Source: Nemertoderma westbladi (lineage: Eukaryota; Animalia; Xenacoelomorpha). From it: a stretch of 64,000 nt of DNA. The translations under genes and the position numbers were made by a program. Under the pieces are notes generated by a model. It saw only the letters and a list, made by a program, of their open reading frames with translations, made no database searches and was not told the DNA's origin. Numbering within the stretch: position 1 is the stretch's first letter; each line of letters begins with the position of its first letter. Positions 1 to 64,000 of this stretch are shown in pieces. The stretch is from the NCBI GenBank assembly GCA_032718475.1, contig JAUCBJ010003333.1, forward strand, positions 66,943-130,942, given 5' to 3'.

Positions 1-1598
1 GTTAGCTTCCCAGGCTCGAATGTAACGTAGGGCAACCATTTCGTCTACACTTTCCAGATCTCGGTTGAAAGGGCAATCGAAACTTGCGTGTCCTTTAAAC
101 TGGCAATGATGGCATTGAGTCATAAATTGAGGGCAGACTGCGAAGATGTGTAAGTTATTGAGTCTACAATACGCACAATAGATCTCCATGGTAGGTTGAT
201 CTTGAAAGTAGGAGCAGGGTACGCTGGAGTCCACCGGGGTGAAGTGGTCTCGTGATGCGCATAATCGGCAACGTTTCATAGAAACATAATTGGCATGCTG
301 ATAATCGTATGCGGTGAGACATTGTGGACCTTGATACCATTCCAGGACATAGTCGTTGTCACTGCTCCTGGGCGCTGTGGGTTGAATTTCCTCGAACTCT
401 AAGCAAATTGGTCCGTCTTCCAATTGCATAGCTGAGGTAGGTGTAGCTGTCTCCTCAAGCGAACCCACTGTTTGATCTTCCACGATAGAATAACCTGTGG
501 GGATTCAGGGTCTTTGTATAACAGAGGAATGTAAGTTCTGTATACAAACGTCCTTGAAAATGGCGAATCCAGCGCTGTCTAACTTCTCAGCAGCTGAGTC
601 TCTTAGGCTGAGCTTAGTCAGAGCGCGGTCCTTGAACTGACTATCAACGTTACGGAACAAAGTCAGAAAGCGCCTAAAGCATTCGAATCGAATGAATTTA
701 TTGTGTTCATCTAGCTTGGCGAGTTTGGTTCCAAGTAACAAGGGATGGGCGCATATAGTGCGACTGCACACATCGGCTAGCCAACCGGCAAGTGCGGTAT
801 TCTCGAAGATAGTGTATATAGCTAATTAGGGACAAAGTGGAACACTCATATGAAGCTATAAACGACGCCAGGTGCGGTTAAAGGTCCGTCAAAGTATAAT
901 CGAGAATAATGATCTCCATATTCTTGTTGATAGCTGATAGGGTTTCCGACTTTGAAATTCCATCCGTATTCTTGGAAGGCAAGATGTCCGATGGAGGTTC
1001 GTTGTACTTTATTGATGCCGCTGGATGTATTGGCATACATTGTTCGGAAGAAACCTCAGCCTTCTGCCCAGGGAGCAATCAGCTGGGTGTCTACGAAAGG
1101 ATATGGGATATTCTCCAGGTTCCTGAAGTCATTTTGGAGATCTCCATAAACAGCTGAGCCGATTTTAAGGATTCTTTCGTTAAACAACATCTCGAGCACT
1201 GGCTGGGGCAACATCGATCCATCTATACCCATGGCCGGTTTGCGCTCGGTATCGGTGACGTAACGCTGTGCGAGTTCGAATTGTCCATGTCGGAGATTCT
1301 TTTGTATCTCAGTGAGAGTCTCAAAAGAATAATCGATCACGTCGGAACACGCTCGAGTAAACACATGGGTAGAACCAGCTAGTCCTCGTATGTGTATCAT
1401 TTGTGAGGTTCCCAGTACGGCAACCGGAACGCTACCTTCGTTATCGTAAGTGACAACTCCATACATTTCGATAACGTTAAGAGTCTCGTTCCACTCTTTA
1501 GTGGCGTTTTCTATGGTCATACCCACCGGATGCCAAAAGGTGGCGCGTTCGCTAGCGTTAGGTAGATCGCTATACTTCCGATAATGTGTAGTATACAT
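1..1598 (-). pseudogene. Disrupted ORF: DEDDy (WRN/EXD/RNase D-like) 3'-5' exonuclease plus C-terminal CCHC zinc knuckles; runs off the window
   Basis: ExoI-like VVTYDNEG; ExoII-like LPQPVLEMLFNERILKIGSAVYGDL..FVDTQLIA; SIGHLAFQEYG; ExoIII-like PLTAPGVVYSF. In-frame TGA at 1056 and 846 and a frameshift near 845-780. Reading past the TGA at 505 gives CRLCASRDH..C, CAYCRLNNLHIFAVC and CHHCQFKGHASFDC. Confidence 0.6.
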
Positions 1599-1613
1599 CT
1601 CTACATCTCCATA

Positions 1614-3596
1614 TCACTGTATTCTCTCTTCCTCGAATAATACGTCGAGATTCCAATGAACTAATCGAGTTTTAATAAATCCATCGAGATTATACGGGGG
1701 CATTATATCCTTTTCTATTCTGGAAACATTATAAGGTTTTCTGAATGAGTTTACGTTGACCAATTGATCTAAATGTTTCTGTAGTTGTTCGAGTTCAACA
1801 AGATCTAGGGGATTTATCAGTGGTAGAAACCTTAAACTGTGCGTAGGATCTTCCTGTTTCAACATAAAATATTGAGTTAGATTGACGTAATAAGGATGGT
1901 ATTTGATCCCATAAAATGAGCTCGGTAAAGGTCTGGCGCGTAGGTTGACCTCGTGTACCATACGACAGACAAGATCCGCTCGATTGTCCGGAGGTTCAAC
2001 GAGTATACCGTCGACACGAGCGGCCTCGATTGGCGGACATTGTAACATAGGAGCGTCAGCGATAAGATCTCTAGATCTTAAGTTGATATCAACCAGTTGG
2101 GGTTGTACCGTGGCGAAGAGTTTGTCTCCGAAATGAGGAACCATCGAGGGGTGAATGATGGTTTTGGAATAGAGATCAGTCATAAGGATTTGAGCTTCTG
2201 GTTGGGCTAAAGCTGCTTCTTCTCTCTCGTCCATTTCGATGTGCTTCTCCTCGAGCTGATTTTCCTCCGCTTGTCGTTGGAAGCGTTCGTCTAAAAACTC
2301 TTGTAGAGAGTAGGTTCGTCCAAGTTCGATGTCTTCCTCGAGGTTCTGGATTTCTCGATCGAACTGCGGTAAGGCCAATTCCTTTACAGCTTGGACTTGC
2401 TGCTGCAATTTACGTTTATCTAAACAATCGTAACTTCCTTTTCCGATCTTTTGCCGAATAGCGTCTAACGCGTTTCGTACAACGCTCTCCTCGACCTCGG
2501 TGATGGGTTGTATTGGGGTTAAACCGGGACAATTATACGGGTTGAACGGCGATATTAAATGTCCGCGTCCCAATCCGGCTAGGTAGGATGAGCGAATATC
2601 TAGAGAGCCCACTACCGGAGTGCCACTGATTAATTTTTCGGGTAACACTAGATCTTTGAACAGTGAGTACAGTTCAGGAGGATCCGTTATACTATTAGGA
2701 TCAAGAGTCTGAGGTCTCTCCAGGGAATGAGGAGGTCTGACCGAGTATTCCGGAACTCTGATCATCGGTTTATTTAAGGATCGTTTGAGGCGAGCGAGCG
2801 TAGGTGATACGTCGAACAAGTTTCGCTCGAAACTCCCGTAAGTATAGCGAGTAAAACTGTGTTTAGCACAACGTCTCCGCGGATGTTTATGTCTTTCCGT
2901 TTGTTGGTTGGGTCTAGGGCATTCATCGCAATAATACCAAAGACGCACGTCTTGTAGGGGAAACGCGGGTGATCTTTCTCCAGTTTTACAATATTCCTCC
3001 ATCTGTTCGAAGCTATCCGTTACAACAGGTAGCGGTCGATCGGCGGTAAGATACATCATAGTGAAATAGAGTTGTTTGAGTTCTATCATAGGGTCATTAT
3101 GTATTCCTTGAGGATATCGAGTTTCTAGATTTTGTTGACTGGCTACATTGAGATATGTTTCTCTCAAGAATTCCAAATATTCGTTGAAGTCACTTCGTTT
3201 ATCCGGCTCTTCAATGTCTTCCCTTTCGAGTCGGTTTCGAATAGAATTCTCATGTTCGATTCTCAGTTTATCGTTCCGACTCCACTGGGTATGATATTTA
3301 AATAGGATCATTTCCCTTTCGGTGTCTACATCGTCCGTGTCGTGTAAATCGATAGGATGACCAGTAGTTAAGAAGTCCATATACGTACCATTACGATGCA
3401 TATAGTGAGTGGTGAATTTTCTATAGTCTAATTCACGCGTGAGCTGTTCCTTTGACATTGGCGGTTCGATATAACAGCCATCGTCCTCCGTAGTGGGTTG
3501 ACTAGCGTCGCCGCTTATTAAACTATCAACAAACGCTTGCAAGGGTAGGGTATATCGCTCCCTGATACCAAGATCATCTTCTATCAACTCAGTCAT
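1614..3596 (-). CDS. Uninterrupted 660-aa orphan protein, probably an extra ORF in the 3' region of the BEL element
   Basis: Long ATG-initiated ORF on the same strand as gag-pol; Cys/His cluster CDECP..H..RCAKH; acidic coiled-coil-like segment; no family recognised. Confidence 0.65.
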   Translation of the reverse strand: MTELIEDDLGIRERYTLPLQAFVDSLISGDASQPTTEDDGCYIEPPMSKEQLTRELDYRKFTTHYMHRNGTYMDFLTTGHPIDLHDTDDVDTEREMILFKYHTQWSRNDKLRIEHENSIRNRLEREDIEEPDKRSDFNEYLEFLRETYLNVASQQNLETRYPQGIHNDPMIELKQLYFTMMYLTADRPLPVVTDSFEQMEEYCKTGERSPAFPLQDVRLWYYCDECPRPNQQTERHKHPRRRCAKHSFTRYTYGSFERNLFDVSPTLARLKRSLNKPMIRVPEYSVRPPHSLERPQTLDPNSITDPPELYSLFKDLVLPEKLISGTPVVGSLDIRSSYLAGLGRGHLISPFNPYNCPGLTPIQPITEVEESVVRNALDAIRQKIGKGSYDCLDKRKLQQQVQAVKELALPQFDREIQNLEEDIELGRTYSLQEFLDERFQRQAEENQLEEKHIEMDEREEAALAQPEAQILMTDLYSKTIIHPSMVPHFGDKLFATVQPQLVDINLRSRDLIADAPMLQCPPIEAARVDGILVEPPDNRADLVCRMVHEVNLRARPLPSSFYGIKYHPYYVNLTQYFMLKQEDPTHSLRFLPLINPLDLVELEQLQKHLDQLVNVNSFRKPYNVSRIEKDIMPPYNLDGFIKTRLVHWNLDVLFEEERIQ

Positions 3597-4419
3597 AGCT
3601 GCTATATGAGTTTATCGATATTATAATAAATTATATTTAGGCTAGCGGTCGTCGCTGCCTCCCCCTCAATGCTCCCGGACAGCGCAAGATCCTCAGCGCT
3701 GATGTACTGTCGTCGCTGTGCCTCTCGCCAACGTAGTAGCTACACAACGACAACAATAACCAGCGCAAGTCACTCCACTGTCCGTCCCAAGGGCTTAGAA
3801 TTACTTCAGGTTCTTGCTACAGAGGCAAGGTAACTTTCACAACTGCGACTCGCTACTGTAAACACACTTTAGTAGTAACATTCACCTATAAATGCACAAA
3901 TTCCACACACCAGTCACAAATTGTACACATTCGGGCAATTTGTCCGTTAGTCAAGTGCCTTCCAGAATGCCACGTTATTATTATGTATCCCTGGATACTA
4001 GCAGGGTGCTATTTATTCCGTATGCTATTCAATGGGGCAAGCTTTCTATTGTTCTTTTAACTCGCTTCTAATTCTAGCGTGGTTGTTGCTATGGTGACAT
4101 TATGGAAAGCTAGCAGTAGAATTAGGGTAATTCTCATGCATACAGATCTGGGATGCTATTTAATAGTAATTCTTTAATTGTCAATATTCCCCTTTATAAA
4201 TGATTTTATGAATTTTATCGGCTATTGACTATACATTGGAGATTCTCGCACACTAATATACTTAATAGGGTGAATCTCCACTCCCATGATCTATTAATTA
4301 ATGGAATTTTGGGAATGTTATAAATTGTACAAAATGACAATTTATCAAATTCATGAGAGGATATGAATTTAAAATTTATTCCCGTGAATTTTATTATTTA
4401 ATATTAAAATAGACACAAT

Positions 4420-4810
4420 TTTATTCCAGAACATGTCTGGGGACTAGGATCCTTAATTCTAGGAAATTTGTCTTTTTAAGAGTATCGGTAAGTGCTACGA
4501 TATCTTAATCGACTAGTATTTTAAAGGATCTGAATTTTAACAGATTTTTGATTTATAGATTTTCTTGGTTTACAAACTCCTTAAGAGTTTATTTGTCAGC
4601 ATTTACTCTATTATAACATTTGTTTTAATAGAATTTATAAATATTTATTAAATATTAAATATTTAAGATGGGCACCGATTTATTCCAGAACATGTCTGGG
4701 GACGTTAACCACTGATTCTAGAATTTTGTCTTTCAAGTATATCGGTGGGTGCCTCGATATCTTAATCGACTAGAATTGCAGATGGTCAAAGGGTTTAACA
4801 GATTTGTTTT
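4420..4810. repeat. Diverged direct duplication (~130 bp x2) in the AT-rich spacer between the integrase and the extra ORFs
   Basis: TTTATTCCAGAACATGTCTGGGGAC...CGATATCTTAATCGACTAG...TTTAACAGATTT at ~4420 and ~4679. Confidence 0.75.
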
Positions 4811-5359
4811 GCGTTTTAACGCTACTGTTAAATGGACATCATTCTACTATATGTATTATTTAATATACGGTATGAGAGCAATATTGCAAGAAGCTATGTC
4901 AGTGAGAAGAGGCAAGTCGTTTCCAATGTCTACCCAGAGCTTGGTTTAGCCGAGACACGAGGATCTGAACTTTGCATTCCTAATACTCTACTTACCAATA
5001 ATACTACCAATATTACCAATAATAAGTATAGTAGGAGCGGTATTTTGTACTTTAATAAGTACGGACATTTCATCTTACTGTAGTCACGTATTTATAATAT
5101 GATACGGACAGTAAGGAAAGAGAAAAAAGAATTATTTCTCGCCGTTAAACTTAAATATATAATGCTAAGTAATTAAGTAATAAACACGAATATATATATT
5201 GCACTAATCTACTGAATAATCGCTAAAATAATATTCTACTAAATAAAATTAAAGAAAACGATTATAATAATAAAATTACGTAATAATACATATATAAATA
5301 TAAAAATAATAATAAAATATATATAAAATAATGTAGTCACACACCCACTCCAGACCCTG

Positions 5360-8300
5360 TTACGTTGAGGAGTCCCTAGATGTTTGTTGGATTAGGGAGT
5401 TGGTCGTAGGAAGAGTATCTTGCCTTCCATAGTTTCCGGATAGCTCTCTGTCTCTTTCCAGTAAACATAAACGACCAACTGGGCGATTGAGTTGTTGTGT
5501 TTCGAATACAATTCCAGGTTTCTTAAAGTTACATCGCATGACGACGAGTTCTACCGATCGCACTAAACCATCATCGGATATATGAGTCTCGATGATACGA
5601 CCTGTCTGCCACCTTTTACGTGGAAGATCTGATTTCACAATAAGGACCATGTCTCCGGCGCTGACGTTTTCTTTCTGCGCAAACCACTTGGTTCGAAGTT
5701 GTAGCATTGGCAGATAATGTTTTTCGAAATGGTCAGCGAAACGACGGGATAATAACTGCATAAGTTGCCAAGTTTGTCGGCAGTATTCGTCTCCGTCCGT
5801 GATTTCCGATTGCGGGAGCATGGCTACAGGTTTCTTTAGTAGGAAATGCGCGGGTGTTAGTGCTTCTAGGGAGTCGGGACTCGATGAGACTGGCATGAGC
5901 GGTCTCTCGTTAAGATATGCGGCGATTTCTTCCATTAACGTCCGCAAATGTTCGTCGGTGAGATACGCGCGGCACGGCACTATAAAGTGAAATGCGGTCT
6001 TCACGCTCCGTATTAATCTCTCCCAACTTCCTCCCCACCAAGGGGCGTCGGCGGCGTTAAAGGTCCAGCTAGATGCTGTTACCCTTAGATGATCGTCCAC
6101 CTGTCTTTGGTTCCAATCTTTAACGTAAGCTTTGATCTCATTATTGGCGCCAATGAAGTTCGTTCCCTTGTTGGATCACATGGTGTTGCTAGTTCCAAAG
6201 CGAGTGATCTGTCGGCGTAAACTCAGTATGAAGCTGTTGGTAGATAGATCGTTCACCATATCTAGATGGATCGCTCTACAAGTCATACAGACAAAGATGA
6301 CAAACCATCGCTTGACTATAGTCCTAGCACGATATACTTCAATAGGGCCAAATAAATCCACACCAGTATTAGTAAAGGGTGGTTCATAGAAGCTTACTCG
6401 TTCCCTAGGTAATTCTGCCTCTCGCTGTGTCAAAGGCCTACTGAATGCTTTCCTACAGGGTATTCAGTTCCTAAGAACTTGGTTCAGAGCTCTACGGGGC
6501 TTATGGAAATAATAGCGAGTTTGAATTTCGCTAAGAACTCGTTCTCTACCAGCATGGTAAAGCCTACCGTGAACATCTACAATCATCTTGATTTATATTT
6601 CAAGATTTCTAATGAGTATGGGAAATTTATTGTCAAAGGACAATGGAGCATTAGTTAATCTCCCTCCGACACGTATTAACCCATCTATCATTGTGCTAGA
6701 GAAACGATCCCTTAAGTGCATCTGTGGATTTCTCAACAACAATCTTCATAGCATTGCTGGAGTCTCAGTATCTGTTTATTGGTTTCTTCATGCTCTTGGT
6801 AACTGATCTTCTCCGTCAGAAACCTATCCGACACTTTGTAAGTGGGCAGATCTTTAATAGCATGGACCTTTTCGGATATTGTTGGAGCGGTATCATTAGC
6901 GATCTCCGTCCTAGAATAGTGATGATGGAAACATCTCTTGAGATACACAACGGCCTTACAAAGCCGATTCCAGGAGCTATAATGATTTATTGCTCTCTGC
7001 AGGAGAGGTGATAGTCCTTGCGAGACGTCTGGTGTTCCAGATTTCCAGTCTCTTTCTCTGATTTCTATATCAGATTTGTTCGTTGCGGGGGAGTTTAGAT
7101 CCACAGCGTCATCCCTGGAGATGTGTAATACAGACAGATCTATCACGGGTTTAAATAACTTTGATTTACTCATCCGGGTTTTAGGTTTAACTTTCTCCGC
7201 TCCCTTGGCTTGTCTAATCTCAGCCGTGGTGAGATGAGGAGGCCATTCATCCTCTTCTTTACTTAGGAAGTCGGGTCCACCAAACCAATCTGGAGTATCT
7301 ATCAGTTCTTGAGGGGTTGCTCCTCTAGAGGCGATGTCGGCTGGATTAATCGTCCCAGGGCAATGTCTCCTTTGATCTACATTAGCGACTAAGTATAATG
7401 GCTACTCTGTTGGTAACGAAGACGCTGAACTGACAGACTTCATTGGTTATATACTCCAGAACGAGTAAAGCATCAGTCCAATAGACAGTTTTCTCCAGTG
7501 GATAGTCGATCTGTTCTGTTACATTCCGGCCGATGGCTGTAGCGTATAGAGCCGCCTTTAACTCCGCTCGAGGAACTCGTAGTTTGTTGTTTATCAAGGC
7601 CTTAGAGGTAACCAAGGCAACTTTAATTCCATCTGGAGTTTCAACCCTCAGGTAGGCTACTATACCTATTCCCATATCGCTGGCGTCTCCAAACACATGG
7701 AGTTGATAGGAATACGTGGGGAGAACGTGACCAAAATATGAACGGGAAATCGAAAAAGTTCTCGATGGATGGTAGAGAATCTTCCCATTTCATCCACTTC
7801 TTTAGTAGTTCTCCCTTAAGTGGATCATCCCACGAGTGGTTTTCAAGCCACATTTGTTGCACCAAGCTCCGAGCAACTAATATAACTGGGCTAATAAATC
7901 CCAATGGATCGAAATAAGTGCTCAGGATACTTAGACAAATCCGTTTAGTTCTAACTGGATTATCTCGCTGTTTTAACTGGAAAAACAAGATATCTCTCTC
8001 CGTGTCCCATTTTAAACCAAATGTTTTGGTTTCTGGAAGATCGTCCTTGATAAGGTCCAGATCTTTAACACCTCGGTCTTCTACCAGGATCAATTCCAGA
8101 AACTCACGGGAGTTACTAGTGAATTTGGTTAACCGAAATCCACCGCGTTGCAAGCACTCCACCGTTCCCTTGGCAACATCAATGGCTTCTTCCACCGATG
8201 GGAGGGACTTTAAATTGTTGTCCATGTATATATCCCGTTTGATGTTGTCGATAACCGCTTTAGAAAAGACGTCACAGTTGTCATCGGCAGTGGTACGCAC

Positions 8301-10106
8301 TACCGAACAAGCGTTCGAGGGGCTCGAGATGATCCCGAAAGCCTGGATGGTCATCCAGTACTCCACCGGTTTTCGGTTGAGGTCTCCTTCAGGCCACCAC
8401 AGAAATCGTAGGCTGTCTCAATCCCTATCCTGCGCCTTGACTTGTAAGAACATGCCTTCTATATCTGAAGCGAAAGCGATAGAATATTGCTGCAGACTTA
8501 ATAATATTCCCAACAAGGATTGGAGTAAGTTGGGTCCCGGCAACAGTTCTGAGTTCAGGGATTGACCCATGTAAAGGGCGGAGCCGTCGAACACTACCCA
8601 GACTTCGTTGGGTTTACCAGGCTTGGGAACGTATTGATGTGTTAGATAATACGTCCTCTCCGTTATGGGTGTTTCTTCCGGTACTCGCTCCGCGTATCCT
8701 TTATTGATAAATTTTTTCAGCTGGGTTTTATACATTTCCCTGGCTGGAACGTTGGCTGTAAGACGCCGATGTAGTTGCGCGATTCTTTTTTCCGCTAAAG
8801 TTCGGTTATTTATAAAATTGGGTTCTCGCTGTCTGAAAGGAAGACCAATCTCATAGCGACCTTCGTCTTTCAGATAATGAGTTGTCGTTTCCTGAATCTG
8901 CTTGGCTCCTCTTCCTCGACGGACAAAGCTTTGTTGTAGGAATTAGGCTCTACGGCTTCTTGAGTAAAGAATCATGCGGCGTGTTCATCACGGATTTTGT
9001 TGTTGTATCGATCTATCACTTCGTTTAATTCGTCATTATATGTGAATTGTCCGCCATGTTGATCGATGAGATGGCACAAGTTGACTTGGTTTACCCAAGT
9101 TTGGTTTTCGGTGAGGAGGTCGATTGTATTTTCCTCGTCATATAATTGGTTAATGTCGTCATTATCTGAGGAGTATGGTGTTCCCTCAGTGGTGGTTTCT
9201 CCCTCACTGATTTCTTCTTCCCATTCACTCACCTGATGTATCCTGTCATTAGGGAGTCTTTCCATTAGGGTTCTATGGGAAGGTCCAGTGAAGTACCAAC
9301 CTACTCTCGTTCTTCCCGCGTACGTCTGCAATGGTTGCGGTCGAGCAGGCCGTTTTTCTAATGTCTCAAGCGCTTCGTGCGCATTTTGGCCGATTAATAT
9401 CTGTACCCCAGGATAATCGGTGTGGAATCTAGGTATATCATGTTGCTGGGTAAAATGGTCTTCATCCCAGTTGTAAGGCTCCACTTGGCTAGTAGCAAAG
9501 TTCTTTATCGCCACCATTTTTACCGACCTTATGCTATGTTCTCCTAGTTCATCCTGGGGAGTGGACAACGCACCCACGTAGTAATCTATAGCTACTGTGG
9601 ACTTCCAAACCTGCATAATTCCTGAAAGGTTCAACTTAGTTCGGAACTTGGGTTGTTCAGCAAAGATGTCTTCGGCTAGTTCTTTGTCGATGAATGTAAC
9701 CGTGCTGCCAGAGTCAAGTAGGGCATTTACTATCAGGCTCTTCCCTAGCCCATGGACTCTCAGCTGCACCACAGGAAATTCCCGGATTCCGAGAGAGGAA
9801 GTTGGCGCTTTCCAAGATGGTTGTCGGTCCGGAATAGTCAAACGAGGATCTTCCATTTCTGATTCAGTCTCGTACGTAAGCGCTCGATACACATCGGTGT
9901 TTATCATATAACAGGATTCATTTTTGTCAGAGAATTCGTCCGTGTAAAATCCTTCCATCTCAGAGCTGTGGTCAGTGTCGTTCACATCACTGAATTGGAC
10001 ATGTAGTTCGGGCTCACTTACCTGACTCGGGTGGGTTCTGTCAAATTCTGTGTGCAGCAAAATATGATGTTTCGCGCCGCACTTAGCACACCTCGCGTCT
10101 GAGTAA
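5360..10106 (-). pseudogene. pol: BEL/Pao pol (aspartic protease, RT, RNase H, integrase) broken by stops and frameshifts
   Basis: Protease ALLDSGS; RT VVFDGSA, GPNLL, DIEGMFLQV, IYMDN; FDPLGF; RNase H FGDAS and PRAELKAAL, WTD; integrase TGVDLFGP, APWWGGSWERLIRSVK, LTPAHFL, RPVGRLCLL. Confidence 0.95.
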
Positions 10107-10481
10107 GGGGCCGTCCAAGTATGACGTCCGCACTTTTCTCCAAAATGTTGACCCCCTCCCTCCCCTAAATCAGATGTCATCAGATAGGCGTTGACACCCC
10201 CCCTCCCCTAAATCAGATTAAAAAAAATTTCGCTTCCTAATCACTGAAACATGGTGTCTGGTATCTGAAACAGAAGGTCCTGCTATGGGCCTTCTGGGGC
10301 TTCGAACAATTAAAATAGGCAAGCTATTTACTCTTCTGCTATATCTCTTTTAGCACCTATAAATGAACATGCTGACGTCAGATTTTGGCTGACCCCCTAC
10401 CCTCCCTTCATCAGCATGTCATCAGATTTTCCCAACCCCCCTCCCCACCCTAAAGTGCTGACGTCATACTTGGACGGCCCC
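10107..10481. mobile_element. PIF/Harbinger-type MITE (375 bp) inserted in the gag zinc-knuckle region
   Basis: TIR GGGGCCGTCCAAGTATGACGTC / GACGTCATACTTGGACGGCCCC; TAA duplicated at 10104-10106 and 10482-10484; removal restores HQRRTC-YSDARCAKCGAKHHILLH. Confidence 0.92.
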
Positions 10482-13400
10482 TAACAGGTCCGTCTTTGAT
10501 GTCCTCGTCTGAGAAAATTATAACACAACCGCTTATCCCACATGACATCACGTCTATCCTTAAGGGATTTCTTCAAGAATTCATCACACCCACTCAAGCG
10601 ATGTGGCCCATCGCACAATGCACATTTGGGTTTGATGTTACTTAATTTAACCTGTGTTGTGTTGTGCACACTTGTTCTTTCATCGGGCTTTCTTCGATGA
10701 ACTCTCTTAGGAGACGTAGGAGTTGTTGTTACCTGTTCTCTCCTGTCACTGGTTCGAGACTTAGATTTACTTACGTCTTTCCGAGTTTTATTGACATAAT
10801 AAGATCTTTCAGTGTCTTTCCCGCTGTTCTCCTCGTATGAGGTTTGGCTTTCGCCGTCGTCTGTATAACACACTGGTGTTACCTTTCTCCTAGAAACGGG
10901 TTTTTCACTCACCTTACTTTCCGGTGTCTTCTCTCTGGACTGCTTTAGGAGCTGTAATCTTACCTCTCCATTTAAGAATGACATGAGATCAGCCATGGTA
11001 GGGTCTCTTTGTTGCTGGTCCATCATATAGAGAACCTTTTTGTCCCAACGAGTACCTGCTCCACCCTTTGGCAAAGTAGATGCTACGGCTCCAACAACCA
11101 TAGAACTCTGGTATTCCTGAGACTTACCTAACCAATCTAGCTGTCTACAGATCTCCTGGATCTCATCGGAAAACTCGATAATCCCGCTACTAAGAAACTT
11201 TCGGGGCGCTACTAATTTCGCATACATATATTCGCCTAGCTATGTTAGTCCTATTACCATGCCTGATGTTTAGTGTATCCCAAACTTGTCTTAATCCATC
11301 TGGATGTCCAATAAACTTTAACGCCATTAACTTGGGAGGTCCTTCCAAGCACTCGATGAGGAATCTAAGTTTCTCTCCGTTAGATAGTACAGAGTTCTGT
11401 ATGTTATCTTTATAATATTCATTAAAAGGTAACCATTTCATCTCATCTCCATTAAACTTGACGACCTCTCCCACCTTTACCGCTTGATGGGCTTTGGTTC
11501 TAGCCATTTGATGTGTAAAACTTTCTTGAGCCATCGTATTATTTAATATCGAGTTATCGGTATATAAATTTCCCGGATTATGATCAGATCTGTATGGGAT
11601 ATCATTATCAACAGGTTTATAATTACCCTTAATAGGGTTTACTATAGGGGTTTCTACTTCACTAGCAGTATATATGCGTGTAGGCTCCACACCTCGCGCA
11701 TGAAATACTTCAGACCTAACAGGTTGACACATTGTTACAGGGGGTGGTGGTATACCCATTTGTATATTTACTAATTTATCGCGCTCTAAAGCGATACTTT
11801 GTTGCACTTCTTGCAACTCTAACCTACTCTCTCTCACTGTTCCCTTTAACTGCTGAACAGTCCCTTCCAAATCTCGGACCTGCTGGGAAGAAAGTCGTTT
11901 ATGTTCCTCCAGCTGTCCAAGCAGGCGATTCATCCCCCGCCGTCCCTCGTCCACCCACTCAACCACTGCCGTGGGAGTCACCAACGTGGTAGCTGGGTGA
12001 CACGTGGGGATGATGGGAGACAAGTCATTTATGTCTTGCTCGGCGTCCAGGACTGGGAGTGATTCAGGGACTAGTCTACTGGGCACAGGTAGTTTAGTAC
12101 TGTGCAAAGGGAATTTAAAGTTAGGTTCTGGAAGTACAGGTGTCTCTATCACAGAGGGAGTGGCTTTGAGGACAGGCCTAATTATTTCGGGCTCATCTAC
12201 TATAGTAGGGAGTCTTTCTACTCTAATAATTTGGTCTGTAGGCTCAGGATTACTTAAATCTACACTAGCTAGTTGCCTTCTCACAGCCGGAGGCAAATTA
12301 GGCAACTTCTGCCGGTGTGGCGTTCTTCTACGTCCGCTGGAACGAGTTTTATTTCCTCTACCTTCAGGATCTGTTGTATCGCCTTCATCAGAGGATGTAA
12401 ATCCCTGTCTCCTGGGAGTAGATCGACTCAGCAGCTGCATCTGGGTAGCTGTTCTCTGTTTATTTAAGTAATCTTGCTTCGCTTGAAGATTTTCCAACCC
12501 TAGTTGGGTTGTCTCTTCAGATGCTTGTCTTACTGCTTCAGCCACTGCCGCTTTTCTTTCAGCCTCTGCCACTGCTGCTTTCCTTTCAGATTCTGCTGCT
12601 GCCGCTGCCGCTTTCCTTTCAGATTCTGCCGCTGCCGCTGCTGCTTTCATTTCAGATTCTGCCACTGCTGCTGCCGCTTTTCTTTCAGCCTCTGCCGCTT
12701 TCCTTTCAGATTCTGCCGCGACCGCTGCCGCTTTTCTTTCAGCCTCTGCCGTTGCCGCTTTCATTTCAGATTCTGCCGCGGCTGCTGACCTTCGGTCTTC
12801 TATTTTGCTTTTTCTTTATCTGCTCTTCTTGGTCCATAGCGATGAGGATGCTTTCATCATATTTAGCTTGCTCCGCGGCTAATATTTCTGCATCTAACGA
12901 GTCCAACACAAATTTGGCTCCCTCACTATTAGGGTGGAGTCCAGCTAGCCGTCTCCTTAGCTCTTTGTCACCTATAAATCGTTGATAGTCTGACAGATAG
13001 ATGTCAATAGCATCCTTCTTCTGAGGTTTCTCGGATATAGCTTCGCCTTCCACCTGAGAAAAGGTAGCGTCTGTTGATTCTCCGTGGGTCACGCGTTCAG
13101 TTAGCTGAACTTTCCATTGTGTCGTTCCTTGGACTTTAAGACTCACCCGTTGGAACCAAGTCTTTACGGCCACTTGCAACGAGGTGTCTTGGCTTCTCTT
13201 CGAAGCTTCCTCAAAGGCTGAAAGGATTAGTCTGATCCGTAAAATTCGTTCTCGCACTTGATAAAGCAGCTCTCCCTGCTCTTGAGGTCCTTGATGTTGT
13301 TGAAATAGGTGTTCTTCTAATCGCTCCAAAGAACTGAAGAATCCCTGGACATATCCTGCTGCCGACCTCTTCCACACAGCTGGATCCCGCATGTCCCTTA

Positions 13401-13971
13401 CTACTCCCATCCTGTATAAGTCCTCCCAGGCAGCTTCTGATAAGTTAAACGGGAGTCTGGGTCCAGGGAAGTTCCATTGCGCCTCTACAATAGACCTCAG
13501 TTCCTCCATTGTATATCCCGCATAACTGTCCCTGGTCGATCGCTTACTTCTCGCCCAATCGATTTGATGTTCCACCACAGCTATCAACACTCTAGTGAGT
13601 ACGGCTCCAGGAAGAATTAGAAGTGGATCTGGATAAACCGCTTCTGCCATCCTTGCTCCGATCTCGGGTGTCAACTCTTCGGTGTCTGAACTGCTAGAGT
13701 TATCATGCCTTTGAGAAATAAGTTCTCGGTTCGGGTGTTGCTGCTGTTTAACAGCTGCCTCTTGGTCCCGCTTAACTTGAGCCCTAGTGCCTATGATAGA
13801 CCTATGGTGCTTTACTAGCCTAGGGTCTGATACTACTACAACTGTAGGGATGATCTTTCTTACAGTAGGAAGGGACTTGGACTTCGGTCTCAGATGTTCT
13901 ATACTCTTATCTGAGTCACAGACTGTTCTTTCTAGGAGACTATCTGACAGTGTTTGCTTTGTGTCAGCCAT
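10482..13971 (-). pseudogene. gag: BEL/Pao gag, frameshifted near 12765 and 11200
   Basis: KFNGDEMKWLPF...EKLRFLIECLEG (DUF1759-like); knuckles CALCDGPHRLSGC and CYNFLRRGHQRRTC. Confidence 0.88.
12530..12785 (-). repeat. Coding tandem repeat (AAAAAESERK-like, ~21-33 nt units) in gag
   Basis: Repeated GCCGCTTTCCTTTCAGATTCT units. Confidence 0.9.
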
Positions 13972-14094
13972 GATTTATTTTACAGTTGAATGCCTACTGC
14001 TATAACGACAGTTAAAGCAAGTCTAGTAATTCAGTATCAACTGTAAGCCTAGTAATTAATTACCGATACCGTTACTCAGTGTAACGTGATATAT

Positions 14095-14352
14095 ATATAA
14101 TATATTAAAATACAGGTATACACTTTATAGTATATATATAAGTATTATTACAGACTAGGTTTAGTCACAGAATACCGGTATATAATTTCAGCCTAAATTT
14201 ATGTAAATAAATATAATAAGCCTACCGCTGTACCGTAAATACCGGTATACACCTATAGTATATATAAGTATTATTATAGACTAGGATTAGTTCCATAATA
14301 CCGGTATATAATTTCAGCCTAAATTTATATAAATATATATAATAAGCCTACT
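14095..14352. repeat. Direct duplication (~125 bp x2) in the BEL 5' leader
   Basis: GGTATACAC..TATAGTATATATAAGTATTATTA..GACTAGG..ATACCGGTATATAATTTCAGCCTAAATTTAT..AATAAGCCTAC twice. Confidence 0.8.
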
Positions 14353-17062
14353 GTGAATACCAGTAATGTCAATTATTTATAATAACTGAATTTCTGGGTT
14401 ACTTCCCTTTTACTTATTACTGTTATCAAGCAGTATTCCAACTGATATTAAGACCTAATTGATGTATACTGTAACATGCCTACTATTTTATAAATCTGTT
14501 TGAGTTGATTTATAATATATATATACTCGTACAAGGGTTTTTGACAATATTTGAAATAAATGTTATTATTTCTGGATAAGGAGTCACTACACAGAAGCTG
14601 AACGCTCTCAGTGGAGTGCTACTTGTTGGACACTAAAACGAATAATTCTACTTTACTAAGTTACTTATCACTACAAATTACTTACAATTACAGTTTGAGA
14701 TTACAATCTCTAAATAAACAATAACAAGTTACACATACAATTTTTTAGGGTAATTTTACAAGAAATCTATAAACCAGCCTAACAAGGAGTTAGAATTTCT
14801 GGTTCTTTCAAACTGACAGGAAACTATGGTATTTGAAAACAATAAAGCAGTAGTAAGTAAGTTGTGTTGTCCAGATAAGAAAATACCACCGTCTGACGAC
14901 TTATAGTCTTAGCTCTATAAGTACTACGTTATGTACCCGGAGTGTCCTTACCTAGAGGTTAATTACCGAAGCCAACCAGAGCTAACGTGCCTATTAACCA
15001 CGTTACAACACAAATATACTGCCTACACACTAAATTACTTTCGGAAAGCACTGTACGCTAACCCCAAATTAGGTACAAGTACGTATACAACAAATAACCA
15101 GCAGTTAAATATACTTCAACAGCCAAAAGAACCACGGTATCTGCTGGAGTGACCGGAGCACAAAATCACCAGTCTTTACCTACGCCAAGCAGCCCTGATG
15201 TAGTACCGGGATTAATTTAACTATAACGGTATGTATAACAAGCACAATTACTGTAGGAAAAAACTTGGGGAGTTGGAGGTTGCGAATACTCACATAGACT
15301 CTGAATAATAAATATTACGCTACCCGTGCAGACTATACAAACAAAACACAGACCAAATGCTGGCAGACTACTGTCAAGCCTAAATAAACTACAGTATATG
15401 CAGACTCAGAAATGGTTAGTTAGTAGGCGTTCTAACCGAGTAGTACAACTTATTCTTTTGGGGAGATTTACCTTACAACACTGGATGCCCCCACCTTCCT
15501 AACTAGCACTTTATCGGACAGACACTCTACACACACTGCAATCGCTCCAGACCTAACAACAGTTAGACAACAATCCGGCCTACAAATTATTTATACAATC
15601 TGAGCAGGCTTACACGCCTTCTGCTCAATATTACACTTGCCGATAAATAAAACTGACAGACATAAATAAGCTCTAAAAGAAATAAGGGGTGTACAGTCCC
15701 TACTCTCTTAAACTGCCTACCAATATACAATATCACAATCGAAATAATACTGGTACCGGTAAGTACCGTTTCGGGTGTTTGGGCAGTTAGGCCTACAGTT
15801 TACTGTCCGACCGGTACATTCGACTTTATTGCCTACGGCGCAATAAAGAAACTTAAGGGGGGGGGGGGGGGGTACACCCCCCTATGGACCTTTTTTGCAA
15901 ATGGCTATAATTTCTGCTTGTGTATAATTTTGTATGTTTTATACCTTTCGGGGGGGGGGGGGGGGGATTAACATATGGCCAAAGATTGGGTTCAAAGAAA
16001 AATTTTCAAATTTGCGTCGCCCTCTAGCGGCCACCATAAAAACACTACTAGTCTCACAATTTTGGGCGAACATTTTCGAAACTTGGTTTTTCTGAATCAG
16101 CATCCTCGGCTCCACAAAACTTATCGGTTACATTTTTTTATTTAGGTCTTAAATATTTTTCAAATATTATTAACTAATATTAATTATTACTTAATTAATA
16201 GATATTAACTAATTTCAAGAAATTAATATGGCACAATTCAAAATTCTAACCGATAACTTTTGATCAAAACCCGAAAAGAAATCAAACAAAAAAAAAATTT
16301 CGAAAATTGGTTAAGAAATGGCTGAGTAGTACAGTACAGGCCACCAGAAAACGCAGATTTGTACAATTGTGAACACATTTTATCAATTGTGTACCAGTGT
16401 AATGTAATGTTGCTGAACGGGACAATTGAACATAATTGAACATAATTGAATTGGCAACAACCAAAATTTTTTCGCCAAAGGATACAATTGAATACTTTTG
16501 AAACGCTTAGTAATCTGGAAACTCTCTGTAGTTTGCCGCGAACGCAGCTGCAGCTGGAAATGCGATAAGGATTTTGTTTACCTTTATAGTGTGCGGTTAA
16601 TAGTGTCTAGTAGGCAGGCCTATAGTTAGAGATGTTAAGCCATCTTCTGGTGTTTCTCTGTGCCCTCTCGGTGTCAGACTAGTGGCGCGACATCTCCCTG
16701 CACTAAATTAATTATTCAATGGTCTAGGCTCGTCCATCCATATACCCACCCACTCCCATACACTCCATGAACCTCCATGTGGTCTTGTATGTAGTTCTCT
16801 CTCTACCAATACAGCCCATTGATAGTAACAATGTGTTGGCAAGCTGTATTTTTCGAGGTGTTTGTTATTATACATTTATTATAGGAAGGGATCTTGGGGT
16901 CTTAGCCTCGAATGATAAGTTTATTTTACCGAAAATAACTTATCTTTTATTGGCGCAATTGTAGGACTAATCCCATCACATGCGTACTTTTTAACCAGAT
17001 GGTGTACAAATTTAGGAATCGCGTAATTTTTTCTTGAAATTAATATCTCATATCTCTCCAAA

Positions 17063-17103
17063 CCACGTACGCGTTTCGACCTTACTGGGTCTCATCAGCG
17101 TGG
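17063..17103 (-). ncRNA. Minimal type I hammerhead ribozyme (copy 1)
   Basis: Minus strand CCACG-CTGATGA-GACC cagtaa GGTC-GAAA-CGCG-TA-CGTGG: stem I, core, stem II, GAAA, palindromic short stem III. Confidence 0.9.
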
Positions 17104-17165
17104 TGTCGGATTCGAACCTGGGACCTCGAGGTGGAAGCCGAGACCACAACCACTAGGCCACAGGT
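17104..17165 (-). promoter_or_regulatory. tRNA-derived Pol III promoter (A/B boxes) directly 5' of the hammerhead; repeated in each unit
   Basis: Minus strand TGGCCTAGTGG ... CTTCCAC ... GGTTCGAATCC. Confidence 0.8.
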
Positions 17166-17468
17166 TCTTGAGATATGGAGTATTAATTTCAAAGCCAGCT
17201 GCCATTTTTTTAGCCCCTGATTTTTTATTATTGATAGTAACAATGTGTTGGCAAGCTGTATTTTTCGAGGTGTTTGTTATTATACATTTATTAGGGATCT
17301 TGGGGTATTAGCCTCGAATGATAAGTTTATTTTACCGAAAATAACTTATCTTTTATTGGCGCAATTGTAGGACTAATCCCATCACATGCGTACTTTTTAA
17401 CCGGATGGTGTACAAATTTAGGAATCGCGTAATTTTTTCTTGAAATTAATATCTCATATCTCTCCAAA

Positions 17469-17509
17469 CCACGTACGCGTTTCGACCTTACTGGGTCTCA
17501 TCAGCGTGG
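17469..17509 (-). ncRNA. Minimal type I hammerhead ribozyme (copy 2)
   Basis: Identical to copy 1. Confidence 0.9.
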
Positions 17510-17880
17510 TGTCGGATTCGAACCTGGGACCTCGAGGTGGAAGCCGAGACCACAACCACTAGGCCACAGGTTCTTGAGATATGGAGTATTAATTTCAAAG
17601 CCAGCTGCCATTTTTTTAGCCCCTGATTTTTTATTATTGATAGTAACAATGTGTTGGCAAGCTGTATTTTTCGAGGTGTTTGTTATTATACATTTATTAT
17701 AGGAAGGGATCTTGGGGTCTTAGCCTCGAATGATAAGTTTATTTTACCGAAAATAACTTATCTTTTATTGGCGCAATTGTAGGACTAATCCCATCACATG
17801 CGTACTTTTTAACCGGATGGTGTACAAATTTAGAAATCGCGTAATTTTTTCTTGAAATTAATTTCTCATATCTCTCCAAA

Positions 17881-17921
17881 CCACGTACGCGTTTCGACCT
17901 TACTGGGTCTCATCAGCGTGG
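17881..17921 (-). ncRNA. Minimal type I hammerhead ribozyme (copy 3)
   Basis: Identical to copy 1. Confidence 0.9.
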
Positions 17922-19663
17922 TGTCGGATTCGAACCTGGGACCTCGAGGTGGAAGCCGAGACCACAACCACTAGGCCACAGGTTCTTGAGATATGGAGTA
18001 TTAATTTCAAAGCCAGCTGCCATTTTTTTAGCCCCTGATTTTTTATTATTGATAGTAACAATGTGTTGGCAAGCTGTATTTTTCGAGGTGTTTGTTATTA
18101 TACATTTATTATAGGAAGGGATCTTGGGGTCTTAGCCTCGAATGATAAGCAAAATTAAAAAAAGTAAAATAAACTTATCATTCGAGGCTAAGACCCCAAG
18201 ATCCTTTCCTATAATAAATGTATAATACAGCCCATGTCCGCAATGTTACGTCCTGTGGGCTCTCTCATCTACCTGATATCAGACATACAGGCGCACCGCA
18301 CATTAAGCCTTTGTCGGTCCCAGCAAGTTAGCTAGATAACTCGCCATAACATGCCAATCAGATGACTTGAACAAATGTGTTCACATGTGATCACATTGGA
18401 TGAAATCTGCTTTTTCTGGTGGCCTGTACTGTAGTAGTATTTTGAATGTGAAAAATACAATTCCGAGATAAACGCATTTAAAGTTTAAAAACAAAATATT
18501 TCAAATGTTCCCGCTATTTTCAGTACTGGTATCTCCTTTTCTTTTCCCATTGGTTATCCCCTATCCATATTTTGTGATTTCTCAATGGATTTCATGAAAT
18601 TTGGTTCAAAAAAACCCCTACCCACTTTTAACAACCTGTTAAAATAATTTTAGAGTGCTTGCCAAAAAACACTTCGCGCAGCACGTGAACAAATTACATT
18701 TTGGCGTATTGATTTGATCGCATACTATTTCGTCATTTAGTAATAAATAGTCATGGAATAATGAGATAACCTTAAGAAACATACAAAATTATATAAAAAT
18801 TTCCACATAATTTTATAATAAGCCTTTACACAGAACATTAAGCTTTGTGCAGCACGTGAAACCTTCGCGCAGCACGTGAGACATTTGCGCAGCAGGTGAA
18901 GGTTTCACGTAGAACTTAAATTCTTCATAAAGCATGTTAATTAATCGAGCACCTCGGAAAGCTTTTTGATCAGAATGAGAAGCCTTCACGCGGCACATGA
19001 AAAGTTCATGCTGCACATGAAGACTTCGCGCAGCACGTGAAATATTCTCAGAGCCTGCGGAATTAAAAAAAATAGATTTATGGTTGTTTCCCAGAATAAT
19101 TATTACTAGCTATTGTTATATGATGGTTCACATTTGTTATTACTAGTAGTCAACTAGTCCATTAGACAACTGTTCAATATGTAATACAAAACTCACAAAT
19201 ATCTATTAAATTTATATTAATTAAAATTTGACGGACATGTTGACAGACAGACAGACATACAAACAGACAGACAAACTGAGAGACAGACTGAGATACAGAA
19301 ATAGTGATTAGATAATTCCAAATATTAAAACAGACATCGACATTAAGAAAAATCCTAACAGTAAACATTTCAGATTGCTTATTTTATGCCCTTTTTAATA
19401 TTTCGATGGGCAGACAGACAGACATACAGACGGAAAACCAGCCATTACTCGAGAAGTAAAAGAGATCTCGCTAAGCCGTTTCCAGATTTGAAATCCGCAT
19501 TAAATTCTACTCTAGATGAAATAAAAAAAAACAAAAAATGAAAATTTTGATCTGAGGGGGGGGGGGGGGGGGGGGTGTACCCCCCCCCCCCCCCCCCCCC
19601 CCCTTAAAATCTATTATTGTTCGCGCTTTTAGACCTTTAGCAGTTAAACCTGCCAATTTTAGT

Positions 19664-20783
19664 TGTCCTCTTGTTTATAAATCGCCTTTATCCTATATCA
19701 ATTATTTAATGTACTGAAGTTACATCAGCCGAAGGCAGTCTGTGCGCGATCATTCACCCACAGTTAAGGGAGACTGGATTCGGATTCCTTGATAGTTATT
19801 GCGGTGTAGACCTAAACTGTATTATTCGATTGATCGTTACTATATAATCTCTGACAATATATTTACTTTCGGGGAAATATTAACAGTTCCTTTAGGACGT
19901 GGCGCTTTAAGTATAAAACAGAGTTATGACTTATACTAATCACAACTAGATGGCCACAGAGTTTCGTAAATAGAGCATTCTTTAGGAGATGCTTTATTAT
20001 CTTTCACACTACTTCACACGACTTCACACTACTTCACACTACTGCGCACTAATCTGCCGACCATCACTGAATTTTATCATATATAAGGAAGATCGCAACT
20101 GACACTTGTAGGGATTATGAAATAACATTTAATTCACACAAAAACCACTATTATTTAAGTCGCAATTGCTACCGGTAACCTGTTCCTCTTACCTTCAGTA
20201 ATCAAGAAGATTGGGGGTTCTATGATTATTTATCGGTATTCTCCAAATATATCAGCAATATACATAAATATAACAACAATTAATAACAGAAGTAAAATAA
20301 TGCGGTGAACAGTCAGCATGTGTTACTTATGCAGTTATGAAAGTCAGACAGTCTGGTGAGTTCATAAGTGGTTGGTTCGTCAGATAATAGATTTACGTTC
20401 TTGTAATCAAAGCCATCTGATGTTTAGGCCAAAGTCTGAAACTTCCAAAACAGAAGTACAGAAGATTCCAAGCCGGTTCTGAGGCTCAGAAAGGTAAACA
20501 AAGACCGTAATGCATTGCACGGGTTTACATAGGCCTCTGTAAGACATAAGGGGAAATCGCTCTGATTGGTTGGACGAACAAAGAAGTTCCACGTCCACAA
20601 TGAATCAGCTGATAGATTTCGTCATCTGGGCTCGGATTCCTCCCTTTCACGTAGTTGGATAGATTTAGGGCTATTTTAGAGTATTCTGCGCATTGCGGCA
20701 AAAATGACTTGTTATGTCCTCAAAAGCACCTACACTGCGCATTGCGGGAAAAATGACTTGTTTTGTCCGCAAAAGCTTTTACA
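19664..20783 (-). repeat. 5' LTR of BEL copy 1 (~1.1 kb)
   Basis: Begins TGTAAAAGCTTTTG (minus) and ends ..GGACA before a TGG PBS-like motif; colinear with 61405-62606. Confidence 0.8.
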
Positions 20784-20980
20784 ATTTAGCTTAATAATAT
20801 TATGTCCATTCAGTTATCTGTTAGGTTGTTTGTTATTGGTTTGTATCAATGGCGTTTTAACCAAGGCGTCCTAATACAGGCCATGCAGCCGAGATTTAGG
20901 TAAAATTAGCGTAGGCTGAAAGTTTTACAATGGGCAAAATAGGAATTCCAATGAATATTATGGGTAGTAAGACAATGTTT

Positions 20981-21154
20981 GTATCTTATTCTCAGCAAGC
21001 AATATTTTGTAATTTATTATGTATGTACTAATATTTAGACATTTCAAATGGCGTCTAATCAAAAATCTTCTTAATAATATTATATATATTTACTATAATT
21101 AACCATTCATTTTCATTTAATACTAATTGTACAAGGCATGGCTTTGGTGGATAT
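20981..21154. repeat. ~174-bp target-site duplication of the RTE insertion (second copy at 21925-22104)
   Basis: Near-identical sequence on both sides of 21155-21924. Confidence 0.9.
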
Positions 21155-21924
21155 ACTACTACTAGGATCGGCATGCTGCATTGCAGCTGCATTTTTAAGA
21201 ATGCTGTGCCGGCTTGTCAACAAAATTGCACCGCCACAACTCCCTATCACCCATGACATTTGCTAGATCATCCGCATCTTTAAGGCCAGTGTCCTTTAAG
21301 ATGCGTCTCAAGAAAGTCATGGGCTGTCCACCATGCTTATTCACTCCATGAGGCTGCCAAAGTACAAGATTATGCACTGGCTGGTCCTCACGGCGAAAGC
21401 AATGTCCTGCAAAGCGGAGGCGATTTTGTTCTAGTGTCAAGCTTGGGGGAACCAATGAGACACCTCCAATATTATATAGTGTCTGGTTGGAGATGTGTGC
21501 ATTGTACTTATTGACACAATGAACCCGGCGTAGCATTCTTGTGAATGTGCCATCCAGAGATTTGGTGTCCTCAGCAGTTAGAGCCCAGCATGGACTCCCG
21601 TAGAGGAGTACTGGAACTACTGCTGCTCTAAATAATCGGACCTTAAGTTTCCGATTAATTCTAGGTGACATCCAAATCCTGGAAAGCCTATTCAAGGCTG
21701 CCCATGCCTTTCCCTTACGTATTCGAAGGTCCTCACCTGACTTCCGGATCCATGATCCCAGGTAACAGAAGTCGTCCACATGCTCAAGCACACCATCCTT
21801 TGAGCTTATGCTCATCCGATCAGAGACTTGCTGAGGACTTTCAAAGTTAACGGTCAGAATTTTGGTCTTTCTGGAGTTAATAAAAAGACCAACACTAGAA
21901 GCAGCATGTTCTAATGAGCCGATG
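21155..21924 (-). mobile_element. 5'-truncated RTE-clade non-LTR retrotransposon
   Basis: FCYLGS, KVRLFRAAVVPVLLYGS, RLRFAGHCFR, DRELWR; (TAG)n 3' tail at 21155-21165. Confidence 0.92.
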
Positions 21925-22884
21925 GTATCTTATTCTCAGCAAGCAATATTTTGTAATTTATTATGTATGTACAGGTACTAATATTTAGACATTTCAAATT
22001 GCGTCTAATCAAAAATCTTCTTAATAATATTATATATATTTACTATAATTAACCATTTATTTTCATTTAATACTAATTGTACAAGGCATGGCTTTGGTGG
22101 ATATGGTGACATAATGGCGGTTACGTTTGGGTGGACCTGGTGACATGGTGCTGTAGCGGTGGTATTATGGTTATGGACTTATGGTTATAAGATATATTAT
22201 TACTTTATATTATTATTACAGTAGGTACCTATACTTTTACTTTATATCATTGTCTAGTACTTTATGTTATTACTTTATTATTTATATATATATATTTTCG
22301 ATTAAAAACTTATATTAACTTTATTATTCATATTTTTATTTATTTTAATACGATTACCGACCCAATATTCCCCACCCCAGAGTGAAAACACATAAACCAA
22401 AATTAAACGTGTGACCCCCAGTAGATAAATATATCAGTTGCAGTTTAAAGAGTCTCTCCGAGCTCGGACTCAACTTGTGACCCCCCAGTAGAGAAATGTC
22501 TAGGTTTTAATGAGTCTCTCCGGGCTCTGAAGTACTGTGTGCTGTGCGGAATAAATAAATCCATGCTCCTGAGTATTGCAACTTGCCGATTAATGTAAAT
22601 AAAACGTTTATCAGTCTGCTGGTAATTACTCAGATAGCGAACAATCTCTTCAATTTCTGACCAGGCAAATGCGCGTTTTGGGTTCTTTATGAATGGTATA
22701 GGCCTAGAAACTTTTGCCAACTTGGCAAATTTTGGTCAAAATTTTTTTTATTTTTTCATTTTTTTTTATTTTAGCCTCAGATCACTTCAAAATATACTAT
22801 ATAGCAGGTGTTGTTCTTGTTGTCGATAATCGCTTACCACATGACGTAGCAAAACACTCATTTTATAGCCAAAAACAATTACCA

Positions 22885-23230
22885 ATTGATGGAAAGGAGC
22901 AGGTTAAGGCCGGATTTTCTAACCAAAACAATAAACAGTCACTTTACCAAATCAGGGAAAGGAGCAGGTTACAGAGACGGGATTTTCTAACCAAAACAAT
23001 AAACGATAACATTACCAATTGAGAGAAAGGAGCAGGTTACAGAGGCGGGAATTCCTAACCAAAACAATAAACGATCACTTAACTAATTGAGGGAAAGGAG
23101 CAGGTTACAGAGGCGGGATTTTCTAACCAAAATAATCAACGATCATTTAACTAATTGAGGGAAGGGGGCAGGTTACAGAGGCGGGGGAAAGGAGCAGGGT
23201 ACAGAGGCGGGATTTTCTAACCAAAACAAT
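22885..23230 (+). repeat. Tandem minisatellite, ~62-bp unit, ~5-6 copies
   Basis: AAAGGAGCAGGTTACAGAGGCGGGATTTTCTAACCAAAACAAT recurring. Confidence 0.85.
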
Positions 23231-23589
23231 CGGTCAGCCGTTAGGCCTACCAGTACCGTATTTAAATGGTAGGCTACACAGTAGGCCTACAGCAGTACCG
23301 GTGCCGGTACCGGTACTAAAATACAGAAATACCTGCTTTATACCTACATCTGTACATACTGACATACAATACAGAAAATAGTGCTGCTATATATACTAAT
23401 ACCGGTACTGATAGCCTGAGAGAACAGCAGTAGAGAAACCGGTAGCATGGAACCTAACATTAGATTTTTGGAGGACATAAAATAATCAAAAAAAGGACAA
23501 AAAAAGGATTTAAACGGACAATAAAAATGATTGCGTTTGAATATCATAACATGATGGCCTACATCAAACACATACAGTAGCCAAAGCTA

Positions 23590-24146
23590 CGCTGGTGATT
23601 TGCGGCCATATTTACTTTTTTTGATATAATTCAATTGTTTTCCTTTTTTCTGACCATTTGCGGCCATATTTACTTTTTCAGAAATAATAATATTTCTTTT
23701 CCTTTTTCTATTAATTGTTCCTGCATTACTTTTCCTTTTTTTCTATCAACTGTTTGGTCAATTACTTATCTTTTTTCTATCAGCTGCGTTGACTGTTTGT
23801 TCTCTAGCGCAGTACCGGTACGGCTGTAGGCTACATGCTGACTATACAGCTATACAGTACGAACAGCTGATAGAAAAAAGGTAAAGCCTTTTATGGAACA
23901 GCTGATAGAAAAAGGTAAAGCAATTGATGGAACAGCTGATAAAAAAAGGTAAAGCAATTGATGGAACAGCTGATAGAAAAAGGTAAAGTAATTTAATTAT
24001 TAATTATATTCAGAACTGCAGTAGGCCCAGAACCACAGTAGATGTACTGGTCTGCTCGTAGGTGTGTTATTGTAACAGCTGATAGAAAAAAGGTAAAGTA
24101 ATTAAATTATATCAGAAAAAGTAAATGTGGCCGCAAATCACCACCG
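23590..24146. mobile_element. TA-flanked MITE (Tc1/mariner-type) with internal ~33-bp subterminal repeats
   Basis: CGCTGGTGATTTGCGGCCATATTTACTTTT vs AAAAGTAAATGTGGCCGCAAATCACCACCG; AACAGCTGATAGAAAAAGGTAAAG repeats in both orientations. Confidence 0.8.
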
Positions 24147-26265
24147 TACAAAGCCAACCAATAGTACAGCCAATAACAGATAATTTGTATCCTAGCGACG
24201 GCAACACTTTTTGTAGTGTGAGGCAGGGACAAGGGGCCTTGGGCTTGGGCAAGAATAATGAACTCAGCTGGCTGTGTAGCAGTAGCAGTTACCGGTAGTG
24301 TTGGATTTTATATACCGGTCTGCCCCTCCACTGGAACGCCTGCTGCAGTACTGCAGTAGCGTACCACCGCCCGCACTTTCACAGGCCTTACTACGGTAGG
24401 CCTACCTGCCTACTATACATTTCACTTGTATTCTAGGCTTGTCTGCAGGTTATCAGCTTTGGTACGGCTGTATGCAGGCAGCAGGTATGGTCTGACGGTT
24501 GTTGTATAATTAAATTCAGAAATTTAGGCCTATTTCAGTATTTCATGTATTATTTGTTAATTTTTAGTGAGCCTAACTGCCTAATACTGTGATTGTACTA
24601 GGCCTAGCATTTTTGTTTTCTCATGTTCTTTCAGTAACCAATCCACATTCACCCATTTGGCTAATAACCTCAGGATTTTAGTAAACTCATGAGTCTGACT
24701 TCCCTCTGAAGCTCTGATCTAAGTTCCACCTACCTACCTACTGCTTATTTTATACAATCTGCCTGCATTATAGGCCTACTGCAGTTCCCTAAACTTCAAG
24801 TTCGAAAGTTGTAATCCTGTAATCCTTATATCCGAGGATCCCTATGAGGTGAGGATCACTTGCAGCTTATCCTAACGAATCGTCTCCTTCTGCATATACA
24901 GATATCAGGATATAGATGACTGCTGAGTCTTCAACGTTGACGACACAAACTGGCGGACTGGGTGCCAGCACGTTTGCGATAACATTCTCGTATATCTCTG
25001 GACGGCCAAGGTCGAGAGAGGGTCGTACCGGAACTCTATCATTGCGACTTCCGGCCCTTAGCCTCGTTTCTCCGACGCAATGCTGAAAGATGCAAAAGTG
25101 CGCCTACTGGGCATGCTCGAATCCGGTGGGAAAACTACCGGTAGTTCCAATCGCATTGTACGTATACGTAAGCAGGACTTCGCTAAAAGCAAACATGCAT
25201 GTGAAACTAAAGAAACTTCGTGGTATCGGTACGATTATAGCGCGTGGTTTATGGTACTTGCAACGTTTACCGGATGAAATCTTAGGCTCTAGAATCAGCG
25301 GCATGAAATACTGAAATACAAAGTGCAAAACTTTCGTGGGTCAAGTCGTGGAGCAGAAATTATTTGATTAATTGAACAAATTAAATTCACAATTTAGTAT
25401 TGAATCTTTAATATATTATACTAAATAATAATAATATTAATTATATTATGTAAATATATTAATAGTATAAACAGCTATAGCTATATACCATAAATATATT
25501 GTTATATTTCATAATTAAAATTTGTTTAATAAATTATTTTGCATTTTGTACAAATACTGATATATTTTTTAGCGTATTTACAAAAGCAAAGAATATAAAG
25601 GTGCTTTTGTGATAATTATGCAAATGAATTTTTTATTTTAATTCAAATACTTACAGTAATATTAACCAAGTTTTTGTTAAACAGTAAAATTTAGTTTTCA
25701 TTCTTTGATATATTTTTTTGTGGGTTTTAAATAAAATTTGAAATATTTTTGGTACTAACAATTAGTAAATTGTGGATTTCAGTTTCCAACAATTACATTT
25801 AAATCGCACTCTTATATGAACAGAACTTCACAGTCTAGTCCAATATTAAAATTGTTTGCGAATTCGAATTGTTTGTGAAACATATATGTTTCATCATAAT
25901 ATGAATTTTTATCGTAGTTGTTACTGGAAGATGGCACAACCGAATTTTATTTAGTAGGTATAGGCCCTAGCCAGCAAACTTGTGGTGCTGTATGTTGGTA
26001 CAGTACATTAATAGTTGTTATGGGTACAATTAATTATTGCGGAATTTCAGAACAGTAATAATATTAATAATGTTAATAACCTACTGTATTAGCTTTATGA
26101 TGTTCAGGATGCATATTTGGTGTACAGAATCGATAATGGATATACTCTGTGTTCCTATTAAAGTACTGATAATGTAATAATATATATGATTATTGCTTAT
26201 TTTTTTTTTTTTAATAATATAAATAAGGTATTAATTATTATAAAACAAAGAATCTTAATAATGAA

Positions 26266-26419
26266 TGGGAGCATCTTTTAGGCTCGTTAAGCCAAGGAAT
26301 GCCTGTTCATGTAAACCCTTCCACTCTGTTTCCCAAAGTCTTGGTTCCCATTTATCGACCACTGAAGGATGAAAGCCGGGCTTAGGCTAGGGGTTAGGCT
26401 ATGGGCTAGGGGTTAGGCT
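26266..26419. mobile_element. Short SINE-like insertion with 17-bp TSD
   Basis: AGAATCTTAATAATGAA at 26249-26265 and 26420-26436; CCCATTTATCGACC..GAAGGATGAAAG SINE-core-like segment; GGTTAGGCTA repeats. Confidence 0.55.
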
Positions 26420-26522
26420 AGAATCTTAATAATGAAATTATTAAGAGTGAATTAAGCCACCGCAAACTGACGTTACAAGGCGGGAAATTTGAGACTACTA
26501 CTAAGACAAACACAGTAACATG

Positions 26523-27097
26523 AGTAGTAGAAGAAGAGGTGACCCCAAATTCCGGTGCTAAATTACGGCGTTTAATTGGCCACATCTGTCACCATCGAGG
26601 TAGTTACCATCAACCAATCGTAGCGTATTCACCTACGCGTAGCCTAACCTCGCGTAGCCCACCTTATTCAACAGCAGCTGTTACCACCCTTCGGTATTGA
26701 TTCGTATCATTGCTGCAACAACCATCCATTGCATATTCATCTTCGCGTAGCCTAACTTCTCGACGCATGGCTAGCCCCCAACCCATCGCTATTCGATCAA
26801 CTGCTGTTACCCACCCACTCACCAACCAACCAACAGCGATACACCCTCAGATTATTCCCCTTTTCGCCACGCTACCACCTCCACATACTGTATATGGTGA
26901 CTAAAACGATAACGTGGCCATCTACACGATGCATATACCAAGTCGTTATATTACAGTATATTATATCGATTGCCAACTCAACGATTTACATCCCTCCGTT
27001 GATAGAGCTACTCAACTGCTGTCGCCAAACCAACAAACCAACCACTCAGTATGATACATGTGCATGAAATTCCGCCACGTTCCAGCTACACGTATAC
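26523..27097 (+). repeat. Maverick left TIR
   Basis: Reverse complement of 44651-45261 apart from two indels and a few substitutions. Confidence 0.95.
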
Positions 27098-27385
27098 ACA
27101 CATTAGTGATTATTATTATTATGCAATAATTTTTAATTAAACTGCATTTTCCCTCCCGGCTAATCAACCAATCAATAAACCGAATTTAGGCTATTTCTCA
27201 GTTTAAGACCTGTATTATTTTTGAAAATATCTTATATATATAATCTCTTGCTTTAATCACAATTAATCATTTGTAATGGTTTTAGTTTAAAAGTTTTTAC
27301 TTTGTTTGTTTGATTTACAATAAAATAAATTAAATAATGTCTTCTGATTCCGATATGGTTATGCCAATAGTAAGGCATTCATTTT

Positions 27386-27778
27386 TTGCAGAAGATGGTC
27401 AAGCCTATATTGTTTGATTATACAATTTACCGTCAGGGAGATGATAAATATAAAATTGAGTTTTCTGAAAAAGCCAGGAAAGTTTTAAGCTCAATTGATA
27501 TTGATGCTTCTGATAATAGTATTCATCTCTTAGATTACAACCTGAAAGTTGAGCATGAGGGAAAATTAATCAACATCTTACTATTATCCATGATAGAGGG
27601 GTTTATTGTTATTACACAATACAACGAAGCTGGTGAAAAGTTTGAAATACGGCTAAATCGGCATAGCCCCTACGAAATTATGTCTTTCTTTATTGTAATG
27701 ATTTCAAAGGAATCCTTTATCGAACCTGAAGAATCAACAGATAATGTTGAATATGTTGATAATATCATTGATTCTTGA
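27386..27778 (+). CDS. Maverick accessory protein of unknown function (possible true ATG at 27337 with a frameshift in the T-run)
   Basis: ORF with acidic C-terminus; upstream TATA-like sequence at ~27233. Confidence 0.5.
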   Translation: MQKMVKPILFDYTIYRQGDDKYKIEFSEKARKVLSSIDIDASDNSIHLLDYNLKVEHEGKLINILLLSMIEGFIVITQYNEAGEKFEIRLNRHSPYEIMSFFIVMISKESFIEPEESTDNVEYVDNIIDS

Positions 27779-27941
27779 CTTTTCCCTCTATATTATAAAT
27801 ATTTTATGATTATTTATAAAATTTTAATGTTTTTAAATAATCGAAAATTGTAGTAGTATTTGTATATACAGTATAACAGTTTTGTTTGTTGTTGTTGTGT
27901 ATTGAGGTAATTATTTTCAATTTACTTTAAAATTTGGAAAA

Positions 27942-28394
27942 ATGGATATTTTAAATGAAAAATGTCCAGTTTGCTATTCTAAGTTATTGCAACAACATCG
28001 AGATTATTATAAATGTGAAAATAAACATGCAACTTGCGTACAATGTATTGTACAATATTCCGAAATGAATAATTATTGTTCTAAAATTTGTCCTATTTGT
28101 CGCGCACCCATATCTAAGTTTAATATAAAGTTGGCAAGTTATCAACCCTATTATTGGAAAGAGCTTCGCAATATAACTTATATTTCTGCGGAAAGTAATG
28201 ATCCGGGAGATTTATTTACAATATTGGAGAATTTTTTTTATAGAAATGTAGTACGACGGTGTTGCTACTATATTCCTTATTTTTTTAGCAGCGAACATAA
28301 AAAAATCATTAGTGCGAAATTCTCGGGAAGTGATTTCCAAACCGCCGATGTTACCTATCATTATTTCGCGTATAAAGATGCTCACCATGCTTGA
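27942..28394 (+). CDS. RING-finger (C3HC4) protein, putative E3 ligase
   Basis: CPVC-x13-CENKHATCVQC-x14-CPICR. Confidence 0.85.
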   Translation: MDILNEKCPVCYSKLLQQHRDYYKCENKHATCVQCIVQYSEMNNYCSKICPICRAPISKFNIKLASYQPYYWKELRNITYISAESNDPGDLFTILENFFYRNVVRRCCYYIPYFFSSEHKKIISAKFSGSDFQTADVTYHYFAYKDAHHA

Positions 28395-28611
28395 AATTAC
28401 ATCAGTCTATACTATAATTGGAAATAGCACCTTTTGTTGCAGCGAGCGTCACATACTGTAGTTGTGTCATATGTTAATTAAATATACAGTACTCTAATAT
28501 TGTAGTTGCCTCAATTATTGTTATATACATAGTAATGGTGATGGTTTATTGATATTGATATTGATATTTATATTATATTGTATTGTTGATATATCTTAAT
28601 AATAATAATAA

Positions 28612-29292
28612 ATGGCTGACTTTAATTCAGGTCCATATAATTTAAACTTTCAAATGGGAACGAGTATGATAATTTCTGGGCCATCTGGTTCTGGAAAGTC
28701 AATGTTTGTCAGTAATTTAATTAAACACAAGAATGGTTGTTTCAACGAAGCCCCCTTGCGAGTATTGTATTGTTACGGGAGCAATCTCCCGACTATTCCA
28801 GGTATTACTCACCTTTACAAAGGTTTGCCTGAAAATATAGATAGTTTAGTGAATAGTCGAGATTTATTAATTATAGATGATTTATTAACAGAAACTGAGT
28901 CCAGTACAGCTTTAACTGTATTGTTTACTAAGGTAGCTCATCATTCCAATATATTTATTTGTTTTATAACGCAAAACATGTTTTACGGTAGGAAGCATAA
29001 CCGCACAAGATCAATTAATAGCCATACTTTAGTATTAATGAAAAATCCGCGAGACAGTTTATCAGTTTTAAATTTCGCGAAGCAGATGTTACCAGGGCAG
29101 ACCAAATTTTTAGTTGATTCCTATCAAGATGCGACAATTGAACCATTTTCACATTTCTTAATTGATTTACGACAGGAAACACCCGAACATTTAAGATTTA
29201 GATCGGATATATTTCGTAATCATAATTGTTACATTAAAAATTACATTGACTATAAACGTAGTGAAAATAATAATAATAATAATAATAAATAA
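28612..29292 (+). CDS. A32/FtsK-family genome packaging ATPase
   Basis: Walker A GPSGSGKS, Walker B LLIIDD, HHSNI..ITQNMF, KNPRD. Confidence 0.95.
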   Translation: MADFNSGPYNLNFQMGTSMIISGPSGSGKSMFVSNLIKHKNGCFNEAPLRVLYCYGSNLPTIPGITHLYKGLPENIDSLVNSRDLLIIDDLLTETESSTALTVLFTKVAHHSNIFICFITQNMFYGRKHNRTRSINSHTLVLMKNPRDSLSVLNFAKQMLPGQTKFLVDSYQDATIEPFSHFLIDLRQETPEHLRFRSDIFRNHNCYIKNYIDYKRSENNNNNNNK

Positions 29293-29329
29293 TTAATATT
29301 TTGTAACAATTTTCAATAATGTTGCAACA

Positions 29330-29713
29330 ATGAATAGACTTGTACAGAAATATCGTAACGAACTGGAATTTCTACGCAGCGCTACCCCTCAACAAAGAAC
29401 TTATTTTATTAATCATACCGCGAGTAACGAATTAATACGGCTCATTGTAAATACTGCATTAAATGTTCTAAAAGGTAACGTACAATTAACCCCTCATTCA
29501 TTTAGAAATATTCGCCGCTATAAGAAGGTATTGAAATCACTCAACCGTAAAACAAAAAATATATCAAGTTACAGAAAAAAGTTAAGCAATCAATCTGGAG
29601 GTATACTACCATTTCTAATACCCTTACTCGGCATTGGTGCGAAACTCGCCGCGAGTGCCGGTGCCGCCACCGCTGGAGCAGCTATTGCGAAAAAAATTAA
29701 CCGCGGACGGTAA
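29330..29713 (+). CDS. Basic virion core protein (PW-like) with adenain-type site
   Basis: ALNVLKGNV; QSGG/ILPFLIPLL typical of Maverick core proteins. Confidence 0.75.
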   Translation: MNRLVQKYRNELEFLRSATPQQRTYFINHTASNELIRLIVNTALNVLKGNVQLTPHSFRNIRRYKKVLKSLNRKTKNISSYRKKLSNQSGGILPFLIPLLGIGAKLAASAGAATAGAAIAKKINRGR

Positions 29714-29715
29714 TA

Positions 29716-29887
29716 ATGGTTAAAACAGGAGTAACATTTAGAAAATTATATTTAGTATCGAGTAAACCGTTAGCTACTGATTTAAAACCACAAGATATAC
29801 CTAGAGTAAATACTACAAAAAGAAAACCCTTTAAAACATCAACTTCAAAGAAAATAATTAAAAAATTTCAGTTGTTCTTACGGTGAT
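29716..29887 (+). CDS. Small basic ORF (~56 aa, MVKTGVTFRKLYLV...), below the ORF-track cutoff
   Basis: ATG follows the previous stop (TAATAATG); hand translation. Confidence 0.4.
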
Positions 29888-29937
29888 GCCCTTTATAAGA
29901 GATTTGAATATACATATTACTTGCGGTTGTCGAAAAG

Positions 29938-31026
29938 ATGCCTCGCAAGATGAAACCGATTTTAAGCCGAAGCTTAGACAAAAAACTGTTAAGAATTTAT
30001 TTAGATCCATCATCCCCCGCGGGTTTTGCAAATGTTGCAAAATTAGCAAAAGCTGCAAACATCAAACCAGCACAAGCCCAGAAATGGTTGAGCGGGCAAA
30101 AGACATACACCCTTCACGCTCCACGTAGACATCATTATCCAACATCTAAAATATTTACGGGGGGTTTAAAAGATATATATATGATAGATCTGGTGGATAT
30201 GCAGCAATATAAATCGCAAAACAATAATTATAACTATATATTAACATGTATTGATGCCTTTAGCAGGCTTGCTTTTGGCTATGGTATGAAAACAAAAAAG
30301 GGTATTGAAATTATTAGTATATTGCAAAAAATATTCCAGAAAGGAAAACCAAACAGAATCGCGACTGATCAAGGGTCTGAGTTTCTAAATAAATCTGTAA
30401 GAAAATATTTAGATACGTTAGGTATACAGTATTACGTAATGTATTCTGTGAATAAGGCAGCTATTGTCGAGAGATTCAATAGAACATTAAAAACAAAGAT
30501 GTTCAAAATTTTTACACAACGAGGAAATAATGTTTGGATTAAAATTTTACCAAAGCTCATTTATGCTTATAATAGGTCATATCATAGGACAATAAAAATG
30601 ACACCTATTGAAGTTAATAAATTTAATGAAACTGAATTAATGAATAGATTATATGGGAAATATAGACAGATTAATCATAAGAAAATAAAATTTAAAGTTG
30701 GAGATACAGTACGATTATCTATCGCTCGTACTGCTTTTGCTAAAGGCTATCGAGAACAATGAACACGTGAATTATTTATTATTCATCGTGTCAGGTTGGA
30801 TAGAGTACCTGCTGTAATGTTCGATATTAAGGACAGCGCTGGAGCTATAATAAAGGGCTCATTTTATTCTCACGAACTCCAAAAGGTCCACCCGAATAGT
30901 AATATTTATCTAGCAATTGACAAAAATATTGGCAAACTTAAAGAACGTGTACGCAATGGGAAGAAAGAATATTTAGTCCGATTCATCGGATCCAAGAAAC
31001 AGTCTTGGGTACAGCATATTCAATAA
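29938..31026 (+). pseudogene. Retroviral-type (rve) integrase with chromodomain-like C-terminus; one in-frame TGA at 30760-30762
   Basis: IDLVDM, CIDAFSR, TDQGSEF, VERFNRTLK, AYNRSYHRTIKMTP; FAKGYREQ*TRELF (expected W); KEYLVRFIG. Confidence 0.93.
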
Positions 31027-31284
31027 GCTTAGGTTTATACTGTATATTAATTCATTTTGGTCGCATATGACCGTAATTAATCAATATTAACTCGAATGAT
31101 ATTACTATATCTATAGTTCATCCGTTTTAAATAAAGCCAATAAAATATTGATCCCGCGCATATACTGTAGAAGATGCGACAATGAACGTGGTCACAGATG
31201 TCTATAATTTAACATTATACTGTACTGTATGTACAATGGAGTCAAGTAGAGAGAGAGAGAGCTTAAATAATAATAATAATAATA

Positions 31285-32157
31285 ATGGCCACAGATACAT
31301 ATATCACTCTACTTTCAGATAGCTCATTAAACACTTACCCCAATAATAATCCTAGCGAGTTTACTGTTGATTTAGCCGAAGAATTATATATTGGTCCAAA
31401 CGCTAAAATTGGGCTTGCCGAGCTACAATACCAAGCAACATACAGTAATATTACACTGCAAACTCAAATCTCGCTGTCAATCGGGGTAGATGCAAAAGAT
31501 GCCAAATTATATAGTTTATTTCCTGGTATGCATAGCTCTATTCAAGTGATTATTGATGATATAAATAAACTGTTTAATTCTGAAGCGAAATATAGAGATT
31601 TCGAATTCATTTTTAATACAAATAATTCTAGAATTAAATTTAAATTTCCTAAAAAGTTGAAAAAAATACAATTAAGTCTACGTGGTGATTTAATACAAAT
31701 TCTAGGCTTAAAACCGTTATTGGATCGGAATCATCCTGGTATTCCGAATTGGGATATATACAGTACCACTACAGTAGATGAATTAAGCAATATAGAACAG
31801 CCGATATTAATTTTAAATTATAGCGGACCAAAAATTTTGGAAATTGGCATTTTAGATTTTCCAGCTCCCACGAATATAACACGTAATAAAGACACTATCT
31901 TTATATATACAGATATTATTAAGAGCTCATTTGTTGGTGACGCTTTAGCACCGCTCTTAAGAACCTGCCCTTTAACGCAATTAAATCGAAAATATATTAA
32001 TCACGAATATGAGAGCATTTGCTATTACCCGTTGTTGAATAAAAAACTAAAAACAATCTTAATTACTTTACGTGACGGACAAGGCGAATTAATTAATTTT
32101 AGCGGAGGTCGCACTGTTATAACACTTAAGTTAATACGGGGTGGCAGTGATGGATGA
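31285..32157 (+). CDS. Minor capsid (penton) protein 1
   Basis: YITLLSDSS..YPNN..SEF; IFIYTDII..VGDALAPLLR; YYPL; RDGQGELINF. Confidence 0.88.
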   Translation: MATDTYITLLSDSSLNTYPNNNPSEFTVDLAEELYIGPNAKIGLAELQYQATYSNITLQTQISLSIGVDAKDAKLYSLFPGMHSSIQVIIDDINKLFNSEAKYRDFEFIFNTNNSRIKFKFPKKLKKIQLSLRGDLIQILGLKPLLDRNHPGIPNWDIYSTTTVDELSNIEQPILILNYSGPKILEIGILDFPAPTNITRNKDTIFIYTDIIKSSFVGDALAPLLRTCPLTQLNRKYINHEYESICYYPLLNKKLKTILITLRDGQGELINFSGGRTVITLKLIRGGSDG

Positions 32158-32995
32158 ATTCTACGTAAGACTACCAAGTAACTCCTGTCCAATTGATTTT
32201 CCCCGCAATAGCGCTAGTAATTATCAGATCAATTTCCATGGCGCCTTACCTATAAACCCAAACGAAAACTGGGTGGTAGGTATAAAAAGTATATTTTACT
32301 TAGCTACGTTGCCGTCCATGTATAACAATGTAGAGAATGTTATTTTATTAAAAAAAGGAAAAAAAAATTTTGAGGATACACTTCCATCCGGTTTGTTCTA
32401 CAGTATCAATGACATTATAGATTATTTTAACACGGGGGCGTTGAAAGATAAATTACAAATAGTTGAAAATACTCAGCAAAATAGGTTGCAATTTATTTTA
32501 GGGAAAACTGTGCGAGAGTTATTTATAGGTCAACAATTAGCCTATTATTTTGGAATTACTGAAAATAATCTCGGCGCGAATTTAAATCCAAATTTTAAAA
32601 TTATTTTGAAGACGAAAAATAATATAAAGGGTTATTTAATAAAGGTTATCGGAAATGGAGAAAAAGCTTACCAGATGGTATTTTTATGCCCTCAACCACC
32701 CAATTCTATTCCAGAACCTAAGTCGAACATGTACGTGACTACTAATATAATTGAAAATCAATATATTAATGACTTTGGTTTAGCTTTACTTCGTCGTGTT
32801 GCGATACCTGATGACGTGAAATATGGTAGCGTAATAAATAAAGAATTTGTCAAGGATACAATTCATTATATCCCTGTAAAAAAATCATATAAGATAACAT
32901 ACATTCATATTGAAATAACAGACAAAGAAGGAAAAGATTTGAATTTTGAATACGGGACAACATCTATTACATTACACTTTAAACGAATAAATTAA
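32150..32995 (+). CDS. Minor capsid (penton) protein 2
   Basis: FYVRLPSNS..FPRN; MYVTTNII..LALLRRV; YIPV; DKEGKDLNFEYG..LHFKR. Confidence 0.85.
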   Translation: MDEFYVRLPSNSCPIDFPRNSASNYQINFHGALPINPNENWVVGIKSIFYLATLPSMYNNVENVILLKKGKKNFEDTLPSGLFYSINDIIDYFNTGALKDKLQIVENTQQNRLQFILGKTVRELFIGQQLAYYFGITENNLGANLNPNFKIILKTKNNIKGYLIKVIGNGEKAYQMVFLCPQPPNSIPEPKSNMYVTTNIIENQYINDFGLALLRRVAIPDDVKYGSVINKEFVKDTIHYIPVKKSYKITYIHIEITDKEGKDLNFEYGTTSITLHFKRIN

Positions 32996-32996
32996 A

Positions 32997-33560
32997 ATGG
33001 ATTCTGATTTATTTCAAAGATACAGTAAACCTCAATATGGTGGTGCAGACTCGAATCTTGCTGTTTTTAAAGGTGGTAGAAGTACGAGAGGCTCGACGCA
33101 AGTTCCTGTTTTTCGAGGTGGTTCATATATTGACCCTTACGGTCAACAAATTGGCGCATTTGGTCCAAACTTAAAACAACGTCGTTTTCAGCATTATCGT
33201 AGAGGTATGCGGGCAAATCAACACGGAGAAGGTATATTTACAGACGCTTTATCGACATTGAAAAAATTTGGTAAGCCATTAGCTAAAAAAGTTTTACAGA
33301 AAGCTTTACCATTTACCACAAAATTTATGAGACAACATGTAATACCAAAAGGTAAGCGGGTCTTACATCAGCAGGCTAATACGGTTATTAATAAAGCATT
33401 AAATAAAATGAAACCGTCGACAAGGTCAGTTGTAGAAAAAGTTTATAGAGATTTAAAGCCACCCGCTAGACCAATGTCTATGAACATACATCATCGACGT
33501 AGTAATAAAAATAAAAAAATAAAGGGCAAACTGAAACACTGCGAAAAAAGTATTTTTTAA
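32997..33560 (+). CDS. Basic core/membrane-lytic precursor with Gly-containing protease sites
   Basis: QYGGA, FKGG, FRGG, QHGEGIF followed by an amphipathic helix; lies between penton and MCP. Confidence 0.65.
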   Translation: MDSDLFQRYSKPQYGGADSNLAVFKGGRSTRGSTQVPVFRGGSYIDPYGQQIGAFGPNLKQRRFQHYRRGMRANQHGEGIFTDALSTLKKFGKPLAKKVLQKALPFTTKFMRQHVIPKGKRVLHQQANTVINKALNKMKPSTRSVVEKVYRDLKPPARPMSMNIHHRRSNKNKKIKGKLKHCEKSIF

Positions 33561-33562
33561 TA

Positions 33563-34822
33563 ATGTCAATTATTAAGGAATTAGATTTATTTTCTACACA
33601 GCCAATACAGACTGAATTTAAAGCAAAGCATTATGAAACAATTTACCCCGTATCTAATCTCAGAAGTGAGTCTAGAGAAGTCACGTTCCTTGTACCGAGA
33701 TCCAAAGAATTCTATACGAAACTGCAAGATGCGTTATTAATTACAAAATGTACTGTACGGTGGGATAGACGACTTGAAAATTCTCATATATATATGCTGA
33801 ATTACCCCGCTGAAACTATGTGGAGTGATATTAAAATAGACCTTAATGAGAAGCAGGTTGAAAATAGCAATAACCATTATTTCTACAAGTCGTACTTATC
33901 CAATTTACTATTTATAACTTACGAGGATAAAAATGGGCTACTGGGTGCGGGTGGCTTTCATCAACCTTTATCTGAGCACGGAAATGAAATTGACCCCGGC
34001 GCGCATCCTATTGGCGATGCCTTTAGTAAACAAATGCAATTTGTAAGTGGATTGACTATTGATTTTGATACTGAAAGCAAAATAATACAACCTGGGTATG
34101 ATTTAAGAATGCATTTTAGAAAAGTATCAAATTCGTTTATTTTTAAAATCACTCCAAACGCAAACGCGGTGACAAATCTTCGGCTAGAATTAGATGAAAT
34201 AAAGATCCTAATCCCTAGAATGGAGGTTAATCCGGTAATAGAAAGCAGTCACCTAAAAGGTTTAGAGAGTTACGATATTGAATATCAATTCCAAAAAAAG
34301 GAGGTTACAACATTTACTATTCCCGCTCAAACCACAAATTACACCCAAACAAACATATTTGATGGTAAAAAACCCAAATTAGTTATTATCGGCTTCATAA
34401 CAAATAACGCTTATTCGGGAGAATTAATTAGCAATCCCTTGAAATTTGAACATTTTAACCTTACACGCGCGGAACTGATTGTAGACGGTCTTCCAGTAGG
34501 TGGTGTAATATACGAGCCTAATTTTACAGATGGAACATATATTTTTGAGTATACTCAATTAATGAAGAACATTAATACATATATTAACGGTTATGGAGGT
34601 AATAATATAGACCATGAAACCTACTTAGGTAATTGCCCCATCCTATCCTGGGACTTAACCGCCGACGGCTATGTTAGAGATCCGCAACCGTCGATATATA
34701 CTAACGGCCAATTAAAATTAAGATTTGCCGAACCGTTGGTTGAAACCATAAATGTAATCGTTTTTAATATTTATGATCAATCATTAAGTTTAAATAGCAG
34801 GAAAGAAATACATATCGATTAA
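33563..34822 (+). CDS. Double jelly-roll major capsid protein
   Basis: ELDLFS, YETIYP, PKLVIIGF..NAYSG..NPLKFEHFNL, WDLTAD, LRFAEPL. Confidence 0.92.
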   Translation: MSIIKELDLFSTQPIQTEFKAKHYETIYPVSNLRSESREVTFLVPRSKEFYTKLQDALLITKCTVRWDRRLENSHIYMLNYPAETMWSDIKIDLNEKQVENSNNHYFYKSYLSNLLFITYEDKNGLLGAGGFHQPLSEHGNEIDPGAHPIGDAFSKQMQFVSGLTIDFDTESKIIQPGYDLRMHFRKVSNSFIFKITPNANAVTNLRLELDEIKILIPRMEVNPVIESSHLKGLESYDIEYQFQKKEVTTFTIPAQTTNYTQTNIFDGKKPKLVIIGFITNNAYSGELISNPLKFEHFNLTRAELIVDGLPVGGVIYEPNFTDGTYIFEYTQLMKNINTYINGYGGNNIDHETYLGNCPILSWDLTADGYVRDPQPSIYTNGQLKLRFAEPLVETINVIVFNIYDQSLSLNSRKEIHID

Positions 34823-34848
34823 GTATATTATCTACAGAGGACCTTGAT

Positions 34849-35277
34849 ATGTTTCCAGTGGGTGGTCACTATTTGGGTGCGTTTCCAGCTAATAAATTAC
34901 CTAAATTAGATAATAATAAGCGAAGAGACTATGGCTTAATAGTAAATACCGATAAAGAGCATCTACCCGGGATTCATTGGATCGCGATATATATACGAGA
35001 TAATGAAGCTGAATTATTTGATTCATTCGGATCAAAATATCCTAACAGATGCATCGAAAAATGGCTTGAGAAAAATTCCGCAAGGTGGCGTACTACTCGC
35101 AAACAATTTCAAGACCCAAGGAGGACCACATGCAGTCTATACTGTCTTTATTATTTGGTAAATCGAATTCACACAAACTATCCAATGAGCGCGTTTACAA
35201 ATAATGTGGAAATAAATGAAATAATATTATATAAATGGCTTGTTAATTATTATAAAATAAACCAACAAGCGTTGTAA
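34849..35277 (+). CDS. Adenain-like cysteine maturation protease
   Basis: VNTD..PGIHW, FDSFG, Q..TTCSLYCLYYL (His/Asp/Cys). Confidence 0.93.
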   Translation: MFPVGGHYLGAFPANKLPKLDNNKRRDYGLIVNTDKEHLPGIHWIAIYIRDNEAELFDSFGSKYPNRCIEKWLEKNSARWRTTRKQFQDPRRTTCSLYCLYYLVNRIHTNYPMSAFTNNVEINEIILYKWLVNYYKINQQAL

Positions 35278-35308
35278 TTAATCATTTAACTTTTGTTTAT
35301 CAGATAAA

Positions 35309-35911
35309 ATGGATAATATTATTTTTGTTGATTTTCAATATTATAAGATAGACAATAAAGAGTATCCGGTAGTATTTAAAGAATTTGCTATATTTGATTC
35401 TAATTACACCAAAACTAATGTAAAGACGTATTTAATTAAAGGCCCACCTAATATTAAGTTATCAGCTTTAGATGTAGCTCACATAAACAATTTACGAGAC
35501 ATGACTTCTCATTTGCCCTGGGACTACGGTGACATTTCGCAAGATGAGTTTAAAAAATATATGAAGAGACATTTAAAATATAAAAAAAATATATATGTAT
35601 TTGGGTTGCTGAAGCGGGCAATATTAGTTTCCCAACTCGATGTTCTCGCGCCAAATTCGGTGGAGAAATTGGGAATATATAAGCAATATCATGATTATTT
35701 AACCCCCTGTCGCTTTCACGATCAATTTATTGCACTGGAAAATAAATGTGCGTTCCACTTAAACACAAAGGATAATTGTCTGCGGTATTGCTCAGCAAAA
35801 TGCGTTGGGGGGTATGAGATGCTACACTTTTTCATGAGAAAGCGTTTAACTGCGACTGATGATGATAAACAGAAAGAAATAACTGCGGTGGAAGATGTAC
35901 TCATACTGTAG
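35309..35911 (+). CDS. Maverick accessory protein, possible DnaQ/DEDD-fold nuclease with Cys/His tail
   Basis: FVDFQ..VFKEFAI..HLPWDYGD..IYVFG..KR; CAFH..CLRYCSAKC. Confidence 0.5.
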   Translation: MDNIIFVDFQYYKIDNKEYPVVFKEFAIFDSNYTKTNVKTYLIKGPPNIKLSALDVAHINNLRDMTSHLPWDYGDISQDEFKKYMKRHLKYKKNIYVFGLLKRAILVSQLDVLAPNSVEKLGIYKQYHDYLTPCRFHDQFIALENKCAFHLNTKDNCLRYCSAKCVGGYEMLHFFMRKRLTATDDDKQKEITAVEDVLIL

Positions 35912-36489
35912 GTTTAACTGAGGTGGAAGATGTACTCTTACAGTAGGTTTACTCTAAGCTTGTAATGTGATGGGATAATATATTTGTTTTAATGTCAATA
36001 AAAAATAATAAAAACATTAAAATCTTTTTTTATATCACTGTTTACACTCACAAACACAACACACCTACCGGTAGCCGACTGTTGTATCAGAGTTTAACTA
36101 CCAGTAGCTAGCTGACTTTACACATACAGACATATAGAATGGCAGAATGGTGCCCTTCTAGACTGACAGCAACCACAAGGCTTTAGCACAAGGCTTACTA
36201 AATTAACTCAACATGGAGGGTTCGTGAATGCTGCATTAGAGAGGCCCTCCTAACAATAGGCCTACTGGTACCGAGGGCCCTGTAGCCCAGTACTTGAGGA
36301 TAGAGCAAGGGCATACCGCTTTCTTTGATTTAAGGATTACACTATTACACTTGAATGCTTCCAATTTTCTGTTTACAACTTTAATTGGTCTAATCTACAT
36401 TACTGCGGGCGGGCTACTACTGTCGCATAGGTAAGCCTATACAGCTATAGTTAACTTTATGCGGGGCCCTTTTTCGAATGTTGACCCAA

Positions 36490-36865
36490 TATGGTTTATG
36501 GTTAACCTTTAGTACTCGCGGATAGGTAAGGTACACTTTCATTCGGTTAGGCATATAGGCCTAATGACTTACTCCTCAACTGAAAGTTGACTAGCTCATT
36601 GATACAATAGGTGTGGTTAGGTACCGGTAGCGCTATAGGTCCTATAAAATCCCCTCGCACTCTCTGTTACTAACTTTCTACATTCACTCTATGTTGTATG
36701 CTTCTTTACAGTTAACCTTTAGAACTCTTGGTTAGGGGCGCCATCATTCAACCAGTCATATAATGGCTCCACTCGGATACAATAGGTGTGGCTCGCGGTA
36801 TACCTAACTAAGCCTATATAAAATCCACCCCATTCTCTGTTACTAACATTCACTCTATGTTGACG
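36490..36865. repeat. Diverged ~200-bp direct repeats with TATA-like boxes in the Maverick convergent intergenic region
   Basis: GTTAACCTTTAG, GATACAATAGGTGTGG, TATAAAATCC, TCTCTGTTACTAAC and CATTCACTCTATGTTG each occur twice. Confidence 0.7.
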
Positions 36866-37021
36866 GAGGGACTATATAAAACATAGTTAATTTATTTATG
36901 TATTCGCTTTTTTTTTTAAATTATATATAAAATAGATTCAGGCTACTAAGTTTTATAAGCAACAATAACTGATAACAATAACAACAACAACAACACTAAA
37001 TTTATTACTGTATTATACTTT

Positions 37022-37426
37022 TTATAGTCCTATATGTGGGTCCCTCTGTAGAGTTTCCTCCATTGCTGGTACCTGTAAATGGTTGTTTATAGGCCTAACT
37101 TCTACCGGTCTTTGTGATGGTATATTGAAGTGAAGCGTGTCATCAACATCATTCTCCCAATTTTCGCTAGAGGGTGAGCTTCCCGATATTTGCGGTTGTA
37201 TCTTTATAACAAGCGAGAAATCTTTTGAAATTTCAACCTTTGTAGGCGATAAAGGTAGACCTACTCCATATTCTACCGAAGTAAACCCAATCTCAAATTT
37301 TTTGTTTATATATCGCAACTCTATCTCAGCAATATTGGATGCTGCGAGATATGTTTCGTCGCTTGATTGCAATTCGATTTTGATACAACTTTTCAACTCA
37401 CGGTTATTGAAAAAGGCGAATGTCAT
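37022..37426 (-). CDS. Maverick accessory protein of unknown function
   Basis: 134-aa ORF in the minus-strand gene block. Confidence 0.5.
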   Translation of the reverse strand: MTFAFFNNRELKSCIKIELQSSDETYLAASNIAEIELRYINKKFEIGFTSVEYGVGLPLSPTKVEISKDFSLVIKIQPQISGSSPSSENWENDVDDTLHFNIPSQRPVEVRPINNHLQVPAMEETLQRDPHIGL

Positions 37427-37539
37427 CTTCGAGTTGAGGTAAGTTGTCGTCGTCGTCGTAACTAGGTACCGGAAAGAATATCTTTAAATTGAATAGGTAG
37501 GCCTACTGATATTTTTTTTTCTTCTTTTGTTTAACAAAA

Positions 37540-37767
37540 TTATAGTTCACTGTCAGAAAAATTGAGTTTATATATATTTTTGTAGAGGGTCGCAGATGTG
37601 TACATTACAAAATTCTCATAGTTAACAAAATGCACAACATAAACCTTTCCCATGCGGATTAGCGATATATGCTCTGGTCGTTGTTCTATTCTGAATGTAG
37701 GGAGATGCATAGCCGATGTTTTAATGATATGTACCGGTATACAGACTAGTAACAGATAGGAGGGCAT
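37540..37767 (-). CDS. Small hypothetical protein
   Basis: 75-aa ORF only. Confidence 0.3.
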   Translation of the reverse strand: MPSYLLLVCIPVHIIKTSAMHLPTFRIEQRPEHISLIRMGKVYVVHFVNYENFVMYTSATLYKNIYKLNFSDSEL

Positions 37768-38116
37768 CGTCTTTGACTATGAATACCAGCACATAGCCCT
37801 AATCTTTTCTCACCGAGCTTAGCGTTGCCCACCGCACTCACGCACACTCATAAGTAACAGATGCGCTATTGTAACTCACTTGTGAGCAACAATGCCAAGT
37901 TAGCTAGCTAGCTAGCTACAGCCCCTGAGTATACTATGCCTACTTGAGTGTTACAAGCAGCAATCGCTCTACCGAAGTTAATTTCCCCTCAAACTAGTTG
38001 TTGATTTTAAAAAAAAATATTCATAATTTTTTTCCAACCAATTTAATATATATATATATTTTACAGTAAAAATCTCCACCACCAAACAGCAACAACAACA
38101 ATAAATTTCACTCACA

Positions 38117-38695
38117 CTAATTATATTTTACAACAAAAACCCTCGCACCAAACAATAATAAATTATTAACCAGTTTGTTGAATATAGGGTAATATATATG
38201 AAATTTAAACGGGGAACACATTAATGTACATTTACCGGTGTAGAAGCAGCAAACAACAACATTATTATTTATTCTGACTTTACAGTTATTGAATATTTCA
38301 GGTTCATATATAACTTGAAGTTGCACATTATCAAAGACAACATAAAACCCGGTATTGTTTATCAATAACCTATAGACTACAGACTTAATACTAAAAATAT
38401 AAGTACATAAATTAACAGATTTTAAAATCAAATTAATACTAGTTTTATCAAATATATGCTTTTTTACTTTTTGGAAATTATACTTACTGCCTAATAATGT
38501 AATACAACCATTTTTAAATATTAATAATGTAGCGCCAAATATCTTATATATAAACTGATTTGGTTTGAGTATGTGTTTACCAGATAATTGATTTTTTAAT
38601 TCTTTAAAATTAATCGCTAACACTTGCTGGCAACTTATATTTTTATTTACTATTTGATAATTCATCATCAATACCATCGTCTTTTGGTTCTTCAT
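38117..38695 (-). CDS. Divergent TATA-binding protein (TBP)-like protein
   Basis: Two pseudo-repeats: INFKEL..ATLLIFKNGCITLLGSK and YEPEIF..VVCCFYTGKCTLM, cf. TBP YEPELF and LIF.SGK...TG. Confidence 0.75.
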   Translation of the reverse strand: MKNQKTMVLMMNYQIVNKNISCQQVLAINFKELKNQLSGKHILKPNQFIYKIFGATLLIFKNGCITLLGSKYNFQKVKKHIFDKTSINLILKSVNLCTYIFSIKSVVYRLLINNTGFYVVFDNVQLQVIYEPEIFNNCKVRINNNVVVCCFYTGKCTLMCSPFKFHIYYPIFNKLVNNLLLFGARVFVVKYN

Positions 38696-41600
38696 AAATT
38701 GGTATATTTGATATTTTTATAGGTTTTTTGAGGTTTGTTTTATAGTGCCCCCAAGGAAGCGAATGATTTTTATTAACCCAATAAAGTTTATCGTCAAAGC
38801 TACTGAGTGCAAATTTATTTTGCTTTAAGGTATAAATACGATGTAATTTAGATTGAAATCTGTGTATGTTTTTTTTTATTTCTTCATTTGAGTTATATGC
38901 TTTTAAATATTCTTCATGTGTAATATTCGTTTCCACAACAGCTCTTGTAATACCTTTTGCTCTACGAATATTTTTATTATTCCATTCCAAAGTTGAATAT
39001 AATTTTGGTCTTAAAAATACTGCTTGTTTAATTTCACGTGAGGCTAGTTCGTCTTTACAGTAATAGAGTCTGGATTTATTTTTATCGCTGTAGAGGGGGT
39101 GATCCTTAGGGTAATTGGAAGTATCTAAAATATTATTTTTAATTAATGCTTTTAAAAAATTATTCTGCGATGTATTATAATAACAACCTATCAATGAGTC
39201 AGTGTCTGATGCAGCAATTTCAATACGACAGTTTAATTCTTTCTCAATAGGTAGCAATTTATTGTAATACAGCTCATACATATCCAATTTAGCCAAGTCC
39301 AACACAGCGCTACCAATAAATATAGGCTTATCGAGAGTTACAGAGTCTTTCACTAATAAATGTCCCGATAATGTATTATTGTATATTATAAATTGTTCAT
39401 GATTAATACGATTTACCAATTGATCGCATTTATCGTTGCTATTTGCGATACGAAAGTTACATCGGTCTCGTATCCTCTCTATTGATTTGCCAAACAGTGA
39501 ATTATTGAGCAATTTCGCGACAGCAGTTTCAATGTAACTTTTTGCTAGGCGCCTTTGATTAATATTAAAATCTATGTAATTTTTAAATACAAATTCTTGT
39601 TGAAAAGAATATAATTTATGTAGTTTAGTAACAATTAATCCATGTTTTATATAAAATTTTAACAGTTTCAAATGTAAATGATAAAACTCTTTATCAAATT
39701 GCGTCAGCAAGAGTTTTGGTGTAGACATCCTATATTTACGGGAGGTACCTCTTTGTATCGATAAATTATTAAATTGTTCCCGCATATAAGGCGAAAGCAT
39801 TGTTTCATTTATACTTAAATGCTCTGGGGCTAACGGTAATTGTAATGTTTGATCGTGAATAGCCTTGGGATAATTTAAATCATATATTAAAAAATATCCA
39901 GTAGATCCATCAATGTCTAAATCTACCAAGTACTCGATTAGTTTTTCTGGAATTGCATTCTCCAAATGTTTAATACTTACTTCTTTGAATTGCGAGGTGG
40001 GTAGTTTTTTACTTAAATTCCCAGAATATAAAGAGTTGAAATCAATATTAAAAATATGGCATTCTTCCTTAGTAGAATCATATGTACTTGTTCCAGGTAT
40101 ATTTGATTCTATATAATGCTTTCGATAAAATTATACACCACCCCTAATTGATTTTTCAAAATCTCTATATGTTTGATAATCCTTTATTAATTCTATTTTA
40201 CATTTATTATATTTTAGCGCGCAATCATAGGTAAATGACGCAATACTACAGTAAAAAACCACTTCTAAATCGTAATTTTGTTTACAAACATTCCTAAAAT
40301 TCTCAAATATATCAGCAAGCAAACAAACATCGAGTTTTAAATAGGCTAAAAGATAATCTTTGAGATTCACACAGTCGAATTCTACCCATGATAATCCTGC
40401 AAACCTATAATCTTCAATTGTGCATGTTTTTTGTGTTAAGTTACTAAAAAAATTATTTATAGACGGCAAACCAGTATCATTAAATTTATTAATATCTGTC
40501 AAGTACTCGTATGGAAATACTCCTTTCCGTTTAATTGTTGAGTTATTCAAGTTTGGATAAAAATATTTCATTTCTTGTAGAGTAATAGGTAAAATTGAGC
40601 TTATATCATGACTCGCTACATCCTTTGTTGAACACTCAACTAAATTACTTAGGGAAAAGCTTAAAAATTGATATGTGTCTAAGAAACGTAACTCAATTTT
40701 TTTAGAAGTGTTTTTAATTGGGATAAACGCACTCAGTGAAATATATCGTTCTGTATTTCTCGGTATAACCTTTATATCCCAATCGGTGTATTTCTTATCT
40801 CTAAATCCGGTTTGTAATATACAATGTATATCGTAATTACTGGAATTGTGCCCGCAAAGTACATACAGGTATCGTTTCAATGATAAACTTCGGTTACAAC
40901 TATTACAGGCTGCTGCAATATATTTACCTGTAATATGTGAATGATGTCTGTTTTTCCCAACATTATTATTTAAAGTAACATTACAATAGAAACAAAATTT
41001 TGCCTGTTCAAAATTTACAAAATCAATATTAGTAAATGACATAGTTTTATGAGTGTATATGTCTGACCAACAACATAATTCAGTTAAATCAAAATATAAT
41101 GAATCTAAGAAATCTTGAATACAATTATTATTATTATTTGACTTTACGAATGTTTTCAAATGACATTTTGGGGGGGTTAATTAATTCAGTATTGGGAACA
41201 ATTAAATAACTCGCAGCACACGGTATATGCTCCTGTATAAATTGATTATTAACTGAAGGTTGTAAGATACATTCTATATCGAAGTAGGTGACAAACAATG
41301 GGGATAAGGTTCTATCTAAATTTGTAAAACTAATGTGTGTTCTTTTTTTATTAGGCAGTTTCTCTCGTTGACTTCTTCCTTGGTAGCATGCAAGACGGTG
41401 TCGTTGGAGAACTTCCGATTGAAAAAAATGAGCCAAACACCTTTCACAATATTTCCTATTCCCGATATGAAGAGCTCTCGTATTCAGCAATCGATTCAAG
41501 TTAGTTATGCAAACATAATGATTCAGTTTAGGTACATTGTTATTTTTTACTACAAGTAATATATTTAATAACTCTTTATCGGGTGTAATTTTACTAAACG

Positions 41601-42705
41601 GTGGTTGTCTTAATATAGATACGGGGGCGCGTTTGTTGTCGTTATTCCAACATAGTAAATTAATTATATATTTTGAATTTTGTTTTTCAAAAAGTTTAAT
41701 CGCTAACAGCCACTCTGTTGGATAATCTTTGTTCCCGTTGTCAAAAATGAAATGACTCATATAATTTTTGTACGATGAAGTACGGTTTTTGTGATCTTTC
41801 ACTTTGCTACTAAATTTTGCGGCTATAATAGCCCATTTGAAACAGTCATTATCTACCGTTTGAATATTTATTGTACATTTTTTAGCTGATAGAGCCTTAG
41901 GTAATTCCATATATCCATGCCCCTTATATAGTAACGACCTACACTTAGATTCAGCTAATTTAATTTCAACCCTTAATAAAGATTTAATACGCCATCCCGA
42001 ACCACGTGTGTTAAAGATGGCTATTTTTTGTAATATATTTTCCACAACATACTCAAACCATGTGTCAAAACTTTGCGGCGAATCTACAGTATTAATAGCA
42101 CCACCGGAAGAATTAAAATAAAAGGTTTCCAATTGCTCGCCTTCTGAAAAATGTGATCTGTACATTAATACTTTTAGACCTAACCACAGTCTAAGAACAT
42201 TCATTTCTTTCAATCTATCTAATATTAACTGAAGAATATTACCTCGAATTTGTGCTAATGCTGTTTCTACATCGGGATAATCTCTAGAAGTTGGGAGGTC
42301 GTGGACATAAATTTCAAGACGATTATCGTGAGCTTCTTGTTCCCGCGTAAAAATTGTTGCGCATGTACCAAGAGCCACCCTTAAGTTTTTTCTGGATATT
42401 ATATTTTTATGTTGCGGAAATTTACGCTTTCTTGTGTAGTAACATTTCAAGTGACAGTTGTGTCGTATATAATTCTCATATGTATACTCTTTATTACAGG
42501 TAGAACAAGTCAATTGATAGGTGCGGAACTCCATTTCTTTACAACCAGTAGTCGATTCATGTCGTTTACAAATTTCGCTGCATGAAGTCACAACATGACA
42601 CTTAAAACAATAATAACTTTCAAAATGTGACCGTAGGTGGCGTAAGTAATTATGTCTAGTTACATTCATATGACAGAATGAACAACATATTGTTATTTTA
42701 TCCAT
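38643..42705 (-). pseudogene. Protein-primed family B DNA polymerase with N-terminal Zn fingers, OTU-like region and HNH/EndoVII insert; frameshift near 41170 and TAA at 40131
   Basis: NDCFKWAI; Exo YFDIEC, HNSSNYDIH, RKGVFPYEY, YLKLDV; HHSHITGKY..ACNSCN; DFNSLY, KLLNNSLFGK, SDTDSL, RPKLY, AKGI. Confidence 0.95.
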
Positions 42706-42911
42706 GTTGAAGTTTGTTAGTTTGTTTAGATAAATAATAATAATAATAATAAAATATGTCCAAAGATTAAAATGAAATGAAATGAAATGAAATGTTATTG
42801 ACTATATCTAAACATTTATATGCTAGTGAGGGAAATAATTTTAAACCAATCACCAATCACCAATCGCTTATGACTATTAGAAACCACAAAGAGTTTAACT
42901 TATGATTAGGT

Positions 42912-43977
42912 TTACATATTAGGATAATAATCAGGTTTCCATGGAGAATTAGTAACAGGCTCTACTAGAGCTGGGTTACTGACAACTTTCTGTTTCTTTG
43001 CAGGTGATGTGTTGGTAAATTTACTCGATGATCTTGGCTTCCGAGGTAATATTTCAGGAAAGACCTGTTGCGGTTGAGAGCAACTCTCTTCAACATCCAG
43101 ATTAGGTGATGGGATCTCTACGAAAGCTTTAGGTTTATCCAAAAGGACAAAACCGTCAACATTGGCTTCAATAAGAGAAACGCCATCCATAGCCTCTTTG
43201 AGAAAACTAATATGGGCTTTATCATTCAAGTAATGCAACTCGATAGAATTTCCGCCGGCCCCTACTTCAGTAGAATTATCAGTGTTGGTGATAATAATTT
43301 TTTTATTATTGGTTTTAATCATTTTGAGACGGTCTGATAATTGAATGATATTTTTATCAAAAAGATGCTTGTCTGTTTCATCGACTTGGTTGTCCCACTC
43401 TCGCAACAAAACAGTTAGTTCCTGTTTTGACAAATTGAAACCTGTATAAATAGTTAAAACCAACACTATCAGCGTATCTGAGGCTGATTTTCCATAAGCC
43501 AACATAGTTGGTTCCTTTAAAAGCTGTTACAAATCCAATAAACTCTGGATTTGATAATTCAATGTAGAATTGATCGCTAATAATCTCTAGCGGTGGAGAG
43601 AGAAATTGCAATAATTTCCCTCTGTATTGAATTAGAACTTCAGTAAAAGCTTTGTTGAGAACTTTACATTTGCCTTGTTTCTGAACGTAAACATCACCCG
43701 ATGTGGGGTTGATGGAAATATTCAAATTTCCCCGCGCAAAACGAAGAGTGGGATATATCCTACCTGGTATAATTGCTGGTCTGGATTGATGTTGGTTGTT
43801 GTTGGTTGTTTCTAGAATGTCTAACAAATAGCGGGTATCTTGATGGGAAAAACAAATTGATTCGTTGTCCTCCTGAGATTCCACAATAAAATACTTGCTG
43901 TGAACGACGGTACAAGTATATTTATTGTAAGTAAATTTCCAGCTATTTGTTGCTCCGGTTTTTTGCGTTAAGGCCAT
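42912..43977 (-). pseudogene. Frameshifted ~350-aa protein with a PC4/Sub1-like segment
   Basis: ORFs 43378-43977 and 42912-43505 overlap; joined FVTAFKGTNYVGLWK...TGFNLSKQELTVL resembles PC4 VSV..FKG...IDIR...KGISL...QW..L. Confidence 0.5.
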
Positions 43978-44029
43978 AATAATAATAAATACGAAAAATA
44001 TTACAAGTGATAAATTTTAAACCGTATCG

Positions 44030-44332
44030 CTGTAATAAATTGACACCATAGTTCTCACTCTAAAATTGTGTTTGGTCGGAAGACGACGCCTGATAAAAAT
44101 GATGCTGAGTTCGACATTAGGTATCGACTCAAAAACAAAAATCGTGTGAGACACGTAGCTCAGATTTTCGTTTTTAGGTCGATACCCAATGCTGGAATCA
44201 GTATCATTTTATGTGGTGTCGTTTTCCGACCAACGAATATACAATGAGTAAGATAATGTATAAATTATTAAGGAAATAACACAATGTCTGAGTGAGAACA
44301 AAAAAAATTAGATATGGTATCAATATATTACC
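44030..44332. other. Long imperfect inverted repeat (fold-back)
   Basis: 44072-44142 pairs with 44162-44233; outer arms 44032-44060 pair with 44290-44331. Confidence 0.8.
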
Positions 44333-44650
44333 ATGAAGATTACAAGTGATGAATTTTAGTAAAAACATTCAGTTATATATAAATTTGTGATGGGGCATAG
44401 TCAACGAAGAAGAGATGGGACGTGTCATAATCATCGACGAATAAGAAAAGAGATGGGGTGCAACGTGGTTGAATGGTTGGTTGGTTACGTGGACAGGAAA
44501 TATGTGAAAGAATATGAATCATAGGGTTGTGTGTAATAATAATCAATAATTATTATAAAAACGCACAGTATAATGTTAGTAGTAGTAGCCTTTCAATATG
44601 GCACAGATGCTGCGGGATCGGTTAGCTTGAGTAACTACTTGGAAATGTTC

Positions 44651-45261
44651 GTATACGTGTAGCTGGAACGTGGCGGAATTTCATGCACATGTATCATACT
44701 GAGTGGTTGGTTTGTTGGTTTGGCGACAGCAGTTGAGTAGCTCTATCAACGGAGGGATGTAAATCGTTGAGTTGGCAATCGATATAATATACTGTAATAT
44801 AACGACTTGGTATATGCATCGTGTAGATGGCCACGTTATCGTTTTAGTCACCATATACAGTATGTGGAGGTGGTAGCGTGGCGAAAAGGGGAATAATCTG
44901 AGGGTGTATCGCTGTTGGTTGGTTGATCGAATAGCGATGGGTTGGGGGGGCTAGCCATGCGTCGAGAAGTTAGGCTACGCGAAGATGAATATGCAATGGA
45001 TGGTTGTTGCAGCAATGATACGAATCAATACCGAAGGGTGGTAACAGATGCTGTTGAATAAGGTGGGCAACGCGAGGTTAGGCTACGCGTAGGTGAATAC
45101 GCTACGATTGGTTGATGGTAACTACCTCGATGGTGACAGATGTGGCCAATTAAACGCCGTAATTTAGCATCGGAATTTGGCATTTTTAATAGTCCTCCGA
45201 GATGTAGCCCATAGCCCAAGCTAGGGAGGAGTTCGTTGGGGTCACCTCTTCTCCTACTACT
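44651..45261 (-). repeat. Maverick right TIR
   Basis: Inverted match to 26523-27097. Confidence 0.95.
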
Positions 45262-45744
45262 AACATGGACTGGCAGAAATGAGTGTGGGCTCTATGTACT
45301 AATACAGTAATGCGATATTTGTGTAAGTATTTGGGGAGTATCAAGAGAGGTGGGAGAGGCTGATTTTCCTCTATTGCTGCTGGCTTTTCTATTCCTCCGT
45401 TTCTATACCGACCACACCCCCCCCCCCCCCTTCTCTGTCTACCCCCATCCCTCCCCTAGCACCCGCACCCCTTGTTACAACATTAAACAATAATTCTAGG
45501 TATAAGTTCGTTTTATATTTTAAAAAAATCCATGTTTTCATTAATTTATACGCTCAATAATTCCGATATCTGAAGTATTTCATTAAAATATAAATATGAT
45601 GTCAACGCACCGAAGCCATTACATTACGTCATAACAAAGATACAGCTACCATAAAGTCAATCAAATTGTTTTAGAAAAAAATTGTGGATATTTTGATAAG
45701 CACATTAAGACGTTTAGAAGTGTTCAACTTGGGTTTTAATATTA

Positions 45745-45925
45745 ATCGGGGGGCAAAAGTCTGGGACAATTATCCGGGGAGCAATTGTCCAGGGGCAATT
45801 GTCCGGGGGGTAATAATTGTCCAGGGTAATTGTGCGCGGGGGGCAATTGTCCAGGGGGCAATTTTCCAGGGGGCAATTGTCTGCGGGCAATTTCCGGGGT
45901 GTAATTTCATGGGGTCAATTGTCCT
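45745..45925. repeat. Short tandem repeat GGGGCAATTGTCCA (~15 bp), likely a DNA-transposon subterminal array
   Basis: ~10 degenerate copies. Confidence 0.75.
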
Positions 45926-47339
45926 AGTTCCGTTAGTGTCACACCTCCCCCTGATCTACGGGCTTACAGCGGGCAAGGGCGTCAAGCAAAGTCTTACCTC
46001 CTCTGGCATGGGCGCTCTCAGGCTGTCGAGTCATGTTTCAAATGGGCGTGGGCAAATGGTGCGGGTTCCCTTATGCGATGTGGGCATTCACCCCCCTTGC
46101 GTTGCTGTGGCCTAAAGATTTAGGCAGCCATCCTCTAACGTCGGCTGTTCAAGATAGATACGCTAAAAAAAGCTATATGTTCTGAGTTTGCAGTATATTT
46201 TAACGTTTAAACTAAACTTGACATAAAAGCAATTAGATAACAAATAGTTAGGAATGACAAGTTTAACTAAAGTATGTTAGTTAGGTAGTGATAACCGAAG
46301 GGCAAACGGCACCTTATATAGGAAATTCTAAGCATGGAATCGCACTGGAACATTCTACCACATTCCATGGGCTCACATTGGACCAATAAATTATTAAGCA
46401 CCTTATGATTGGCCCAACTAATCAGTTCATGTATTGTACGCACTCCATTATTGGCTTATCTAATCTTAACGAAACAGAAATAAAGATGCACAAAAAATGT
46501 AAATCTACCGACCTAAATTCGAACTCTCGACCTATAACATATACGACCTGCACGCTAACCTACCGGGCCACTGGACCAGGTAGTAAACTTGTATGAAACC
46601 AAAATGTACTAAATATGGGTAATATATGAATTTATAACGAAACTGTGAAAGCAAGGCAAAATACATCGGATTTTAAAAGTTTTTACGTAGTATTAAAATA
46701 CAAATAGCTACCTAATAGTGAAATATTTCCACAGCTAAAGCTGCGACCCTTTAGACATTATGGCACAATAAATGACATCTGAAATAAATTCGCCAACCTG
46801 CTAAATCCCAACCCGCGAAAATCTGGTATGTCTGAATTTTTGACGCCATGAATGAGTCACATAATATTAAAATTGTAGAAATTGAGTTGAGAATCTAAAC
46901 AACCTATAAAGGATATATCTTCTCATTACAGATGCTGTTTTACCGAAAAGGTTAAAAATATATAATTCTATGGTAACCACCGTGACAATTATTTCGTATA
47001 ATTTATCTTCGTATAAATGAAACTAAATAAACCATTTAATTTTCAGATTAAACTTTAATCAAATATATCACTTACATTTACAAACAAACATGAACAAAAT
47101 ATAATATTAAATTATTGTAAATCAACTGAGATCCAACAGCGCTGAACCAAAAACCGAATTGTTATTTATAGTTATACCACAATATTATTTATTGGTTTCT
47201 GAAACGAACCCATTTTTGGAACAATATTATTAATTTTTATTCCGACTGAAAATTAGTTACTTAATTCACCAGGTAAATCGACGTTACTCAATAACTGGCA
47301 ATTCTAAGAATAACAATTGACGAAAAAACGAAGTATTGG

Positions 47340-47560
47340 AGACTTCTCTCTCTTGGCAGTTACCTGACAGTTAGAGAGGCCGCCACACTAACTACCAAAG
47401 TTGAATACTCTCACCATCCAACCCCATTCTTCAGTCCCCACGGATCCCATGCTCCCTTATCGCTGCTTCGACTTTCCAGTTACGAAATTGTAACTGACCT
47501 GACCCGGAATCGAACACGGGACCTCCCAGCTGGAAATCCAAGGTGTGACTCATTCATTGG
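47340..47560 (-). mobile_element. tRNA-derived SINE, copy A
   Basis: B-box GTTCGATTCC on minus; body inverted-homologous to 47870-48056. Confidence 0.7.
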
Positions 47561-47824
47561 TCGCCATGGTGAAGGGGTTACGAGATGAATATTTGGATAC
47601 CATATTTATCAATATTATACTCCCGTATAGAATCCAACTTCGATACATATTACCCCGACTACATACTCTATATATAATATTACAATACTTGCCGTGGAGT
47701 ATGTTGCCGCCAGGTATTAAATAACCCCAACCGTAATTGATTCAATACTTGCCGTAGGCAGCACATCGCCGCCAGATAATCACACACACAACAATATTGC
47801 TCCATTTAACTCCATATCTAGAAT

Positions 47825-48056
47825 CTGTCTAGCTTGTGGATGAGTTACTCTATTATCCTCTATATCAGGGATTCCGAGTTCGAACCCGGGCTGAATCAGT
47901 TTCAATTTCGTAACTGGTACGTCAGTACAGCGATATGGGAACCTGGAATCTGGGGGGAGTAAAGAAAGAGGTTGGCTAGTGATGAGTATTCAACATTGGG
48001 AGTAAGTGTGGTGCCCTCTCTGCCTTACAGATAACAGCCAAGATTGATGAGACTTC
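47825..48056 (+). mobile_element. tRNA-derived SINE, copy B
   Basis: B-box GTTCGAACCC; shared AATTTCGTAACTGG, CAGCGATA, GAGTATTCAAC, AGTGTGG. Confidence 0.7.
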
Positions 48057-49325
48057 GGGTTGCCTCCAGTAAGTTTCACGTTCACGGCTATTAGCTTTTA
48101 GATAACTTTATATATTTTATCCGCCGAACTCAAAATTAGATTTCTTCCCAATAATTTTATCTCATTGATTCATAACGGATCTGCGCAGTTGTGTAAAAAA
48201 ATTATACTAAAATACAAAATGTAGGACAACTAATTCTGGATTCAAATATTGTATATTAATTTGTCGTAAATGACGTTCAATGTAAAATTCATTATCTAAT
48301 AACGTCGACCTTAGTGTTTAGGCTACAATTATTTTTGAAAATATTAAATAATTTATATAAAAACGAAAAACACAATAAATTGCAAATTTCACAAATATTA
48401 AATTATCAACAACAGCACTACCAATTAAATAATAATTATTAAAAATGGAAACTGAAAAATTTAAAACAATTCTTCCAGTTTGAGACTCAAATTACTGTAT
48501 CAATCACAAATAACAATCACAAATCGTGCGATGTGTGAAATGTTATCCCGATCCGCAACCAGGGAAACGGACCCAAAGAGCAGTTTACTCTGCTAAAAGG
48601 GAATATATAAATGTTCATTATTTAATATAAACGGCTCCGAGTTTGCAAAGAAAATAAAATGTTAATTATCTGTAGTTTAAATGAATAAATATCTACAGAA
48701 AATTATCCTAATTAATTTACAGGATTCTTAAGAAACTTTCCCTGATCTGTTGATATGCCCATTTAAAGTCCAGTTATTGGTTCTGAAATGTTAAATTATT
48801 ATAACAAATTTATATATTTATAAGCAATCGAATGATGTAGTAAAATAATTAAACCACTTGTATTGACTTAATTATTATATTAATGTTGCTTATTTAATAA
48901 TAATTAAAATATTATATTACATATGAAAATCAATACAAAATTCGGAACATATTTAAATAAACACAAATTCAACATGAATAGTTCGACAGACAGACAGAAA
49001 TATCTTAAATAACAGACTCAACATTAATTTACCTTAAAATCACTGATATTAATTACTATAAGCTAATGATTTTTAACTAAATTCCGATCTGGATTTTGAA
49101 TAAAAACAAATAAATTTAACAGAAATTTTCACTGGGCAATGAATAAAAACTGATTAATTGCGATGAGGATTCGCTGCATCAGGAACTGGTAGGACCGAAA
49201 CTCTACCTATTATTATATTAGTTCAATAAATTAATGGATTGGGAGTTGAGATGTTTGAATTAGCATTTTGAAACGTTCAGCAAATTTACTAGCAAATGTC
49301 AGCAGATATAATAATAACATAATAA

Positions 49326-51625
49326 TTAATTAATTAACCTATTTAATTGTTTAAACATATAAATATTGAGATCCTCACCAACAACTACAAACTTCAATGA
49401 GTTTAAAGAACAGCTGATAGTAAAAGAAAAAGGATCAGTTCTTATAGGAATTCTTTGTAAAAATTCACCTTTAACTGAAAATAACGAAATATTTAAATCG
49501 CCTCTAATAATAATCGTATCACAATCTTTATTTACAAAGTTCACCTCTCTGACCCCCTCTACAGTGTTTATTACAGCCGTAGGTTTGTAATTAAACTTAG
49601 TAATAAGAGATAATTTATTAACCCAATTAGTCGCTTCGCTAATCCAATCCAATTCCTTTATATTTAAACTTTCATTATTTATAGGAAACTGAATTCCGTC
49701 TTTAGAATAAACTAATACAACTGAACCCTTTACTACGGCTATGTAGGAGCTGTTGGGAGAGAAAGCGAATGTGGATAAACTGAAACTTTCTAACTCAGTA
49801 ACTGGGAATCCGTCGTCAGTTACTTTTACTAACCCACTGAGTAACTTATTGTTACTAAACCCATACACAAAAATAATTCTAGAATCAGGTAAAACTACCA
49901 ACCTACAACCCTTTGGGAATTTATAATCAACAACCGAATGTTTCCCGGTTAATATATCGGTAAGAATTAATTTACCGCTCTCATCTAGAGTTGCTACTGT
50001 ATTGTTACAGTTTAATGCTACTAACTCACTAATCTTAGACCCCGGATTGGGTTGTAATTCTCTAATTAAGTGCCCCGGTTTCCCTACCAAGCAACGATAT
50101 AATTCCCATCGTAATTCAGATTCTTCCTGTTCCCCTAAGAATCTCCCATATCGATAATATTCTCGGAGTAACTCAGCCGACTCTTTATAACTCCACACAC
50201 TGAGTTTATCAGCCGCTATACTAACTAAATAGTTCGATGGAGCAACAAAAACTAATTCCTCTACAAGTTCACTAGATGTTGTTGGTAAAGTAATAAATTT
50301 ATTTCCATAATAAACACAAATAATTCCGTTGACACACCCGTAAGCGAAAACCGGTTGGTTTTCTATTCCAGTTAACCAAGATATCGGACTCTCTTCGTCT
50401 TTATTTAGTTTAATATTCCCTTCCATATCCATTATATGGAGGGAGTCCCACGTACTCGCTGCTATGGTAACCGGTTCCGTATCTAGAACAGCTCGAACCC
50501 AGTCGTATCCAGTTAGTTTACCACCGCTGGACGATTCTGTACCGACGCTGTTAATGTTTAGTGTTACAGTATCGGCCCCAATGTTACAGTAACACATAAA
50601 CTTACCAGATTGAGTTACATCCGCGCTGCTGGATGTCAACTTAACCGGTCCGATTGTACCGGTTACCATTCGGTGGGTTAGTTCTCCGGTTTTACCGTCC
50701 AGTAGTTCCGCACCCGATTGCCCCCAAGGAAATCCGGTTATTATAAGAACGCGATCCACCGCTCCGAGGTATTTAATTCCTTGGAGATGAATGTTGTATA
50801 ACTCGTTGGTATATCTCATCCCCCATATCAGCTTCCCATCCAATAAGTTCCAACATTCTACATCGAACCACCCCAACTCAACATTAACTTTATAACCTAT
50901 AATTATTATATCGTCCGCAACCCAATCTAGACATTCTATACCAAATTTACTGAACTCAAAGACTTTAATTGGCTTTTGTATTGAAGATAAATTAATAAAA
51001 TCCCAAAGTTTAACTCCCGGAGTTGGAATTGGGTGAGTGGAGTAGGTTATTAGATGTTTAGCTGTTGGTGAGAATGAAACTCCTATCTGGGAAGGGGAGT
51101 GGGCCTCCCAAGTTATAGTGGAGTCGGGGACCTCCGTATTGATACAACTGATAGTCCCGTTGTGGGACGAGAAACATAATATATTTGAATCCTTTGGATG
51201 GAAGTTTATACTGTTTGTGAGTATCGGTGGTGTTTTATTGATTAAATCTTCCTCCTTTATTACGGAATGGGAATCAAAATGATCGAATATTAATTCTCCA
51301 TCAGTTGAATCCCGAATATGAATCCATCCATCTAAAGTTCGGTAACATATCCTTCTTGCATCAGCCGATAATTTTGCATCATATAGATATAGCGATGGAT
51401 TGATATTAATTTTATCTTCTGTAATAATCTTCTTCCCACAGGCAGCATCGCAAATCATTAACTTATTATCGACGTAAACTAGAATCGTTTTTCCATCAGC
51501 AGATAACTGAATTCCATACGTCAACCGGGTCTCGTAATCCTTCAGTAACTTTATCGATAAGGGTTCATCTGTTTCATCTCTTGTTCTATTCATTGAGTTG
51601 CTGAGATCGAAATATAGTTTATTTT
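49326..51625 (-). CDS. Exon 2 of the caspase-Apaf-1-like gene: WD40 beta-propellers
   Basis: Acceptor TTTTATTATTTGCAG at 51626; in frame with exon 1 (..CND/ENKLYFDLSN, cf. Apaf-1 LYLEWIN); WD repeats SADGK, FHP, AH..VSFSP..VKLWD, FAFSPNS. Confidence 0.85.
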
Positions 51626-52067
51626 CTGCAAATAATAAAATAACAACACAAACTAATCAGATGATTATAATAAATTATAATTGATTAATTATAAAATATT
51701 ATTTACAATTTACAAATATTAATATTGTTCTACTTCTAATAGAGAGGGATATTTATAATACCGGTACGAATAATCTGCTATCCAATATTAATTAATATCC
51801 ATGCTATGGGGGGGGGGGGGGGGGGGGTCATTTTTTAAATTTCTTTGTAATACCTCTTAGTATCTCAAGTATCTTTGATTCAGGGTCGTTGGAAAAACAA
51901 AGATTTCGTGACTTTTCCTAAAGTTTAATGGGCAATCCAACAGAGCAAACGCCAAAACATCTCTTTCGTCCCTTTCTTGTACCCATCTCAGTATTTTCTG
52001 TGCTAAAATTGCAACAGATTTTATTATAACTTTTTGTTTGCACCGCTTTTGCAAAGCCGGCTATGAC

Positions 52068-52138
52068 ATCCACGTGGGATCGAACTGGTGACCTCCGGGT
52101 TGGAAGTCTGACGCTCTAACCATTCAGCTAGCGGCCAG
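52068..52138 (-). repeat. tRNA-like SINE head in the intron
   Basis: TAGCTGAATGG A-box and AGTTCGATCCC B-box; no clean acceptor stem. Confidence 0.6.
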
Positions 52139-52169
52139 GCAAAAGATAGACCTGGAAATATGTAACAAT

Positions 52170-53110
52170 TCGATCTGGTAGATAAAGTGTCACAGAACGC
52201 CGATGATACAAAGTTTTTTATAATTGATGATGACGCTGATGTTCTAGAATTCCTACTAGTTTTATTATAACAATTTTCTCTGGTCTCAGGCCTCGAACTA
52301 AATGAATCCAAAACCGAAATTATCCGTATCGGCAAAACAAAGAATTCTAGAGTAAAACTATGCCCCCATCGTAAATAAAAATGGTTAGAGCCGGATTAAC
52401 CCTTCAATGTCCTCGGTGTTTTAATATCGTCTGATACTACCAAAATAGAAAAAATGAATTTTAGACGATGCATTAAAAAAGTTAAGATGACAATAAATTT
52501 ATAGAGAAAACATAAGCTGGCACTTTTAGGTAGAGCTACCATCATTAAATCACTCATACTGCCAAAATTTATGTATAGCTTCTCGTGTTTGAAAACACTA
52601 TCGCAAACTACCATGAACAATGACAGTAATAGACTTTTTGTGGGAACGAAAACCTCCAAAATTCAAACATATATACTTATTGCGGATATTACAACTGGGG
52701 GTATAAAACTGCCAGACGTAGTGGAGTATGCAAAAAGTCAGAAAATAAAAAGGATAACTAAAATCTCTAAAAGAGAAAACTAAGTTATATGGAACGAACT
52801 CGCATGAAATAGCTTTACAACAAGTATAAATAATGAGATTTTTATGTGTTGCTGTAACTTACACGAGAAGGATGTTAAAGGTATGGGCCTGTGTAAAAAT
52901 GAATTCTGGGAAGAAGTTCTTGCTATCTGGTGCAAACTTATTAATACATATGATCAGAATGACACAAACACAAGAACCAAAGACTACAAGAAACAAAAAT
53001 AATAAATTAGATTACATCTGGCTTAATTCCAAAATAAAAATTAACAATAAACCACTATTTTGGCCAGATTGGATCCAAAAGGAGTATATTTATTGTGCCA
53101 CTTAATTGCA
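52170..53110 (+). mobile_element. Degenerate L1/Tx1-type RT C-terminal fragment in the intron
   Basis: ADDT..; SLVSGLELNESKTEI; LLGRATIIKSLILPKFMY; GGIKLPD; IWLNSKIKINNKPLFW. Confidence 0.75.
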
Positions 53111-54204
53111 CCAGTAGCTAACAATCAGTTCCGTTATATAAGTCTCATCGATGCTATTACTCCGACCCACAGAAAGAAACTATGAACTAAAATTCAAAGT
53201 CCAGCCTTTATAAAATCTCATTATAGTTTAGGAGTAGTGGGGTCAACAAAACGCGCATACCTCACTTTCATACATGAAAAAATACAAACAAATAAATTAA
53301 TAATTTAATTAATAATTAATTTTAAAATAAATAATTCAATATTAAAATATAAATTTAAAGCTGTGCCCAACAAAAAGTTATAGGGCCTAATAATTTGATA
53401 AATGAATTAAATTAAATGGATGGATAAAATAAATTATTTTTTCCATTTCTGAACAAAACCATAATATGACACCATAATAATTTGAAACCACTCATTCGCC
53501 CTAACACAATAATAAAAGATTTTATGGCTCACTAAAATTAATTTATTTGCAGTATTGCGGTATTTTTGCAGGGAGCAGGTGAGAGGCGTATTGTTGCAAA
53601 GGCTGCCTGGAGGTACATGTTGTGACAGGAGAAACAGTTAAGAAGAAAATTTTTTCGATTCCGTTATTCAGTACTGAGTAATAAATAGCCTTTAAAATAA
53701 ATGTAAAGTGCATTTTTTATTCGTATGAAATTAAATTGAAAAAACTTATTTCATAGAATAAATTTAGTGAATTTGTTATCAATATTTCGCTTAATCCACT
53801 TTACGTTGTTTCATTCTCGAGTTATGGAAACTTTTGTAATTTTCACCCAAAATTGAAAAAGTTGTAATTTTGGTGCAGCACCACATTTGACACTAAAAAA
53901 TGATCATAAAACACACAGAAATTTCGAAATATCTTGCCATTTACGGAATCAGCGCCGAAACTTACTACTAGAGGTACTTATTCAGCCGTTAGGCCAGTGA
54001 ATACGCACAACGTTAACGTATGATTACTATTTCCAGTGCGCTCCCCCTGAGGAAACTCTAGTACTCATTTAACTTCCATTTAAGTTTGCAAGGCAGATTT
54101 TGCGCCCTGGCTTTAAAACATTCTCGCCGGCCTCCATGCGGGGATCAAAAACACGACCTCCGGAGAGATATGAACCACTACACCAAGGAGGTGGGACTAA
54201 CATA

Positions 54205-57200
54205 CATGTCGCACAATCTCAGAATTGAGTTAACAGACTCCATCTCTTGTTGCACAATTTCCGAATTGAGTTAACAGACTCCGTATCATGTCGCACAATC
54301 TCTGGATTGAGTTAACAGACTCCGTCTCATGTCACACAATCTCCGTATTGAGTTAACAGACTCCGTGTCATGTCGCACAATCTCCGGATTGAGTTAACAG
54401 ACTCCGTCTCATGTCACACAATCTCCGTATTGAGTTAACAGACTCCATCTCATGCCGCACAATCTCCGGATTGAGTTAACAGACTACGTCTCATGTCGCA
54501 CAATCTCCGGATTGAGTTAACAGACTCCGTCTCATGTCACACAATCTCCGTATTGAGTTAACAGACTCCGTATCATGTCGCACAATCTCTGGATTGAGTC
54601 AACAGACTCCGTCTCATGTCGCACAATCTCTGGAATGAGTTAACAGACACCGTCTCATGTCGCACATTCTCTGGATTGAGTTAACAGACTCCTTCTCATG
54701 TCGCACAATCTCTGGATTAAGTTAACAGACTCCGTCTCATGTCGCACAATCTCCGGAATGAGTTAACAGACTCCTAATCATGTCGCACAATCTCCGGATT
54801 GAGTTAACAGACTCCGTATCATGTCACACAATCTACGGATTGAGTTAACAGACTACGTATCATGCTGCACAATCTCCGGATTGAGTTAGCAGACTAGGTC
54901 TCATGTCGCACAATCTCCGGATTGAGTTAACAGACTCCTTCTCATGTCGCATAATCTCCGGATTGAGATAACAGACTACGTCTCATGTCGCACAATCTAC
55001 GGATTGAGTTAACAGACTACGTATCATGCTGCACAATCTCCGGATTGAGTTAGCAGACTAGGTCTCATGTCGCACAATCTCCGGATTGAGTTAACAGACT
55101 CCTTCTCATGTCGCAAAATCTCCGGATTGAGATAACAGACTACGTCTCATGTCGCACAATCTCTGGATTGAGTTAACAGACTACGTCTCATGTCGCACAA
55201 TCTCCGGATTGAGTTAGCAGACTAGGTCTCATGTCGCACAATCTCCGGATTGAGTTAACAGACACCGTCTCATGTCGCACATTCTCTGGATTGAGTTAAC
55301 AGACTCCTTCTCATGTCGCACAATCTCTGGATTAAGTTAACAGACTCCGTCTCATGTCGCACAATCTCCGGAATGAGTTAACAGACTCCTAATCATGTCG
55401 CACAATCTCTGGATTGTGTTAACAGACTCCGTATCATGTCGCACAATCTCCGGATTGAGTTAACAGACTCCTTCTCATGTCGCACAATCTCTGGATTGTG
55501 TTAACAGACTTCGTATCATGCTGTACAATCTCTGGATTGAGTTAACAGACTACGTCTCATGTCGCACAATCTCCGGATTGAGTTAAAAGACTCCGTATCA
55601 TGTCGCACAATCTCCGGATTGAGTGAACAGACTCCGTCTCATATCGCACAATCGCCGAATTGAGTTAATAGACTCCGTATCATGCTGCACAATCTCCGGA
55701 TTGAGTTAACAGACTACGTCTCATGTCGCACAATCTCCGGATTGAGTTAACAGACTGCGTCTCATGTCGCACAATCTCCCGATTGAGTTAACAGACTACG
55801 TCTCATGTAGCACAATCTCCGAATTGAGTTAACAGACTACGTCTCATGTCGCACAATCTCCGGATTGAGTTAAAAGACTCCGTCTCATATCGCACAATCG
55901 CCGAATTGAGTTAATAGACTCCGTATCATGCTGCACAATCTCCGGATTGAGTTAACAGACTACGTCTCATGTCGCACAATCTCCGGATTGAGTTAACAGA
56001 CTGCGTCTCATGTCGCACAATCTCCCGATTGAGTTAACAGACTACGTCTCATGTAGCACAATCTCCGAATTGAGTTAACAGACTACGTCTCATGTCGCAC
56101 AATCTCCGGAATGAGTTAACAGACTCCTAATCATGTCGCACAATCTCTGGATTGTGTTAACAGACTCCGTATCATGTCGCACAATCTCCGGATTGAGTTA
56201 ACAGACTCCTTCTCATGTCGCACAATCTCTGGATTGTGTTAACAGACTTCGTATCATGCTGTACAATCTCTGGATTGAGTTAACAGACTACGTCTCATGT
56301 CGCACAATCTCCGGATTGAGTTAAAAGACTCCGTATCATGTCGCACAATCTCCGGATTGAGTGAACAGACTCCGTCTCATATCGCACAATCGCCGAATTG
56401 AGTTAATAGACTCCGTATCATGCTGCACAATCTCCGGATTGAGTTAACAGACTACGTCTCATGTCGCACAATCTCCGGATTGAGTTAACAGACTGCGTCT
56501 CATGTCGCACAATCTCCCGATTGAGTTAACAGACTACGTCTCATGTAGCACAATCTCCGAATTGAGTTAACAGACTACGTCTCATGTCGCACAATCTACG
56601 GATTGAGTTAACAGACTTCGTCTCATGTCGCACAATCTCCGGATTGAGTTAACAGACTCCTTCTCATGTCGCAAAATCTCCGGATTGAGATAACAGACTA
56701 CGTCTCATGTCGCACAATCTCTGGATTGAGTTAACAGACTACGTCTCATGTCGCACAATCTCCGGATTGAGTTAACAGACTCCTTCTCATGTCGCACAAT
56801 CTCCGGATTGAGTTAACAGACTCCGTATCATGTCGCACAATCTCCGGATTGAGTTAACCGACTCCGTATCATGCTGCACAATCCTCGGATTGAGTTAACA
56901 GACTCCGTATCATGTCGCACAATCTCCAGATTAAGTTAACAGACTCCTTCTCATGTCGCACAATCTCTGGATTGTGTTAACAGACTCCGTATCATGTCGC
57001 ACAATCTCCGGATTGAGTTAACAGACTCCTTCTCATGTCGCACAATCTCTGGATTGTGTTAACAGACTTCGTATCATGCTGTACAATCTCTGGATTGAGT
57101 TAACAGACTACGTCTCATGTCGCACAATCTCCGGATTGAGTTAAAAGACTCCGTATCATGTCGCACAATCTCCGGATTGAGTGAACAGACTCCGTCTCAT

Positions 57201-58130
57201 ATCGCACAATCGCCGAATTGAGTTAATAGACTCCGTATCATGCTGCACAATCTCCGGATTGAGTTAACAGACTACGTCTCATGTCGCACAATCTCCGGAT
57301 TGAGTTAACAGACTGCGTCTCATGTCGCACAATCTCCCGATTGAGTTAACAGACTACGTCTCATGTAGCACAATCTCCGAATTGAGTTAACAGACTACGT
57401 CTCATGTCGCACAATCTCCGGCTTGAGTTAACAGACTACGTCTCATGTCGCACAATCTCCGGATTGAGTTAACAGACTACGTCTCATGTCGCACAATCTC
57501 CGGATTGAGTTAACAGACTACGTCTCATGTCGCACAATCTCCGGATTGAGTTAACAGACTACGTCTCATGTCGCACAATCTCCGGATTGAGTTAACAGAC
57601 TACGTCTCATGTCGCACAATCTCCGGATTGAATTAACAGACTACGTCTCATGTCACACAATCCCGGATTGAGTTAACAGACTACGTCTCATGTCGCACAA
57701 TCTCCGGATTGAGTTAACAGACTCCGTATCATGTCGCACAATCTCCGGATTGAATTAACAGACTACGTCTCATGTCGTACAATCTCCGGATTGAGTTAAC
57801 AAACTACGTCTCATGTCGCACAATCTCCGGATTGAGTTAACAGACTCCGTATCATATCGCACAATCTCCGGATTGAATTAACAGACTACGTCTCATGTCG
57901 CACAATCTTCGGATTGAGTTAACAGAATACGTTTCATGTCGCACAATCTCCGAATTGAGTTAACAGACTCCGTATCATGTCGCACAATCTCCGGATTGAA
58001 TTAACAGACTACGTCTCATGTCGCACAATCTCCGCAATGAGTTAACAGACTCCGTCTCATGTCGCACAATCTCCGGATTCAGTTAACAGACTCCGTCTCA
58101 TGGCGCACAATCTCCAGATTCAGTTAACAG
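54205..58130. repeat. 41-bp tandem satellite (~96 copies) inside the intron
   Basis: Consensus CATGTCGCACAATCTCCGGATTGAGTTAACAGACTCCGTCT, head to tail without spacers. Confidence 0.97.
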
Positions 58131-58590
58131 TCCCCTGTAACATTGCCCTGAGTCGCTCAGAAATTACGTAAACTTAGATTTTACATACTTATGTACAGTA
58201 TATTCTGTGCTACATTAATTAATATTATACCATCTACATTAATCAATAATGTTGGGTATTATTATGTATTTGTGTTTATCTGTTATATAAGTTTATGCAA
58301 CTATTGGACTGTCAGTGCGCTTATTGTATATTGTTAATTATTTAATTATTGTTAAATAATATGCATTTCGTCATTAAAACTAATTAAATAACTATTAGAA
58401 AGACTGTTGAATGGAAACTCATTTATGTAATGGGTAACTTACACCTTATCCATTAACTACGCATTATTCCATAGTATGTTACTGGGATAGATTGTGCGAA
58501 TTTTATAATTCAGCCCAATGTCTCTCACTTACTTCTATACATTTTTATGTAGGTTATACAGTGTGTTACATATTTAGTTTACACACTTAC

Positions 58591-60795
58591 CATCATTGCA
58601 TAACTCTTGAAGTGCGATTTCCCGTGACTTTTTGTAAAATCCCGATGTTTTTGGAGCCATCAATCCGACTTGAATTATGTCGCACCTTTCTGTCCCAGTG
58701 AGGTTCGCACATAGTCGACGGATTGTCGATCGGAATATTTCCTGCTCTGCTTTTTGGTCTTCCGAAAGTTTCTGGTCAGCCAATTCGTAATCAGCAATAA
58801 GATTCGCAGGTCCACTGAACTTAATCTTTGATTTAATCCAAAGAATGTTAGTTAGTAGTTGGTGTCTTTCTTCCCAGAGAGTTGCTTTCGCCATATGATT
58901 AGCAAGGAATTCAAACATATATTTGTCTAATGTCTTTGGATCCACTCCAGATTTTAAGTTAAAAGGTTTATAATTTTCAACTAATTGTCGATGAGTCTCA
59001 GTTGTTTCTTTTTGTCTTTCAATAAACTCCATAAGCAGTGGATGTAAAGACCAAAGTTTTGATTCAGAATTATTTGATAGAAGTGATTTATTCACCAGTT
59101 GATTTAATGATAATCGTGTACCTCCAATATTTGAATTACTAAAAAAAGCAACTATTTCACTTGTAAATTCATAACATCCAACTTGCCCAAAAACAGCTAG
59201 TTTAATATAAAGTTCTCTAAGTTTTGGCGTTAGATAATCAACACTAAGTTTTATTGTGGCAGTTATTGATTTATCGTAGTCCAAACCAGCATCAGTTCCA
59301 TCTAATTCGGGCAGATATTCGTCAATATCTTGCCAAGTTAGTTCAGAGTTGTCTCTTTTTACAGCTCCAACCAAATTCACCGCCAATGGGGAGCCATAAC
59401 ATTTTCTCATCACTATTTTTGCTTCTGCTGACATTATAAACTCAGGGCCTATCCACATTCTGAGTAGTTTCTCAGATTGGGCGGAATTTAGCCCATCATT
59501 TACACAAATATATGATACATTTGGATAATCTGAAGGAATGGATTTTATATCTCGAGTAGTTACCATTATAGGGCAACTTATATGGAAAGCTTGGATTACA
59601 AATTTATCCCAAACATCATCTAACAATATCAAACAACGAGGTTTCTTATTAATAATATTATTTAAAGCACTTGTGCAGCTCTTAATACTGAACAACTGGC
59701 TGACTAACTGATGAGATGATTCATCTATCATTAAATGCATTTCTTTCATTTTCTGCACGAGAGCATTCTTTCCAACAGGACCGACTCCCAAGGCCCAATG
59801 TGTTGCCAATATATACCATGAGGGTATTTGTTTATAAAAACTTCATCGTTTACTGAATCGATTGCCAAAGTTGTTTTCCCTATGGCAGCCATTCCCGATA
59901 TAGCTACCCAACCTGGTTGACCTTTCAGCTCATTCAGACCCTTTCTAACTTTATCTACCATGTCGGGGCGGGGAATGTGATAATTGGGAACCTTTGGAAT
60001 TAACCAGCGCGGAAAATCAGGTGGAATTTGTGGAACAAATTCTAAAAGGTGTACGGATTTTGCTAAATAATCATATATTTGTGGATGTGATATAATAGAA
60101 TTTTCATCTGTACCTCGATGCACAATGTTATAATTCCTCACCACTGGTAATAAATCCACTTTAACATCATCCCCAGCTGTTTCTTTATTTAGGATATTGT
60201 TAACTACTTTACAAACATAATGTATGAAAGTCGACCCCTGGTCTTCGTACATTGGTAAAGTCTCACCTGGACTGCAACCGATTGCTACAGCTGTATGTTC
60301 AAATATACGATCACTGAAATTTAAATCGCAGTCTGGATAAGGGTTGGACTGGCAGGCTTCTACAAAGAATATCCGAGGTTTTGGAACCGGACCACTTAGT
60401 GCCAAACATTCTGTTGAGAATAGTTCCACAATTTTTTTTATAGGTACTGTTACTTCGTTGGAACAAACAAGCTCACCCTCAATTCCATGACTCATAAGGA
60501 ATACAAAAAGACACTCAATGTCATTTAATTGTTTCTGATTACTAAATTTTTTTAGGAATTGTATCAACTCATGATCTGTTATGTTCTTCTTCACTTCACC
60601 TTTCTCATCTCTATATTCTACTATCTCACAACCCAACTTGCCTCCAAATATTTCCTTAATGATTTTTACATCATGTGATGACCCTTCTCCTCTGTCGTCA
60701 TCAGAGTATTTAGTACCGCGATAATCTGTAATATTTATTATCAGACATAATTGTTTACCATCTCCTGTAATTTTGTATGAGTTTGATTCCGCCAT
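58591..60795 (-). CDS. Exon 1 of the caspase-Apaf-1-like gene: caspase domain + NB-ARC + helical domains; frameshift at ~59800
   Basis: Caspase CLIINI, FLMSHG, KPRIFFVEACQ, GSTFI; NB-ARC GWVAISGMAAIGKT, LILLDDVWD, IMVTTRD, GSPLA, LHPL, FLANHM, WIKSK..GPANLIADY; donor G|GTAAGT at 58590. Confidence 0.85.
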
Positions 60796-60981
60796 AACAT
60801 AAAATAAGCTTTGCAGTTTATGTTGTTATTAATTGATTTATGCTGTACGCACGTAATTTATCAAGCTACTTTTGTCAATAAACTAACCAACAAGTTGTCA
60901 AAGTGTTTACAATATTTAATTATATATATCTACGCAATTAATATAACTACGTTTTTTTAAACAATAACTTAGTTTATATAC

Positions 60982-61320
60982 TATTACTACTACTACTAGG
61001 TCGAGCGAACTGGGATAGTGGAAATGAGATCCTTCCAGGCTTCCCGATTCTCCATTGTCGCAATTTCGCTTCTCCCAAGTTCAGTATCCCTTTTAAGTTG
61101 ATCTATATATGTTATGGCCGGTCGGCCACGACTACGCTTTCCATGAGTTGGTCGCCAGAAAAATAGATCTGGTATGACCTCGTCTTTAATAAAAGCACGG
61201 CGTTTGTCATGTGTTGTCTCCAGGTGATATTTAGGGCTGCCCTCAGGAGTCTTGTGTAGTAACCATCAAATCGTTGTTCAAGTGATTTAGTCAGTGTCCA
61301 GGTCTCACCCCCGTTTAAAA
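60982..61320 (-). mobile_element. RTE 3' fragment
   Basis: GETWTLTKSLEQRFDGYYTRLLRAALNITWRQHMTN; (TAG)n tail. Confidence 0.85.
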
Positions 61321-61404
61321 AAGTTTAGTTTAGTTTAGTTTATATAATTTCGTAAAATAATATACAAAATAATATAAACCTTTATTAATGATTATAATAT
61401 AGTT

Positions 61405-64000
61405 TGTAAAAGCTTTTGTGGGATAACTGATACGTTTGCCTTTGCTGGCCAGTTCCCCCCCAGGCGCTGGAATACTCTAAAAAAGGTTTTCTAACTGTAT
61501 ATATATTCCCCTCGCCCGCAAGGTACCTTTACAGGTGTTTTAACGGACATAAAAGTAATTCTGCTATATACGTGTTTTAGTGGACATGGTAAGACAAAAA
61601 ACTTGTAATGCACTAACTACCTTTCACAGCTTAGCCGTGATGATTCATATTACGACATCTAGCAGCTGGTTGCTGGCATGGAAACAGCCATTGGACGCGT
61701 GGTTCTTTGTTTGGCTTGGGCCAATCAGGGCGGTTTTTCCTGTCGACGTGTAGCTTTTCTGCCGATCATAAGGAGAGTGTTCAGTCTTACTGTTTTTTCT
61801 TGATACTTTGTTGTTATTGCTGTCTAAGCCAGAAACACCGGCATTTTTGGATAGATACTGCTGTACCGTAAACTGCTTGAATTATCGAAAGTATAAACTG
61901 TTACCGAATCGAACTGACTTAAATCACTCATCTCACCTTAATACTTTTAATTACATTAATCATATTGTTTGTACTGTTATTTTACCGTCAGTTATTAATT
62001 GTAAATATTTGTTGATGGAAATATTGCTATTTGGATAATACGGATAAATCACCCAATTCCCAATTTTCTTGATAACACTACAGGTTAGAGAGACCGGCTA
62101 TATATAACAATTGCGATTTATATTAATGTGGTGTGTATTGAATCCAATGTTATTTAGCAGACCCTACGTGAGTCAATTACTGCTCTCTTTATGTGTGATC
62201 AAATGTACTGACTGTCGGCAGAATAGTGTGTATGATTGTGATTGGTAACAAAGTATTTCCTAAAGAATACGTTTTATACTTTAATCACAAGCAGTATCGT
62301 TGCGTTTTAGTATAAGTCCTAGCTCTGTTTAAATAGATAAAGCGCCACGTCCTAAAGGAACTGTTAATATTTCCCGAAAGCCAATAATATCTGTCAGAGA
62401 TTAATTATTAACGATCTATCGAATAATACATTAGGTATACACTGCAACCTTACACTGTAATAATACAATTCAAGCATCCGAATTCAGTCTCCCGGGTGTA
62501 GATCCATCGGGTGAATGATCGCGCATGGGCTGATTTCGGCTAATGTTTTGCGTATTAGCATAAATTATTGTCGTATGCTAAAGTGGTTTTAATTAACTAA
62601 AAGACATATAAAATTTGGCAGGTTAAACTGCTAAAGGTCTTCGAAAGCGCGAACAGTAACAGTTTATACTGTATTGCAGTGTAAGCATTAAATACAGTTT
62701 AATACTGTTCTGTCGAACAGTAACAGTTTATACTGTATTGCAGTGTAAGCATTAAATACAGTTTAATACTGTTCTGTCGAACAGTAACAGTTTATAATCT
62801 TATTGCAGTAAGCAATAAGGTTGCAAGTGTAGGCATTAAATACAGTAAAATACTGTTCTGTCGAACAGTAACAGTTTACAATCTTATTGCAGTAGGCAAT
62901 AAGGTTGCAAAATACCGTAGTGACCGGTAAAACTGAACCGGTACTTTGTAGGTCAGTAGGCCTAACTGTCATCACCGGTACCGGTACTGCTGTACAAGTA
63001 CATTTAGTATTATTCGATTTTGATTATTGTATACCGGTAGGCTGTTTAAGAGATTAGGGACTGTACACCCCTTGTTTCTTTTGGAGCTTACTTATTTCTG
63101 TCAGTTTTATTTCCTAGTAAGTTAATATTGAGCTGAAGACGTGTAAGTCTGCTCAGATTGTTCAGATAATTGTAGGCTGAGCTGCTGTCTGACTGTGGTT
63201 GGGTTTGGAGAGATTACGGCGTGTGTAGAGTTTGTCTGATAAAGTGCCGTTAGTAAGTTGGGGCAGTCATAACTGTAAGGTCAATCCCCTCTTAAAGAGT
63301 AAGTCGTACTACCGTGTTAGCACGCATACTAACTAACAGTTTCAGAGTCTGCATATACTGTAGTTTATTTAGGCTTGATCGTGGTCTGCCAGTGTTTTTA
63401 GCCTGTGTTTGTTTGTGTGGTCTGTTCAGGTACCGTAATAGTTATTACTCAAATATTTGTAGGCTGGATTGTTGTCTAGCTATTTTTGGGTCTGAAGGGA
63501 TTGCTGCGTGTGTAGAGTTGGTCTGATCAAGTGCCGTTAGTAAGTTGGGGCAGTCATAACTGTAAGGTCAATCCCCTCTTAAAGAGTAAGTCGTACTACC
63601 GTGTTAGCACGCATACTAACTAACAGTTTCAGAATCTGCACATACAGTAGTTTGTTTAGGCTTGATAGTAGTCTGCCAGCGTTTGGTTTGTATTTGTTTG
63701 AGTATTCTGTACGGGTAGCGTAATATTTATTATTCAGAGTTTATGCGATTATTCGCAACATTCATGTCCCCAAGTTTATTCCTACAGTAATTGTGCTTGT
63801 TATACATACCGTTATAGTTAAACTAACCCCGGTACTACATCAGGGCTGCTTGGCGTAGGTAAAGACTGACGACTTTGTGCTTCGGTCACTCCAGCAGATG
63901 CCGTGGTTCTTTTAACTGTTCAAGTATATTTAACTACTGATTATTTGTTATACCGGTACTTGTACCTAATTTAGGGTTTAGAGTACAGTGCCTTCCGAAG
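61405..64000 (+). mobile_element. Second BEL/Pao copy: 5' LTR (61405-62606), PBS-like motif (62616-62640) and leader; continues beyond the window
   Basis: Inverted homology to 19631-20783 and to ~15040-15720. Confidence 0.88.
62650..62900 (+). repeat. ~62-bp tandem repeats in the BEL copy 2 leader
   Basis: GAACAGTAACAGTTTA..TATTGCAGT..GCATTAAATACAGT..AATACTGTTCTGTC about 4 times. Confidence 0.85.

Follow-up and report, generated by a model that had tools for sequence, protein, structure and literature searches.

A predicted gene in Nemertoderma westbladi that joins an animal-type caspase domain with an altered S1 pocket to an Apaf-1-type body

The apoptosome or inflammasome of the textbooks on animals is a two-part device: a death-fold domain brings in a caspase that is a protein of its own. 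From bacteria, proteins have been described in which a protease is fused directly to a STAND module. A locus in 64,000 nucleotides of DNA from Nemertoderma westbladi (henceforth the window) raises the question of whether an animal, too, might join the two parts in one polypeptide, and, if so, what such a protein might do. We found that a caspase-Apaf-1 fusion is real at the DNA level (Table 1). On balance, we favor the reading that it represents a sensor of the Apaf-1 lineage in which an animal caspase has replaced the CARD, that an intact allele would likely self-activate a tethered protease, predicted to have a specificity other than Asp, and that the copy in the window was likely broken recently.

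Table 1. Coordinates of the predicted gene and its features (fractions give residue frequencies at the aligned column of 139 caspase domains)
Feature	Position	Strand	Basis or remark
Predicted gene: caspase domain, linker, NB-ARC-HD1-WHD-HD2, intron, propeller exon	60795 to 49326	-	
Caspase domain, large and small subunit, residues 1-252, no prodomain, short inter-subunit linker	60040..60795	-	Pfam PF00656, AlphaFold2, structure matches
Loop with Gly36 at the Arg179 column, Arg35 adjoining, conserved Asp42 six residues on	60670..60693	-	R 126/139; D 131/139
Catalytic His103	60487..60489	-	H 131/139
Glu146-Ala-Cys148, catalytic Cys; Glu at the Gln283 position	60352..60360	-	C 135/139; Q 112/139, E 3/139
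Leu180-Pro-Met182, Met at the Arg341 position	60250..60258	-	R 110/139; S or A 118/139 at the Leu180 column
Linker, ~12 residues, in frame	60001..60039	-	last caspase strand (252-254) to start of Apaf-1 alignment (266)
NB-ARC, first part, Walker A at 59895	59806..60000	-	Pfam, Apaf-1 alignment
Frameshift region	59770..59806	-	a net surplus of 14 bases fits best
NB-ARC, second part, HD1, WHD, HD2	58591..59788	-	Pfam, Apaf-1 alignment
Walker B; sensor 1; GxP; WHD His; APAF1_C	59626; 59563; 59395; 59047; 58999-58607	-	
Putative GT-AG intron, phase 1, 6965 nt	51626..58590	-	sequence and homology
41-bp tandem satellite, ~96 copies, within the intron	54205..58130	.	
Exon 2: end of the HD2 connector and divergent WD40-like beta-propeller region, 766 codons, no stop	49326..51625	-	

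The open reading frame at 60825..59746 (minus strand), whose first ATG lies at 60795, holds the caspase domain and the beginning of the NB-ARC domain in a single frame: Pfam profiles matched Peptidase_C14 at residues 15-200 (E 1.5e-21) and NB-ARC at residues 278-331 (E 1.2e-6), and the SHG (60492), EACQ (60360) and Walker A motifs were checked on the minus strand. This agrees with the preliminary description, which had reported a caspase fold with its SHG His and EACQ Cys from the first ATG, running in the same frame into an Apaf-1-type NB-ARC, and had put the whole at about 1500 residues; the spliced, stop-free gene model with an X at the break comes to 1496 aa. The two parts meet at exact domain borders. 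Residues 266-338 align to residues 119-192 of human Apaf-1 (E 7.8e-11), while a second frame (59842..58574) carries the remaining NB-ARC (E 7.7e-13) and APAF1_C (PF17908, E 2.3e-23) and aligns to Apaf-1 181-587 (E 4.3e-40). Given how often stops occur locally, the chance of open frames as long as 349, 422 and 766 codons is 1e-12, 4e-15 and 9e-27, respectively, and the codon-position bias is coding-like in all four segments (GC1 0.42-0.53, GC3 0.27-0.35). A second copy of the gene was not found within the 64-kb window.

Structure prediction identifies the protease as a true caspase scaffold, neither of the CHAT nor of the metacaspase type. The AlphaFold2 model of the caspase domain (pLDDT 88.6, pTM 0.90) was built from an alignment of caspases and is to that extent biased toward the caspase fold; a single-sequence model of ORF1 had a pLDDT of 32. 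The closest structures to the domain model are caspase-8, -3 and -9 (Z 26-28; top chain Z 27.8, rmsd 2.2 over 222 aligned residues), with MALT1 (Z 20.8) and a metacaspase (Z 17.8) scoring lower. At the sequence level, the named top matches of the protease are animal caspases, the closest PDB sequence is an ancestral effector caspase and homology to caspase-3 begins at residue 4. The small-subunit region, which by itself had no PDB sequence match, was located through profile and structure; 38 residues separate the catalytic Cys from the G-S-x-F motif, where the median for 76 rows is 53. The Gly of the His-Gly pair is also kept beside the His103/Cys148 dyad. In a FastTree caspase tree of 140 rows the query belongs to no well-supported group and is weakly set apart from four domains with a paracaspase pocket. 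A prediction of a two-copy complex of the caspase domain scored 0.00, which speaks neither for nor against a dimer.

In caspases the P1 Asp is bound by Arg179, Gln283 and Arg341 (PMC2064784, excerpt). All three are changed here, to Gly36, Glu146 and Met182, and the Ser339 column is replaced as well. The His/Cys dyad had earlier been taken to imply a working caspase; with all three determinants of Asp specificity replaced, this no longer follows, and the domain therefore has either a changed specificity or no activity. We predict that it does not cleave after Asp. Among 122 gap-free caspase domains just three combine the dyad with none of the three S1 residues, and these show a Leu/Asp/Asp or Leu/Asp/Ala pattern that differs from that of the query. 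The pocket changes cluster at specificity positions, with structural residues retained. Para- and metacaspases are described as lacking Arg179 and as having acids at positions 283 and 341, with an Asp six residues after the 179 position (PMC2064784, excerpt): of these acidic features Glu146 and Asp42, the latter being common to ordinary caspases too, are present, with Met at 341. The loss of basic residues together with the acid gained at the Gln283 position makes Arg or Lys at P1 the best guess, while Met in place of Asp or Glu at 341 would leave the acidic pocket incomplete, such that the domain may be inactive. Separately, Arg35, one residue from the Arg179 column, might substitute for Arg179.

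The possibility of inactivity leads to an alternative that we consider unlikely, namely that the fusion is or was functional with a non-protease caspase domain: a c-FLIP-like scaffold or decoy that would heterodimerise with an ordinary caspase or trap caspase inhibitors made by pathogens, the Apaf-1 body reporting the event. The replaced S1 residues and Ser339 column are consistent with this, as are the rarity of such domains among the 122 and the unlike patterns of the three, and in mouse caspase-12 an Arg341-to-Lys change alone was taken as predicting loss of function (PMC11121540, excerpt). However, c-FLIP-L has lost catalytic residues (PMC11121540, excerpt) whereas His, Gly and Cys are retained here, and Glu at 283 beside a kept Asp42 is the change found in Arg/Lys-specific members of the clan (PMC2064784, excerpt).

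The NOD retains Walker A, Walker B, sensor 1, GxP and the WHD His across one frameshift. A tree separated the query and eight Apaf-1-type proteins from 16 bacterial NB-ARC relatives (branch support 99/97), with the query forming a long branch (2.13) of deviant residue make-up outside the eight Apaf-1 rows (91/92); an earlier NOD tree with two outgroups, in which long branches met, had left the placement undecided (AU p 0.279). Likewise, phmmer with the NOD yielded 136-178 bits for the eight Apaf-1-type proteins and at most 108 for bacteria. An Asp-to-Pro change after the WHD His was dropped as a candidate auto-activating change, as the position varies in three of the eight references. That both halves are animal-type is thus supported. 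Since the NOD clusters with animal Apaf-1 and the protease has a fold like that of animal caspases, the fusion seems to have arisen independently in animals and not by transfer.

It is in this light that a cassette of bacterial origin, or else an assembly chimera, has to be judged, and we regard it as highly improbable. Proteins combining a protease with Apaf-1-like and propeller regions do exist in bacteria (an N-terminal CHAT domain was found in 3 of the 12 bacterial relatives scanned), and a feature-based comparison with the Atlas clusters puts cyanobacterial caspase-nSTAND1 proteins nearest (0.83, a lead only). Nevertheless, the domains carried by the bacterial relatives are CHAT, TIR, kinase or SMEK, without a match to the animal caspase profile in any of their ORFs, whereas the present protease is caspase-type, its NOD clusters with animal Apaf-1 and the gene has a predicted spliceosomal intron: fold, phmmer, tree and domain scan all disagree with descent from a clade combining CHAT or metacaspase with a bacterial NB-ARC. 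A misjoin, for its part, would not be expected to preserve the frame and coincide with domain borders. As for relatives, none of the 150 best database matches had both a caspase and an NB-ARC domain; word-index protein searches returned nothing for ORF1, either in a longer search or in a near one (E up to 1), and, for ORF2, only seven fish Apaf-1 proteins and one protease-NB-ARC-WD40 protein without a CARD. Exact look-up recovered none of four window translations, NCBIfam matched none of three proteins, and scans of metagenomes, genomes and viral contigs with single proteins, whose reach is that of close relatives, gave no confirmed hit. No intact allele, paralogue or orthologue emerged from these searches. 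The second-best match in the relatives search (P0010) has no caspase domain and was discarded. No animal caspase-NB-ARC fusion was found in the literature searched, most subscription papers lying outside that search.

Upstream of the ATG, the protein was said to lack a CARD or prodomain, and this stands for the 3.2 kb available inside the window: tblastn with three Apaf-1 CARD proteins gave no match there, and none of the 16 minus-strand ORFs of at least 40 aa had a Pfam match to a death fold or otherwise. An exon beyond the window could still add a CARD, DD or DED, making a death fold-caspase-NB-ARC-WD40 protein, since so short an upstream stretch is readable and the other intron of the gene spans 7 kb; we think this very unlikely, given that caspase-3 homology sets in at residue 4, that the sole AG in the open stretch before the ATG (60809) is preceded by 6 pyrimidines in 15, unlike the strong acceptor at 51626, and that the ATG has G at both -3 and +4. 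In any event the caspase-Apaf-1 fusion would stand regardless. By eye, the end of a LINE-like tail can be placed some 200 bases upstream, and the window is rich in mobile DNA, with Pao/Bel and Polinton-like elements.

At the other end, a donor at 58590 (G|GTAAGT) and an acceptor at 51626 (pyrimidine tract and TGCAG), both of phase 1, would join the NOD in frame to the last exon. Scored against a profile of eight Apaf-1-type proteins, this pair was the best of 34 in-frame donor/acceptor pairs (67.5 bits, as against 61.3 for the next and 50.6 for exon 1 alone), and the junction rebuilds the LYF motif found after HD2 in Apaf-1, which argues for the GT-AG intron as first proposed. The same proposal had some 765 residues of WD40 repeats following it: the open exon is there, but its Pfam propeller matches are all sub-threshold (best E 1.3e-5), its Atlas score to WD40 clusters is 0.96 with a recognition value under the tool's mark, and hhalign against fish Apaf-1 propellers gave a probability of 4.6%. 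The putative WD40 label is hence the weakest part of the architecture.

We now consider the break. Frames A and B overlap at 59842-59746, so that a single frameshift suffices, as initially noted; left as it is, frame A would stop at TGA 59748-59746 and yield a product of 349 aa, leaving the window copy without the sensor and the larger part of the NOD. The lesion does not look like a trivial slip, though: 14 surplus bases were the top-scoring net offset against 7 of 7 divergent Apaf-1 references (mean score 235.9, compared with 224.7 for a one-base loss), which would probably make the copy in the window a null allele of recent origin. Programmed -1 frameshifting was rejected, the overlap having no slippery heptamer. 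A mini-intron over the break was judged unlikely: the best of 86 frame-restoring GT/GC-AG options had a mean of 215.6 against 235.9, the scored windows differing slightly at their ends.

The frameshift also brings in the idea of a young chimeric pseudogene, in which shuffling or retroposition placed a caspase copy before a duplicated Apaf-1 body without ever making a working fusion. The single intronless exon holding caspase, NB-ARC and HD2, the Pao/Bel and Polinton-like DNA and LINE-like tail nearby, and the failure of the searches to find relatives would all suit it. We nonetheless hold it to be decidedly unlikely: caspase and Apaf-1 body are connected in frame by a short linker, exactly at the domain borders, all four segments keep coding-like codon bias, and the changes are concentrated at specificity positions. 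There is a single lesion in 4505 coding bases, and the ~1150 codons downstream of it are still open, which fits recent function.

In canonical Apaf-1 the CARD recruits caspase-9 and cytochrome c triggers assembly of the ring. By analogy, in the self-activating sensor that we favor, the propellers would hold an ADP-bound NOD closed until ligand binding and nucleotide exchange opened it to form a ring. Neighboring caspase domains on their 12-residue tethers might then pair up into active dimers, with no caspase-9 having to be recruited, much as initiator caspases are activated via forced dimerisation on a platform (PMC11121540, excerpt). Judging from the pocket (Gly36, Asp42, Glu146, Met182), P1 would at best guess be Arg or Lys, as in para- and metacaspases, and the output may be cleavage of a dedicated signaling or death substrate instead of the classical caspase-3 cascade. 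The divergence of the propeller exon hints that cytochrome c is not the ligand; a danger signal or one from a pathogen seems most likely. One may tentatively go further, although we doubt that the whole of it holds, and propose a single-chain apoptosome built independently from the animal's own Apaf-1 and caspase, with its pocket re-tuned from Asp to Arg/Lys in convergence on bacterial protease-STAND receptors and MALT1; intact alleles or paralogues of the gene would then be self-contained immune or death receptors.

A natural animal fusion of this kind would show that animals can revert to the direct design, and would provide a clean test of the induced-proximity model for initiator caspase activation, because there is one protease per protomer and the tether length is fixed, and a caspase scaffold that keeps the dyad with all Asp-binding residues replaced would be useful for studying specificity switching in clan CD. 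As long as no intact copy with expression is known, all this is of limited value.

Comparison with known systems places the predicted protein between several of them. With animal Apaf-1 (CARD-NB-ARC-HD2-WD40, acting with caspase-9) it shares an NBD-HD1-WHD-HD2 region collinear with Apaf-1 119-590 (~27-31% identity, common motifs), the LYF connector into the propellers and its place in the NOD tree, but a caspase domain occupies the position of the CARD, the propeller region is longer (~760 aa) and lacks a confident alignment, and there are two exons. In the invertebrate Apaf-1 variants described in excerpts of PMC2246300, PMC2575513 and PMC6321704, the CARD is swapped for a double CARD, DD, DED or TIR, all of them interaction domains. 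With animal caspases (caspase-3, -7, -8 and -9; clan CD, family C14A) it has in common the full fold over residues 1-254 with His-Gly and the Cys of the dyad, differing in the replaced Arg179, Gln283 and Arg341, the short inter-subunit linker and a C-terminus tethered to an ATPase. Like the MALT1 paracaspase and the metacaspases it has an acid two residues before the Cys, an Asp on helix 1 and no Arg179 (PMC2064784 and PMC4357240, excerpts), whereas Met at 341 and a fold nearer to caspases distinguish it. The amphioxus TNFR-caspase and LRR-caspase shortcut proteins also put sensor and caspase in one animal polypeptide, yet they are without the STAND ATPase switch and keep the canonical active-site pentapeptide (PMC2575513, excerpt). 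Finally, the bacterial receptors that combine a caspase-fold protease, a STAND ATPase and a beta-propeller in one chain (PMC13581612 and PMC3501461, excerpts) have an architecture that is matched here at the DNA level, provided that the splice is used and the break absent; with an animal caspase scaffold, an animal Apaf-1-type NOD and a gene predicted to be spliced, the design looks re-invented rather than inherited.

The minus-strand gene is real and unusual. A single ORF (ORF 1) contains a Pfam caspase domain (PF00656, residues 15-200, E 1.5e-21) followed in the same frame by the start of an NB-ARC domain (residues 278-331, E 1.2e-6), while PDB sequence searches matched its residues 4-151 to effector caspases and 266-338 to human Apaf-1 119-192 (E 7.8e-11). 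ORF 2 continues the match over Apaf-1 181-587 (E 4.3e-40). The PF00656, NB-ARC and APAF1_C profile matches thus bear out the preliminary description of a caspase running from the first ATG into an Apaf-1-type NB-ARC region and, past one frameshift, on to HD2. The domain matches in the three ORFs therefore place the caspase in the position held by the CARD in Apaf-1, with about 12 residues separating it from the first domain of the nucleotide-binding part (NBD). Neither a CARD nor any other Pfam domain was detected in the 3.2 kb upstream of the gene, in keeping with the proposed lack of an N-terminal CARD; that a death-fold exon lies farther upstream, outside the region seen, we consider very unlikely.

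Features of the fusion gene and its surroundings in the window
Feature	Position	Strand	Remarks
ORF 1, caspase and start of NB-ARC	60825..59746	-	first ATG 60795
ORF 2, remaining NB-ARC and APAF1_C	59842..58574		other frame; Pfam and Apaf-1 match
ORF 3, 776-codon open frame	51656..49326		weak propeller matches
Polinton/Maverick-like element	27374-44016		A32-like ATPase, rve integrase, adenovirus-type protease, protein X-like
ORF matching TATA-binding protein (TBP)	38117-38716	-	Pfam above cut-off, E 3.2e-7; directly behind Polinton-like polymerase
Broken Pao/Bel LTR retrotransposon	5360-13974	-	DUF1759, aspartyl protease, Peptidase_A17, DUF5641
402-codon ORF	12766-13974		precedes Pao/Bel element; no Pfam match
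Two consecutive ORFs, one frame	1056-3611	-	665 and 185 codons, one stop between; no Pfam match
LINE-like 3' fragments	60996-61265 and 21195-21929	-	by eye; second with weak DUF6451 match

When all switch points were scanned, the best fit in all seven divergent references was a net gain of 14 bases located between ~59806 and ~59770. Its mean score was 235.9, compared with 224.7 when a single base is lost, which is a modest margin; three fish references again favored it. Since the usual homopolymer sequencing error does not add 14 bases, the break is more likely to be a real lesion of this haplotype than an artefact. A mini-intron across the break scored lower than the 14-base surplus, and programmed -1 frameshifting was rejected for want of a -1 slippery heptamer. 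As the lesion is the sole one in 4505 coding bases, with ~1150 codons remaining open beyond it, it is probably recent or allelic. The copy as written encodes a 349-aa caspase with an NBD stub, and it is unlikely, though conceivable, that the chimera was never functional.

The donor at 58590 and the acceptor at 51626 are canonical and both of phase 1. Scored against a profile of eight Apaf-1-type proteins, they form the best of 34 in-frame pairs near the two ORF ends (67.5 bits, versus 61.3 for the runner-up and 50.6 for exon 1 alone). Moreover, exon 2 opens with residues that provide the LYF motif found after HD2 in the Apaf-1-type proteins, which links this exon to the gene. The spliced model spans 1496 aa, with an X placed at the break; splicing and expression are inferred from sequence and homology. 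Homology thus supports the intron and the overall length first proposed, while the WD40 identity of the exon is less certain: it has weak propeller matches, but its propellers gave no convincing alignment with fish Apaf-1. More than half of the intron is filled by a 41-bp satellite (54205-58130; ~96 copies, 89% matches).

A confident AlphaFold2 model of the protease (pLDDT 88.6, pTM 0.90), built on an alignment with 44 caspase matches and thus biased toward caspases, retrieved caspase-8, -7 and -3 as the best Foldseek structures. The VIA-align Z scores of the three best caspase chains (27.8, 27.6 and 26.3) exceed those of c-FLIP (22.5), MALT1 (20.8) and a plant metacaspase (17.8), and a search with the single sequence also placed effector caspases first. 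Animal caspases are hence the best match to the modeled fold. When the query was compared with 139 caspase domains, taken from 118 database matches, His103, Gly104 and Cys148 proved to be retained, upholding the catalytic dyad reported earlier. However, the S1 pocket for Asp is gone: the query has Gly36, Glu146 and Met182 where 126, 112 and 110 of the 139 have Arg, Gln and Arg, respectively, the residues (Arg179, Gln283, Arg341) that form the basic Asp-binding pocket (PMC2064784). Excluding 17 domains gapped in these columns, 92 of 122 keep the dyad and all three residues, and only three keep the dyad with none. With all three replaced, cleavage after Asp is unlikely. In para- and metacaspases, position 179 is Leu and is followed six residues later by an Asp, while 283 is Asp and 341 is Asp/Glu (PMC2064784); the query likewise has an acidic residue at 283 and carries Asp42, but its residue at 341 is Met. 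Cleavage after Arg/Lys is our best guess from these residues, with the caveat that Arg35 lies one residue beside the 179 column. The main alternative is an inactive protease; a protease-dead scaffold or decoy seems rather unlikely given what the domain retains.

A phmmer search over 1.84 billion representatives returned 380 matches, and none of the best 150 combined a caspase with NB-ARC. The best single-part matches reach ~55 and ~48 bits, and a fused relative would rank near the top because the scores of both parts add; the highest-ranking matches, however, are tandem caspases with ~30% identity, plus one spurious entry. As our searches found no close relative of any part of the gene, the lineage seems poorly sampled, and the lack of a fused relative among these 150 matches is weak evidence that the fusion is rare in its own group. 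In general, caspases are commonly shuffled: among the matches, invertebrate-type caspases occur joined to kinases, ankyrins, Roc-COR, a GTPase or WD40. Individual examples are caspase-GTPase (P0080), caspase-WD40 (P0144), Roc-COR-caspase (P0074), GT4-caspase (P0079), pannexin-like/LRR-caspase (P0101) and kinase-caspase (P0088) proteins.

An initial tree using two outgroups, both of bacterial type, left the placement undecided. Bacterial NB-ARC relatives were then drawn from four of five plasmid matches plus 43 loci. Against the nucleotide-binding part of the query, the eight Apaf-1-type proteins, six bearing animal names, score 136-178 bits versus 108 for the best bacterial relative. In a tree of these eight, the query and 16 bacterial rows, chosen for their high scores from 52 of sufficient length, the query joins the Apaf-1-type proteins on a 99/97 branch as their long-branched sister; of the separate trees proposed, this one groups it with animal Apaf-1. 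The N-termini of 12 bacterial relatives comprise three CHAT, five TIR, one kinase and one SMEK domain, with two lacking a match, and none of the bacterial relatives matched the animal caspase profile. The most plausible reading is that the fusion arose within an animal from animal parts. The window is itself eukaryotic and animal-like, with Pao/Bel remains, a Polinton-like element, satellites and a spliceosomal intron; transfer or misassembly is the least probable of the explanations considered. In the Acaryochloris plasmid loci L001 (3901-9014), L002, L003 and L004, an NB-ARC gene is followed by a TIR gene; three of the four also have a TPR gene, and the L001 NB-ARC protein has an N-terminal CHAT.

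The type B DNA polymerase of the Polinton-like element is divided among three ORFs, and two penton-like ORFs and a capsid-like one were assigned by position and size alone; one search with the capsid-like ORF yielded no relative among viral contigs. The nearer LINE-like fragment terminates ~200 bases before the caspase ATG, in a short TAG repeat. The DNA upstream of the gene is repetitive: 62956-63999 and 61977-62668 have copies with 69-85% identity, which lie at 15040-15796 and 19605-20300.

The architecture, motifs, pocket changes, lesion and grouping are direct results of the analysis. We propose that the resting sensor would be an autoinhibited monomer, whose divergent propellers would bind a ligand; nucleotide exchange and ring formation would follow, the tethered protease domains would dimerise in the ring, and the activated protease would cleave a non-Asp target. 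The dimerisation step leans on the precedent of initiator caspases, which are activated by forced dimerisation (PMC11121540). We consider this mechanism as a whole slightly more likely than not.

Invertebrate Apaf-1 paralogues swap the CARD for a double CARD, DD, DED or TIR (PMC2246300, PMC2575513, PMC6321704), amphioxus has TNFR-caspase and LRR-caspase proteins (PMC2575513), and death-fold adaptors are described for metazoan systems (PMC8195603, PMC3879445). The part of the literature covered by our searches offered no animal caspase-NB-ARC fusion; in bacteria, metacaspase-NACHT-WD40 and two metacaspase-NB-ARC proteins are described (PMC3501461). The query falls within the animal Apaf-1 lineage. 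It differs from canonical Apaf-1 in lacking a CARD and from canonical caspases in lacking the Asp pocket, and its predicted way of working is shared with the bacterial protease-STAND-propeller receptors.
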